In this document: positions 1 through 64,000 of the stretch, piece by piece
Numbering within the stretch: position 1 is the first letter of the stretch
Layout of the letters: each line of letters starts with the position of its first letter
Assembly (NCBI GenBank): GCA_002104905.1
Contig: MCFE01000212.1
Span: 62,001-126,000, forward strand
Reading direction: 5' to 3'
Source: Basidiobolus meristosporus CBS 931.73
Lineage: Eukaryota; Fungi; Basidiobolomycota
DNA length: 64,000 nt
Notes under the pieces: model-generated
Seen by the model: only the letters and a program-made list of their open reading frames with translations
The model's database searches: none
Told to the model about the DNA's origin: nothing
Made by a program: the position numbers and the translations under genes

Positions 1-666
1 GCTACCAGTAGGCAGGATTGCTGTTGGACAATTTTGCACTATGTGGGACAATCTTGCACACTATGGCACATTCTGACACAATGAGGTTGGCACATGCAAT
101 TGCGCCAACTTGTAATGTTTGCATCTCATGCTAAATTGGAAACTGCTGTTATAGTAGGTAAAACCTGGTATTTGGATATGTTTATTGAATTTGATTGGAG
201 ATTAATGCGTATCACATTATAAACTACACTGATACTTCCCATTTTAGTTACCATCAATCCGATTGGATGGTATCTCAGTGGTTCACTGGCCCAAAAGTGT
301 CCCAAAGCTGTCAGCCCACAATTGGTTCTTTGGCCAATACACAAGCTACCTGATTGTCCATCAAATATCCCATTTTGCCTATTAAGCAAGTAAATCCATG
401 ATCCTAGTGATTGGACAAGGTGTCATAGCTAGCATGCCACCAATTGTATAGGTGCAAGTCAGATCAAATGGCTGCACTGTTGCCACAGATGATGTATATA
501 TATACAGGGTGTTCATATACAGGGGTCCTGTCCCAAATGTGAGACAATCTTGATATTACTTATATCAGATATTGAGTGATAACTGATTTGCAATGGCTTG
601 ATGCGGATTGCAAAAAAAATGTGTTGTTTGGATCATTACAAATAATAGCTATTCAATGCAATTGCA

Positions 667-1747
667 TCATCTTCTTCAAGGTTTTTATCTCATTGGGATT
701 ACTACTGAAGCATTTGTTAGTGTTTCACTTTGCATATCTAAACTACTTTCTGGTGACTATCCTCTTGACTACTTGTGTATTTGTAGTCAGTATTTTGCCT
801 CCTAGCTGATGAGTGCAATGCTGCAGCTTGGCCGTGCTGAATTGCTCCTGATGATGCACCTGAGCTGGCCTGCAATGCTGTGTGCTGATGTGTTCTCTTA
901 CTTGCCAAAGGCACTTGTGGTGGAGGCACTTCATGTGGGTCATCATCAGTCAGTTCACCAGAAGAAACTAGCTGATGGCCAGGTGTAGTGGCATACACAA
1001 ATGTGACTTGATATGCTGGCATAGCCCTTAGCTGAACTTGATGTGATGCGGCTTGTTGACACAACTTGGCCTGCTCCAATGGACTTCCAGCAAGCCATGC
1101 TGGTGCAATCTGGACACTGTTGCTTGCGGTCTGTATTCTTGCCCTTAAAGCTCACCTTCTGATTCCTCAAGGTATTCACTTACCCTCTCTGATACTTTGG
1201 AACTGTTTCTTGGATGAGTCCTGTGTATATTGCTCTTGGAAGCCACTTAGCTCTACTGATATATCAAGTAATACATTAGTCATTTGAGGCAAAACCTCAT
1301 TCAAATCTCTTTGGTTCTCAAAGTTGAGGCACAAATGGACATGTTTGGCTTGTACTGAGCAAACTGGGTGCAAAATTGCTCACGCATGGCTTCCTCATCA
1401 AATCCCCTCACTATCAGTTCATTCTTGATTTCAATACTTTTCTTGGTTTATATCTTCTTGCATATATCTGCTGCCATCTTGATGTAGAGCTCATGCCACA
1501 GCTTTCTACTCAGGTTCTTCCATTGCTGTTGACTCTCCAAGGTATCTAGTTCTGCTAGATTAATGAGCAGTGCCCAAATATCTGTTTGAATGCTCATCAT
1601 AGACACTTTGACCATACTGAAATCACTTAGCATGAACTCAAACAGATCCAACATTGACTTTTCTGGTCCAGACTACACTTGTGAGCTGGGGGATGGATTT
1701 TTTCTGGATTGTACTAAAGATGAGTTGAGGCTTGGTATAGGGACCAT
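667..1747 (-). pseudogene. Accessory ORF of the PHIS element (copy 1), disrupted
   Basis: ORF fragments 1448-1654, 1176-1373 and 738-1079 are collinear with the 22250-23497 ORF, including WALLINLAELD and WKNLSRKLWHE. Confidence 0.8.
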
Positions 1748-2028
1748 GGTGACAGATTTGGATACTTATACAGTAGTGTATTGATATCAACCTGGTCTTA
1801 TATGAAATATAAATGAGATCCAATGTGATTATTGAATTTTCCATGTATTATGCATGATGCCTCTTGGATTGCATTAACACAGATCAGATCACATCAATTG
1901 CAGATTTCCTATTTCACTCCAGACTTGTGAGTAAAACACCAATAAAAATATCAAGTCATTGTTTGAGAATGATTTTTTCAACATAATAATGGGATACATG
2001 GCAATTGATGGAGACTTAATCATAATGC

Positions 2029-3728
2029 ATGGAAAATTGGATAAACCAAGCTGATTGCGCCATATCAATTCAAATGACCTCAGCCCAATCATCTACCAAT
2101 TTTGATATGACTTACTCATCTGAATGGTCTTTTCTCATCAATCCCATCACTACTACTGGAGTTCCTTTTGACACACTAGAGGAGACTGATACTAAGTACT
2201 GTGGACCATCTAATGCAATCTACCCAAGGAGATCCCTTGTCAAGCCTCTCTGCTATTACAAGAACTATTGCCCTACAAGGTTTCATCCCACTATCCATGG
2301 TAACAGAAGTCCTAGAAGCTTTCATTCCCAGCTGACAGCAATGGAGAACCTCCTTGCAAAGGGTATGCATGACTTAGAGCAAGCTTGGAGTATTAGGTTC
2401 AGAAGCTCCAATACACTTCCATATGCCACAGTGCTCAGCATTGGGTTCCATATAAGGAGTATTATGGATACCTTCCCAGTCAGGATTAACAGACCTTCTA
2501 CAGGGCAGAGGCACTTTTCTTCTGGCAAGTACAAGGCACACTGTGTAAAGCTTCAAGCACTGTCTGACATTGAGGGTTACATCATCTGGTTTAGTGGGCC
2601 ATTTGCTGGAAGTAGGCATGACAAAGAACCCTGGGTAGAGAATCATCCAGAATTCAGTAGAGGGGAGAAATGTATGGCAGACTTACCTTATATAGGAGAG
2701 GATTATCAGAGATTAGGAGATATTACAGCTTATAGGAAGCCAAGAAATGGTGTGCTTAGCAGGAAGCAAAAGCTCTACAATGAGATATCTAATTGATTCA
2801 GAGTGAGGGTGGAGCATATATTTGGATATCTAAGGACATTCAGCATATTGGTAGGTAAACACAGCGGAAAGTCATGTACAGGAGAAAACAGCAGAATAGG
2901 TAAAATAGACTTGTTCCATTGGATAGTGCCACATTGAGCCATGAGTGCCAAATAATGCCATAGTGTGCCAGGCAGGCCAAGTAAGCCTATACTTGGCCAC
3001 AGAGTCTGATACATAGCTCTTTGTCTTCATGCAAAGCAGCCCCTTTGTTTCACCCACCATGCTGGAGAAAGTCCATTTTTTGCCTTTTTTTTTTGGATCA
3101 ATGTTGTGCAGGGTGTGTAAGAGCACAGAAGGACTGAAGACATGCATCTGGTACTCAATACCTATGGCACTCTGAATCTAGCTCCTGTAGGTTGTATCAT
3201 GTCACAAAAATGCTTGGCACTATCTTAGTCCACTGGTACTATCTGGCGCTATATTTAAATATTAGCCCTAAAGTAAGATCTATACAAAGCACTTATAGTG
3301 CCAGATAGTATCAGTGGACAAAGAAAGTGCCATGCATTTTTGTGACATGATACAACCTACAGGAGCAAGATTCAGAGTGCCAGAAGTATTGAGTACCAGA
3401 TGCATGTCTCCAGTCCTTTGGGGCTCTAACACACCCTGCACAACATCAATCCAAAAAAAGGTTAAAATATGGATTTTCTCCAGTACAAGGGGTGAAACAC
3501 AAGGGCTGCTTTGCATGAAGATGCAGAGCTATGTTTCATACTTGGTGGCCAAGTATAGGTTAATTGACCTCCCTGGCACACTATGGCATCATTTGGCACT
3601 CATGGCTCAATTTGGCACCATCCAACAGAACAAGTCTAATAGCTAAGATACATATCTATGCACAGTACATACATACAAGAAGATATCCTTAGAGAAAATG
3701 TGTCTGGCACATTATGAAGAGAAAATAA
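2029..3728 (+). pseudogene. DDE_Tnp_4-type transposase (copy 1) with a premature stop and a MITE insertion
   Basis: Motifs IMDTFPVRINRP, GKYKAHCVKLQ, GSRHD, MADLPY, RVRVEH. TGA at 2794-2796. Interrupted at 2907-3637. Confidence 0.9.
2907..3637. mobile_element. Foldback-type MITE carrying the PHIS TIRs, made of two ~345-bp inverted arms and a 40-bp spacer
   Basis: Ends are AGACTTGTTCCATTG and CAACAGAACAAGTCT, with AAT duplicated on both sides (2904-2906, 3638-3640). The empty site GGTAAAATAGTTAAG is visible in copy 2. Arm 2907-3253 is the reverse complement of 3294-3637. Confidence 0.9.
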
Positions 3729-4089
3729 AGCCAGGAAAGCACAACTCTGAGAAACATAAGTAGGATTGAGTAAAATCACCAGTAACTATATCCATCTGCT
3801 TGCATTATGGTAGAATTTATAGTGCTAGATAGTGCCACAGAGTGCCAGATCAATGCAGCACTATAAACAGGATGGCACTTTGTGGCACCATCCAATGGAA
3901 CAAGTATTTTTTACCAACATTATGTACTAACCCTGAAACTGTAACAGAATGCTCCTGAATGTTAAGAAACCCTCCTTATTTGATGGTACAGCTATATCAC
4001 TTTAACAAAAGTAGAAGTAATGACCCTCTTTATGAATGAACAATAGTTGGACTATTATCACTACTTCTTGATAAATTCCTTATATGCAA

Positions 4090-5564
4090 ATCACTTCATA
4101 AATTGCCACATATACACAGAGGACTCATCAAGACAACAATTCCCAAGTATCAGACAGAGGGGGAGTGAATACCTCAAAGAATTACAAGATGAGCTTCAAT
4201 AGGAAGAATACATACCATGAGCTGCTGCATCTAGACAGTGACAGCATTCCTTGCTGAACTCCTTACCATCCCCTTCTGTGTTGATGCACTGGCACATGTC
4301 AGTCCAACATATGCCTACACTCTTCACAAGAGTGCTCTGGATTGAGTTAACATGCATGCTTGAGAGAAAAACCACCAGAACTCACCAAACTGCTCATGCA
4401 GACATAAGTCCATTGGAGAGGGCCAAGTTGCATCAACATGTAACATCACATCAAACTCAGCCAATGGCTATGCCAATGCATTAAGTTGCACCTGCGCATG
4501 CTGTTGCTCCTGACTTACAGCTAGTTACATCTGGTGAACTGACTGGTGATGACGCACATGAAGTGCCTTCACCACTAGAGCCTTTGACAAGTAAAAAAAG
4601 TGTCAGCCCATGGCAAATAAGACCAGGTCCATTATATCATCTGGAGCAATACAGCATGGCCAAGCTCCAGCATTGCACTCACAAACTAGGTGGCATAATA
4701 ATGACTACAAGTAAACAATTAATCCAGATGATAGTCAACAAGGCAGTGTTTGGGCATTTAAAAGGAATTGCTACCAAATGCTTCAGTGGTAGTCCCTAGG
4801 AGAAAGAACCTAGCAGAAGATGATGCAATTTCATTGAATTGCAACCATTTGTTGTGATCCAAATAACACACTTTTTCTTGCAAATCAAATTGAGCCATTG
4901 CAAATGAGTGATCACTATATATTTTTTAAGTAAAGTGAATTTTTTTCACATTTGAAACAGAACACCCTATACTAAGCACTTGGCATATTAATACATCATC
5001 TGTAACACCAGTGCAGTTGTTTGATCTGATTTGCACCTACATGATTGGTTGCATGCTTGTTATGACACCTTGTCTAATCAATAAGATCAGAGATTCAGAG
5101 GCTCAATGGGCAATATGGGAAATCTTATGGCAAATCAGGTAGCTTTTGCATTGTTCAATGAGTCAGTTGAGGGTTAACAGCTTCAGGATACTTTCAGACC
5201 AGTCAGCCATTGATATTCCATACATTTAGAGTGATGGTAACCAAAATGATAAGTATCAGTGTGGCTTATAGAGGGATATGGATTTTTTTCCAATTAAATC
5301 AAAGAAACAAATCCAAATACTGGATTTTACATCTCAGTTTGATGGTATCTGATCATGCATGTGATGCAAGCATTACAAGTTGGTGCAATCATCCATGCCA
5401 ACCTCATGGTGTCAGACTAAGCCATGGTGTGCAAGACTGACCCACATAGTGCAAAATCATTCAAGAGCAATCCTGCCTACTGGTAGCTACAACACTGCAC
5501 TCAGATGCTCTTTGCATCTGTGGATTGCACTATATGCCATGGCATGCTGCAATGGGACAAGTCT
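4090..5564. mobile_element. Inverted, truncated left-arm copy of the PHIS element
   Basis: Reverse-complement homology to ~21506-22970. TIR CAATGGGACAAGTCT ends at 5564 and is followed by ATT. The start is approximate. Confidence 0.8.
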
Positions 5565-8500
5565 ATTTGTCAGTTGGGCTTGCCTAAATAAGGGTAGACC
5601 ATAGTGTGACCATTAGAATGCCATGCAAGTCTTTCACCCAACTGTCAAAAAGCTCTCAATTTTGATAATCTGTCTGGATCTAGAACAATAAACACTGATA
5701 CAATCCCATCATAAGATCATGAACAGAGTTAAGAATTCCAAGCTGCTGGCATTATGTAGCCTAATGGCAGGGTTCTGAGAGCTGATCAGCACTGCATCCA
5801 CCTGCATGACTAAAATTTTTTCATAGAGTTTGGTTCCTAATAGGTCCATGGTACACTAGCTGTAAGATGCCAGCATGCCAGACTTCTAATTGTCACTTGA
5901 AAATTAATGCATTCTTCATCATTGTACTAAATGGCTTTGGAGAACTTCAATGTTTTTGGTTTTTTGGGCTTGGCATATACATCTGTGACTCTGTCCCCCA
6001 TACTAAGGCAGGTGTTCTGTGTGCCGTATCCTTGAGTACCAATAGACTGCTCCAAAAACTTACTGGTGGCCCTCTGCAGATACACCACAAGGTGGATCAA
6101 CTTTGATTAGCAAAATAGAACTACTTGAGGTACTTCCTTACAGCAAAGGTGCTTAAATAACAGCAACAATTCTCATGAAATGACCTACGTCAGTGTTACT
6201 ATCCTTACCATTTCCATTTTATATTTGGTAACTCTTTGATACTAATATTTTTGCCCACTGATCCTTGATTAGTTGGATGTGCTAAGCAATCTCAACCTTC
6301 CAGAACCTTCTTACAGTATCTCTAACTTGTTGTGCCATTACCAAGACCAGTATACAAGGGAAACCTCTAAAACTTGGTCACTAATAATGACTTGGCAATC
6401 CTTTTAAGTATAACAAGAAGTCAGTCCCAGATCAATTAACCACCTCTTTTATTAGCAGTACTTTCCTATTGATGGTAAGTATTTGATCATTGAACTTAAC
6501 ATGAGCAATACACATTAGCCCTGCTATTATGGAGCATTGAGGGTAGTAACAAAAGTTATAAAGGCTTTTATAAACACATGGAGCACCTAGCAAAATAGAG
6601 ATGCAGCATCATTAATATAGTGCCAGTGCTAGAAACACCTACAAATTAGGACCAGCAGTTGTTGTAATCATCAGACACCAAGCACACATAGGGTAGTGTA
6701 CTTTTACCTACTATATACAAGTGGTGAGTAGACCTCCAGCACTTTAGGATTTTTTGCAGTGATGTTTTCTATCACATCCTTGGCCAATATTGCACATAGT
6801 TAGAGCCCAGAGTAGGAATGGAATTTTGCCTTGGTATTCTGAGATTACCAAAGAGTATAGATGGTATGATGGCAGAATTCAGGAGCTAATCAACAGCCAG
6901 GACATTAGATTTGAGGAGAGATTGGATCGAAGAGTCTCTGAAATCATTAGCCAGCTTCCTTATGATGCATTAATCACTTATGAGAAAGATAAGTACCTAA
7001 CACAGCCAGATCATGGTGTTAGACTGTCAATTGCCTCTGCAATCATATATGTTATGTTCAACAGTTATTGTACCAAGCAGCCAAGAAACAAGGATTTCTC
7101 AGAAGATATATAAATCCTTTCATCTACCTTGACACTGGATGGGATCTCTTTGAACATGGTTCTTGCTTTAAACCTGCTGGCCACTAAATCTCATTGCCCA
7201 AGGTCTACAGCCCATGTTATGCTATTGGAGCAGACATCTGATGGCAGTTTTGCTGATATCTGAGACTAATTCCCCTTTCAATGTAAGCAGTTACACATAC
7301 CTATTGCTGCATAGATGTTGTATGTAATCATAAAGGGTGATAATGGGTGACTACTATATCAAAGCTCATGGTTTTTTCCATATCCAGGGAAGCTCTGACA
7401 CTGACAGCCAAGTTTTGCATGGGGCATCTCAAGCTAAACAAGCCCTTGGAGACACCAGAGCAATTTGAAGGAGTTGCCTGATGCCATTGCTTCTTCACTG
7501 GTTTCCATACATCTTAATCTTTGCCTAGTACTCCAACGGCTGGCACCTCATCAGCAGGGTCATTGCATCAACACCTAATAATATTCAAGTGTGTTTCCAT
7601 GAGCATTACTCTGAAAGAAAGTGCTGCACCTCTGACTGCACCCATTATTTTTCCAAAATTCCACCGTAGGCATCATTATAGTGATCAAGTATCTTGGCAT
7701 TGTTGCTTTGTCTGTCAGTAGTATTGCCACTCTCTACAGCAAAAGATGTGGAAGCTATGGTAGACTAAGTGCATTTCTATGCAACCTAAACTGTATCAAT
7801 AGAGTGTAGCCCTACTAGCTTCATTTCCAACTCTAGAGGAAGCAGCTATTGTCTACTTGAAGATTTCTCTCAGCTATCATACAGTTTGGACTGTTCTAGA
7901 CTAATGGCCTTGATAGGTGAGAACTGCTAATCCCTGCTATCTCAATCAAGTGCTTGTATTCCAGCATGCTTTCTATGCAATAAACAAGGAAGTGGTTCAT
8001 CCATTGGTGCCAGCCTGTCTCTTACTGGAGCTTTTCTCATCACTGGGCAGTTCTTTACCTCATGCTCTGGGCTTTCTGTTGCAATTTAAGAAGGGCTTGG
8101 GATATAAGTAACTTATCAAGATATTATGATAACAGTTGAAATGCTGCTTATCCTTAAAGAAGATCAGTATTTATAGCTTTGTACAGGTAATACAATTGTG
8201 ACACTAGGTCAGGTGAGTTTCTCAATAGGCATGAACATTAAGTAACAGTTTCAGGGTTATTACATAATATTTGGAAAAGTGCTAATTTAATTCTGATTGT
8301 TAGGGAATAATGATAGTATCATAGATCTGAAAGAGAGTGGTAAAGTTGGTGCTGTAAATAAGTCCCGCAGTGACAAAGACTAGTTCAGAATTGGTGAGTT
8401 GTTTTTTGGTTGTTGAATGATACCAAATAGCCCAATATTGCAGCACTTTCAGCTCTGCTGGTGATAGGCTCCTAAGGATGCAGTTTGTATTCATCACTCC

Positions 8501-10799
8501 CAGGTTTTTCCCCACTATTTTGACTATGAGCTGAGTAGAACAACATTTTTGCTTTGAGAGATGTTGCACTGTTAGACCCATGCCAGCCTACTTGTTCCTT
8601 ACCAGCATGCTGCCTGCTAACTTATATTTCATTGTTGCTGGCCTAGAGCTTTTGGCCTTGCTTGTGATAGGCTTTTGAGGATGCCACAGGCTTGAACTTT
8701 GGTATAATAAGCACAGTCCCTCCCTCCCCTTCTTAGATTGGGCTTTTAGTGGACTTTATTTTTGCACACTGCTTTTGTGCATTAAAGACTTTGCAAGGAT
8801 CCACTGCTGTTGGCTGGAAAATGGTTCAATTCCAAACTGTCAGGTCTCCACAACATTTGGCAAAACAAATTGCCAACATTTTGGGAATATTCTATTTATT
8901 CCCTGTCAAAACAAGTGCATGCAGTTCTACAAATTTTGTAATGCCTTAAGGTGCTAACATGGTACCAATCAAGCACAAATATTTCTAGTATGTCTTGTAT
9001 GCATCTAACTGCATGAGCTGTATATATGTTAGCTCAAATAGCCTTTCAAAGCAATTTCAATCTAGTGCACAATGAATTCATTGGGAGTCCTATGCTGACA
9101 CTGTGGGGATACTTATCCAAAAGCAGATTACTACTACAAATAGAATTCCTCAGCAACTTTTATGCAAGAAGCCTGTGACAGGAGTTGATTGAATTTACTA
9201 CAGGCAAAAAATCAAAAATGCTGATCTCATAGTAGCTGGTGTGCATGTATGTAGAGGTTAATATACAACAGGCAAATTTTTTGATTTAAACAATTTGATA
9301 GCTCTGGATGCAAGGGTACTGATGGTATCTACTCCTGTATTAGCTTATATTTCACAGATCAGGTTCCATCATACTTGGCTAATACTCCAACATATCCAAA
9401 GACTGGTCTCAGCAACTAAAATAAAGCAATACAATACCTTGGCACAGGTGATTTAAATAAGCTGATTTGGCACATTTGAGCATAATGTTAAAGAATAGCT
9501 AATAATTGTAGCAGTGATGGAAGCTCCATCTGGCTTAGATTGCTATAGTGACCTCCTATATGAGACTCAAGCTAGACAACTATGGGACACTTCCTTAATA
9601 TCTAACAATTTACTGCTTTTACAATATCTTTTTGAAAGTATTGATAAGAGCTCAGTAAAGTATGCAATATAATAAACAGTTATTCTACATGAACATAACA
9701 TCAGCTGATGAACTAGTGTAGTGAGCAATATAAATAAAGGTATGAATCATATACCTATATACACAAATGCTATGTAGTCTCCCCATTGATGTAATTCTCT
9801 AACATGTACATATTGCTAGACTTAATTTCACTTTTCTGAAGAATAAAGTTAAGGTCCACATTATGCTTATATGTAAGATTTGTTTTGTTGGTTGATGCCA
9901 CACTCAACTATGCTTACCATATAGTGTCATAGTGTGCCATTGCTCTGGTGCTCTATCCAGACAAAATCTCTTGGGTAGGACTGATGCAAAGCACTTGTAG
10001 TATTGGTGGACTAAACAGTACCATTCATCCATGTAAATCTAGCAAACATATAACTAATCTCAGCATACTATGAGTGTAGTTTTTTGTGCATCCCCAGCAT
10101 ATGATGGTACTATTTGGCACCAGTAGCCTTTGGTAGCTTTATCCAATTGTACAAGGCTAATACACACCAAATTCCAATTTTTCAAACTGAACTGAGTTTG
10201 GTAAGAGTATTTCTGATACTACATATCTGGCAGCAAAAGGGACATATCTTTCTGCAGAAGACTAAACCAGCAAACACTTCATAGAGCTTACTAATCAGCT
10301 GCCCTCTACTTCCATCAAGTATTTCTACAAATATATAGGTAAACTCAACAGCTGTGCACCAGCAAAGCTTGTTTAAATACCAGCCAAGTCAAGCTGAAGG
10401 TCAAATGAGTTCATAGGTGCTAGTGTGAAATTGGCTAGCTCTGGTGCATAAAATGTAGCAATTGACTATGCTACATACCACTCCTCATGCCTGCTAGTAG
10501 CAGAAGAACTGTAAAGGTAAAAGAAGAAAACTTGACTTTGGTGGACTTTAATCACATTGATTGATGAGTGTGTGAATGTGCTAAGTGCTAATGTTGGGTG
10601 CAGTGACTTGTGTAGGTTAATACAACTGGCCACCAAATAGAACTGAAGATGGAGTGAAAATAAACCAATTTGCATTTATCAAAGTTGGAACATTATGTCA
10701 GTTAGGAAGTGGGAAGTGTGCAAAAGGAGCAATACCCAATCAATATACACAAACATAGGGTCTGACTGGGTAATCTACAGAAGAAAGTAGAAGGAATTG

Positions 10800-11620
10800 C
10801 AGTGTATCAATCAAAAACCACTGATGTACCCTATGAAAAGTAACTGGGTCCTGCAGGAGGATCTGATCCTGGTCAGTGCTCTACAACTATTTTAAATGGA
10901 TCCAACATGTGAGGACATTGTATTGCCTTATATGACAAAAATCTTGATGGTGTTACAGTGGCCTCACAGTAAGATTCTGATGGCATTATAACAGCAGTAT
11001 GGTGGCCTACAGCTAGTTCTGTATAATGCTACTATACAATTTTACCAAATTGTATTTCCTTTTTCTACCTTCCCTTGTGCAACTCATATATTCCACTGTA
11101 GAATACCCCTCTTTATTTGCTCACCCACTACTACCTTGGGTATTCTACATGTGGTTTGAATCAAACAAAGCTATGGCCTCCTGCTTATTAAGCTCAACAA
11201 ACACGCACACCTGCCGCAGTTGACATACTTCTGTCACCTCAACTTTACGGCTTTTTAATGTGATTCTTGCCAAGTTGCCATATACCTGGTACTGCTGGTA
11301 ACATATACATCTTGCAAACATATTGTTGGTTGTTGCCACTTCTGCCATGAATATCTCATGAATATCTGCAAAGAACCTCTTGGTATTTAGCCAGTATATA
11401 TTGCCACACCCTGCTGAATTCTAGTCCCCCTTATAGGTGTGCTCTGGCTCTTGTTTGTGTGGATTCTGCATTGAATGGTGTAGAAGTTGGCTTGTGACCA
11501 TGAGAAACTCTGCACATCTTTGTAGAGTTTTTGTAATAATAAATAGTTGCTTGTTGCACCCAACCCAACTTTGCATTATTTAACTGATTACCTATCCATT
11601 GGGGCTGCTTAGCTTCTTAA
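10800..11620 (-). mobile_element. Decayed CACTA/EnSpm-like relic (3' part), into which the copia element inserted
   Basis: Reverse-complement homology to 17560-18300 and 19490-20500. Boundaries are approximate. Confidence 0.6.
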
Positions 11621-11967
11621 TGTTGTAAAATTTGTATTTCCACCTAAATATTCACCTAACTTAGTCACTAAGATCATCACCTTCAAATCCTAGAGAATAC
11701 TGACTAAATTCCTTGTCAGATTTACTTAGAATATTTTCACCAAAATACCAGGTACCCAGAACATGAAAATTCTCAAAGTTGTCCAAACAGCCCCAAACTT
11801 TGCACACATGTTCTTGGGACCTTCCTTAACCTATTCTACGTGTTTGTAATGTCAAGACCAGTTAAAAGCATAAATACTGCTTTTACATTCAATAAATCAT
11901 TAAGTAAAAACCACATAATCTACTTGTTCTCCAAATCACTTCCAATATCTCCAAGACTCTTTCAACA
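11621..11967 (+). repeat. Ty1/copia 5' LTR (~347 bp)
   Basis: TGTTG...TCAACA termini, immediately followed by the PBS. Homologous solo LTRs occur at 20038, 36395 and 38211. Confidence 0.85.
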
Positions 11968-11979
11968 GGTTATGAGCCC
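11968..11979 (+). promoter_or_regulatory. Copia primer-binding site of the half-tRNA-iMet type
   Basis: GGTTATGAGCCC is the reverse complement of GGGCTCATAACC, the fungal iMet anticodon arm. Confidence 0.8.
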
Positions 11980-11998
11980 CAAGCTGTCACTCTCTGCA

Positions 11999-14900
11999 AT
12001 GTCTACTACTGCTATTACTGGAATTTTTCCCTCTGCTGAAAAGTTGGATGGATCTAACTACCAAGTGTGGAAGGTGAAGATGAAGATGCTGCTACAAGAA
12101 AGAGGCCTTTGGGATATTGTCATGGGAAAAGAATGCCCTCCTAAAAATGTGTGAGAGGAAGCCTTAAAGTACCAGAAGAAAGAACAAAGTGCCTTTAACT
12201 GCATTTGCCTTAATGTCAAGGACAAATTGCTAATTCAATGCTGAAGAGCAAAAACGGCAAAGAATGCCTGGAAAGCATTAGAAGACACCTACCGGTCATG
12301 TTCAGCTGCCAAGAAAATGTATCTGGGACAAGAATTCTTTACCACAAAGATGCTGCCAGGAGAAGAAATGAAAAATCTAATTAACAGCATTACCCTGCTG
12401 GTAGATGAGATGAAATCTGTGGGCGTACCAACTACTGATGAGGATGTGATAGTTACCATCCTGAATAGCCTGACAGATGAGTTTCAGGGCCTTGTATCAG
12501 CCCTAGAGTCCAGAACTGAAGATTTGACCTTAAATTACATATATGGAAGGCTCCTGGATGAAGAATTAAGAAAATCAAGTGCCAATAAGAAGCAAGAAGA
12601 AAATGCTTTAATAAGCAATGATAACCAACAAAGGAGGTACCCAAGACCCTACAAAGGCAACAGCAACCTGTTTTGTAACTACTGCAAAAGGAAAGGACAC
12701 ACATCAGACCGGTGTCTCAAAAAGAAAGATAATCAGCAAAAGAAGCCTGAATATGGAAATGCTGCAACAGCTGAAGAAAGATCATTCATATCTGCACTAA
12801 ATATGACCACAAGCAAGGATTCTCAGACGTGGTATATTGACTCTGGAGCATCTCAACACTTTACACACCAAAAAGAACTTTTTACCCAATTTCAGGAAAT
12901 TCCAATTAAGAAGGTTTTCATGGGTGACAATAGAACACTTGATGCAGTGGGAGAAGGAACTATCTAAGTAAACCTTAGCAGCAGTGAAGGAAGCCATACA
13001 CTGCCCTTCAAAGAAGTACTCTATGTACCAGAAATAGCCAAGAACCTACTCTCTGTAAGCAAGGCCACAGCAGAAGGACTCAGTTTTGGTTTTGACAATT
13101 CTGGATGCAGGATCACTGAGCAAAATGGTGCTCATATTGCTTTGGGCTTCACAGATCAGAATCTATACAAGTTGACTTATATTCCATCATATCTGGAAGC
13201 CAATATAAGTAACTTAAGTGAAGAAACACCAATGCTTTGGCACAGGAGATTTGGACACGTCAATTTTAATTATTTGTGCAAAATGATCAAAGATCATCTA
13301 ATTTCTGGAGTGAAAATTGATCCCCCAGCTAATTTGGAGCACTGTGAAGCCTGCATATATGGGAAACAAGCCAGACAACCGTTCAAGAGCTCTGGGTTAA
13401 TCAAAACTAAGAAAAAATTAGATCTAATTCACTCAGATCTGTGTGGACCTATGCAAAATTTATCCTTAGGCGGGATGAAGTACTTGATCACTTTTATTGA
13501 TGATTATACAAGATACATATGGGTCTACTTCATGGAGAGAAAGGAAGAAGCTCTGTCTAAGCTCAGGGAGTTTAAAGCCATGGTGGAGAGAGAAACTAGT
13601 GAAAAAATCAAGAAAATACACTCTGAAAATGGTGGAGAATATACCTCCAAACTCTTCATCCACTTCTGCAAAATTCATGGGATAAAGCAAGAGACTACTG
13701 TACCATACTCCCCACAGCAAAATGGAGTAGCAGAACAAGCTAACAGATCAATAATTGATATGGCAAGATCTATGATCCATGATCAAAAATTATCCTATGA
13801 TTTTTGGGCGGAATCAGTTGCCACTGCTGTATATCTTAAAAATAGGAGTTATAACAGAATACTTTGTGATTCTACTCCATTTGAAGCATGTTATGGATAC
13901 AGACCAAGTGCAGAACATCTAAGAATATTTGAATGTACAGCATATGCCAAAAAACTGGCCGGAAATCAGTCAAAATTTAAGCCAAAAAGTGTAAAATGCA
14001 TATTTTTGGGCTACTGCAATGAGAGTAAGGCATACAGACTCTACAATACCAAAGCAAAGAAGCTTATCAAGTCCAGGGATGTGTTGTTTGATGAGAATTC
14101 AAAATTTTCACAAAAAATGACATCAGATGATGACAAAAATTTGATCTCAAGTCCACCAATTGTCAGGATTGAATCAGAGCAAAACAATGAAAATTTTTTC
14201 ACTCCAGAGGACTCTGCAACCGTGGTTCAGCCAGAATCAATGCCCAGGAATATCCCAGAAGTGATCATTTCAGTATCAAATGCCCAGAGATCCAATCGGA
14301 CAAGAAATAGCCCAAATTACTATATCAATGAGGGTACAAACTTAGCCTATGCCTATTTGGTCCATGTTGATCAACCCCAGACTGTAAAAGAGGCCCTAAA
14401 TAGCCCTCAGACAAGTTTTTGGAGATCTGCAATGATTGAGGAATATCAGGCCCTGATGGAAAATCAAACTTGGGACTTAGTCAAATTACCAATCAGCCAA
14501 AAATCAATTGGATGCAGATGGGTCTTCAAGACAAAATACAAGGCTGATGGTACAATTGAAAGATACAAAGCAAGACTTGTAGCCAAAGGATACTCTCAAA
14601 CAAAAGGACTTGACTATACTGAGACCTTTGCACCGGTAGCCAAGTTTAATTCCATTAGATTAATATTGGCTATTGCAGCCAAATATAAGTTTATGATTCA
14701 TCAAATGGATGTAAAAACTGCATTTTTGAATAGGGAACTTGATGAGGACGTGTATATGGACCAGCCTGATGGTTTGTTGACCAAGATAACCCCCATTTGG
14801 TCTGCAAGCTTAAAAAGTCACTATATGGTCTCAAACAATCACCAAGAGCCTGGAATTGCAAGATAGATTCTTATTTGGAATCTTTGAGTTTCAAAAGGAG

Positions 14901-15707
14901 TAGTGCTGACTATAGTATATACTATAAGCCAGATAGAGTAAATCCAGCTCTATTAGCTCTATATGTGGATGATCTTATTATGGCCGCCAATAACCTAGAA
15001 ACTTTGGAAGAGACTAAATCCAGCCTAGCTATGGAGTTCAAGATGTCTGATTTAGGAGAACTTAGTTACTACTTAGGGATTAAGTTCTCCACAGACAGAA
15101 GTACCCAGACTATCACCCTAAGCCAATCCAAGTATATTCAAGATATACTAAAGAAGTACAAAATGATAGACTGTAAACCGGCAGCTACCCCAATGGAGAC
15201 AAACCTTAACTTGGTCAAAACTCAACCAAATCAACAGAGCTTGGTGCCATCTGAAAGCCCTGACTTTCCTTATCAATCTATGATCGGCAGCTGGATGCAC
15301 ATCATGCTTGGAACACGTCCAGATATCTCATATTCAGTGGGAGTTGTCAGCCAACATAATCAGAATTATGGCTCTGATCATATTGCAGCAGTTAAGCGGA
15401 TTTTAGATACCTAAAAGGAACTGCTGATATCTGCTTAAGATACACTTATAAGGATTCAGAACAGGATCTTGTGGGATACTCTGATGCTGATTGGGGACAA
15501 AACTTGGAAGACAGAAGATCCACCACAGGATACACCTTTCTTTACTGTAAAGGAGCCATTTCATGGAATTCAAGAAAGCAACCAACCGTAGCACTTTCTA
15601 CTACAGAGGCAGAGTATATGGCAGCCTGTGAAGCTATAAAAGAAGCAATGTGGTTAAGAAAGCTCTTTACAGATTTAAGCCTATGTCAAAAAACACTGAT
15701 AATGTAA
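11999..15707 (+). pseudogene. Ty1/copia gag-pol pseudogene (gag, protease, integrase, RT, RNase H); no 3' LTR found
   Basis: Motifs EKLDGSNYQVWKVKM, CNYCKRKGHTSDRC, WYIDSGASQH, HSDLCGP, QQNGVAE, LYVDDL, GYSDADW, ALSTTEAEY. Several stops (e.g. 12152, 12965, 15412) and a frameshift at ~14770. Confidence 0.95.
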
Positions 15708-16729
15708 GATGGGTGGCAGACTCAGGTTGATTTGAAACAGTGGCCAGCAGGATCTGGTGGTAGAGTACTTGTTGAATGAGAATCCATCAAGTGCTAAAGC
15801 AAAGGCATGGTCATATATACCCTCAAAGTAGACCTTGCTTTGTAGCTGTTTGCAATGTTTGCCATTAAATATATTGGATATGTTTGTGCTTGATTGATAC
15901 TGAGTGCAGTACTGTATATCTTTGCAATATTTGTTGGACTGCATCAGCTTCTTTAAATGGGTATAGCTGGAATATTTCTGGAGTCTGAACAATGTTTTTC
16001 CTCAATGGTGGTGGATTTCTGATAATTTAGACATGTTGCAATGGTGGCATTTTTGGATGTGAATGCCATGCAACTGCTAATACATGCTGGAATCAGGAGA
16101 GTCACTAGGTCATATGCTGCCAGCCACATGATTATTACCACTTGTACCATGTACATGGAAAGTTGCATCCTAGAATGATCTTGGCAAGAAGTGGTAATAA
16201 ATCCCCAAAGCCCCCCATTACTAGCATTAGTGGAAATGCACCACTTCTCTAGCCAAAACATTACATCATTCACCAATAGATAGATTACTGGGCTCACTTA
16301 GCTCCATAAAGTGTTCTTAGAATTTGTTTCAACAGGTGTTGTCTCATTTCATATTGGGATTTGACTGGGCTCATATGTGGTACTATTGTTAGGGAAGATA
16401 GGCTCACTATCCATCAGTGAGCCTTCTGTGTCAGTGCTATCACTGTGCATGCCATATTTGGAAGGCTGAGGTGAGCCTAAAGGCATCACAAACTCACCTG
16501 ACTTAGTTTTTGCAATGTCACAAAGATGGCAAGGTGCCAATATAGAAGTATCAACTGGCTGGCAAGACATGTTGGTACAGTTGTGACTGATGAATGGTCA
16601 AATATGACTTGGGTGGTAAAGCACTGGTTGTGATTCTTGTTATACTTCCTATGCTGTTTGTGTGCTTCATGGCTGAGAGGCTTGCTGCAATAGCCACATG
16701 AGTGATCTGCAGATATTAAGATCAATTGG

Positions 16730-17260
16730 GTGCAATATTTAGCTACCAGTTGGCAGGATCACTCTTGGACAATTTTGCACTATGTAAGACAATATTGCAC
16801 ACTATGCCGCAATCTGACACAATGAGGTTGGCACAGATGATTGTGCCAACTCATAATGATTGCATCACTCATGCAATTGGATACTGCTATTATGGTAGGT
16901 AAAATCTGGTATTTGGATATATTTCTTTAATTTAAATGGAAATAAATGCATATCACACTATAAACTACACTCATACTTACTATTTAGGTTGCCATCACTC
17001 TAATTGGATGGTATCTTAGTGGAAAGTTGTTCCCAGACTATTCTGAAGCTGTCAGCCCCCAATTGGCTCTTTGACCAATACACAAGCTACCTGATTTGCC
17101 ATAAAATATCCCATTTTGCCCTTTGAGCAAGTAAATCCCTGATCCTAGTGGTTGGACAGGGTGTCATAGCTAGCACATGTCCAATTGAGTAAGTGCAAAA
17201 CAGACCAAATGGCTGCACTGGTGCTACAGATGATATATACGTATGCAGGGACTTGAGTGG
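16730..17260. mobile_element. Left-arm fragment of the PHIS element
   Basis: Homologous to 21570-22090 and 1-500. Confidence 0.75.
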
Positions 17261-17269
17261 CTATACTAC

Positions 17270-18300
17270 AAACATAAAGCTGAACTGTAGTTCTCTGCTG
17301 CTACTGTATCCATTCTCTACTCCATTTTGCACAGTATGTGGAGAATATTGCGCCTTGCTTCTCCTTTTGGGAGTTTCCAATGGAGTGGATGTGTGTGGCA
17401 ATAGGAATACAAGTCAAGTTGCAGGTACTACCATATGCCAATCTCATCAAGAATATTATCTTCAAGTCTGTCATGGATGCAATGAGTTAGCACATGGAGG
17501 ACAGCCAGAAAGAGTTGGAAAATATTGAGGACATATGTGCACATGGAGACAGCTATGCCTATGGCATTAAGAAGCTAAGCAGTCCCAATGCGTGGGTAAT
17601 CAGTTAAGTAATGCAAAGTTGGGTTGGTTGCCACAAGCAACTAATTTTATCAGGAAAACTCTACCAAGATATGCCAAATTTCTCATGGTCACAAGCCAAC
17701 TTCTACATCATTCAATACAGAATTCACACAAACAAAAGCCAGAGTGCACTTATCAGGGGGACTAGAATCCAGCAGGGAGAACAAATATATTGGCTAAATA
17801 CCAAGAAGCTCTTTGCGGAGATTAAGGAGGTATTCATGGTAGAAGTGGCAACAACCAAGCATATGTTTGCAAGATGAGTATGTTACTACCAGTACAGGGT
17901 GTATGGCAACTTTGAAAGTATCACACTAAAAAGCTGTAAAGTTGAGGTGATAGAAGTATGTCATATGCAGCAGGTGAGCATGTTTGTAGAGGTTAGTATG
18001 CAGGAGGCCATAGTTTTGTTTGATTCAAACTACATGTGGAACACCCAATGTAGTAGTGGGTAAGCAAATATAGAGGGGTGATTCTACAGTGGAATATATG
18101 AATTGCATTAGGGGAGGTAGAAAAAGGAAATATCACTTGGTAAATTGGTACGGTAGCATTATACAGAACCAGCAGTAGGCCAACATACTGCCAATATAAT
18201 GCCATCAGAGTCTTGCTGTGAGGTCATTGAAATACTGTCAAGCCTCTTGCCATATAAGGCAATTGGATGTCCTGGCCAACTGGATCCACTTAATATAGTT
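17270..18300 (+). pseudogene. Decayed CACTA/EnSpm (Tnp2-like) transposase relic, copy B
   Basis: Reads VENIAPCFSFWEFPMEWMCVAIGIQVKLQVLPYANL, resembling the fungal Tnp2 motif GP..W.FPMER.CG...IKSR..PYA.L once CpG decay is reversed. Confidence 0.65.
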
Positions 18301-18699
18301 ATAGAGCATCAAAAGACCGCAACATTGCCATGCAAATATTGTCACAGCACCAATAAAATATTGTTAAGTTTTTTCCCTTTATTTGGTTGTGAAATTAGGT
18401 TTTGTATTCCTTTTGGTTAACATTATCATACCATATTTAATTATAGTAGGCTAATGTTTTTTGTAATAATATGAAAATTCCATTAGATTACTAAATTTTT
18501 GTTTTAATATTTGTGGAGTAAAATCATATTGGGACCAAATTATTTTTCATAGGGTTACTATGATGGGTCATCACCGAATGTTGCATTCTTGTAGGTGCAA
18601 TGTCTCAAATACAAGTTTGTCTTAAACTCTCATGAGTATTGACTGAAAAGTGATCTACAAGCATCACATTGTTGAGTGTCAAGCTGTTTTTCCTATGTA

Positions 18700-20600
18700 C
18701 AAGAGGTTGAGGGAATATACTTCAACACTCACACACATTATTATTATCCCAACACCACTACTATTCATATAATCTTCCCACAAGGTAATGTTCAGGCTAT
18801 AAGCCATTGGTCAGAATATGGAATTAAGCAACAACCAAAGATACCAAATATAGAGAGAATCAGCTGGAGCTAAAGCTTTCCACCAGGAGCAATGCATTTG
18901 CCTTTCAACAGTATCACCATGCTAATGATCAGGTTGTGCATGGGTCATTCAAAGCTAAATGAGCCCTTGGAGATACCAGAAATATGTGACAGAACTGGCA
19001 AATGTAACAGAGCATCTGCTACACAAAGAATTGCTCACAAGCTTAAACCAGTATTTATATGCATATGCAATAATACAAGTACAAGGACCGGATGGACTAG
19101 ATATGTGTTTATTCAAATGCCCTTCTGAAGCAATTTGACCCCCAGTACATTGGAAGCAATGGGAGTCATGTGCAGATATTGTAGGCTGTAGCACGTGTGT
19201 ATAGCAGAACATGCATATATCTGCCACCACTGCATATATCCTGTACTTCATCTTGCTTGATGTGTGGAAAATATTGTGCCTTGCTTCACCTTTTGGGGGT
19301 TTCCTTTGATGCACATGTGTGAGGTAATTGGAAGACAAGTTGAGTTGCAAGTACTACCATATACCAATCTCATTAAGAACACTACCTTCAGGTCTGTGAT
19401 GAATGTGATGAGTTGGCACATGAAGGACAGCCAAGAAGAGTTGGAAAATACTGAGGACAGATGTGCACATGGGGATGTCTATGCCATTGGCACTAAGAGC
19501 TAAGCAGCCTCAATGCATGGGTGATCAGTTAAGTAATGCAAAGTTGGGTTGGATGCAACAAGCAGCCAATTCTGACTATGACAACTTTACCAAAGTATGC
19601 TGGGTTGCCCCTTGGTACAAGCCAGTTTCTAAACCACTCAATACATAATTCATTCAAACAAGAACCGAAGCATATCTATAAGGTGGACCAATGTCCAGCA
19701 GAGAGAAAGAATGTATTTCCAAAGTACCTAAAAGTATTTTTTGGATTCTCAAGAGGGATGCATGGCAACACTGATGGCAAGCAAGCATATGTTTGCAAGA
19801 TGTATATGTTACCAGCACTACAAGGTATGTGGCAACCTTGCTAGTATCACACCAAGAAGCTGTAGAGTTGAGGTGGTAGAAGTACGTCAACTGCAGCAGG
19901 TATGCACATGTGTGGAGGTTAGTGAGCAGGAGGTCATAATCTCTTCATTCAAACTATATGTGGAATAAAAGCAGTAGTAGTTGGTAAGCAAGCTAATTGG
20001 GGTGACTTTACAATGAAATACATGAATTTTGCAAGGATGTGGTAAGAGTCTTGGAGGTATCAGAAGTGATTTTGGGGATGAGCTGATTATGTGGTTCTCA
20101 CTTAATGATTTATTGAATGTACCAGTGATACTTTTACTTTTACATGATCTTGGCATAATAAGCACATAGAGTAGGCTTAGGAAGGTTTCAGAATATGCAA
20201 TTAATGTTTGGGGCTGTTTGGACAGCTTTGAGAATTTTCATATTATGGGTACCTGATAATCTGTTGAAATATTCTTGTAAATTCCTAACAAGGAACTAGG
20301 CCAGTATTCTCAAAGGTTTATAAGCTGTGATCTAAGTGACTAAGTTTGGTGAGTATTTAGGTGGAAAATCAGATTTCTAAAGCAAAGGGGAGGTAGCAAA
20401 ATCAAATACCATTTGGTAAATTAGTACAGTAGCATTACATAGTACTAGCTGTAGGCCAACATATTGCTGTTACATTACCAACAGATGTTTACATCAAGGC
20501 CATGGAACCACAATTGAGTTTTTTTCTATAGATGGCATTTGCAAGTACTGGCTGGTTGGGTATGCTCTTATAAGTGTATGCTGCAATAAGACTCTCAGAA
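18700..20600 (+). pseudogene. Decayed CACTA/EnSpm transposase relic, copy C, carrying a solo LTR
   Basis: Reads HHCIYPVLHLA*CVENIVPCFTFWGFP...QVELQVLPYTNL and is collinear with copy B. Confidence 0.65.
20038..20384 (-). repeat. Copia solo LTR
   Basis: Reverse complement of the 11621-11967 LTR. Flanked by AAGGA and AAGGG (near-TSD). Confidence 0.8.
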
Positions 20601-21194
20601 TGTCATCAAAATCCCACTAAGGAACCCCCCAAACACCATCAAGTTTACTTACCTATATAGCATTAGAGTCTGCAAAGCACCATCACAATCCTGTCATAAC
20701 ATTGTGAAGAAGGTCAATAATTCCAAGCTGCTGACATTGTTACAGTCTGATTGCAGGACATTGATGGCAGAACCAGATTGCAACCTCTTGCAGGACCAAA
20801 CTATTTCTCACTGGGGCACTGCTGTTACAATGCCAACAGATGTCCACATAAGAGCCATTGAAGTACCTTTAAGTTCGTCTTCATATATGGCAGTTGCATT
20901 TACTGGCTGGTTGGTACCAGTTGAATAAGTGTAGGCCACAATAATACCATTAGGATACCAATCAAATCCTATCAAAGGACTGCCAAAACATTGTCAAGTA
21001 TATTTATCAATTTATCAATAAAATCAGGTTGTAAAGAGGGTAATGTTTTGAAGCTGTCAGCATTATGACATCCTCATTGCAGGATCTTGATGGCTGATCC
21101 CAATTGGATCCACCTACAGGACTAAATTACTTTTCTTAGGGAGTATTGCAGCCCAATAAGTTTTAATAACCAAACAGTTAGTAAGCCGCATTTC

Positions 21195-21327
21195 TCAATA
21201 GTGAGCTTGCTAAGGATGTGTATATGGACCAGCTTGATGGGTTTGGTGACCAAGATAGACCCCAATTTGGTATGCAAGCTTTGAGAATCTCTATATGGGC
21301 TCAAACAAGCACCAAAAGCCTGGAATT
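21195..21327 (+). pseudogene. Copia RT fragment
   Basis: Reads LNSELAKDVYMDQ...SLYGLKQAPKAWN and is homologous to 14725-14840. Confidence 0.75.
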
Positions 21328-22249
21328 ATTATGAACAGACACAAGGCAGCAGAGTAGAGCTAGGTAAGGCAGAAAAGGAAAGGATTTAGGTGTGGCTCAA
21401 CCAGGTGAGGCTTGTTTACTCAAGACCTGTGTTTATCAAACTGAGGAATATGTCAAGAGGAATGAGGCTAAACACTTTTTGGCAATATTTATGCCAGTAG
21501 GTATTAGACTTGTTCCATTGTACTGTGCCAGGGCGCGCGGCGCAATCTGCAGTTGCAAAAGACAATCAGGCGCAATATTATAGCTACCAGAAGGCAGGAT
21601 TGTTCTTGGACAATTTCGCACTATGTGGGACAATCTTGCACACTATGGCACAATCTGACACGATGAGGTTGGCGCGGATGATTGCGCCAACTTGTAATGT
21701 TTGCATCATGTGCGCAATTGGATACTGCTATAATGGCAGGTAAAATCGGGTATTTGGATATGTTTCTTTAATGTAAATGGAAATAAATGTGTATCACACT
21801 ATAAACTACACTGATACTTACCATTTTGGTTACCCTCACTCCAATTGGATGGTATCTCAGTGGTTAATTGGTCCAAAAGTAACCTGAAGCTGGCAGCCCC
21901 CAATTGGCTCATTGACTACTGAAAAAGCTACCTGATTTGCCATCAAATATCCCATTTTGCCCATTGAGCAAGTAAATCCCTGATCCTAGTGATTGGACAA
22001 GGTGCCATAGCTAGCACGCAAGCAATTGTGTAGGTGCAAAACAGATCCAAAAGCTGCACTGGTATTACAGATGACATATATATATGCAGGGTGTTTATTT
22101 ATAGGGGTTCTGTCTCAAATGTGAGACGACCTTGATATTACTTATATCAAAAATTTGATGATCACTGATTTGCAATGGCTCAATTTGGATTGCAAAAAAA
22201 AAAGGGTTGCCCGGATCATTACAAATGTGAGTGATTCAAAGCAATCGCA

Positions 22250-23497
22250 TCATCTTCTCCTGGGTTTTTTTCTCACAGGGATTACTACTGAAGCATTTGG
22301 TAGTGACTCACTTTGCACACCTATACTACTTCCTGGCTGACTATCATCTTGGCTACTTGTGTATTTGTAGTCAGTATTTTGCCTCCTAGTTGATGAGTGC
22401 AATGCTGCAGCTTGGCCATGCTGAATTGCTCCAACTGAACCAACTGAACCGGCCTGTAGTGCCACGCGCTGACGCACTCTTTTACTTGCCAAGGGCTCCG
22501 GTGGTTGAGGCACTTCATGTTGGTCATCATCAGTCGGTTCACCAGAAGTAACTTGCTGATGGTCAGGCAAAACAGCACGCGCAGGCGTGCCTTGATGCGT
22601 TGAGATGGCCCTTGGCTGAGTTCAATGTGATGCCGCATGTTGACGTGACTCGGTCTGCTCCAATGGACTTGTGTCTAAATGAGGAGTTTGGCAAGTTCTC
22701 GTAGTTTTGCTCTGAAGCGCGCGCATTGACCTGACGCACGTTGACTTGACGCGGGGTGTTCTGGTAAAGGGTGTTGGTGTGGTCTGGACTGACATGCGCC
22801 GGCGCGCTGTGGTTGCAAGAGATGGTAGGGAGTCCAGCAAGGCGTGCTGGCACAATCTGGATGATGTTGCTTGCGGTCTGTATTCTTCCTCCTTAAGCTC
22901 ACCATCTGATTCCTCAAGGTATTCACTTACCCTCTGTCTGATACTTTGGAGCTGTTGCCTGGATGAGTCCTGTGTATATTGCTCTTGGAAGCCACTTAGC
23001 TCTACTAATATATCAAGTAGTACATTAGTCATTTGAGGCAAAAACTCATTCAAAATCTCTTTGGTTCCCAAAGTTGAGGCACAAACGGACGCATCCAGCC
23101 CGTACTGTGCAAATTGCGCGCAAAATTGTTCCCGCGTGGCTTCTTCGTCAAATCCCCTCACTCTCAGCTCATTCTTGATTTCAATACTTGTCTTGTTATA
23201 TATCTTTTTACATACATTGGCTGGCATCTTGATGTAGAACTCATGCCACAGCTTTCTACTCAAATTCTTCCATCTTTGTTGACTCTCTGAGGTATCTAGT
23301 TCTGCTAGATTAATCAGTAGTGCCCAACTATCTGTATGAAGGCTCATCATAGACACTTGGGCCATACTAAAATTACTTGGTGAGAACTCAAACGGATCCA
23401 ACATAGACTTCTCCGGTCCGGACCGCACTTGTGAGCTGGGGGATGGGTTTTGTCTGGGTTGTACTAAAGATGAGTTGAGGCTTGGCATGGGGACCAT
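22250..23497 (-). pseudogene. PHIS accessory protein (~415 aa) with one premature stop; weak Myb/MADF-like RWKNL motif and a basic C-terminus RKKPRRR
   Basis: ORFs 22622-23497 and 22250-22570 are in the same frame, separated by a TGA at 22622-22624 where copy 1 has CAA (ancestral CGA). Confidence 0.8.
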
Positions 23498-23856
23498 AGC
23501 AATGGATTTGGATACTTATACAGCAGTGTATTGGCATCAACCTGGTCTTATATGAAATATATATGAAAACTAAAGTGATTGTTGAATTTTCCATATATTA
23601 TGCATGATGCATCTCGGATCGTGTTGACACGGATCAGATCACATCAATCGCAGATTTCCTATTTGATTATAGACCTATGATTAAAGCATCAATAAAAGTA
23701 CCAAGGCATTGTTTGCAGATGATTTTTGCAACAAAATGATGGGATACATGGCAATTGATGGAGATTTAACCATAATGTGTTAAAAATCAGATAAATAATG
23801 CAGATTGCGCCGAATCAATTCAAACCGCCTCAATACAATCATCCATCAATTTTAAT

Positions 23857-24741
23857 ATGACTTACTCATCTGAATGGTCTTTTCTCATCAATCCCATCAC
23901 TACCACTGGATTTCCTTTTGACACACTGGAGGAGATCTATACCAAGTACTGTGGACCATCAACCCCAATCTACTCAAGGAGATCCCTTGTTAAGCTTCTC
24001 TGCTATGACAAGAACTATTGCCCTACAAGGTTTCATCCCACCATCCATGGCAACAATAGTCCTAGAAGCTTTCATTCCCAGCTGACAGCAATGGAGAACC
24101 ACCTTGCAGAGGGTATGAATGACTTAGAGCAAGCTTGGAATACCAGGTTCAGAAGCTCCAACAGACTTCCATATCCCAGAGTGTTCAGCAACAGGTTCCA
24201 TATCAGGAGTATTTTGGATACCTTCCCAGTGAGGATTAACAGACCTTCTAGAGGGTAGAGGCACTTTTATTCTGGCAAGTACAAGGCACACTGTGTGAAC
24301 TTTCAAGCACTGTCTGACATTGAGGGTAACATCATCTGGTTTAGTGGGCCATTTGCTAGAAGTAGGCATGACAAAGCACTCTGGGTAGAGAATCATCCTG
24401 AATCTAGTAGAGGGGAGAAATGTATGGCAGACTTAGCCTATATAGGAGAGGATTGTCAGAGATTAGGATGTATTACAGCTTATAGGAAGCCAAGGAATGG
24501 TGTGCTTAGCAGGAAGCAGAAGCTCTACAATGAGATATTTAATCATTTCAGAGTAAGGGTAGAGCACACATTTGGATATCTGAAGAGATTCAGCATATTG
24601 GCAGGTAAATACAGAGGAAAGTCATATATAGGTGAAAACAGCAGAATAGGTAAAATAGTTAAGACACTTATTAATGCACAGTATGTTCATGCAAGAAGAC
24701 ATCCACCAAGAGAAATGTGTCTGGAGCATTATGAAGAGTAA
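23857..24741 (+). pseudogene. DDE_Tnp_4-type transposase (~294 aa) with one premature stop
   Basis: Motifs ILDTFPVRINRP, RSRHD, MADLAY, RVRVEHTFGYLKRF. In-frame TAG at 24256-24258 (CAG in copy 1). The true start is uncertain. Confidence 0.9.
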
Positions 24742-25269
24742 ATAAAGCAAGGAAAGCACTATTCTGAGCAACATAAGTAAGATTGAGTAAAATTACCAGT
24801 AACTGTATCATACCACTGGCATCATGGTGGAAATTATAGTGCCAGATGGTGCTGTAGAGTGCCAGATCAATCCGACACTATAAACAGGCTGGCACTATGT
24901 GGCACTATCCAACGGAACAAGTCTATTTGCTAATACTGATGGAGATCTGGTGTCAGGCATTGTAAGCATGCTGCAAAGGAGGTATACTAGAGAGCAGACT
25001 AGAATACTGCATTAGGCTATGCAGTGGCAAGGTGGTCACATGACTTGGCCATGTGGCTTGAGACTACCATGTATGCTATGAAGCTACACAAACTCCAATG
25101 ATAGGCTCCCATAGAATGTTATGTTGTGTAACATTGACTTGGAGCTTCCAAGAAGCTGCTACAATCCAAAAAAGCATTCTGAAATGAACTGGGATCTCTT
25201 CACCAACCTGACTTGGCTTGTTCATCAGAGGTCAGCAATGTCTTGTGATCACTTCAGGAACTGCATGAT

Positions 25270-25900
25270 CAATACCTATTTGGAATCCTTGAGTTTCCAC
25301 ACATACATTGCTAACCATACTGTCCACTATCAGCCAGATGGTGCAAATCCAGCCCTTTTAACTCCATGTGTGGTTACCTTAATATAGTACAACCACCAAA
25401 ACACACCAGAGAAGATCAAACCCAGCTTATGTTGAGGTTAAAATGTCCAATCTGGGAGAGCACAGATACTACCTAGGGGTACAGCTCTCCATGGACAAAC
25501 ATACCCAGGCCATAAACATAAGCCAGTCCAAATGCATCCATGATCTACTTAGAAGGCACCATATGCGGTACTATAAACTAGATGCTGCCCCAGCAGACAC
25601 AAACCTTAGCTTGGGGCAAAACTCCACCAAATCAAAATATTTTGGTGATATCTGAGAGCCTAAACTTCTCTTGCCAGTCTATGGTTGGCAGCTTGATGTG
25701 AACCATGCTAGGAACATGCCAAGATATCACATATTCAGTAGGAGCTGTTAGCCAACCTAATCATTCATATAGATGTGATGAGTTACAGCAGTTTAGAGGA
25801 TGTTAAGATACTTAAAAGAAGCGGCTGCTAACTGATTGAAGTACTCTCATGGTAATTCAAAGCAGAATTATTTGGGATATTCTGATGATCACTGGGGGCG
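25270..25900 (+). pseudogene. Decayed copia RT/RNase H fragment
   Basis: Reads YLESLSF...QPDGANPALL...MSNLGEHRYYLG, homologous to 14870-15500. Confidence 0.7.
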
Positions 25901-27877
25901 GAATTTACAAGATTAGAGTTCTTTTGGAGGATACACCCCTGAGTCAAAAACCCAGAGAACACCAACAAAACCCCACCACAATATCTGCTTGGTTCTAAAT
26001 TTCCCAAGAGCAACATCTCCCAATATCACAGGTATCAGCTTCACAGAAGAGAAGCCCACATCCTTTGCAGGGGGCAACTAGGCAAACTGGCATTCACACC
26101 ATATCTGGTCACCAGCTGCTCACCATGTCCACCAAAAATTGCAACTGAAAATTTGAAGCAGAAATGCTGGCTGAATACCAGCAGAATACATTCAGAATGC
26201 CAGCACGGTATCAGCTAAACACCTTATCACTTCCAACCTTGTCCTTTTTCATAGGGAACCTTTGGGTACCAATGAAGGAGTAATCACACGGAACTCAAGA
26301 AAGCTACCAGCCATTGTACTCTCCACCTGAGAGGTGGAATTTATGGCACCCTTTGAGGCCACAAAAGAAGCAAAGTGGCCAAGAAAGTGCCTCAATTGCA
26401 CAGGTTTATTTAAGGTGTATCCTACCGCTATATTTCAAACCCTAAGAAAAAGTTACCAACAAAAGGCCAGCAGGATGCTGATGTGTCATCAGTTTTTTGA
26501 CAAGCCACAGACCCTGGCAGCTGGATTTCAGGTGCCATGGGTATGGAGCTCCAAATGCATGCCTTTGGTCATGCAGCACTTTTATGCATCATGTGCAACA
26601 TTGGCCCCAAATGGACTCCCTACCACAAAGCAGGTGAAACACAGGAGCTACCTTGCAGGAAGAAGAGCAGTCATGTTTCACAATGTGAGGATGGGTATAG
26701 GTCTGCAGTGCCCTCTGGCACACCATGGTACTGCTTGGCACTCATGGGCCAGTGTAACACTGTCCAACAAAACAAGTCTATTGGCTAGCTTGACACCTCC
26801 AAAAGTCTGTTGACCATCATCAGTCCATTGAGAAGGGTACAGACCCCAACTAGCCAGCATTAAAGCTGCGCCATCAGAAGATCTTGACTGCTGATGTGGA
26901 TCAGATCCACCCATGAGACTGCACCATTCATTGCAGGGGAGATGTGACATGGTCAACAAGTGCTTGGGAATATCTTGTTGATGCTTTTGTGTTTCTCTGG
27001 TTTTTCAGTGGGTAGGGTGCAGGGACCTGTGTAGGTTGGTAGAGATCAGGATTGCAGTGTATCTGGATCTCCATGTAAGTAAGCCAGTTGGGGTGTGGCA
27101 AGAATAGGAACTCTGGTGAAGTCACTGGGTTACCATATAATTCCCTGATCCTTCCCCCTCCCTCTACATGCACTCAAAACCTGAGGACAGCTTCCTGCCC
27201 ACTGGGTCACCTATTGTCACCGCCCATGGTGATTTGGTTGGTTTTGAGCGCTTACAAACCAGAAAGTAATAACCAAGAGAAGTGAGGCTTACCACCAATC
27301 CCCATCGCTCTGGGATCTGATTAGGTGGGGAATGGGGATGCCGGCCACATTCACCTTTCCCCTGGTCCCCTTACCAGCATAGGTTTCCGGTCTGGTGGGG
27401 TTTTGTTTGGCAACCTGGATGGGTGGAAATCCCATTTGGCCGCATCCAGCACCCAGGAGGATCCCTACTGACTAAGGGGTGGTACGGGGAAGGTGCGTGC
27501 GGAAGGGTACCAGATCGCCCATATAGATCCGGGTTGGGCACGAGGGGAGGAAGATTGGGATTTATTGGGGTGCACCGGATCGGTTCAAGGGTCGCTTGGT
27601 CCAACAAGACAATATGGATCTACGTGGTGAAGGAAGATGGTGGAAATAAGGCCGAAGGTGAGCTGGGTATATTATAAATATAGATGTTTGTGTGTGTATG
27701 TGTATATATAGATGAATAGATAGTCAGATATGGGTATGGAATTTGAGGAAGCGGGAGGGGGGAAGGAGTTCAGGGGAGTTGGACGGTTGGCAATGATATT
27801 CCAAGCGTCGTTCACGGATGCGGGACCCATGGGGACCATACTGGTTGGGGACGAGCATCCGAGCGCCCACCACGACC

Positions 27878-27929
27878 CCTACACCTACACCTACGTCTAC
27901 ACCAACACCTACACCTACACCACCACCAA
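27878..27929. repeat. (TACACC)n-like microsatellite in the 3' region of the malic enzyme gene
   Basis: Direct reading of the sequence. Confidence 0.8.
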
Positions 27930-27950
27930 CGCCACTCCACACGAACCGGC

Positions 27951-29723
27951 TCAGCGAGATTGGTAACCTGGGGACCACATGCGACTTTGCACATGTCGAA
28001 CCAGCTGGATCCACGCGGGGCTGCCCACCTCGGCCGTCTCCCCGACGGGAAGGATGGAGAGGATCTCTGGCTCGGTGGCGAGGTTCTCCTTGACCGCTTG
28101 ACGGCAGACCGCGGCCGCCACCACTGCGGACACCTCCCGGATGCGGTCGATGCGCGGGTAGAGCAGGTGGCTCTTGCGTTCGTCCTCGGTCAAGGAGTCG
28201 GCCAACGCGGCCGCAGAGGCGTAGATGATGGTGTCGGTGATACGGGAGGGTCTGGCCAGGATGGCACCGAGTCCGAGTCCCGGGAAGATGTACATGTTGT
28301 TGCCTTGTCCTGGGACGTGCTCCACTCCCTGCTCATCCTTGTAGCGGGGGAAAGCGGTGCCAGAGGCGAAGAGGACCTTGCCCTTGGTGTGGATCATGGC
28401 TTGCTCGAAGGAGCACTCGGCTTGGGTGGCGGGGTTGGAGAGGGGGAACACGATGGGGCGTTCGTTGATCTTGGTCAGGATTTGAAGGACCTCCGGGGTG
28501 AACATGCCTTGCTGGGAGCTCAAGCCGATCAAGGCGGTAGGACGGACGTGCTCGATGGTCTCCTTGAGGTCCTTGAACTGCTTGCCCTCGTTGTCGTCAC
28601 GTGCGAAGTAGACCTTGTGCTGGGCGAGCTTGTCGCCACGGTCCAGGGTGACCAAGCCCTTGGAGTCGTTCAACCAGAAAAGGCGTTTGGCCTCATCCTC
28701 GGTCATACCGTGCTCCAGTACGAAGTAGTCCATGATCTGCTTGGCCACCCCTACCGCGGCCGACCCCGCTCCGAAGAAGAGGAGCCTGTGCTGCTTGGCA
28801 GGGATACCGACCTCACGGACGGCGTTGATGAAGCCGGAAAGGATGACAGCCCCGGTGCCCTGGATATCGTCGTTGAAGCTAAGGTACCGCTCGCGGTGGC
28901 GGTCGAGGAGCTCGAACGCGTGCTCGGAGGAGAAATCCTCGAACTGGATGAGCATCTTGGGGAACGCCTTGTGAAGGGTGGCCAACACGGTGTCCACCGC
29001 GTTGTAAAACTCGTCCCCGTCGAGTCGCTTCCGGCGCAGTCCGAGGTAGAGGGGGTCGTCGAGGTTCTTCTGGTTGTTGGTTCCGAAGTCGAGGCAGATG
29101 GGGAGGGTCTTGCGGGGGTCGATACCGGCCGCGGCAACGTAGAGCTGTAGTTTGCCAACCGGGATGCCCATGCCGCCCACCCCAAGGTCGCCAAGGCCAA
29201 GGATACGGGAGCCGTCGGTGAGGACTGCGATGTCCGGTCTGAGCTCGGAGTCGGGAAGGGAGTTCCGGTAGTTTTCGAGGATCCGGTCGAGGTGGGGAAG
29301 ATCCTCGACGGAGATGAACAACCCGTCAAAGGACCCCTCCGGGTGGAGAAAGGGGTAAATGTGGGAGTAGTTCACGCATGCGTTGCCCACGGTGGGGGTG
29401 TATATGATGGGCATGAGCTCCTCCGGCGAGGTGAGGACCATGCGGTAGAACAGGTTGGTGTTGGTGTGTCGCAGGTTGGACAGAAAGAGGTACCTCTCCA
29501 TGTGGTTGGCCTTGCCACGGAACTGCTCGAAGGCGCGGGTGAGTTGGTTCTCCAACGTCTCCACCGCGGGTGGTAAGAGTCCTCGTAAACGAAGCTGATC
29601 CCGCTCCGCCATCGACGTGGCCGTGCTCTTGGCGGCAAAAGCAGAGATCCCTTTGGCCGTGTAGGAACGGCTCACGAAGGAGTGGAGCAGACGAGAGGGC
29701 GCGACACGACGTAGTGCTAACAT
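27951..29723 (-). CDS. MAE1: Malic enzyme, mitochondrial-type (N-terminal presequence), 590 aa, intron-less
   Basis: Motifs MPIIYTPTVG, TDGSRILGLGDLG, IQFEDF, FNDDIQGTG, GAGSA, FPLSNP, GQGNN. The Arg/Ser-rich, acid-free N-terminus MLALRRVAPSRLLHSFVSRSY fits a mitochondrial presequence. Confidence 0.95.
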   Translation of the reverse strand: MLALRRVAPSRLLHSFVSRSYTAKGISAFAAKSTATSMAERDQLRLRGLLPPAVETLENQLTRAFEQFRGKANHMERYLFLSNLRHTNTNLFYRMVLTSPEELMPIIYTPTVGNACVNYSHIYPFLHPEGSFDGLFISVEDLPHLDRILENYRNSLPDSELRPDIAVLTDGSRILGLGDLGVGGMGIPVGKLQLYVAAAGIDPRKTLPICLDFGTNNQKNLDDPLYLGLRRKRLDGDEFYNAVDTVLATLHKAFPKMLIQFEDFSSEHAFELLDRHRERYLSFNDDIQGTGAVILSGFINAVREVGIPAKQHRLLFFGAGSAAVGVAKQIMDYFVLEHGMTEDEAKRLFWLNDSKGLVTLDRGDKLAQHKVYFARDDNEGKQFKDLKETIEHVRPTALIGLSSQQGMFTPEVLQILTKINERPIVFPLSNPATQAECSFEQAMIHTKGKVLFASGTAFPRYKDEQGVEHVPGQGNNMYIFPGLGLGAILARPSRITDTIIYASAAALADSLTEDERKSHLLYPRIDRIREVSAVVAAAVCRQAVKENLATEPEILSILPVGETAEVGSPAWIQLVRHVQSRMWSPGYQSR

Positions 29724-30965
29724 TTGAGTGGCGAAAGTAGCATGAGCAGCACGAAACGCATCAACAAACTGATATTGTTCATAGGGCGGGGGCTGGGGTC
29801 AGGGTGATGTGATGGTGATGTTGACAATAGGAGTAGGTTGAAAATCAAGCGTCGTCACGCTGATTTGCCGATGACTTGATCCCCGATCACGACTTATCAC
29901 CAACAAATCCCCCTGAGCCGTCCTAACCATCCAGATCCAAGTCAGGCTGGCGACAGATGAGTAACAATGAGTGGTTAGGCTTCCCAGGCGTCCAACCCTA
30001 ACGTACGTGACCCACCCACCTAAACTTTAATGCCAACTCACTTATTTATAGTCGCTTCACACGGACTTAGTCATCATTAGCCAGCCTTGGTAAAGTCTCG
30101 GCGTTCCGTCCTCGTCCGCGACGGGAAAGGAAAGCATGTTTCAAGTTCTTATGACCCAGTTGGTTGTCGAGGATCGTACCTTCCTCTAGGGGAATTCCAG
30201 CCCCGATCTAGATCTCATCGCTCGAGGCAGCGTCGGTTCCGACCCTTCGGTATCCCAGGATTGCATCAGGCTGAAGGGCTCGACGTGGTACACTTCGTTC
30301 GACAACCAGCAGTCCACCGGATTTCGCTTGCGGCACGTCAACGATCGCCCTTCGCTCGAGATAATCACTGGGAAGGCGGAAGATGGCCAGATGCTGATTA
30401 ATCGCATCTTCTCCTGGGCCAGATTATCTCTCTTATACGCGAGCTGGGCACCGTCGTCGGGTCGATTATCAAACGCTGGCCACGATTATCGGGGAAAGTG
30501 ATACGTTCTACAGCCTTCCCGGAATCCACCGGGCAGGCTGATTCACGGTCGGGATGCCTCGTAGGCATCATGATGCTCGATGCGCTCATTGGTCCGTGTG
30601 ACATTCATTTGGTGACATCCAGTTATGACTTAGATTAGATGTAGATGTAAGGGTTGCTGAAGGGACACCGTCCTCATCCCACATCCCACCACCCATCACC
30701 CGCCATACACCAGCGCGGCGAGCATCCCATCCGCCATGTGATACCAGACAAAACATGGCATTCATCGCATACCCCGTACTGCACGCTGGAGCTGGATTTG
30801 GAATCCACCGTAGTTCATGCGATCAAGGGAATTGCTGGATCGGTTTCAAGCCCCAATCCGCACTGTTTGGTAGGTGGCCGGAGAACCTATAAATGGCTCC
30901 GCTCGCACCCATGAAACGGCACTCGTTTTCCATCTTCGATCACCCACCCGCCCACCAAATCAAGC
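29724..30965. promoter_or_regulatory. Shared divergent promoter region of the two malic enzyme genes
   Basis: 1.24-kb CpG-rich gap between head-to-head start codons. Individual sites were not identified. Confidence 0.55.
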
Positions 30966-32693
30966 ATGACCAACAACATTCGTTCCTCTTTCGTCGCCCA
31001 GGGTACCGCCACCTCCGAGGCGGACCGCGACGCTTACAAGTTGCGTGGTTTGATGCCCGCCGTGGTCGAGACCTTGGAAAAACAAGCCACCCGTGCATTC
31101 GAACAGCTTCGCAACAAGACCAGCGACTTGGAGAAGTACATCTTCTTGGCTTGGTTGAGAAACACCAACACCCGTCTTTTCTACAAGCTGGTCATGGACT
31201 CCCCTGAGGAGATCATGCCCCTCATCTACACCCCCACCGTCGGTGCCGCCTGCGTCAATTACTCTCACATTTATCCATTCCTCGGCCCCAACGGCAACTT
31301 CGACGGGCTCTTCATATCCATCGACGATCTCCCCATCATCGATCAGATCATCGAGAACTACAAGAACTCCCTTCCCAGCTCCGAGATCTCCCCCGATATC
31401 GCTGTTGTCACCGACGGTTCCCGCATTCTTGGTCTTGGCGATCTTGGCGTGGGCGGCATGGGCATCCCCGTCGGCAAGCTTCAGCTCTACGTTGCTGCTG
31501 CCGGTATCGACCCCCGCAAGACCCTCCCCATCTGCCTCGACTTCGGAACCAACAACCAGAAGAACCTCGACGACCCCCTCTACATTGGTCTCCGCAGAAA
31601 CAGACCCGAGGACCCTGAGTTCTACCAAGCCGTGGACACCGTTCTTGCCTCTTTGAACAAGGCGTTCCCCAAGATGCTCATCCAGTTCGAGGATTTCTCC
31701 TCCGAGCACGCGTTCGAGCTCCTCGACCGCCACCGCGAGCGGTACCTTAGCTTCAACGACGATATCCAGGGCACCGGGGCCGTCATCCTTTCCGGCTTCA
31801 TCAACGCCGTCCGTGAAGTCGGTATCCCTGCCAAGCAGCACAAGCTTCTCTTCTTCGGAGCCGGATCCGCCGGTGTCGGAGTTGCCAAGCAGATCATGGA
31901 CTACTTCGTACTGGAGCACGGTATGACCGAGGATGAGGCCAAACGCCTTTTCTGGTTGAACGACTCCAAGGGCTTGGTCACCCTGGACCGTGGCGACAAG
32001 CTCGCCCAGCACAAGGTCTACTTCGCACGTGACGACAACGAGGGCAAGCAGTTCAAGGACCTCAAGGAGACCATCAAGCACGTTCGTCCTACCGCCTTGA
32101 TCGGCTTGAGCTCCCAAGGTGGCGTCTTCACCCCCGAGATCCTCGAACTTCTGGCTGAGATCAACGAACGCCCCATCGTGTTCCCCCTCTCCAACCCCGC
32201 CACCCAAGCCGAGTGCTCCTTCGAGCAAGCCATGATCCACACCAAGGGCAAGGTCCTCTTCGCCTCTGGCACCGCCTTCCCCCGCTACAAGGATGAGCAG
32301 GGAGTGGAGCACGTCCCAGGACAAGGCAACAACATGTACATCTTCCCGGGACTCGGACTCGGTGCCATCCTGGCCAGACCCTCCCGTATCACCGACACCA
32401 TCATCTACGCCTCTGCGGCCGCGTTGGCCGACTCCTTGACCGAGAACGAACGCAAGAGCCACCTGCTCTACCCTCGCATCGACCGCATCCGGGAGGTGTC
32501 CGCAGTGGTGGCGGCCGCAGTCTGCCGTCAAGCGGTCAAGGAGAACCTCGCCACCGAGCCAGAGATCCTCTCCATCCTTCCCGTCGGGGAGACAGCCGAG
32601 GTTGGAACCCCAGCCTGGGATGAGTTGATCAAGCACGTCGAGGGCAACATGTGGAAACCTGTTTACGAAACCGAGATTATCAGCAGAATGTAA
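30966..32693 (+). CDS. Malic enzyme, cytosolic-type (no presequence), 575 aa, intron-less
   Basis: Same catalytic motifs, with GAGSAG and NDSKGL. Lacks the N-terminal extension. Confidence 0.95.
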   Translation: MTNNIRSSFVAQGTATSEADRDAYKLRGLMPAVVETLEKQATRAFEQLRNKTSDLEKYIFLAWLRNTNTRLFYKLVMDSPEEIMPLIYTPTVGAACVNYSHIYPFLGPNGNFDGLFISIDDLPIIDQIIENYKNSLPSSEISPDIAVVTDGSRILGLGDLGVGGMGIPVGKLQLYVAAAGIDPRKTLPICLDFGTNNQKNLDDPLYIGLRRNRPEDPEFYQAVDTVLASLNKAFPKMLIQFEDFSSEHAFELLDRHRERYLSFNDDIQGTGAVILSGFINAVREVGIPAKQHKLLFFGAGSAGVGVAKQIMDYFVLEHGMTEDEAKRLFWLNDSKGLVTLDRGDKLAQHKVYFARDDNEGKQFKDLKETIKHVRPTALIGLSSQGGVFTPEILELLAEINERPIVFPLSNPATQAECSFEQAMIHTKGKVLFASGTAFPRYKDEQGVEHVPGQGNNMYIFPGLGLGAILARPSRITDTIIYASAAALADSLTENERKSHLLYPRIDRIREVSAVVAAAVCRQAVKENLATEPEILSILPVGETAEVGTPAWDELIKHVEGNMWKPVYETEIISRM

Positions 32694-32736
32694 ATCTGGT
32701 CCACACGTTACACTTGCATCATCTCACCACCGACCA

Positions 32737-32860
32737 CACCACGCACACACACACACACACGCACACGCACACATCTCCACTCCCTACATTAATCCAACCC
32801 ATCTGGCCCAGTTGTAAATCGATGGCAGTCCACTATCCTTATCCTTATCCTTATCCTTAA
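32737..32860. repeat. (CA)n and (CTTATC)n microsatellites
   Basis: Direct reading of the sequence. Confidence 0.8.
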
Positions 32861-33171
32861 CCTTACCCTTGAGCTTGCTCCGATCCCAACCCCGTGATCC
32901 AAATAAAATGCTAAACTGTTGGGTGCATACAACCTCTTTCGTCCACGATTCCGCGTGGCGTGATCTGGCCATCTTTCGCATTAGTAATCAGGTGGTAGGC
33001 AACGTAGATGATAACCATGAAATGGCCGGAATCGTTTATAAGTCACATGGTGAGAACTGCCATCGTTCGCACTATGATTCATGTGGGTGTGGGTGTGGGT
33101 GTGAATGAGCGTGAGGATGAGGATGCTCAGGATAAGGTTGCTGATGGCGAGAACAAGGCGGTTTATTGGTG

Positions 33172-34298
33172 CTAGCCCTCGATGACAGGGGGGGAGTTTT
33201 TCTGAAGGGCCTTCTGTCGCTGATAGAATGCATGGGGGATGATTCTGCATGCCACGGTGTCACAGAGCTGGGGGGTCTTGGCTTTGTCAAGGAACTCGAA
33301 GAAGGTCAACCCCGAGGATTTCTCCAACGCCTCCACCGGCACCACGAACTGCTCGAGTGGGGTGTCGTCGGGGATGGGCGCGTTGGGCAACACGAAGGCA
33401 CCCAGCGCATACTGCTGCTGGTTCTTCACCCCGAGAATGACCTTGTAGAAGTGGGTGGGGACGGCGACGTTGGGTGGGTTGCCGATCATCTCGTACTTCA
33501 CGTACCACTTGCGATCGCCCTCGTCGTAATGGGGCAGGTAGAGTGGCCCGGTGATGATGTACACGTCCGAAAAACTCTTGGTCAACTCCCGACCGAAGTT
33601 CTCCAGGTGCGCCCAGTAGTCTCGGTTAAAGCCTTGGCCCACCTGGGGACTGATGTTCGTCATGAAGAAGGTGTCGTCCATGCCCTCCTGGGAATTCTTG
33701 GCATCCGCCGCAGGCATCATGTGGCCGCGGTCGTATCCGCTACGGAAGTAATCGGCCAGCTTGGCCCGATACATCTCCGGAAGGCTGGTGTCTTCCTTGA
33801 AGGTGGACTTGCTACGGTCCACCCCCTCCCGCTCATTACGCTTCAGGCTTTCGACGGTGATGTGTTCGGCGACCTAGGGGAAGAGACCCACGTCAGTACT
33901 ACCGCTACCCAGCGCTTTCAACCAACCATAGACCATACCCAATTAGGATTCCGCAACTGGCGGTTGTAGGAGGCGACGTACGACTTGCGGTATTTGATAT
34001 CGGAGATGGGACCTGGTTCGAGCAAGCATTAGTAGGACCCCAAAATGGTTACAGGGAAAAGCAAACATTCACCTGGGAAACCGAACTTCATAATCTGCTT
34101 TCCAATCTCGATGTTGTTTTGCGGGGGAACGGGTACCTGAGGCCGTGGTACGGCTACTGGCGCGGCAGAGGGCACCGGTGCAGGCAAGCCAGTGACTACG
34201 GGGGAGACCTTTGGCTTCTGGGACTGGTTGTATACGGCCAAGCCAATGGCACCTACGACAGTACCACCTGCGAATAGTGCGATACTTCTTGCCGACAT
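33172..34298 (-). CDS. NUC1: Mitochondrial DNA/RNA non-specific nuclease (Nuc1/EndoG), 333 aa; exons 34298-34073, 34012-33939, 33873-33172
   Basis: Motifs GFPGP, SYNRQLRNPNWVAEH, YDRGHMMPAAD, MTNISPQ, VAVPTHFYK. Two GT-AG introns of 60 and 65 nt, with TACTAAT and TACTGAC branch sites, preserve the frame. Confidence 0.95.
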
Positions 34299-36394
34299 CG
34301 TTGGAGAGGAACCCAAGGTGGGGAGGGAAAAATGCTTCGATACCCTTCATTTACCCCATCAATTTCCATGCATCCCTTTCTGATTAGATTGGATTTACAA
34401 TGGCACCCCTCTCTTCGGCCAATCGCCTTCTCCTCATCCATTTACCATGTGCGTCTTCTTCCCTCTGGCAAGCCATCTACCACAACTTCTTTTTGCTTAC
34501 CCGCCCCTGGTTTCTAGCGAACATGCTTGGTTTTATTATGGAGAGTTGCTTACTGCAGCCTGTCTATTACATAAGCCACGTCCTGCTGCCATAGCAGGGA
34601 GCTGTTCCTCTTCCACCTGAGAATGGCGTCGTTTGCGACCCCGAACTCGAGGAACCCCTCCTGGGACTGCAGGTGGGCCTTCACTTCGCGAAGGTCCGCC
34701 GTGCAACTCCGCACCATGTTCTTAAACTCGAAAACGCCGACGCTCTCGTAATCCTCCGCCTTGATGATGCAGCAGTTTTGTGAACAGGGGAACTTCTGGG
34801 CGTCCGTGTGTTGTTGACCTGCGCATATCCTGGCCATGGCAAGCACCAGGAAGAGTTGGCCCAAGCCGAGCATACTGTTTATGGGTGTTATCGAAAATAC
34901 GGGAAAGCGGGAGATCGTCTACTGCGATGGCGGTGAACAGGGCGTTCATTCTTTCTCTTTCCTCTTTTATATGCTCTGTTAGATGTTGGTAGAATCCCTT
35001 CTTGCTCTCTAGGGGTATGCATACGGATTGGCATTCGAGGAGGTTCTTCAGGCTGAAGGAGCAATCGGAATTGTCAATGCGTACACACGGATGGTGGGGC
35101 AAAGCTGGCCTGGATCAAAGTGGCGCATGATGGTTCATGGAAAGTGGTCTGATCTACATATATGTACATAAAAAGGGCAATATGCTCCAGAATTTCATGC
35201 ACTTTGCTCTGCTAATAGGCAACTTGTTTGTCCCCTGCATGTTATCAATGTTTGCATTCCGAATTACTCCAAGTCAGATGATCAATATAACTTGGAATGG
35301 TGTCTACTTCTTATCTTTATTGCTGAGTACAATGAAGTGGAATCAGCTCAACATGGGTTGGTCCTGCACCTGTCCCTCTGGCAAGGGTACGTTGGAATCT
35401 AAATCTATTCAAATGACTTCATTATATCAACTTTGGAAGGATCCTGGCAAGCTCAGTTGGACCTCATACTGATTGATATGATTGAGTATATTCACTGGCA
35501 GTATAGCTCCTGAAGATTGAGCAACCAATGGAGGCATATGACATGCATTGGGAGTCTCACAGCTGAAACTGTTGCATTTCCTCTAAGTTATTATTTTGAG
35601 TCATCACCTGAATCTCAACCTATGGACTGTAGTATCCCTATGAGAAATCTCAAACTAGGAATTCATCTGATTTTCAGCCAGCATTCTGCTGGTGTTTTTT
35701 CTTCAAATTTTCAGTTGCAATTTTTGGCAGATGTAGTGAGCAGCTGATGACCACATTTGGGATGAATACCAATTGGCCTGGTCTCCTCCTAGAAAATATG
35801 TCTGCTTGTCTGCCCAAAAGCTAGTACCTGAGATATTGAGAGTTGTCGTTTGTGAGAAACTTGGAGCTCAGCTGATATTATGATGGTATTTTGCTGGATG
35901 TTTCTCAATTTCTTCACTTAGGGAGTACCTCAGCATATTCTGATACCTACATTGTTCTTGATATGGCTCAGCTCCTGAAAATATGATTACTTCTGCATCA
36001 GCCAAAATTCTTCTGACTCCTAACAAATGTTTCAGAGGCCCTTTGAGCACATTTCTTCTACTAATCTACCTAAAATCCTGTACAAGTACTCTGTAGTTTT
36101 TTCTTGAAGTGGGCACCTTCCCAACAGAGACATCAAATTTTAATTGTGCCTATCATTTTGCAAGTGATTCTCACTTTTTAGGGTATAATATCACTGGGAG
36201 TAGCAATCCAGTTGCTGCCAAAGCTTGTGTGCCATAATCTCTGATGTTGAGGGTTGTAAATGTTGCAATATTCAAAGGAGTGTTGGGAGTGATGTGGAGA
36301 ACTAAAGGACCTGAATGTTATTCACTTAGAGGCTTATTGATCAGAAGTATAGTATTTATACTTCTAATAAAGTAAGACAAACAAGTAAGTAGAG

Positions 36395-36744
36395 TGCTGT
36401 AAGAGTATTGGAGATATTACAGGTGATTTGGAGACCAAGTAGATTATGTAGTTTTCATTCAATGATTTATTGAATGTAAAAGTAATATTTATACTTATAC
36501 ATAGTCTTCGCATGACATATATGCGCAATAGGTCTGGGAAGGTCCCAGGAACATGTGTGCAAAGTCTTATAGCTGTTTGAACACATTTGAGAATTCTCAT
36601 GCTTTGGGAATCTGTTGTTTTGATGAGTATATTATGAGTAAATCCTAACAAGCAGCTTGGTCAGTATTCACTACAATTTGTAAGTAATAATCTAAGTGGC
36701 TAAGTTAGGTGAGTATTTATGTGGAATTACAGATTCTTACAGCA
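36395..36744 (-). repeat. Copia solo LTR with a perfect 5-bp TSD
   Basis: Reverse complement of the 11621 LTR. TAGAG at 36390-36394 and 36745-36749. Confidence 0.85.
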
Positions 36745-36769
36745 TAGAGTTTGCTGAAGAAGGTCCCAC

Positions 36770-36945
36770 AATGATGTGTGCAAAGTTTGGGGTCTTTTGG
36801 ACAACTTTGAGAGAGGTCATGATCTTGGTATCTGCTAATTTGGTAAAAATATTCCAAGTAAATCCCAACAAGAAATTTGGTCAGGACAGGATGCTAACCA
36901 CAGAGCAAGATCTGTGTGAATGAGTTAGCATGAATATTTAGGTGA
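36770..36945 (-). repeat. Partial copia LTR fragment
   Basis: Contains AAGGTCCC...GGACAACTTTGAGA...TGAATATTTAGGTG, shared with the LTR family. Confidence 0.6.
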
Positions 36946-38210
36946 CAACTTAATAATACAACAGTGACCATAAGGAAACCTGGATATTCATTGATATTTT
37001 GCTAATATTACTCACTTATAGGACTTGAAATTGCTGTCTCTATGCAAATATGAAGTGACAACCAAATATTACTGGCTTGGTACTTGCAGGCATCCACCAC
37101 TACTTAAATTACTGCATCAAGTATCAAAGCTTCTATCCATCATGTGCTAAACCTGCATCATATTCTTGAGCACAAGCCATGTATTACATTTACTGTTAGT
37201 GTCTTATTCTTGGAAGCTAGTTCTTTGACGCTGCTTGCTTACAGATGTATTGTCTATTAAGCTTACTACTGGATATTTGGCAGTGTTGGGTGCTTCAGCA
37301 AAGTTAATTTTGATTTGCAAATGTTGTAAGATTCCAGGATGAACCAGAGAGATCTGGGGAATTTGAACAGTCATGAGTTTTTTGACTTGCTGTTTTTTGA
37401 GTTCAGATAAACCAATGATTTGTCTGGCAATAAACAGTTGAACTAAAAAGAGCAATGCTCAAAGGAAGGTCCCAGAAAGTGGTGTGCCAGCTCAAGTGCA
37501 TTTTCAAGAGCTCAAAGATATTGACAATTTCTATACCTTCACTGATTATCAGAGTTAGTAATTATCTTACAAACCTAATACCAGGTACAAACTCCATTGT
37601 CAGGCAATAAACCAAGTTCATTGTTTTGCTATGTGGAAGATTAAGGGTGAATCACATTATTGCAGTCACAAATCAGCTCCCAAGTATACAAGCTCACTTC
37701 AATTAGATTCTTTGATATGTTTAGCCCAAATGATCAGCTATGAGGTAGTTTTGTGCCAACAAGAATTGATCTGTAACAAACTCTAGATTGATTTTTTGGT
37801 CAGAGCATGTTCAGATGCATGTCAATGATTGAATCTGCACAAACACTGCACATAGCTTTATGGCCATAGGAGTAAAGGGCTTGGCTACAGGCCATCAGAT
37901 TCTTTCTTTGCTACTCAGGATATAACTGTCATGTGATGATCATAGTGCAAGTGCTGTATATTATATGTATATATATCAGTTGTCATGCCTTATATTGATG
38001 ATATTAGTATTCTGTTCAGACTATATCATTTGTATATACTATATGTAATATAGAGATCTCTGATATTGAGATTGCTGGAATGATGTAATAAGTAAACTCT
38101 TTGCAATTTAACAGTCTTAGCTTCTCTGTTAGCAATACTGAATTTCCAGTAGCTGTGTACTTTGTGATGAGAACAGTGTGCCAATAGTTTTGCACAAATT
38201 CAAACCTAAT

Positions 38211-38532
38211 CCTAGAGTGGTTAGGAGAACAAGTAGACAATGTGGCTTTGACTTAATAGTTGATTGAATGTACAAGAAGTACTCCTACATTTACATGGTT
38301 TTGACAATGCAAACATGTAGAATATGTTTAGGAAGGTCCCAAGTACATGTGTGAATGTTTAGGGCTCTCTGGTCAACTTTGATAATTCCAGTGTTCTGGG
38401 TACCTGATGTTCTTGGTGAAAATATTTTAAGTCCTTTAAGGAATTTGGTCAGTGCTCACCATGACTTGAAGGTAATGATCTAAGTGACTATGATATGTGA
38501 ATATTTAGGTGGAATTTCAAATTTTGACAACA
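38211..38532 (-). repeat. Copia LTR, truncated at one end
   Basis: Homologous to the 11621 LTR and ends in GACAACA. Confidence 0.75.
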
Positions 38533-39559
38533 GCCAAACACCAAAATCCTAAACATAGGCCCTTGGGACCTTTTGAATATACTTTGCATAGTTTTCTTGT
38601 TGGCACCATGCAAATATATACACACTACTTCTACCATATAATAATCATTCAGCAAGTACTGCAAAATCTACTTGTTCTGTTTATCACTTTAAATATCTCT
38701 GGAGCTCTTATGACACCATCTCCACAGGATTTGGAACTTTACAATAACAACCTACCACAACTGTTATGAGGCTGAGCGCATTTAGATGGCCTCCCAATGA
38801 TCAGCTTGTAGCTGTATGGTGACCATGTGGTGCTAGGCTGCTTTTACTGGGATTCTGCAAGTCTCTGGTCATAACCAGCATTAGAGTGATGCTTGCAATG
38901 TTGTTATACTCCCCCTTTCAGACAATCTAGCACTTGAAATGCCACTTATAGTCTGCTGTATTAGATAGTATCCTACAAAGAGTGATTGAGAAAAGCCTGC
39001 AAAGTACCATCAGAATATCAGGTGAATTCTTAGATTCACAGTACCAACAACTCTTAATATCTTGTGCGTTGGTTGTGGGGCAGACCAGCAGATAAACTTT
39101 CAAGGAGGAGACTATGACAAGTGGTATTCATACCAAATTTGGTAATGAACTGCTCACTACTGCTATCAAAGATTACAACTGAAAACTTGAAGGAAAAACA
39201 TAGGGTCAATACAAGCAAAATACTATTGGAACACCAGCACAATGATGGCTAAAATTCAGATGAATTTCAAGTCTGAGGTTTTTCATAGTAGAATTTTGCT
39301 GGCATTTAGCTGGTAATCTCCCTTGGTATTCCTGATTGTAAGTCTAAATGAAAGTAACACTTTTTTCCAGTTGATAGTGCCAAAGAGCACTATCCAGTGT
39401 ATAGAGGCAGATCTATACAGCACTTTGTGGAATATTATGACATGGTAAAAAACTGAAAAAACCAATACTCCATGCTTCAATCCTAGCATATTCAAAATAT
39501 TAACAAAAATATTAAGCTATGCTTCAATGCAAAGGTTAGGTGCCATACCATCCCAGTTG

Positions 39560-39870
39560 GACAACCAAGACAATGAATAAGTTATATACCTTGCAAGCTG
39601 CTTTACACAAAAATTAAGAAAAACAACCTGAGTCTCATCTAAAAAAGCTTACACTAGTGCAGGTGGTGGAGCATATTTGGTAATACTTGTCAGGATGGAG
39701 ATTTCAAATACATACCAACCATAGGGCCCCACTATACATGTTTAGTCTGCTAAAGCCAATTGTCAGAATAGCTCACTGTGAAAATATACTGATGGAGAAA
39801 AATTTCATAACTTACCATTTTAGAGGAAAGAGAACCCCAGCTGATTGCTTGCCAAGCTTATTTCATGAGG
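39560..39870 (+). pseudogene. Decayed Ty3/gypsy RNase H fragment
   Basis: Reads FQIHTNHRAPLYM...RIAHCENILMEKNFITYHFRGK..PADCL, matching the pattern F.I.TDH..L...RIARW...L.E.NF.I.H..GK.N..AD.LSR. Confidence 0.65.
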
Positions 39871-40359
39871 TCAAAGTAATTGCAACAAAAATATGCACTA
39901 TGTTAAAGGAAAAAAGTAAAAAAAGCAACATCCAAGGACCATTATAATCTTATCACTATATGACCCTACTCCTTTTATGAGCAGAAAAGTTGGTAAAAAC
40001 TACACAATGAGAATCAGAAGTAATATCCAAAGACTTGGTGAAAAATTCTAGGAGGTGTTGCCAGAAGGGTAGAAAAAGAAGTGGTGCAAGAAACCCATCA
40101 TCAACATCACTGGGCTGCATATACCTGGCATCTAGTAAGGCAAAAATACACTGTACCACCCCTATACAGAAGAGTATAAGAAATTGCTCAGGAATACACA
40201 CTACATATAAGATATCAGAATAATCTACATACAACTCACCTGGATCAAGATCATAATGCATGCAACTGGCCATTAAAAGTCCTAGGAATTCACTTCATGG
40301 AACCAATCAAACAAACAAACCACAGAAGCAATATATACTAGTATTTTTGGACCACACTA

Positions 40360-40780
40360 CCAATGCAGAAGTTAACATTGAGTAAATTTTTGTGTGTTGG
40401 TGTAGTTTGAGTGACTCTAGATGAGGTTATTTTGTGATCACAAGAGCAAATCAGCAACAAACTATGTGTATTTCTTATTGCTAGCACTGGCTTAGATGTA
40501 AGTCCAATTGTTAATGAACACACTAATAACAAAATAAGCATAAGCATTACCTTAACATATAATGTAATGTACTATTGGTAATTTAGCAGGACAGAAGAGA
40601 GTACAGGCAGTGGCACATCACATGTGACTCTATTATTTAGGTTTGGTGAACTTTGTGTGACTGCTGCAAATATATCTTCAAAACATAATGTAACATAGAG
40701 CTCAAGAGCTATATTTGGTCAGATGAAATTTAATGATGTATTTCTATGTCCATCTATGGATGCATATATTTTCCTTGGTT
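40360..40780 (+). repeat. Decayed copy of tRNA-array spacer sequence
   Basis: 40360-40530 aligns with 53900-54060, and 40530-40780 aligns with 53590-53831. CpGs are converted. Confidence 0.85.
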
Positions 40781-42300
40781 TGTTACAATACTCACCACTA
40801 AGGGCTTTACACTCAAGTGCAAATTACGATCTAGACTCAGCTAAGCAATATAGTATTTATTAGCCAGCTCAAGGTACTGTCAGTACAGCTCTTGCCTAGA
40901 TCCCAGAACATCCTTATTGACCCTTGAGAACTCCTAATACCTTCCAAGACTTGAAAATAGCAAAACAGACATGTCTCACCCCAAATTTGAGTTGGTCAAA
41001 GATATGGAAGCATACATTGATCAGATGGAGGAGTAATTATTACAACTATCTATATCTAGCACAGAGCCAGTGAACAGACCAGTTGTAGGAATGCATTGAA
41101 ACTAGCAAAACCAAATACTTTTGATGGAACCAAGAAGGCAATGATATTTGTATCTTGGATCTTTGAGATGGAACAATATCTTGCTTTTCAAACAAACCTG
41201 TAGTATTGAAAATCCAGTATGCAACCTCCTTTCTGTGAAAAGAATCAGCACTGTGGTGGAAACCCCATAACCAAGGAATTGGTTGTAGAATACACCCAAT
41301 TATTGTCATCTGGGACATATTCACCATGGGCTTACAAAAACAACTTATACCCTTCCACTTTGTACAGAATGCCTGTGATAAGTTGCACATACTAAAGCAC
41401 ACAAAATCCACAACAGAGAACTACCAACAATTGAATCTGACAATGCTTAAGATTCCGGAAATGCCAGGTACTAAACAGAAAGAATACTACCTCCAAGGAC
41501 TCTGGCCTCAAATGTGACAAGCAGTAAAATATCAGGACCCAAAACTCTCATCATTGCCATGACAATAGCAGAACAATATGACTCAATCTACTTTGAGCAC
41601 TGCAATTACACTCCATGCCAGAAACCTTATACCCACCTCACCAAAAATATTAATAACCTCAGTAACTCATATGTAACTTTCAGAGTATCCAGTGTGGCCC
41701 CTATGAACCTTGATGTATCAACTTTGCAGTGTTGAAGCAATATTTCAAAAGAAGAATGCCCTCACAAAGGACTGTGATTTTATTGCAAAGAACATAGACA
41801 TCTGATAGACAACTGTCAAAAGCACCTGCCAAACTAAAACCTGTTACCACAAATACAAATACTAAGACACAAACTACACACCCACTAACAATAGCAGACA
41901 ATACCAGCCCATCTCTGACACCCAAATTGATGACATTAGATGAATTTATCTGCAGAAGCCTTGTGAGAGTATTGCTAGATAGTGGCACTGTAGATATATG
42001 CATAGCTGATGAATTGGTCACAAAATTCAACATTGAAAAGTACAGTACAAACCATTGAAAAATCAAAACAGCCAAAACTCTGTAACAACTGAACCACCAA
42101 ACTGTCCCTCAAAAGCTATCATTGGATAGTCTTGTATCTGAGATATTGCCAACAACCATCCCACAGGCTAAGCTTGATATCAACCTGGGACAAAGTTGGC
42201 ACTTAAAGTACAATGCAGAAATTGATTGGTGTAGCCAGGAAGTCATGATCTACTAAGACAACCAACCCATCACATTAAGACCATTAACAACCCTGTTGTC
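40781..42300 (+). mobile_element. Decayed Ty3/gypsy relic (LTR start, gag, protease) related to the 56816 element
   Basis: TGTTA at 40781. Reads MSHPKFE..., KLAKPNTFDG...WIFEMEQYL, YQDPKTL..AM.IAEQYDSIYF, FYCKEHRH and VLLDSG, paralleling the intact gag-pol. Confidence 0.8.
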
Positions 42301-42389
42301 CCTGTTGGTAAACCCCAGATACCAACTATTAAAGAAGCAGATTACAAAGGCATGTGAACAAGCCAGTCCAAAGCCTAGACATGGAGTTG

Positions 42390-43990
42390 TACATGAACAA
42401 ACACATAGAATGCAAAAAAATGTCACCAAAGGAAGTGATGGAGATTTTCAACAGCACAGATATCTTAAAGGATGTGATGGTGAGCATGCACTATGTGGGG
42501 AGGAGTATACTGGAAATGCCCATAGCTTAGGGCAGGCAAGGCAAATAATATGCTATGCACATTGCCCAAAGTAGGACTACAACAAGACAGATTCCAAATA
42601 CATACCAGCCTACACCTTATATGGTGCTTTGTGTATAGCACACTGGAATATGCTAAATGGGTGGGACCAACAAGAATCTCTTAAGAGGCCAAGATGGACC
42701 AGATTATCTTGCAACCAACATGTATTGCAATGGGAGTGAGCAGATTGGCACCATCACAATTACTCTGAAAAATATGCAACTTGCCATCAATGAGCCTACT
42801 ATTGGCCTGGAGAAGAGCCAAATTCATGAGTAGGTACCCTTACACACTCAGAGACCATTTGAGTCATTGGATAAACAGACATGCTAAAGGGCACATATTG
42901 GTCCACACCACACTGAGTGATCTTGCAAGATCACTAATATGGCAAAGCAAAGGCAGGAAGAAACTGGCAGCCTTAAAATTAAGATGTACAAGAGGCATGG
43001 AGCAAACTACCAATTGGCAAAGTAGCTAGGTTGGATGGGAAAACAATAGAAATACTACAATTTCTGGACTGGGACAAGAAACTCAGTAAGAAATTTGCCA
43101 AAACCATTTCAATACTAGTACAGAAAGCATTGGAATTAGGATATACACCCTCCAATTGTGGACCAGTATAATTTTTACCTCTATACAAGAGAAAAGGGGA
43201 TAAAAAAAAATTTTAAACCACCATCTAATATTACTATTTAACATACTAAGAAAGCTATTTGAAAAAAGAGCTAAACTATGTACAGCAGACCAATCTTGAT
43301 CAATTAGACATTATGCAAGGAGGATTCCAAAAAAGGCAGGGTACACTAGATTGATTAGTAAGCTTCCAGTATAGTTTGCAACATTTCAACATAAACAATG
43401 GAAATACACAAATAATACTACTGGACATTGTGGCAGCATTTGACCCCACAAACAGACAAATGTTATGGAAGATATGCCAAGGAAATGGACTTGCATTGTG
43501 CTGACCAGAGTAATGGCTAGCCTGTACAACCAATGTGATATCTGGATAATAGTAGACGGGAACTTAACTGAAGCAGTAGACAACCAGGTGGGTATACTGC
43601 AGGGATCACTACTGAGCCCCCTGCAATTTGGGAAATTTTGGATGCTTTACTGGAACACCTGAGGTGCTGAGAGGATGGCTTACAAATCCATCACAACCTA
43701 CATATCAATGCTAAACTATATGTGGACAATGTGATATGTATAGTGCAATGGGATAAGGCACAAGACTTCCTACACAAATGTGAATTGCATTCAGCACAGA
43801 ATGTATACAAAAGGAAGCCAGAAAAATGTTTTGTATACAACAGGAAGATATAGGAGGTGAGGGGCTCACAATCAATAATACCCCAATACCAGTGGACAAT
43901 AAGGCAGTGTACTATGGGGCATTCATAGATAAGCAAGGATTGATTGTAAGCAACAGATAAAGCTCAGGGCTACCAAGGCAAATAATATAT
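42390..43990 (+). pseudogene. Decayed LINE (ORF1 fragment plus RT) of the same family as 45722-48567
   Basis: 42390-42520 aligns with 46866-46995. Motifs LPIGKVARLDG, PLYKRKGD, MQGGFQK, LQGSLLSP and LYVDNV (from YADD). Confidence 0.85.
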
Positions 43991-44013
43991 TACGCATACT
44001 ATACAAAGTAAGA

Positions 44014-45400
44014 TTATGCAAAGGAGGTTTCATGTTGCATATTTTGTGGACAGTTTTGAGTTAGGTGGCCAATTTTTTTGTATCTGTTGCAGATGGGAGG
44101 TGGATTTTTCCATCTGATGGTTATCATTATTTCCATAATGTGGGGGCATTGGGGTATGTTATGTAACATGTCAGTGCTTTGACTGATGTCCAGGATTGCC
44201 CTAGCAGTACCCATGGTGATTAGTGTATTGGGATAAACATGTTTTTTGATAGCACTGTAGTGGTATAGGGGTACTCCTGGGAGAAGCTACACAACTCAAG
44301 GTATATGAGGTGTCTGATGTGTGCATTAACCTCTGGGTTTAAACTGCTGCTGTCTTTGTAAATATGTCACTATGATAAATGCTCCTGCTTCACTAGCTTC
44401 CTAGTTGCTCCAAGTGTCTCCAAAGGCCTCTGTGTGTCTTGTGTACTCCCCTGAAAAGCTCCTTGATGACAAGTCCAGGATGTAACTGTACAAAGTAGGT
44501 GCAGTCATCACCTGCATATCAATAAGGGAGAAGTGTTACTGATAAAAGGGATGATTTACTGAGGAGAGGTTGACTTCCATTAAGTACTTCTCCTGATTGC
44601 CAAGTGACTACTAATGACAAGGTTCTAGAAGATTCCAGGCATCAGTGGAAATCTTGATGACATTGCTGAAAGCTAAAAATACTTTAAGAAGGTCCTAGAA
44701 GGCTCTAAAAGGCACAGCACATCCAACCAATTGGGGATCAGTAGTCTCAAACCTGTGTACCACAGAAATACCATATATGGGATTGTAATGGTAGGGATGG
44801 TAACAGAGAATTAGGCCATGTATCATGGGTACTGACCTAAGTACTTGCCTAATGTAGATACATATACCGATCACAAAACTGAATAACATTTGGGATAACT
44901 AATGTTAATAACTAATCAGGGTAAACATCATATGTGGACAATACTAATAATATGGGCAAAAGAAGAATGGGATAATACAGATAAGATAAAATATGGATAA
45001 ATGCATCATAATTGCTGTATAGATAAGCTTATCTGTGGGAGTATGTTTACCCTACCACAGCATTAATTTCTCCATATGTGTGGAGGAAAGGTCTTAGGTG
45101 CTCAGTTGGTTGAGGTATGGACCAAAGTGAAAGATCTGATAAGTGCAAGATAAGCAGATGTTCATTTGTTTGGAATATTTGTTGGAAAGGAATAATAACA
45201 TTGGTCCATTCAAAAGTGTTGTTAGAAAGATTTTCCATAATATCAGGATCAGAGAAGGCAATAAGGCAACAAAATAGGCTGTGGTTGAGCTTGATTCCAG
45301 TAATTTGGTTTGGGATAGTTGCTGACATCCAATTGATAATCTCATTAGGTGATAAGTGGCTTAGCAAAGTTGCATCAAGGCTTATGGAGTGTTCAGTGTT
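44014..45400 (-). pseudogene. L1/Tx1-like ORF1 relic, interrupted
   Basis: Reads IP....LRPFLHTYGEI and GTARAILDI...RWKNPPPICNRYKKIGHLTQNCP (degenerate CCHC knuckle). Confidence 0.55.
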
Positions 45401-45649
45401 TGCTTATAAGATTGGTTCATAGCTAGCAATATCACTGGTCATTGTGGAACAAGGAAAAGGTGGCTTGTGATAATTGTGTGCAACAATTTGAGATCAGACT
45501 GGATTGGGGGGTAGAGGTGAAGCAATTTGTTCATTTGCTGAACTGGTGGTGGACATTTATGTACTCTCATAGAAAGGCCATTGCCCATACCACCAGGTAT
45601 CATCAGACCCAGCCTTCAACTAAACCTATCATCCAAATAGCCAAAAAAA

Positions 45650-45721
45650 CTCTCAGACTGGGAATTGAACTCAGATCTCCTGTGTGACAGGCAGGGATAC
45701 TTACCACTATACTTTCTGAGA
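45650..45721 (-). pseudogene. tRNA-Asp(GTC) pseudogene with ~100 bp of array flank
   Basis: Same length as 48937-49008. All five CpGs are mutated to TpG or CpA, plus three other substitutions. Confidence 0.92.
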
Positions 45722-48567
45722 GGGGAATGACTGTTCACTCCTGTGCCTAGTCATTTAACTACATCTTTTATAGGCACTATCACACAGATTCAAGACAGGA
45801 TGAAACTAGGGGGATGCCACCCACTAAATCAAAGACAGGAAGGTTTACAATCCAAAACAGAAGAGGTAACAGAACACATGCAATGCTCCAAATGGAATAT
45901 GTTTGACTCCATAAGACTGAATGGAACAGAGGCTAGAATAAATCCAAAACATATATTTGACAATCCAAAAAAGACAGTAAAATTCAGATGCCAAGCATCA
46001 GTACCAGGAGCCAGAAACAAAAGGGAAATATGCAACTGTACATATAGCAAAAACACAATAATGCCAATCCTTAAAAAGTACAAAAAAAGAAAACATTGTT
46101 GGATATTAAAAATAAAAAACAAAGTAACAACTGGGATCAAGAGGAAGAGACAGTCCAGGAAACAGAAGGAACAGGGACCATTTCAGAAGAGACAGACCAC
46201 AAGTATAGTGGACCAACACAGATACAAGGAAACAACAAGAATATAAACTATAGGGAACCGTGGGAGGCAAGAGGGAAGACAGAGGAAAGGGAGTTGATGG
46301 TAACTCTGACAAAACTAAGCTGGCAGGGAGAGAAGGAGGGAAACAGACTGATAGAAAATGGGGAAAAGGAGATAACCAACAGAGAGAGGATGGAAAAAGA
46401 GCAACCAGTACAACAGAAAAGTCCCATCTGGTACACAACCCTAGAATGGAATGTAGAAGGAGAAGGGGAAGAGCAAAGGAACGAGGTCACTACCAAGGAA
46501 GGAACAAGGATGTGGGAAAGAATCAGGGAGATAGAAAAGCAAATGGGCAAGTTAGCAAAGGAACTAGAGGAGATAAAGAAAGGGATCAGTGAAGGAAACC
46601 CTATGAAGGGCGAAAATGATATAAAGAGGGGACACAGGAAGGATACAGAGGAATTCTCAACAAGAGCTGGAGAAGTTGAGACCACATCAATATACGCCAA
46701 AACACTCAAAAAAACGTCATCAACAAATATAATAAGAAAGACACCAGCAACAAGCATCCACCAGAATGGAAATCTGGGCAATCAACAGAAACTACAAAAC
46801 AGGCTGCGAGAGCTCAAGAAGACAAACAAAACCTCTCCAACTCAAAATCTAAACATGGAATTGTGCATGAACAAACATATAGAATGTAAAAAAAAATCGT
46901 TAAAGGAGGTAATGGAAATTTTCAACAGTACGGGTATCACTAAAGACATGATCGTGAACATGCACTACGTTGGAAGGAGTATACTGGAAATACTTATCCC
47001 CGTAGAACACATTCCGATAGTGGAAAAAACACTGGGGGAGGCGGATCTCAAGCTCAAGGACCCACCAAATCCTTGCATAACACAGGGAATGGGTGCAAGA
47101 TTCCAACACATGAATTCAGAGGAAAAAAGAGAGTGTGCCAGGGAGCTGGCACGAAACAGAATCAAACGACAGATTTTCTAGGACAACGTAGCTGGTAGAT
47201 GGTACTGGTGGTACGCAAAAACCTTAGGACTGGAAACGGGCAACCTTAAGAAATGCACAACAGAGAACCAAAGTAGACAACAAAACAAACAGGAGAATCG
47301 ATTGAATCAAAGATTGTAAAATAGTTTTTGCCAATCTGAACGGGGCAAGAAATAAGATGAGTGAAATTAACAATTTTTTGGACGTCCACAATGTCGACCT
47401 AGTTATGGTAAATCAAACGTGGTTGGTTCATTGTCCTAGGAGCTATTTCCAGGACAGACTAATACTACACAAAACGGCAAAAACACCAAAAAAAGAAGGA
47501 GATGGGGGACGACCAAACGGCGGAATGATAATCCTCAGAAAGAGCATATTAAAACAACCAATCTGTCAAATGGAGTATGACCATCCGGATCGCGACGAAG
47601 TAATAGTGCAAGTGGGAGACACAACAATATCGTTTAATTACCTCAAACCCACAGATAACGAGGAATTACTGAAGGAACGATTCACACACAACGGAAATAA
47701 CAAAAACCCGAATATATGGTTGGGTGATTTCAATGCAAGACTAGGAGAACTTGTCAACGATAGCAGAAGTAACAAAAAGGGGACGGCACTTAGAAAAATA
47801 ATGACACAATACACACTTAATAGAATACCACCGTCAAACGACAAACCAACATACACCTCAAAAACAGGACAAAGCACAATCGATATTGTGCTAGCGAACA
47901 GAACGGCTTCAAATAGAATAATACAATGCATAGTACTAGAGAACACGGCGTTTGGTATCTCCGACCACGCACCAATCCTAGTACACTTTAAATACATTGG
48001 GGGAGAAGACGAGGGGACAAGCATAATCAGACCTAGATGGCGTCCATGGAAAATACCATTACCAAAAGCACCAAACAAAAAAAAACACAAAACCGCAAGA
48101 GAAGGGGCCCACAACAGACAAAGAGAGAGAGAAAACAGGGGCACTGCAATATCTAAAAGCGTACACTGATAAGGCGGAAGAAGGGATGGAAGACTGGGAA
48201 CTAGGGAACAAGGCCACAACGGAGAAGGAGAGGCTAATGGAAAAATCAGTTGATATGCTGGTAACAGGATTGCAAAGAGCAACTGAAGTGTTCGGCACAA
48301 CCAAACCAAGAAAAACAAACTGGAAATGGTTCTGATCCAAACAACTAGAACATCTAAAGAATAGAAGAAGGGCAGCATATCGGAAGTGGAAAAGATGCAA
48401 GGAGAAAGAAGGCAAGATCCACTTATGGGAAGAGTTTGACGTTATGCAAAAACAATTCAGGATGGAATTGAACAAAGAGCGGAAGGCACGTTTCAGAGAC
48501 TTCAGCAACCAAATAGCAAAAGCAAACAACTCAGATATGAGCCGTTTACTAAAAAGACTAGCTAAAC
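45722..48567 (+). mobile_element. LINE (non-LTR) element: ORF1, APE endonuclease and linker, truncated before the RT
   Basis: ORF1 ~45743-47319 has a frameshift and a stop. ORF2 from 47312 reads KIVFANLNGARNK, NQTW, GGMII, WLGDFNAR, STIDIVL, SDHAPI. Frameshift at ~48080 and stop at ~48333. Confidence 0.88.
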
Positions 48568-48595
48568 TGATCCGACCTCCAATATGACTGTACAT

Positions 48596-48668
48596 GGGCG
48601 TATGGCCAAATGGATAAGGCGCCTGACTACGGATCAGGAGATTCCAGGTTCGATCCCTGGTATGCTCG
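48596..48668 (+). tRNA. tR(ACG): tRNA-Arg(ACG)
   Basis: Cloverleaf with anticodon arm CCTGA-CTACGGA-TCAGG, GTTCGATCC B box and a downstream T-run. Confidence 0.95.
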
Positions 48669-48936
48669 TACAACAATTTTTTATGTTCCATGTTACTCGG
48701 AATACTAATACTCAAACTTACTTTTGTAAGTTTCATGGCATGATAAGCTCTAGACATGATGGCTGCAATCAGTGCATATCCTCTGCAATACAATAGTTTA
48801 TTTGATTATTCACTCGATAGCATTGTGATGTCTACTAGCTGTTATGTTCTTTCATAAAAAGGCCATTGCCCACACCATCACGTATCATCAAACCCAACCT
48901 TCAATTAATCCCATCATCCAAATAGCCAAAAGAAAA

Positions 48937-49008
48937 CTCTCAGACCGGGAATTGAACCCGGGTCTCCCGCGTGACAGGCGGGGATACTTACCACTATACT
49001 ATCTGAGA
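48937..49008 (-). tRNA. tD(GTC): tRNA-Asp(GTC)
   Basis: Anticodon arm CCCGC-CTGTCAC-GCGGG. Confidence 0.95.
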
Positions 49009-49455
49009 AGATATCTATCAAGTGAAATATATAATTTATAACGCACACTATTTAATACTTGGTAAAGCATGTTAGGGAGGCTATCGGGCTGGCAAAAACA
49101 ATTTGAACAATTAGCCTACCTATGAAAATACATTTTCCCCTCTCCCACCCATCTATGATGTGTGTCAATTTCCCCCAGCTGCACAGTGTATATCTTCTGA
49201 CTCAGTAAAAACATACACACGATATTTACTACACAATAAAATGGGTATATTGCTGCAACGTTGTTGGCCCTTGATTGTACATTGATTAGATTGAATTCAA
49301 TAAAAATCACAATTTCTACTTTGAGCACTGATTGACAAATAAGCGCTAAAATGGATTTACTCATGAATAAAGTACCATACAAGTGACCATCCGACTTCCA
49401 TTCAACACCCTGCCCCCTACTCCAACTAAATACTGCACACAGAAAAAGGTAAAAA

Positions 49456-49529
49456 TGCTCACAGCAGGGGTCGAACCTGCGACCTTGGCGTTATTAGCAC
49501 CACGCTCTAACCAACTGAGCTATGCGAGC
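49456..49529 (-). tRNA. tI(AAT): tRNA-Ile(AAT)
   Basis: Anticodon arm TGGTG-CTAATAA-CGCCA. Confidence 0.95.
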
Positions 49530-49534
49530 ATATA

Positions 49535-49616
49535 CGACAACAGCAGGATTTGAACCTGCGCGGGCAGAGCCCATATGATTTCTAGTCATACGCCTTAACC
49601 ACTCGGCCATATTGTC
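49535..49616 (-). tRNA. tS(AGA): tRNA-Ser(AGA)
   Basis: Anticodon arm TATGA-CTAGAAA-TCATA and a long variable arm. Confidence 0.95.
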
Positions 49617-49721
49617 TGATATATCAATCCTTCTCTCTTTAAATATATGACTAAACATTTAACATTATCTTGTTTAATAAAGTATGTTGAAGCTATTGTT
49701 TTCTAAAAATCGCAGAAAATT

Positions 49722-49793
49722 AGGTCTCGCCGAGAATCGAACTCGGATTACAGGATTCAAAGTCCTGGGTGCTAACCATTACACCACGAAACC
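49722..49793 (-). tRNA. tQ(TTG): tRNA-Gln(TTG)
   Basis: Anticodon arm CAGGA-CTTTGAA-TCCTG. Confidence 0.95.
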
Positions 49794-49918
49794 AGCAACT
49801 ACCTGTTATAAGCTAATCTATATTATAGTACTTACTCACTCGTAATCTTGCATTAAATATTTATTTCTGTAGCCCGCCAATGAAGAATACAATGAAGGGG
49901 CTGTGAACCAAAAAGGAT

Positions 49919-50001
49919 TGGTAACAGTGAGATTCGAACTCACGCCTCTTACGAGACCGCAACTTGAGTGCGGCGCCTTAGACCAACTCGGCCATGTTAC
50001 C
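49919..50001 (-). tRNA. tL(CAA): tRNA-Leu(CAA)
   Basis: Anticodon arm CCGCA-CTCAAGT-TGCGG and a long variable arm. Confidence 0.95.
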
Positions 50002-50302
50002 GTATATTACATCCATCTCATATTTTTCTTACGACTAGAAAGGTTCGCAAACCTAGAGTGTTCATGTCACTCGATACTAATTTTTTTGTGATTAAAAGAA
50101 CTTCCAAATTCGTCAATTTTCAGTGGTCGTTAATTATTGCCAAATAGCTTGTAACAAAAGGAAACACAAAGCTACCAACGATGCCAGATTGTGCTTGTAT
50201 GAGAACACACGCTATCTAGTAATGCACTTTCAAAATGTGGTTCATTTGCACCTTGAATGCAAGTCTGTGGGCTGTACTGATCTGACAACCACTAAAATAA
50301 AA

Positions 50303-50373
50303 TGCCATTGCTCGGAATCGAACCGAGGTCGACGCGGCCACAACGCGATGTACTGCCACTATACTACAATGGC
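50303..50373 (-). tRNA. tH(GTG): tRNA-His(GTG)
   Basis: Anticodon loop TTGTGGC and acceptor stem GCCATTG/CAATGGC. Confidence 0.93.
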
Positions 50374-50554
50374 GAATTCAGTATTTGACCCATTACCTGA
50401 CTTCATGTTATGTTCACTGATCATACCTTGCGACTAGCTACCCATCTGCATTGGTAGGGTTCAATGTGAAGATGGGTACATGATACAGTGAGCATTCTGA
50501 ATGGAGTAAAGTCTTGTGGGAATATAGAATTTTGCTTGCTTTCTAACAATAACT

Positions 50555-50626
50555 TCCTCATTGGTCCAGTGGTTAGGATTTCTCGCTTTCACCGAGACGG
50601 CCGGGGTTCGATTCCCCGATGGGGAA
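50555..50626 (+). tRNA. tE(TTC): tRNA-Glu(TTC)
   Basis: Anticodon arm TCTCG-CTTTCAC-CGAGA. Confidence 0.95.
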
Positions 50627-50826
50627 ATACTTTTGTCCTATGTTTTTATTAGTGGTTGGGATGATATGCAGGAAAGCCGCAAGCTCAAGGGCCCCGTGTA
50701 GAGAATACCAAAATGATCAAGGCCATCCTTACGTGAAGCATACACACAAAAAGTGATCGATCTTTTTTCATATATGGGGACTGGCCAAGGTCCTACTGAT
50801 ACAACACCCACCAAAACAAAAATCAG

Positions 50827-50898
50827 TGAGGAGTGCGTGATTTGAACACGCAACCTTTCGCTCTGGAGGCGAACGCGCTACCGTTGCGCCAACCCCCC
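50827..50898 (-). tRNA. tW(CCA): tRNA-Trp(CCA)
   Basis: Anticodon arm TTCGC-CTCCAGA-GCGAA. Confidence 0.95.
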
Positions 50899-51042
50899 AC
50901 TTACATTTGTTACGTAGTTAACTACCTACATAAAACCCCATTTTACAACATGTACTCTCCCTCATAAGACTTGGTACTTCGTTGCAAATTTTAAAATTTT
51001 CTTGATGACCATATATAGCAAGTTGAGTTATCCATCAACGAA

Positions 51043-51116
51043 GTCTTCGTGGTGTAGTTGGTTATCACGTCTGTCTAACACACAGACGGTCCTCGGTTCG
51101 AATCCGAGCGAAGACA
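51043..51116 (+). tRNA. tV(AAC): tRNA-Val(AAC)
   Basis: Anticodon arm TCTGT-CTAACAC-ACAGA. Confidence 0.95.
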
Positions 51117-51333
51117 TCATTTTTCCCTCTGCTGCATAATCTTTTGCAAATACTTGCTCTTTGTGCCCTCCATGACACATCGCATTTACTCTATATCACT
51201 ACCTATGGAAGATACTATACTCACCCGCCCCGAATCTGTTCTTCCACCTGAACAAAGCAAAGGCCCCTCCTCTTCGCCGAAGCTCAAAGGTTTAGATGTC
51301 CAGCAGAGAGCAATAATACGGTATTCCCACACA

Positions 51334-51406
51334 GGGGGTCTAGCTCAGATGGTAGAGCGCTCGCTTAGCATGCGAGAGGCACTGGGATCGATACCCAGGT
51401 CCTCCA
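51334..51406 (+). tRNA. tA(AGC): tRNA-Ala(AGC)
   Basis: Anticodon arm CTCGC-TTAGCAT-GCGAG, G3:U70 identity pair and ATCGATA T-loop. Confidence 0.95.
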
Positions 51407-51627
51407 GTATCGATTATACGGTATTCGTTTTGCTTGGAATCTGTACTGCCAATACACCTTTGAAGAAGCAGCATGGAAGCGTACTGCAAACAGGTGTGAT
51501 ATCTATTTTAGATATTTCGCGTAAGAGCATCACTAGGACAAAGGCCTAAATGCTGCTTTCCTCTATTGTTCGGTGTGCATATTTCAATTCCAAAAGGTAT
51601 ATGGCTAAGAGGTGCAAAAAGTAAAAA

Positions 51628-51700
51628 CACCCAACGTGGGGGTCGAACCCACAACCTTGAGATTAAGAGTCTCACGCTCTACCGATTGAGCTAGCCGGGC
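51628..51700 (-). tRNA. tK(CTT): tRNA-Lys(CTT)
   Basis: Anticodon arm TGAGA-CTCTTAA-TCTCA. Confidence 0.95.
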
Positions 51701-51886
51701 ATGTTACACTTCAGTTACCGTGTGTTATGTTATAACATCGCAGATCCTGAGAAAGACAAAGTAGATGATCGAATACATCTCTAAAAAATGCAAGAGCCAG
51801 TATACTGCTATCACTACTGTCACTTGATAACTCGATGGGTTGCCTGTCTAATCCTATGATAACACGGATCAAAACTATCCTAAAAA

Positions 51887-51959
51887 TGCCGTCTCTGCGG
51901 ATTGAACGCAGGACCTTCAGAACTTCAGTCTGACGCTCTCCCAACTGAGCTAAGACGGC
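51887..51959 (-). tRNA. tF(GAA): tRNA-Phe(GAA)
   Basis: Anticodon arm TCAGA-CTGAAGT-TCTGA. Confidence 0.95.
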
Positions 51960-52381
51960 TAGTTGCTCTTACCATAGGGTAAGGACTTATCTGTCTCAAG
52001 CCTAAAATACATTTGAAACACGGGACGCGTGTGTAATCGACAGACCATAATGTATACATTGCAATATCAACACCTTGCTAGCACCATTATATCCAAGGCG
52101 CAAATCCTGTAACCTGAGGTTTACTCAAGCCGGTAGATCTGTCGAGTCACATTTGAGCAGATGAGCTTTCTAGCCGAAGCACAATAGAGTAGCAAAAACG
52201 GATTGCATTTAATATCTAGCAGATAGGATACATGACAACGCCAGCGCACTAGTTGATCTCAAACCCGTAGCCCGGATTTTTGATAAAGATGCTGGGAAAA
52301 TTACCGAGCCCGGCTGCTTCCATTGTGTGAATAAACGAGCCAAATGGATAATAGAGTATTGGCCTACTTCCGAACAGAAAT

Positions 52382-52464
52382 GGAGAGATGGCCGAGTTGG
52401 TCTAAGGCGTCACGTTAAGGCCGTGATCTCTTCGGAGGCGTGGGTTCGAATCCCACTCTCTTCA
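52382..52464 (+). tRNA. tL(AAG): tRNA-Leu(AAG)
   Basis: Anticodon arm TCACG-TTAAGGC-CGTGA and a long variable arm. Confidence 0.95.
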
Positions 52465-52637
52465 TTACTTTTTGCTCTCAACCAAATGGATACCATTTTA
52501 TAAACTTGCTTGTTGTATGTATGAGACCACTGGGAATTCACATAATCTCTCTAAAAAATCTTTTCATCGTAGTAACCAGCAATGAACCATGCCCAGAAAA
52601 GAATGTTACGCATAAACGATGCAATCGCAAAAAGATA

Positions 52638-52710
52638 TGCCTTCTGCCGGAATCGAACCAGCGACCTTCTGCTTACTAGGCAGACGCTCTGCCAACTGAG
52701 CCAAGGAGGC
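52638..52710 (-). tRNA. tT(AGT): tRNA-Thr(AGT)
   Basis: Anticodon arm TCTGC-CTAGTAA-GCAGA. Confidence 0.95.
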
Positions 52711-53415
52711 AATACATTTGGCATGGATGTCCTTTCCAACATCACTCTTTGTCTTTTGAGCAAGAGACAATCTTCAACTCTGAATATAACTGCTTTTCTT
52801 TGTAGTGGTCTTTCAGCTAGTAAATATGCTATTTCAATCTTCTACGCATTATGTTACCCATCTTCATATTGTACGTAGATGGACACAAAGTTCTATGTGT
52901 GCATACTGCTACGATACCATTTCTATTCTAGATAGCAGTGCATCGATGGTTAGGAAATCACTCTCGTTAATGCGTCTAGCTGTGACAACTAACCCATGGG
53001 TTCGAAGCTGGCATAAGCACTTTGTCAGCATAAGCAATGTGGCACATACCTGGGCCGTTATGAAAAAATTATCTATACTCAGTTTTGCAAAAGTTTGCGC
53101 GTGACCGAGTAAAAATGTTTATTCACTTTTATTAACCCTAAACTTGTTTGCCCAGGATGTGCTCAACGTTACCGAGAATTAAGTATTCATGAAGTTTTGA
53201 GATGCACACCCTACAATCCAGAGGCTAAAGGCATTCATCCCTGTGTCTAGATTTAGTGTTTACACATCTTCGAGGAGAAACACAATCCCTAGGGTTAGGG
53301 AGAAGATTGTGTACGGTGCAGAAGTGACCCTTGTCACAGTTGAGAGGAGAAGCAGAAAACAGAGATGCGGTTTTTTGAGTGAAAGCAGCCATAATTAGAC
53401 AAAATGCGAGCAAAA

Positions 53416-53486
53416 TGCATACTCGGGGAATCGAACCCCGGTCTACCGCGTGGCAGGCGGTAATTATACCACTAAACCAAGTATGC
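53416..53486 (-). tRNA. tG(GCC): tRNA-Gly(GCC)
   Basis: Anticodon arm ACCGC-CTGCCAC-GCGGT. Confidence 0.95.
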
Positions 53487-53839
53487 ACTTGATAAAGGGA
53501 GCAACGCAATAATCAGAGATGTAACGTAATAGATTTATTCCCAAGCCCCTTCTCCCCTTAAGATTGATCATCCCAGATGACCGGATCACTCTAATAACGA
53601 AATAAGTATAGGCATTACCTTACCACGTAATGTAATGTACCATTGGCAATTGAGCAAGACAGAAAAGAGTACAGGCAGTAGCGTATCACATGTGACTCTA
53701 TTGTGTAGCTACGGTGAGCTTTGCATGACTGCCGCAAATACACCTCCAAAGTATAACAACTATACTTGGCCGAATGAAATACAACAGTTCAGTTACATGT
53801 CCATCCATGGACGCATAAATCTTCCCTGGTTCAAGAATA

Positions 53840-53911
53840 TCCGCATTGGTCCAGTGGTCAGGATCTCTCGCTCTCACCGAGAAGGCCGGGGTTCGATTCC
53901 CCGATGCGGAA
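53840..53911 (+). tRNA. tE(CTC): tRNA-Glu(CTC)
   Basis: Anticodon arm TCTCG-CTCTCAC-CGAGA. Confidence 0.95.
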
Positions 53912-54083
53912 GTTCGCATTCAGTAACTTTTTGTAAGTTGGTGTAGTATGAGTGACTCGAGATGAAATTATTTTGTGATCACAAGAGAGGATCAGCGACA
54001 AACTATAGATCTTTCTTGTTGCTAGCACATGTTTAGATGTATGTACAATTGTTAATGATCCGACCTCCAATATGACTGTACAT

Positions 54084-54156
54084 GGGCGTATGGCCAAATG
54101 GATAAGGCGCCTGACTACGGATCAGGAGATTCCAGGTTCGATCCCTGGTATGCTCG
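54084..54156 (+). tRNA. tR(ACG): tRNA-Arg(ACG), unit 2
   Basis: Identical to 48596-48668. Confidence 0.95.
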
Positions 54157-54424
54157 TACAACAATTTTTTATGTTCCATGTTACTCGGAATACTAATACT
54201 CAAACTTACTTTTGTAAGTTTCATGGCATGATAAGCTCTAGACATGATGGCTGCAATCAGTGCATATCCTCTGCAATACAATAGTTTATTTGATTATTCA
54301 CTCGATAGCATTGTGATGTCTACTAGCTGTTATGTTCTTTCATAAAAAGGCCATTGCCCACACCATCACGTATCATCAAACCCAACCTTCAATTAATCCC
54401 ATCATCCAAATAGCCAAAAGAAAA

Positions 54425-54496
54425 CTCTCAGACCGGGAATTGAACCCGGGTCTCCCGCGTGACAGGCGGGGATACTTACCACTATACTATCTGAGA
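54425..54496 (-). tRNA. tD(GTC): tRNA-Asp(GTC), unit 2
   Basis: Identical to the unit 1 copy. Confidence 0.95.
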
Positions 54497-54943
54497 AGAT
54501 ATCTATCAAGTGAAATATATAATTTATAACGCACACTATTTAATACTTGGTAAAGCATGTTAGGGAGGCTATCGGGCTGGCAAAAACAATTTGAACAATT
54601 AGCCTACCTATGAAAATACATTTTCCCCTCTCCCACCCATCTATGATGTGTGTCAATTTCCCCCAGCTGCACAGTGTATATCTTCTGACTCAGTAAAAAC
54701 ATACACACGATATTTACTACACAATAAAATGGGTATATTGCTGCAACGTTGTTGGCCCTTGATTGTACATTGATTAGATTGAATTCAATAAAAATCACAA
54801 TTTCTACTTTGAGCACTGATTGACAAATAAGCGCTAAAATGGATTTACTCATGAATAAAGTACCATACAAGTGACCATCCGACTTCCATTCAACACCCTG
54901 CCCCCTACTCCAACTAAATACTGCACACAGAAAAAGGTAAAAA

Positions 54944-55017
54944 TGCTCACAGCAGGGGTCGAACCTGCGACCTTGGCGTTATTAGCACCACGCTCTAACC
55001 AACTGAGCTATGCGAGC
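54944..55017 (-). tRNA. tI(AAT): tRNA-Ile(AAT), unit 2
   Basis: Identical to the unit 1 copy. Confidence 0.95.
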
Positions 55018-55022
55018 ATATA

Positions 55023-55104
55023 CGACAACAGCAGGATTTGAACCTGCGCGGGCAGAGCCCATATGATTTCTAGTCATACGCCTTAACCACTCGGCCATAT
55101 TGTC
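55023..55104 (-). tRNA. tS(AGA): tRNA-Ser(AGA), unit 2
   Basis: Identical to the unit 1 copy. Confidence 0.95.
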
Positions 55105-55209
55105 TGATATATCAATCCTTCTCTCTTTAAATATATGACTAAACATTTAACATTATCTTGTTTAATAAAGTATGTTGAAGCTATTGTTTTCTAAAAATCG
55201 CAGAAAATT

Positions 55210-55281
55210 AGGTCTCGCCGAGAATCGAACTCGGATTACAGGATTCAAAGTCCTGGGTGCTAACCATTACACCACGAAACC
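55210..55281 (-). tRNA. tQ(TTG): tRNA-Gln(TTG), unit 2
   Basis: Identical to the unit 1 copy. Confidence 0.95.
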
Positions 55282-55406
55282 AGCAACTACCTGTTATAAG
55301 CTAATCTATATTATAGTACTTACTCACTCGTAATCTTGCATTAAATATTTATTTCTGTAGCCCGCCAATGAAGAATACAATGAAGGGGCTGTGAACCAAA
55401 AAGGAT

Positions 55407-55489
55407 TGGTAACAGTGAGATTCGAACTCACGCCTCTTACGAGACCGCAACTTGAGTGCGGCGCCTTAGACCAACTCGGCCATGTTACC
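55407..55489 (-). tRNA. tL(CAA): tRNA-Leu(CAA), unit 2
   Basis: Identical to the unit 1 copy. Confidence 0.95.
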
Positions 55490-55790
55490 GTATATTACAT
55501 CCATCTCATATTTTTCTTACGACTAGAAAGGTTCGCAAACCTAGAGTGTTCATGTCACTCGATACTAATTTTTTTGTGATTAAAAGAACTTCCAAATTCG
55601 TCAATTTTCAGTGGTCGTTAATTATTGCCAAATAGCTTGTAACAAAAGGAAACACAAAGCTACCAACGATGCCAGATTGTGCTTGTATGAGAACACACGC
55701 TATCTAGTAATGCACTTTCAAAATGTGGTTCATTTGCACCTTGAATGCAAGTCTGTGGGCTGTACTGATCTGACAACCACTAAAATAAAA

Positions 55791-55861
55791 TGCCATTGCT
55801 CGGAATCGAACCGAGGTCGACGCGGCCACAACGCGATGTACTGCCACTATACTACAATGGC
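55791..55861 (-). tRNA. tH(GTG): tRNA-His(GTG), unit 2
   Basis: Identical to the unit 1 copy. Confidence 0.93.
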
Positions 55862-56042
55862 GAATTCAGTATTTGACCCATTACCTGACTTCATGTTATG
55901 TTCACTGATCATACCTTGCGACTAGCTACCCATCTGCATTGGTAGGGTTCAATGTGAAGATGGGTACATGATACAGTGAGCATTCTGAATGGAGTAAAGT
56001 CTTGTGGGAATATAGAATTTTGCTTGCTTTCTAACAATAACT

Positions 56043-56114
56043 TCCTCATTGGTCCAGTGGTTAGGATTTCTCGCTTTCACCGAGACGGCCGGGGTTCGAT
56101 TCCCCGATGGGGAA
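56043..56114 (+). tRNA. tE(TTC): tRNA-Glu(TTC), unit 2
   Basis: Identical to the unit 1 copy. Confidence 0.95.
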
Positions 56115-56314
56115 ATACTTTTGTCCTATGTTTTTATTAGTGGTTGGGATGATATGCAGGAAAGCCGCAAGCTCAAGGGCCCCGTGTAGAGAATACCAAA
56201 ATGATCAAGGCCATCCTTACGTGAAGCATACACACAAAAAGTGATCGATCTTTTTTCATATATGGGGACTGGCCAAGGTCCTACTGATACAACACCCACC
56301 AAAACAAAAATCAG

Positions 56315-56386
56315 TGAGGAGTGCGTGATTTGAACACGCAACCTTTCGCTCTGGAGGCGAACGCGCTACCGTTGCGCCAACCCCCC
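56315..56386 (-). tRNA. tW(CCA): tRNA-Trp(CCA), unit 2
   Basis: Identical to the unit 1 copy. Confidence 0.95.
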
Positions 56387-56530
56387 ACTTACATTTGTTA
56401 CGTAGTTAACTACCTACATAAAACCCCATTTTACAACATGTACTCTCCCTCATAAGACTTGGTACTTCGTTGCAAATTTTAAAATTTTCTTGATGACCAT
56501 ATATAGCAAGTTGAGTTATCCATCAACGAA

Positions 56531-56604
56531 GTCTTCGTGGTGTAGTTGGTTATCACGTCTGTCTAACACACAGACGGTCCTCGGTTCGAATCCGAGCGAA
56601 GACA
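56531..56604 (+). tRNA. tV(AAC): tRNA-Val(AAC), unit 2
   Basis: Identical to the unit 1 copy. Confidence 0.95.
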
Positions 56605-56815
56605 TCATTTTTCCCTCTGCTGCATAATCTTTTGCAAATACTTGCTCTTTGTGCCCTCCATAACACATCGCATTTACTCTATATCACTACCTATGGAAGA
56701 TACTATACTCACCCGCCCCGAATCTGTTCTTCCACCTGAACAAAGCAAAGGCCCCTCCTCTTCGCCGAAGCTCAAAGGTTTAGATGTCCAGCAGAGAGCA
56801 ATAATACGGTATTCC

Positions 56816-57125
56816 TGTTATGATTTAAATCCTAACTAGTCACTACCGATCACTTGAACACTACTGATCGAACACCTGGAATTCCACACAGACGATCAAT
56901 CGCACTCAGTGATACACACGTTATTTAATACATCTTGAACCCTCCTTTTGGAAGCTTGCCCTACGTTATCGGAAGCTCTCCCTCCGAGGCTATCTCTATA
57001 TAAACTCCTTTGAACACTATCAATAAAGCATCAACCTTTTACCGGTTCATCAACTATTCAGATAACCTCTCTGATTCGTATTGGACATCCTCCGGTCCTC
57101 CTCCGCTTGCCCTCGATTCATAACA
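56816..57125 (+). repeat. 5' LTR
   Basis: TGTTATGA...TCATAACA termini. Appears identical to 61885-62194. Confidence 0.97.
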
Positions 57126-57126
57126 T

Positions 57127-57137
57127 TGGTAGCAGCG
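57127..57137 (+). promoter_or_regulatory. Primer-binding site TGGTAGCAGCG, probably for tRNA-iMet
   Basis: Lies just after the LTR. Its complement CGCTGCTACCA resembles the iMet 3' end, and no array tRNA matches it. Confidence 0.65.
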
Positions 57138-57170
57138 AACCTCCGATCTCCAAAAAACAAAAACCTCCGT

Positions 57171-57360
57171 ACCTCCCAGAAACTTTTCCAATCTCTCAGA
57201 AACTCTTCCGATCTCCCAGAAACTTTTCCAATCTCTCAGAAACTCTTCCGATCTCCCAGAAACTTTTCCAATCTCTCAGAAACTCTTCCGATCTCCCAGA
57301 AACTCTTCCGATCTCCCAGAAACTCTTCCGATCTCCCAGATATTCTTCCAATTGTCCAGA
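57171..57360 (+). repeat. 20-bp tandem repeat with 40-bp higher-order alternation in the gypsy 5' UTR
   Basis: Alternating CTCCCAGAAACTTTTCCAAT and CTCTCAGAAACTCTTCCGAT, about 9 monomers. Confidence 0.9.
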
Positions 57361-57523
57361 GATACCCTCCGTACCTGCCCGAGACCCTCCCAACCTCCCA
57401 GAGAAACCCTCCGTTTCACTCAAAAAAAAGAAAAAAAACAGTACCCAGTCAATTCTGCCAGAGAACCAGCCCCCTTGGTAAACACACCCGCCTACCGCAA
57501 ATCAAACAATACCCAAAAACAAA

Positions 57524-60500
57524 ATGAGTGAAGAAAAGCCAAAATTTAGCTCTTCAGAAGAAATGTTGGCCTATATTGAGAGTCTTGAACAACAAGTTGC
57601 TGAGTTAGCCGGTCAAGGACAGTCCCACACAACTGAGCCTGCGGCCCTCCCTAGTCTGGACCCAAGAATGGGTAGGCAGACAGACTTGGACTCTTTACAT
57701 TTTGTGAACACCCAGAGATCATGGTTTACTGGTCAAGGTATACAGAGAGAGGGTGAAGCCTCATCTGTAAGACCTGCGGTGCCTCCCAATTCCTTGAATC
57801 TTGGAGAAGATGGGCAAGGCTCTCTGGACTTCACAAAACAATATAGAGCAACAAATCTGAAACTTCAGAAACCCAACATCTTTGAAGGCAAAAGACACAC
57901 TGCCACTCTAGAGACTTGGATATTTGAAGTAGAGCAGTACCTATACTTCTCAGATGACTCTGAAGAAGTCAAAGTACATTATGCCTGTTCACTTTTCAGA
58001 AAGGAAGCAACCATGTGGTGGAAACTTCACATTCAAGGAATGAATAGGGGCATCTTTCCACCCATAGCCTCCTGGGCTGACTTTGTTAAAGCATTGAGAA
58101 AGAGGTTTACACCTATCAATGCTGATAGAATGGCAAGAGAAAAACTGTCCAAACTCTTTCAAGCCAAGTCTGTTCAAGAGTACAATGAGCAGTTTAACTT
58201 GCTTAGTATGGAAATTCAAAACATGCCTGATACTGAACTACTTGAGCAATACCTAAGAGGCCTGAAATCCAACACTAGATGGGAAATTGAATACAAAGAC
58301 CCCAAAACCCTAGTAGAGGCTATGGAACTGGCAGAAAGATATGATGCCATACACTTCAGAAGGGCTGTCAACCACAGAATTGGTCACTCAAGAACTACTA
58401 CAGGCCTCAAAGCCAATAACCACATACCTATTGGTAGTCAACCAATCACTGAACAAGGTGCACACTACCCCCACACACTGGAGCCTATGGACCTAGATGT
58501 TATGCAGAGCACACCAAGACCTTCTAAAGAGGAATGCTTCAAGCTTGGACTATGCTTTTACTGCAAGGAACAGGGTCATAAAGTCAATGAATGCCCAAAG
58601 AGGCCATTACAAAGAGTATTCCAACTCTCCACTAAGGAGGAGGAGCACACAATCAGCCTTGTTAAGGAGTATCAGAGGACTCAGAGCTTATATACTACCC
58701 CAAAGATGCTGAAACTCCCAGGGATTCTCAACAACAACCAATGTGTCTCTGTACTCATTGACAGTGGAGCAACTGATGTCTACATTTCAAAAGATGTAGC
58801 TGATCAGATGAAGCTACAAACAATCCCTTGCCCCCCAATTCACATCCTCTGTGCCACCAAGGAATCAATTATAGTGAACAGCAGGACTGAACCCTTGACT
58901 TTACAAATCAGGGACTTCCAAGACACCATTTCCCCAATTATCATACCCCAAGCCAACTTTGAAATCAATGTGGGACAAACTTGGCTAAGAAAGCACAATC
59001 CTGACATAAACTGGCAGACTCAGGAAGTTGTAATCAACAAGGATGATGCAAAATATCATCTGTCACCCAAACCAACCCTGGACAAAGGCAATGCACCAGA
59101 ACACACCATATCAAAGAAACAGTTTGCCCACTCTATCAGACAGAATCCCAAACTGTTGCACATGATAGCCTTTGCCAAAATCCAAGAGACCACAGAAGTG
59201 ACAAATGACAGGCTCAAGACCTTGTTAGCAGAGTTTCAAGAGGTTTTTCCCAAGGAAATCCCTGCACTACCCCCAAGCAGAGAGATTGACCATGCCATAG
59301 AAGTAACAGATGATAAACCAAGAAACAGAGCCCCATATAAGTTCTCCCCAAAGGAAATGGAGACTTTGAAGGAAACATTGAAGGACTACCTGGCTAAAGG
59401 CTGGATAAAACCCAGTAAATCACCATGGGGAGCTCCAGTACTCTTTGCTCCAAAGAAGGATGGGAAGCTACGGTTCTGTGTGGACTACAGGGCCCTAAAT
59501 GCAATCACTGTCAGAAATTCCTACCCATTACCAAGAATTGATGCCCTCTTTGACCAACTGGGGAAGGCAAAGATATTCTCTAAAATAGACCTGGCATCTG
59601 GATATCACCAAATCAGAATTAAGCCTGAAGACACCTCTAAGACAGCATTCAACACAAGATATGGTCATTATGAGTTTGTTGTGATGAGCTTTGGCCTGAC
59701 TAATGCCCCAGCAACATTTCAGACACTCATGAATAGCATCCTGGAACCATATTTAGAGAAATTTGTCCTGGTCTACTTAGATGACATTCTGATCTATAGT
59801 ACCAGCATGGATGACCACATGAAGCACTTGAAGACAGTACTGGCTATACTAAAAAAGCACAAGCTATATGCACAACTTCCTAAGTGTGAATTCCTCACCA
59901 GATCAGTTGAATACCTTGGTCACATAATCTCAGATAAAGGACTACACATGGATCCAGCCAAGATAGATGCTATCCAGAAATGGGAAGCCCCAAAGTCACT
60001 CACTGAAATGAGATCCTTCCTGGGACTTGCATCATATTACAGAAGATTCATCAGGGACTTTGCAACTATTGCAGCCCCCCTTACAGACTTGACCAAAAAA
60101 GAGAAAGACTATATATGGACCCCAAACTGTGAGACAGCTTTCCTAACTCTGAAAGAAAAGCTATGCCAAACCCCTGTGCTTCAGTTGCCTGATTTCTCAG
60201 AACCTTTCTGTGTATACACTGATGCTTCAGATCTAGCTGTTGGAGGGGTACTGACTCAAAAAGAACACCCGGTTGCTTATGAGTCCAAAAAGCTATCAGT
60301 AACTGAACAAAACTACCCAGTCCATGAAAAAGAACTCTATGCCATACTACATTGTCTGAGAGTGTGGAGATGCTACTTGGAGGGCAAACACTTTGTGGTA
60401 TATACAGATCATGCATCCCTAAGATACATTCACACCCAGAAGCTATTATCCAGAAGAATAACTAGATGGATTGAAGAACTACAACAATTTGATTTTAAAA

Positions 60501-61873
60501 TCCACTACCTCCCTGGGCCAAAGAATACAGTTGCTGATGCACTCTCAAGGCAACATATATCAATGGTAGATCATGAGTTGGACTGGCCAGAATACATGCC
60601 AGAGTACTTGGCAAGTCAGACAATGCCAGAAGATTTATCACAGGAAGTAAGGGTCAAGATTAAGAAAGAAGCAGAGAATTTCTCATATGGTGAAGACGAG
60701 GTACTTTACAGACACATGGAAGAAATAGGGCCTGTACCATATATTCCATTTGTATACAGAGGTGACATGATAATCAAGAATCATAAAGCCTTTGGACATC
60801 TGGGCATCCAAGGAACTTATGAAATAACTAAAAGGAGAGCCTGGTGGCCTAAACTCAAACAATTTATAGCTGAGACCCTCAAGACCTGCCCTGAGTGCCA
60901 GCTGGCTAGACCATACAACAAGGAACATGCCCCATTAGAACCACTGACTCCAGTTCCAGCATTCTACAGATGGGGAATTGACTTCATTGGAATATTGCCT
61001 GAAACTTCAAGAGGGAACAAGTGGATCATAACTGCAATTGACCATACCACTAAGTGGTGTATAGCAAAAGCCATGCCAGCAGCTACTGCAAAAAATGTTG
61101 CAAAATTCCTTTACCTGGAAATCTTTATGCAGTTTGGATGCCCAGGTGAAATTCTGTCTGACAGAGGAGCAAACTTTTTGGAACAAACCTTGAAAGAATA
61201 CCTTCAGATAATGGGGGTTAGACATTTGAAGACATCAGCATACCACCCTAGAACAAATGGGGTCACAGAGAGGTTCAATGGACTCTTTGGGAAGATGCTG
61301 ACTACTTATGTCAAAGGAGCCAAACATAAGTGGGATGAATTTGTACATCAAGCACTCTTTGCCTGTCGTATTAGAGTCCATTCAGCAACACAAAAGTCCC
61401 CCTTCTACCTAGTGTATGGTACACATCCAAGAATCCCAGGTGATACCTTACCACCATACATCTGGGACTTAAAGAACCAAAAAGACTTGGCAGAATTCAG
61501 AACAAGGGAACTGGAAGAATTAGGACATGCAAGACATGATGCCATCAAGAATTTAAAACGACAAGCAGAGAAGATGAAAGAACAGTACAACAAAACAGTG
61601 GTAACAAAACCCTTAACTTTGGGAAAACTTGTATTAGTCCGAAATGAAAGTAGGCTAAAACTAGAACCACATTGGGTTGGACCCTTTATTATCACAAGAG
61701 AAATGCCCTTCAATACATTTCAACTCGCAGACATGTCAGGTAAAGTAAAGGAGGACCTAGTGCATAGAGACCGACTAAAGGAAGCACAGCTAAAAAACCC
61801 AATGACACCACCAACCAAATACTGGTATTACAAGTCCGACAGACAGGACTCTTCAGGAGAAGAACCTCTTTAA
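57524..61873 (+). CDS. Ty3/gypsy Gag-Pol polyprotein, 1449 aa, uninterrupted
   Basis: Retrotrans_gag region, [63 protein letters not shown], and a GPF motif. Confidence 0.97.
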
Positions 61874-61884
61874 GTGTGGGAGTA

Positions 61885-62194
61885 TGTTATGATTTAAATC
61901 CTAACTAGTCACTACCGATCACTTGAACACTACTGATCGAACACCTGGAATTCCACACAGACGATCAATCGCACTCAGTGATACACACGTTATTTAATAC
62001 ATCTTGAACCCTCCTTTTGGAAGCTTGCCCTACGTTATCGGAAGCTCTCCCTCCGAGGCTATCTCTATATAAACTCCTTTGAACACTATCAATAAAGCAT
62101 CAACCTTTTACCGGTTCATCAACTATTCAGATAACCTCTCTGATTCGTATTGGACATCCTCCGGTCCTCCTCCGCTTGCCCTCGATTCATAACA
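61885..62194 (+). repeat. 3' LTR
   Basis: Matches the 5' LTR. Confidence 0.97.
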
Positions 62195-62204
62195 ATGCGT
62201 GTGA

Positions 62205-62306
62205 GCATTCGTTGGCCAAATGGTTAAGATGTGGGTGGGCGAGGTGTTTGTGCTACTCATATTCCTCTGCTGCTTGAAGGTCGCTGGTTCAACTCTCCCG
62301 AGAGCA
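62205..62306 (+). pseudogene. Degenerate tRNA-like sequence, isotype unassignable
   Basis: GCATTCG/CGAGAGC acceptor-like ends, A-box-like TGGCCAAATGGTTAAG and B-box-like GGTCGCTGGTTCAACTC. The T-stem and anticodon arm do not fold. Confidence 0.35.
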
Positions 62307-62766
62307 TGAATCTATCATAACAGCAACTTCTCGCTGTTTAACACAGAGAGCGAAAATTAGGGGGGTTATGGAGAATATTCTTATCAGCATAAATTAAGAT
62401 TTTTTGCGCGTTCTCAAATAAAATAGCTTCCTTTTATATTTAACCCTAAATGCATAAAAAAATATACAAACACTGCGCCGTAAAAGTAAATTCCATATTG
62501 ATTGACTACACGAAACGACATGTCGTAATAGTCAGGAGCCATACCGCACTGCTAGAGATCGAGGTGAACTCAACTCAAAGCAGCCATGAAAAACTAGTGA
62601 TATTTATGCTTGTGTTTGGGTTAGGGGTTAGGGTTGGGGCTGATTGTAAATACCTCTTAGGTCGCCATCTCCTCCCCCAAAAGTGAGGACTAGGATGAGA
62701 GCTGGTAACACTTCAGGTGGGATTGATGGCCAAAAAGAAATAGCAGCCAGGTTAATGGGCTAGGGA

Positions 62767-62835
62767 GGGAAGAGGGAAGAGGGAAGAGGGAAGAGGGAAG
62801 AGGGAAGAGGGAAGAGGGAAGAGGGAAGAGGGAAG
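62767..62835 (+). repeat. (GGGAAGA)n polypurine repeat, about 10 units
   Basis: Direct reading of the sequence. Confidence 0.9.
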
Positions 62836-63696
62836 GAATCTAGTCAAATTTTCGCCCAGATATTGCGTACCCTATGGAAGATCGGGGATTAACCCATTCA
62901 ATATATTCGTGAATACTAAATGTACATGTTTGACAAGTGGATCTTCAGTTTCGCATAGTTGGGAAAACAGGTAACCAGGTAAACGGCTATGCCAAGCGGT
63001 CTAGTAGTATGCCCTCCCTCATAGGACCAGGTCCACACACATGAGAATTCCTCCTATTCTAAATTAGAGCCTGGGATACACACACGGTCATGGATCCCCA
63101 CTATATTGGTGGGTGAGGAAATGAAGTCTAATCTGGAGTAAACGGCTGTTTAGAAGAAGGAAGAATATCGAATGAATTTTCTGCATTGCTCAGTGATAGT
63201 ATTTGTTTGATAATGGTCACAGTCTTATTACGATGAAAACTGCTAATAGAGTAGAGTAGAGTAGAGTAGAATAGAATAGAATATATTCATATAATGTCAC
63301 CAGCATAGAGATCTCACATCTTCTGAGCACTGCCTAACAAATGCCACGCTAATTGTACTACACTATCTGTATGAGGCGTATTTTGGAAATATCGTGAGAT
63401 GGGCTGATCGGCCTGCTAATTATCACGAAACGACAGGGAGTTACAGCGCCTGTAGTGAACATCATGAAAATACTTCTTCGTAGTGTGGCGATGCTATTTG
63501 TATCAATTGGATGCCAAGTATAATGGGAATAATCAGTTAATCTGAACTGAAATTGGCTACTCTACTAGACCACCACCACCACCACCACCACCAATGGTTG
63601 GTTACACGTGCGGGCATCTTCAAATTTAACAGTTTATCCATTGATGCAATTAGGATGATAAATAATAAAATTTGGCTAGATTCTAATAAAAATATA

Positions 63697-63767
63697 TGCG
63701 TTAACTGGGAGTCGAACCCAGGCCAACTGCTTGGAAGGCAGTTATTCTACCGCTATACTATTAACGC
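63697..63767 (-). tRNA. tG(TCC): tRNA-Gly(TCC)
   Basis: Anticodon arm ACTGC-CTTCCAA-GCAGT and acceptor stem GCGTTAA/TTAACGC. Confidence 0.92.
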
Positions 63768-63864
63768 TTCCTACGTGTGGATGATTGAGTGTAGCGACTT
63801 GATATTATCATTAGGCAGCGTGATAAAGTCTTGATTCAAGCAAAAATAAGAGTGTATGCGTGCG

Positions 63865-63935
63865 CGCGTTAACTGGGAGTCGAACACAGGCCAACTGCTT
63901 GGAAGGCAGTTAATCTACCGCTATACTATTAACGC
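63865..63935 (-). tRNA. tG(TCC): tRNA-Gly(TCC) duplicate, possibly a pseudogene
   Basis: Copy at +168 bp with a T-stem mismatch, a D-stem change and a G discriminator. Confidence 0.7.
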
Positions 63936-64000
63936 TTCTTAAACATGAATATTTGAGTATAGTGATTTCGCATTATCATTAGGCAACGTGTTGAGGCCCT

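What the first reader, a model, noticed from the sequence alone, without database searches (positions are those of the whole stretch)
48568..56815. rDNA-like tandem array whose 5,488-bp unit carries 17 different tRNA genes, one per anticodon
Seen: unit 1 holds Arg-ACG, Asp-GTC, Ile-AAT, Ser-AGA, Gln-TTG, Leu-CAA, His-GTG, Glu-TTC, Trp-CCA, Val-AAC, Ala-AGC, Lys-CTT, Phe-GAA, Leu-AAG, Thr-AGT, Gly-GCC and Glu-CTC. No anticodon repeats, all genes are intron-less, both strands are used, and nearly all have their own T-run. The first 2.76 kb recurs head-to-tail at near identity (one SNP noticed), spacers included. Known: fungal tRNA genes are usually dispersed, and the tandem tRNA repeats I know (Entamoeba arrays, the human 1q23 five-tRNA repeat, the Xenopus oocyte repeat) carry far fewer isotypes per unit. 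Inference: this is a dosage-balanced tRNA kit, covering mostly the common I34/G34/C34 isoacceptors and amplified as a block under concerted evolution. I know of no such unit described in fungi, but cannot search. Asn, Cys, Met, Pro and Tyr are absent from the unit.
Basis: partly seen in the sequence, partly recalled or inferred. Interest (0 to 1): 0.92.

Follow-up and report, generated by a model that had tools for sequence, protein, structure and literature searches.

The report
Tandem 17-tRNA gene cassette in Basidiobolus
A 5.5-kb stretch of the fungus Basidiobolus meristosporus carries 17 different, intact transfer-RNA genes and begins again head-to-tail almost letter for letter; indirect evidence says it is multi-copy, an arrangement known from amoebae and frogs that I did not find described in a fungus.

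Summary
Window 48568-54055 holds 17 high-scoring, intron-less tRNA genes with 17 different anticodons for 15 amino acids. Its first 2,760 bp recur head-to-tail at 54056-56815 with one mismatch.

The window holds only 1.5 units. The second unit is cut 6 bp upstream of the tRNA-Ala position by a young Ty3/gypsy element that has no target-site duplication. The first unit abuts a 3'-truncated LINE.

The contig is MCFE01000212.1 of Basidiobolus meristosporus CBS 931.73.

Indirectly, two runs of the same sample that assembled to only 1-2 Mb hold 70-73% of the unit's words. They were not listed as holders of the single-copy malic-enzyme locus, so the unit is multi-copy.

The anticodons are eukaryotic in type (seven A34). 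They read the commonest codon of all 15 amino acids they cover in four malic-enzyme genes, for Gln only by U34 wobble.

The scan has noted this same 5,488-bp unit on another piece of this genome, plus about ten other multi-tRNA tandem arrays. I could not check those notes.

Verdict: a real tandem tDNA cassette of the Entamoeba/Xenopus kind, with an unusually rich unit. I found no prior description in fungi. A recurrent breakpoint at the unit start hints that a 16-tRNA block may be a discrete cassette.

The parts
48568..54055 (.). Unit 1, complete 5,488-bp cassette with 17 tRNA genes (23% of its bases are tRNA)
54056..56815 (.). Unit 2, first 2,760 bp only. It holds 10 tRNA genes (Arg-ACG, Asp-GTC, Ile-AAT, Ser-AGA, Gln-TTG, Leu-CAA, His-GTG, Glu-TTC, Trp-CCA, Val-AAC) and is 99.96% identical to 48568-51327
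48596..48668 (+). tRNA-Arg(ACG)
48937..49008 (-). tRNA-Asp(GTC)
49456..49616 (-). Dimeric gene tRNA-Ser(AGA) 49535-49616 followed after about 5 bp by tRNA-Ile(AAT) 49456-49529. There is no T-run after Ser and a T-run directly after Ile, so this is a probable dicistronic Pol III transcript
49722..49793 (-). tRNA-Gln(TTG)
49919..50001 (-). tRNA-Leu(CAA), intron-less
50303..50373 (-). tRNA-His(GTG). Position -1 is C, so G-1 is not encoded (eukaryotic type)
50555..50626 (+). tRNA-Glu(TTC)
50827..50898 (-). tRNA-Trp(CCA)
51043..51116 (+). tRNA-Val(AAC)
51334..51406 (+). tRNA-Ala(AGC). In unit 2 the gypsy LTR sits 6 bp upstream of where this gene would start
51628..51700 (-). tRNA-Lys(CTT)
51887..51959 (-). 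tRNA-Phe(GAA)
52382..52464 (+). tRNA-Leu(AAG)
52638..52710 (-). tRNA-Thr(AGT)
53416..53486 (-). tRNA-Gly(GCC)
53840..53911 (+). tRNA-Glu(CTC), 92% identical to tRNA-Glu(TTC)
51174..51174 (.). The only difference between the two copies (G here, A at 56662). It lies in the Val-Ala spacer
56816..62194 (+). Ty3/gypsy LTR retrotransposon that truncates unit 2. The 310-bp LTRs are 100% identical with TG...CA ends, and the gag-pol ORF 57524-61873 is intact. The flanking 5-mers differ (ATTCC / ATGCG), so there is no target-site duplication
45743..48567 (+). LINE-like element (361-aa ORF without a Pfam hit, then an ORF with the endonuclease domain, 47357-48169). It lacks its RT part and ends exactly where unit 1 starts
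45557..45722 (-). Older relic of the unit: tRNA-Asp(GTC) plus its downstream spacer, 87% identical to 48842-49008, with a weaker tRNA score (49.8 bits)
40360..40780 (+). Older relic (75-83% identical). The homologue of the unit's last 155 bp runs directly into the homologue of 53584-53831, so it lacks the 5.0-kb block that carries 16 of the tRNA genes

Best explanation
What it is: a fragment (1.5 units) of a tandem 'tDNA' repeat in the nuclear genome of Basidiobolus meristosporus CBS 931.73 (contig MCFE01000212.1, about 110.6-118.8 kb).

The genes: the 5,488-bp unit is a cassette of 17 different tRNA genes, one per anticodon. Each is its own RNA polymerase III unit, with internal A/B-box promoter implied by the canonical tRNA fold and an oligo-T terminator. 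The exception is one Ser-Ile pair that is probably co-transcribed.

What they decode: the set consists of the major decoders (seven A34/inosine tRNAs, G34 and C34 species). Amplifying the block raises the gene dosage of all of them together.

How copies stay alike (inferred): unequal sister-chromatid exchange or gene conversion keeps copies, spacers included, nearly identical.

How the array is eroded: tRNA-targeting retroelements insert into it. Here a Ty3-like gypsy element sits 6 bp upstream of a tRNA start and a LINE sits beside a tRNA. Recombination between such insertions erodes and truncates arrays, leaving diverged relics further left in the window.

Shown: the genes, the head-to-tail junction, the near-identity, the transposon junctions, the organism, and multi-copy status relative to a single-copy locus.
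Inferred: long arrays, the homogenisation mechanism, expression, and any dosage benefit.
For: - Genes and repeat.
- Eukaryotic nuclear type: seven A34 anticodons, no encoded CCA, no encoded G-1 on tRNA-His, T-run terminators.
- Organism and position: the window's malic enzyme genes lie on NCBI GCA_002104905.1 MCFE01000212.1 (127,292 bp), so the window is record 62,001-126,000.
- Multi-copy: runs X3 and X4 of the same sample, kept as only 1-2 million letters of contigs, hold 0.73 and 0.70 of the unit's sampled 31-mers. They were not listed as holders of the 4.7-kb single-copy malic locus, which X1 and X2 hold at 0.85.
- Homogenisation: the two copies differ at 1 of 2,760 positions, while relics of the same sequence in the window are 75-87% identical.
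- Retroelement erosion: an LTR with identical LTRs lies 6 bp upstream of the tRNA-Ala position without a TSD. A LINE abuts both the tRNA-Asp relic and the unit start.
- Decoding: the set reads the top codon of all 15 amino acids it covers (for Gln only by U34 wobble) and 69% of codons in four malic-enzyme genes.
- Leads only, unchecked: the same 5,488-bp unit on another piece, and about ten other multi-tRNA tandem arrays in this genome.
Against: - Only 1.5 units are in the window, and both outer borders are rearrangements.
- I have no read depth and no long read across the 54055/54056 junction.
- The multi-copy inference from X3 and X4 is qualitative. Their library type is unknown, and they come from the same sample as the assembly.
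- I could fetch no other copy of the unit.
- Another strain under the same species label shares only about 12% of the unit's words, roughly the share expected from the tRNA genes themselves (my estimate about 0.14). Conservation of the arrangement is therefore untested.
- There is no expression data.
Confidence: 0.66

Rival explanations
1. This is a one-off local segmental duplication. A dense but essentially single-copy tRNA gene cluster was partly duplicated once (2.76 kb) during transposon-driven rearrangement. There is no long array and no concerted evolution.
For: Only 1.5 copies are present. The left edge abuts a truncated LINE and the right edge a gypsy element without a TSD. The surrounding 40 kb is full of transposon debris.
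Against: The unit is held at 70-73% by two runs that assembled to only 1-2 Mb and were not listed as holders of a single-copy locus. Unchecked scan notes report the same 5,488-bp period on another contig. A simple head-to-tail junction with no filler is what unequal exchange in an array produces.
Confidence: 0.12
2. The block is a mobile cassette. The 5.0-kb block with 16 tRNA genes (48568 to about 53587) is, or was, a discrete insertable element (transposon cargo or similar) that landed in a small tRNA-Glu(CTC) repeat. Tandem copies then arose secondarily.
For: The diverged relic at 40360-40780 joins the sequence left of the block directly to the sequence right of it. That join falls within 3 bp of the place where a LINE fragment abuts unit 1, a phase coincidence of about 0.1% by chance. 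The block ends read TGATCCG...CGGATCA, and a 3-bp GAT is present at both junctions. An unchecked note on another piece calls a 5,823-bp copy a DNA transposon with tRNA cargo.
Against: The inverted repeat is only 7 bp, and 3 of those may belong to a palindromic target. There is no clear target-site duplication and no transposase in the unit. A GAT-mediated microhomology deletion from an array explains the relic equally well. I could inspect no second copy.
Confidence: 0.13
3. It is an assembly artefact. The second partial copy was created by mis-joining reads or haplotypes in the hybrid PacBio/Illumina assembly.
For: The array sits 8.5 kb from a contig end in repeat-rich DNA. The gypsy element without a TSD could itself be an assembler jump between two identical 5.4-kb copies.
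Against: The two copies differ by one base and have different right-hand neighbours: tRNA-Ala in unit 1 and an LTR in unit 2. Assemblers usually collapse rather than expand tandem repeats. The unit is multi-copy in independent small runs of the sample.
Confidence: 0.06

Closest known systems
Entamoeba tRNA gene arrays (Clark et al. 2006; Tawari et al. 2008, PMC2652664)
   Same: Units of several different tRNA genes are repeated head-to-tail with near-identical spacers. Some units also carry 5S RNA; an unchecked scan note reports a 14-tRNA + 5S unit in this genome. The function of the array form is unknown.
   Different: Entamoeba units carry 1-5 tRNA genes (one 6-gene unit, [SPPPCK], is named in E. 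ecuadoriensis), against 17 here. E. histolytica spacers are full of short tandem repeats, and none are found here. Entamoeba is an amoebozoan, whereas this is a fungus with ordinary TTAGGG telomeres according to scan notes. Whether most tRNA genes of Basidiobolus are arrayed is untested.
Xenopus laevis 3.18-kb tDNA repeat (8 tRNA genes, a few hundred copies; own knowledge, not read here)
   Same: A multi-isotype cassette with genes on both strands, amplified as a block in tandem.
   Different: It has half as many genes per unit, it is in an animal, and its copy number was measured directly.
Human 1q23.3 tRNA variable-number tandem repeat (PMC4041453)
   Same: A kilobase-scale unit (7.3 kb) with several tRNA genes, and variable copy number through unequal exchange.
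   Different: It has fewer tRNA genes per unit (five by my own knowledge; the count is not in the abstract I read). It is a GC-rich CTCF-binding unit proposed to act as a boundary element.
Phytophthora infestans and Arabidopsis tRNA arrays (PMC9584435, PMC2886086)
   Same: Tandem amplification of tRNA genes by unequal crossing-over, with near-identical copies within an array.
   Different: Units are monomeric, dimeric or trimeric (0.5-1.5 kb). PMC9584435 states that such arrays are infrequent in fungi.
Dimeric tRNA genes of yeasts (S. pombe Ser-Met, S. cerevisiae Arg-Asp; own knowledge)
   Same: The Ser(AGA)-Ile(AAT) pair has a spacer of about 5 bp and no terminator after the first gene.
   Different: The partners are different, and co-transcription has not been shown here.
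Ty3 of S. cerevisiae and Dictyostelium TRE/DGLT-A elements (tRNA-gene-targeted retroelements; own knowledge)
   Same: A gypsy-type element is inserted a few bp upstream of a tRNA gene start, and a LINE lies next to tRNA genes.
   Different: Here the targets are clustered in arrays, so insertions and recombination between them remodel the array itself.

Membership tests
Tandem multi-tRNA gene arrays (Entamoeba/Xenopus type) | The unit contains one or more intact tRNA genes of nuclear type | tested here: met
   17 genes score 53-66 bits. They have A34 anticodons, no encoded CCA, and T-run terminators.
Tandem multi-tRNA gene arrays (Entamoeba/Xenopus type) | The unit is repeated head-to-tail, spacers included, at near identity | tested here: met
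   One junction at 54055/54056. 2,760 bp are 99.96% identical. Only 1.5 units are visible.
Tandem multi-tRNA gene arrays (Entamoeba/Xenopus type) | Many copies (tens to hundreds) per genome | tested here: inconclusive
   Multi-copy is inferred from presence in 1-2-Mb contig sets that were not listed as holders of a single-copy control.
Tandem multi-tRNA gene arrays (Entamoeba/Xenopus type) | Most of the genome's tRNA genes lie in such arrays | not testable with these tools
   Only this window and two 22-kb loci of the genome could be read. Scan notes listing about ten other arrays are unchecked.
E. histolytica-type arrays specifically | Complex short tandem repeats between the genes | tested here: not met
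   TRF finds no tandem repeat within 48568-56815.
Prokaryotic or horizontally acquired tRNA arrays | Bacterial-type tRNAs (encoded CCA, encoded G-1 on tRNA-His, and G34 rather than A34 for the 4-codon boxes) | tested here: not met
   Seven A34 anticodons, no CCA, and C at position -1 of tRNA-His.
DNA transposon with cargo | Terminal inverted repeats, target-site duplication, and a transposase or autonomous partner | tested here: inconclusive
   There is a 7-bp inverted repeat at the ends of the 16-tRNA block and a 3-bp GAT at both junctions. There is no clear TSD and no transposase in the unit.
Ty3-like tRNA-targeted LTR retrotransposon (the element that truncates unit 2) | Gypsy-type gag-pol, LTRs, and insertion within a few bp of the Pol III start site | tested here: met
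   Pfam finds Ty3 capsid, protease, RT, RNase H and integrase. The LTRs are identical 310-bp TG...CA repeats, and the insertion is 6 bp upstream of the tRNA-Ala position. The TSD is absent, so this copy is a recombinant or an assembly join.

The most novel reading that the evidence does not exclude
Basidiobolus keeps a large share of its nuclear tRNA genes in homogenised tandem arrays of very complex units (7-17 different tRNA genes, some with 5S). This would be an Entamoeba-like tDNA organisation that arose independently in a fungus, with by far the richest unit known. It would be inhabited by its own tRNA-targeting gypsy and LINE lineages. At least one 16-tRNA block may behave as a discrete, insertable cassette.
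Probability: 0.5. Interest if true: 0.82.

Novelty: new variant of a known kind. Interest (0 to 1): 0.68.

Why it matters
Why some eukaryotes put tRNA genes into rDNA-like arrays is an open question. For Entamoeba the function is still called obscure (PMC2652664).

A culturable fungus with arrays whose unit holds nearly a full set of major decoders would give a second, independent system for asking several things:
- whether arraying serves dosage, co-regulation of Pol III genes, or chromatin and nuclear organisation;
- how arrays coexist with retroelements that target Pol III genes.

There are practical consequences too. Such arrays are collapsed or broken in assemblies (this one lies at a contig end), so tRNA gene counts for this genome are likely to be wrong.

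Tried and rejected
- Read depth and junction reads.
- Fetching other copies through exact-protein look-ups. The gypsy gag-pol, the LINE endonuclease ORF and four ATG ORFs inside the unit are not on record.
- A homology search with gag-pol gave nothing closer than 34% identity, so this transposon family is not in the protein collection.
- Homeologous contig MCFE01000215.1 around the paralogous malic genes has no tRNA genes within 10 kb.
- Two metagenome scans (the unit junction, and the Ser-Ile dimer junction) gave 0 hits.
- Fission-yeast pericentromeric tRNA cluster, my first guess: rejected once the organism was identified.
- Bacterial or HGT origin: rejected on anticodon type and the lack of encoded CCA and G-1.
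- Other non-coding RNA genes in the spacers: none.
- Telomere repeats in the window: none.
- The sigma-70/terminator scan is not meaningful for a eukaryote.

Full report
**1. Observation**

ARAGORN finds 30 tRNA genes in the window. Seventeen of them lie between 48595 and 53911, and ten more repeat the first ten in the same order and orientation at 54083-56604. Rfam's tRNA model confirms every one at 53-66 bits against a gathering score of 29.

The 17 genes have 17 different anticodons for 15 amino acids: Arg-ACG, Asp-GTC, Ile-AAT, Ser-AGA, Gln-TTG, Leu-CAA, His-GTG, Glu-TTC, Trp-CCA, Val-AAC, Ala-AGC, Lys-CTT, Phe-GAA, Leu-AAG, Thr-AGT, Gly-GCC and Glu-CTC. None has an intron. Six are on the + strand and eleven on the - strand.

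Self-BLAST and a base-by-base comparison show that 48568-51327 equals 54056-56815 (2,760 bp) with one mismatch, at 51174 in a spacer. Identity stops dead at both ends.

Drawing 17 anticodons without a repeat from 41-49 classes has a probability of 2-4%. This composition is not what local duplication of single genes would give.

**2. What the window does not show**

There are 1.5 units, not a long array. The second copy ends at 56815 because a Ty3/gypsy element starts at 56816.
- It has 310-bp LTRs that are 100% identical, with TG...CA ends.
- It has an intact 1,449-aa gag-pol with Ty3 capsid, protease, RT, RNase H and integrase domains.
- The insertion point is 6 bp upstream of where tRNA-Ala would begin.
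- The bases flanking the two LTRs differ (ATTCC / ATGCG), and the DNA after the 3' LTR is not the rest of the unit.

This element therefore joins two different insertion sites. That could be real recombination between two copies, or an assembler's jump across a 5.4-kb identical repeat.

On the left, unit 1 starts 27 bp upstream of tRNA-Arg. It abuts a LINE-like element that has a 361-aa first ORF and an endonuclease domain at 47357-48169 but lacks its reverse-transcriptase part.

Further left are older relics of the same sequence: a tRNA-Asp with its downstream spacer (45557-45722, 87%) and a 420-bp piece (40360-40780, 75-83%).

**3. Organism and position**

The two head-to-head malic-enzyme genes of the window are on record in NCBI assembly GCA_002104905.1, contig MCFE01000212.1 (127,292 bp). 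Their closest named relatives are Basidiobolus meristosporus CBS 931.73 paralogues (81-82%) and B. ranarum (82%).

The window is record 62,001-126,000. The repeat therefore lies at about 110.6-118.8 kb, 8.5 kb from the contig end. This agrees with what an earlier follow-up of this scan said about the genome.

**4. Nature of the genes**

They are eukaryotic nuclear tRNA genes.
- Seven carry A34 (ACG, AAT, AGA, AAC, AGC, AAG, AGT), which is the eukaryotic inosine strategy.
- None encodes CCA.
- tRNA-His has C, not G, at position -1.
- Sixteen of 17 have a run of at least four T within 23 nt downstream.

This rules out a bacterial origin, which was worth checking in a genus known for horizontal transfer (PMC7466969).

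Ser-AGA and Ile-AAT are only about 5 bp apart, with no T-run between them and one right after Ile. This is the signature of a dimeric, co-transcribed tRNA gene like the yeast Ser-Met and Arg-Asp pairs (own knowledge).

Six of 17 genes have TATA at -29 to -34, against a background expectation of 2.4 (P about 0.02). That is a weak hint of upstream TATA-like elements.

The spacers (4-703 bp) hold no other Rfam family and no short tandem repeats. Apart from the relics above, they have no similarity to the rest of the window.

**5. Is it multi-copy?**

The planned depth measurement failed. Indirect evidence remains.

The unit's 31-mers are held by four runs of one sample:
- two with 106-114 million letters of contigs (shares 0.78-0.79);
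- two with only 1-2 million letters of contigs (shares 0.70-0.73).

As a control I asked for the 4.7-kb malic-enzyme locus. The two large runs hold it at 0.85, and the two small ones are not listed as holders. That listing was not cut by the four-per-study limit.

Contig sets of 1-2 Mb from a genome of about 89 Mb (size from 10.1101/2025.03.31.646025) can contain only its most abundant sequences. The unit is therefore multi-copy, but I cannot give a number.

Runs of another strain under the same species label share about 12% of the unit's words and 2% of the malic locus. That is roughly the share expected from the tRNA genes themselves (my estimate about 0.14). Near-identical spacers are thus confined to this strain, and conservation of the arrangement is open.

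**6. Other copies**

I could not fetch any.

First-stage notes of this scan, which I could not check, report the following on other pieces of the same genome:
- the same 5,488-bp unit (12.3 kb);
- a 5,225/5,227-bp 17-tRNA cassette;
- a 5.5-kb unit with 14 tRNAs plus 5S;
- 3.76-kb (9 tRNAs) and 3.27-kb (7 tRNAs) units;
- a 12-isotype cassette near a chromosome end;
- a gypsy family living in such arrays.

I treat these as leads. They are consistent with the multi-copy signal.

**7. Decoding**

I tested the set against four Basidiobolus malic-enzyme genes (2,314 codons). The 17 tRNAs read the most-used codon of all 15 amino acids they cover; for Gln (CAG) this is only through U34 wobble. With standard wobble they cover 69% of all codons.

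The cassette is therefore a set of major decoders. Four genes of one family are a small sample, and equal gene number per unit is not the same as dosage matched to demand.

**8. Mechanism**

Shown: independent Pol III genes in a head-to-tail repeat with homogenised spacers, retroelements at tRNA-proximal positions, and diverged relics nearby.

Inferred:
- Arrays expand and stay uniform by unequal exchange or gene conversion.
- tRNA-targeted gypsy and LINE elements insert into them.
- Recombination between insertions deletes or relocates parts, so arrays turn over.

**9. An unexplained detail**

The relic at 40360-40780 runs from the homologue of the unit's last 155 bp straight into the homologue of 53584-53831. 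It therefore lacks the 5.0-kb block with 16 of the 17 genes.

The join falls within 3 bp of the point where the LINE abuts unit 1. The chance of such a phase match is about 0.1%. The block ends read TGATCCG...CGGATCA, and GAT is present at both junctions.

Either a microhomology deletion happened to hit that spot, or the block is a discrete insertable cassette. An unchecked note calls a 5,823-bp copy elsewhere a transposon with tRNA cargo. I give the cassette reading about 13%.

**10. Comparison and novelty**

Known tandem tRNA arrays:
- Entamoeba: 25 unit types with 1-5 genes, some with 5S, over 10% of the genome (PMC2652664).
- Phytophthora: mono- to trimeric units. The paper notes such arrays are infrequent in fungi (PMC9584435).
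- Arabidopsis: Ser-Tyr-Tyr triplets (PMC2886086).
- Human 1q23.3: a 7.3-kb unit (PMC4041453).
- Xenopus: a 3.18-kb unit with 8 genes (own knowledge).

A survey of 74 eukaryotes found clusters arising independently many times (PMC2888827).

Searches for Basidiobolus with tRNA terms, and for fungal tRNA arrays, found no description of this arrangement. Subscription journals are not covered by the library.

I class it as a new variant of a known kind. The mechanism and logic are familiar. The number of different genes per unit and the fungal host are new.

Noticed in passing
window 49456-49616 (and 54944-55104): tRNA-Ser(AGA) and tRNA-Ile(AAT) are about 5 bp apart on the same strand, with no T-run after Ser. 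This is probably a dimeric, co-transcribed tRNA gene.
   Followed up: partly
window 56816-62194: A young Ty3/gypsy element with identical 310-bp LTRs and an intact 1,449-aa gag-pol but no target-site duplication. Its left end is 6 bp upstream of a tRNA-Ala position and its right end is about 10 bp from a tRNA-like relic (GGCCAAATGGTTAAG). It is a recombinant of two insertions or an assembly join. Its nearest protein relatives in the big collection are only 34% identical.
   Followed up: partly
window 63697-63990: Two tRNA-Gly(TCC) genes lie in a 168-bp direct repeat (86% identical; the second scores lower). They sit 1.3-1.6 kb from the contig end and may be the start of another tRNA array.
   Followed up: no
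window 40360-40780 versus 48568 / 53584-54055: The relic lacks the 16-tRNA block, and its join coincides with the array's left breakpoint. The block ends read TGATCCG...CGGATCA. See the notebook entry under 'unexplained'.
   Followed up: partly
window 45743-48567: A LINE-like element (361-aa ORF1 without a Pfam hit, then an endonuclease domain). It starts right beside the 5' end of a tRNA-Asp relic and is cut off at the array start. It may belong to a tRNA-associated LINE lineage.
   Followed up: no
window 27951-32693; L001 (MCFE01000215.1): A head-to-head pair of malic-enzyme genes forms a 56-60% GC island with 89% identical inverted segments. A second head-to-head pair, 81-82% identical in protein, lies on another contig of almost the same length. 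This looks like a duplicated (homeologous?) region.
   Followed up: partly
window upstream regions of the 17 tRNA genes: TATA at -29 to -34 in 6 of 17 genes (expected 2.4, P about 0.02). This may reflect upstream TATA-like Pol III promoter elements, as in fission yeast and plants.
   Followed up: partly
window 57173-57414 and 62765-62835: 20/40-bp tandem repeats lie just inside the gypsy 5' LTR, and a perfect (GAGGGAA)x10 microsatellite lies right of the element.
   Followed up: no
window 1-25000: Dense transposon debris. It includes a Harbinger-type DDE transposase ORF (2029-2796), a copia-type integrase/RT ORF (13142-14866), and several 75-88% identical dispersed repeats.
   Followed up: no
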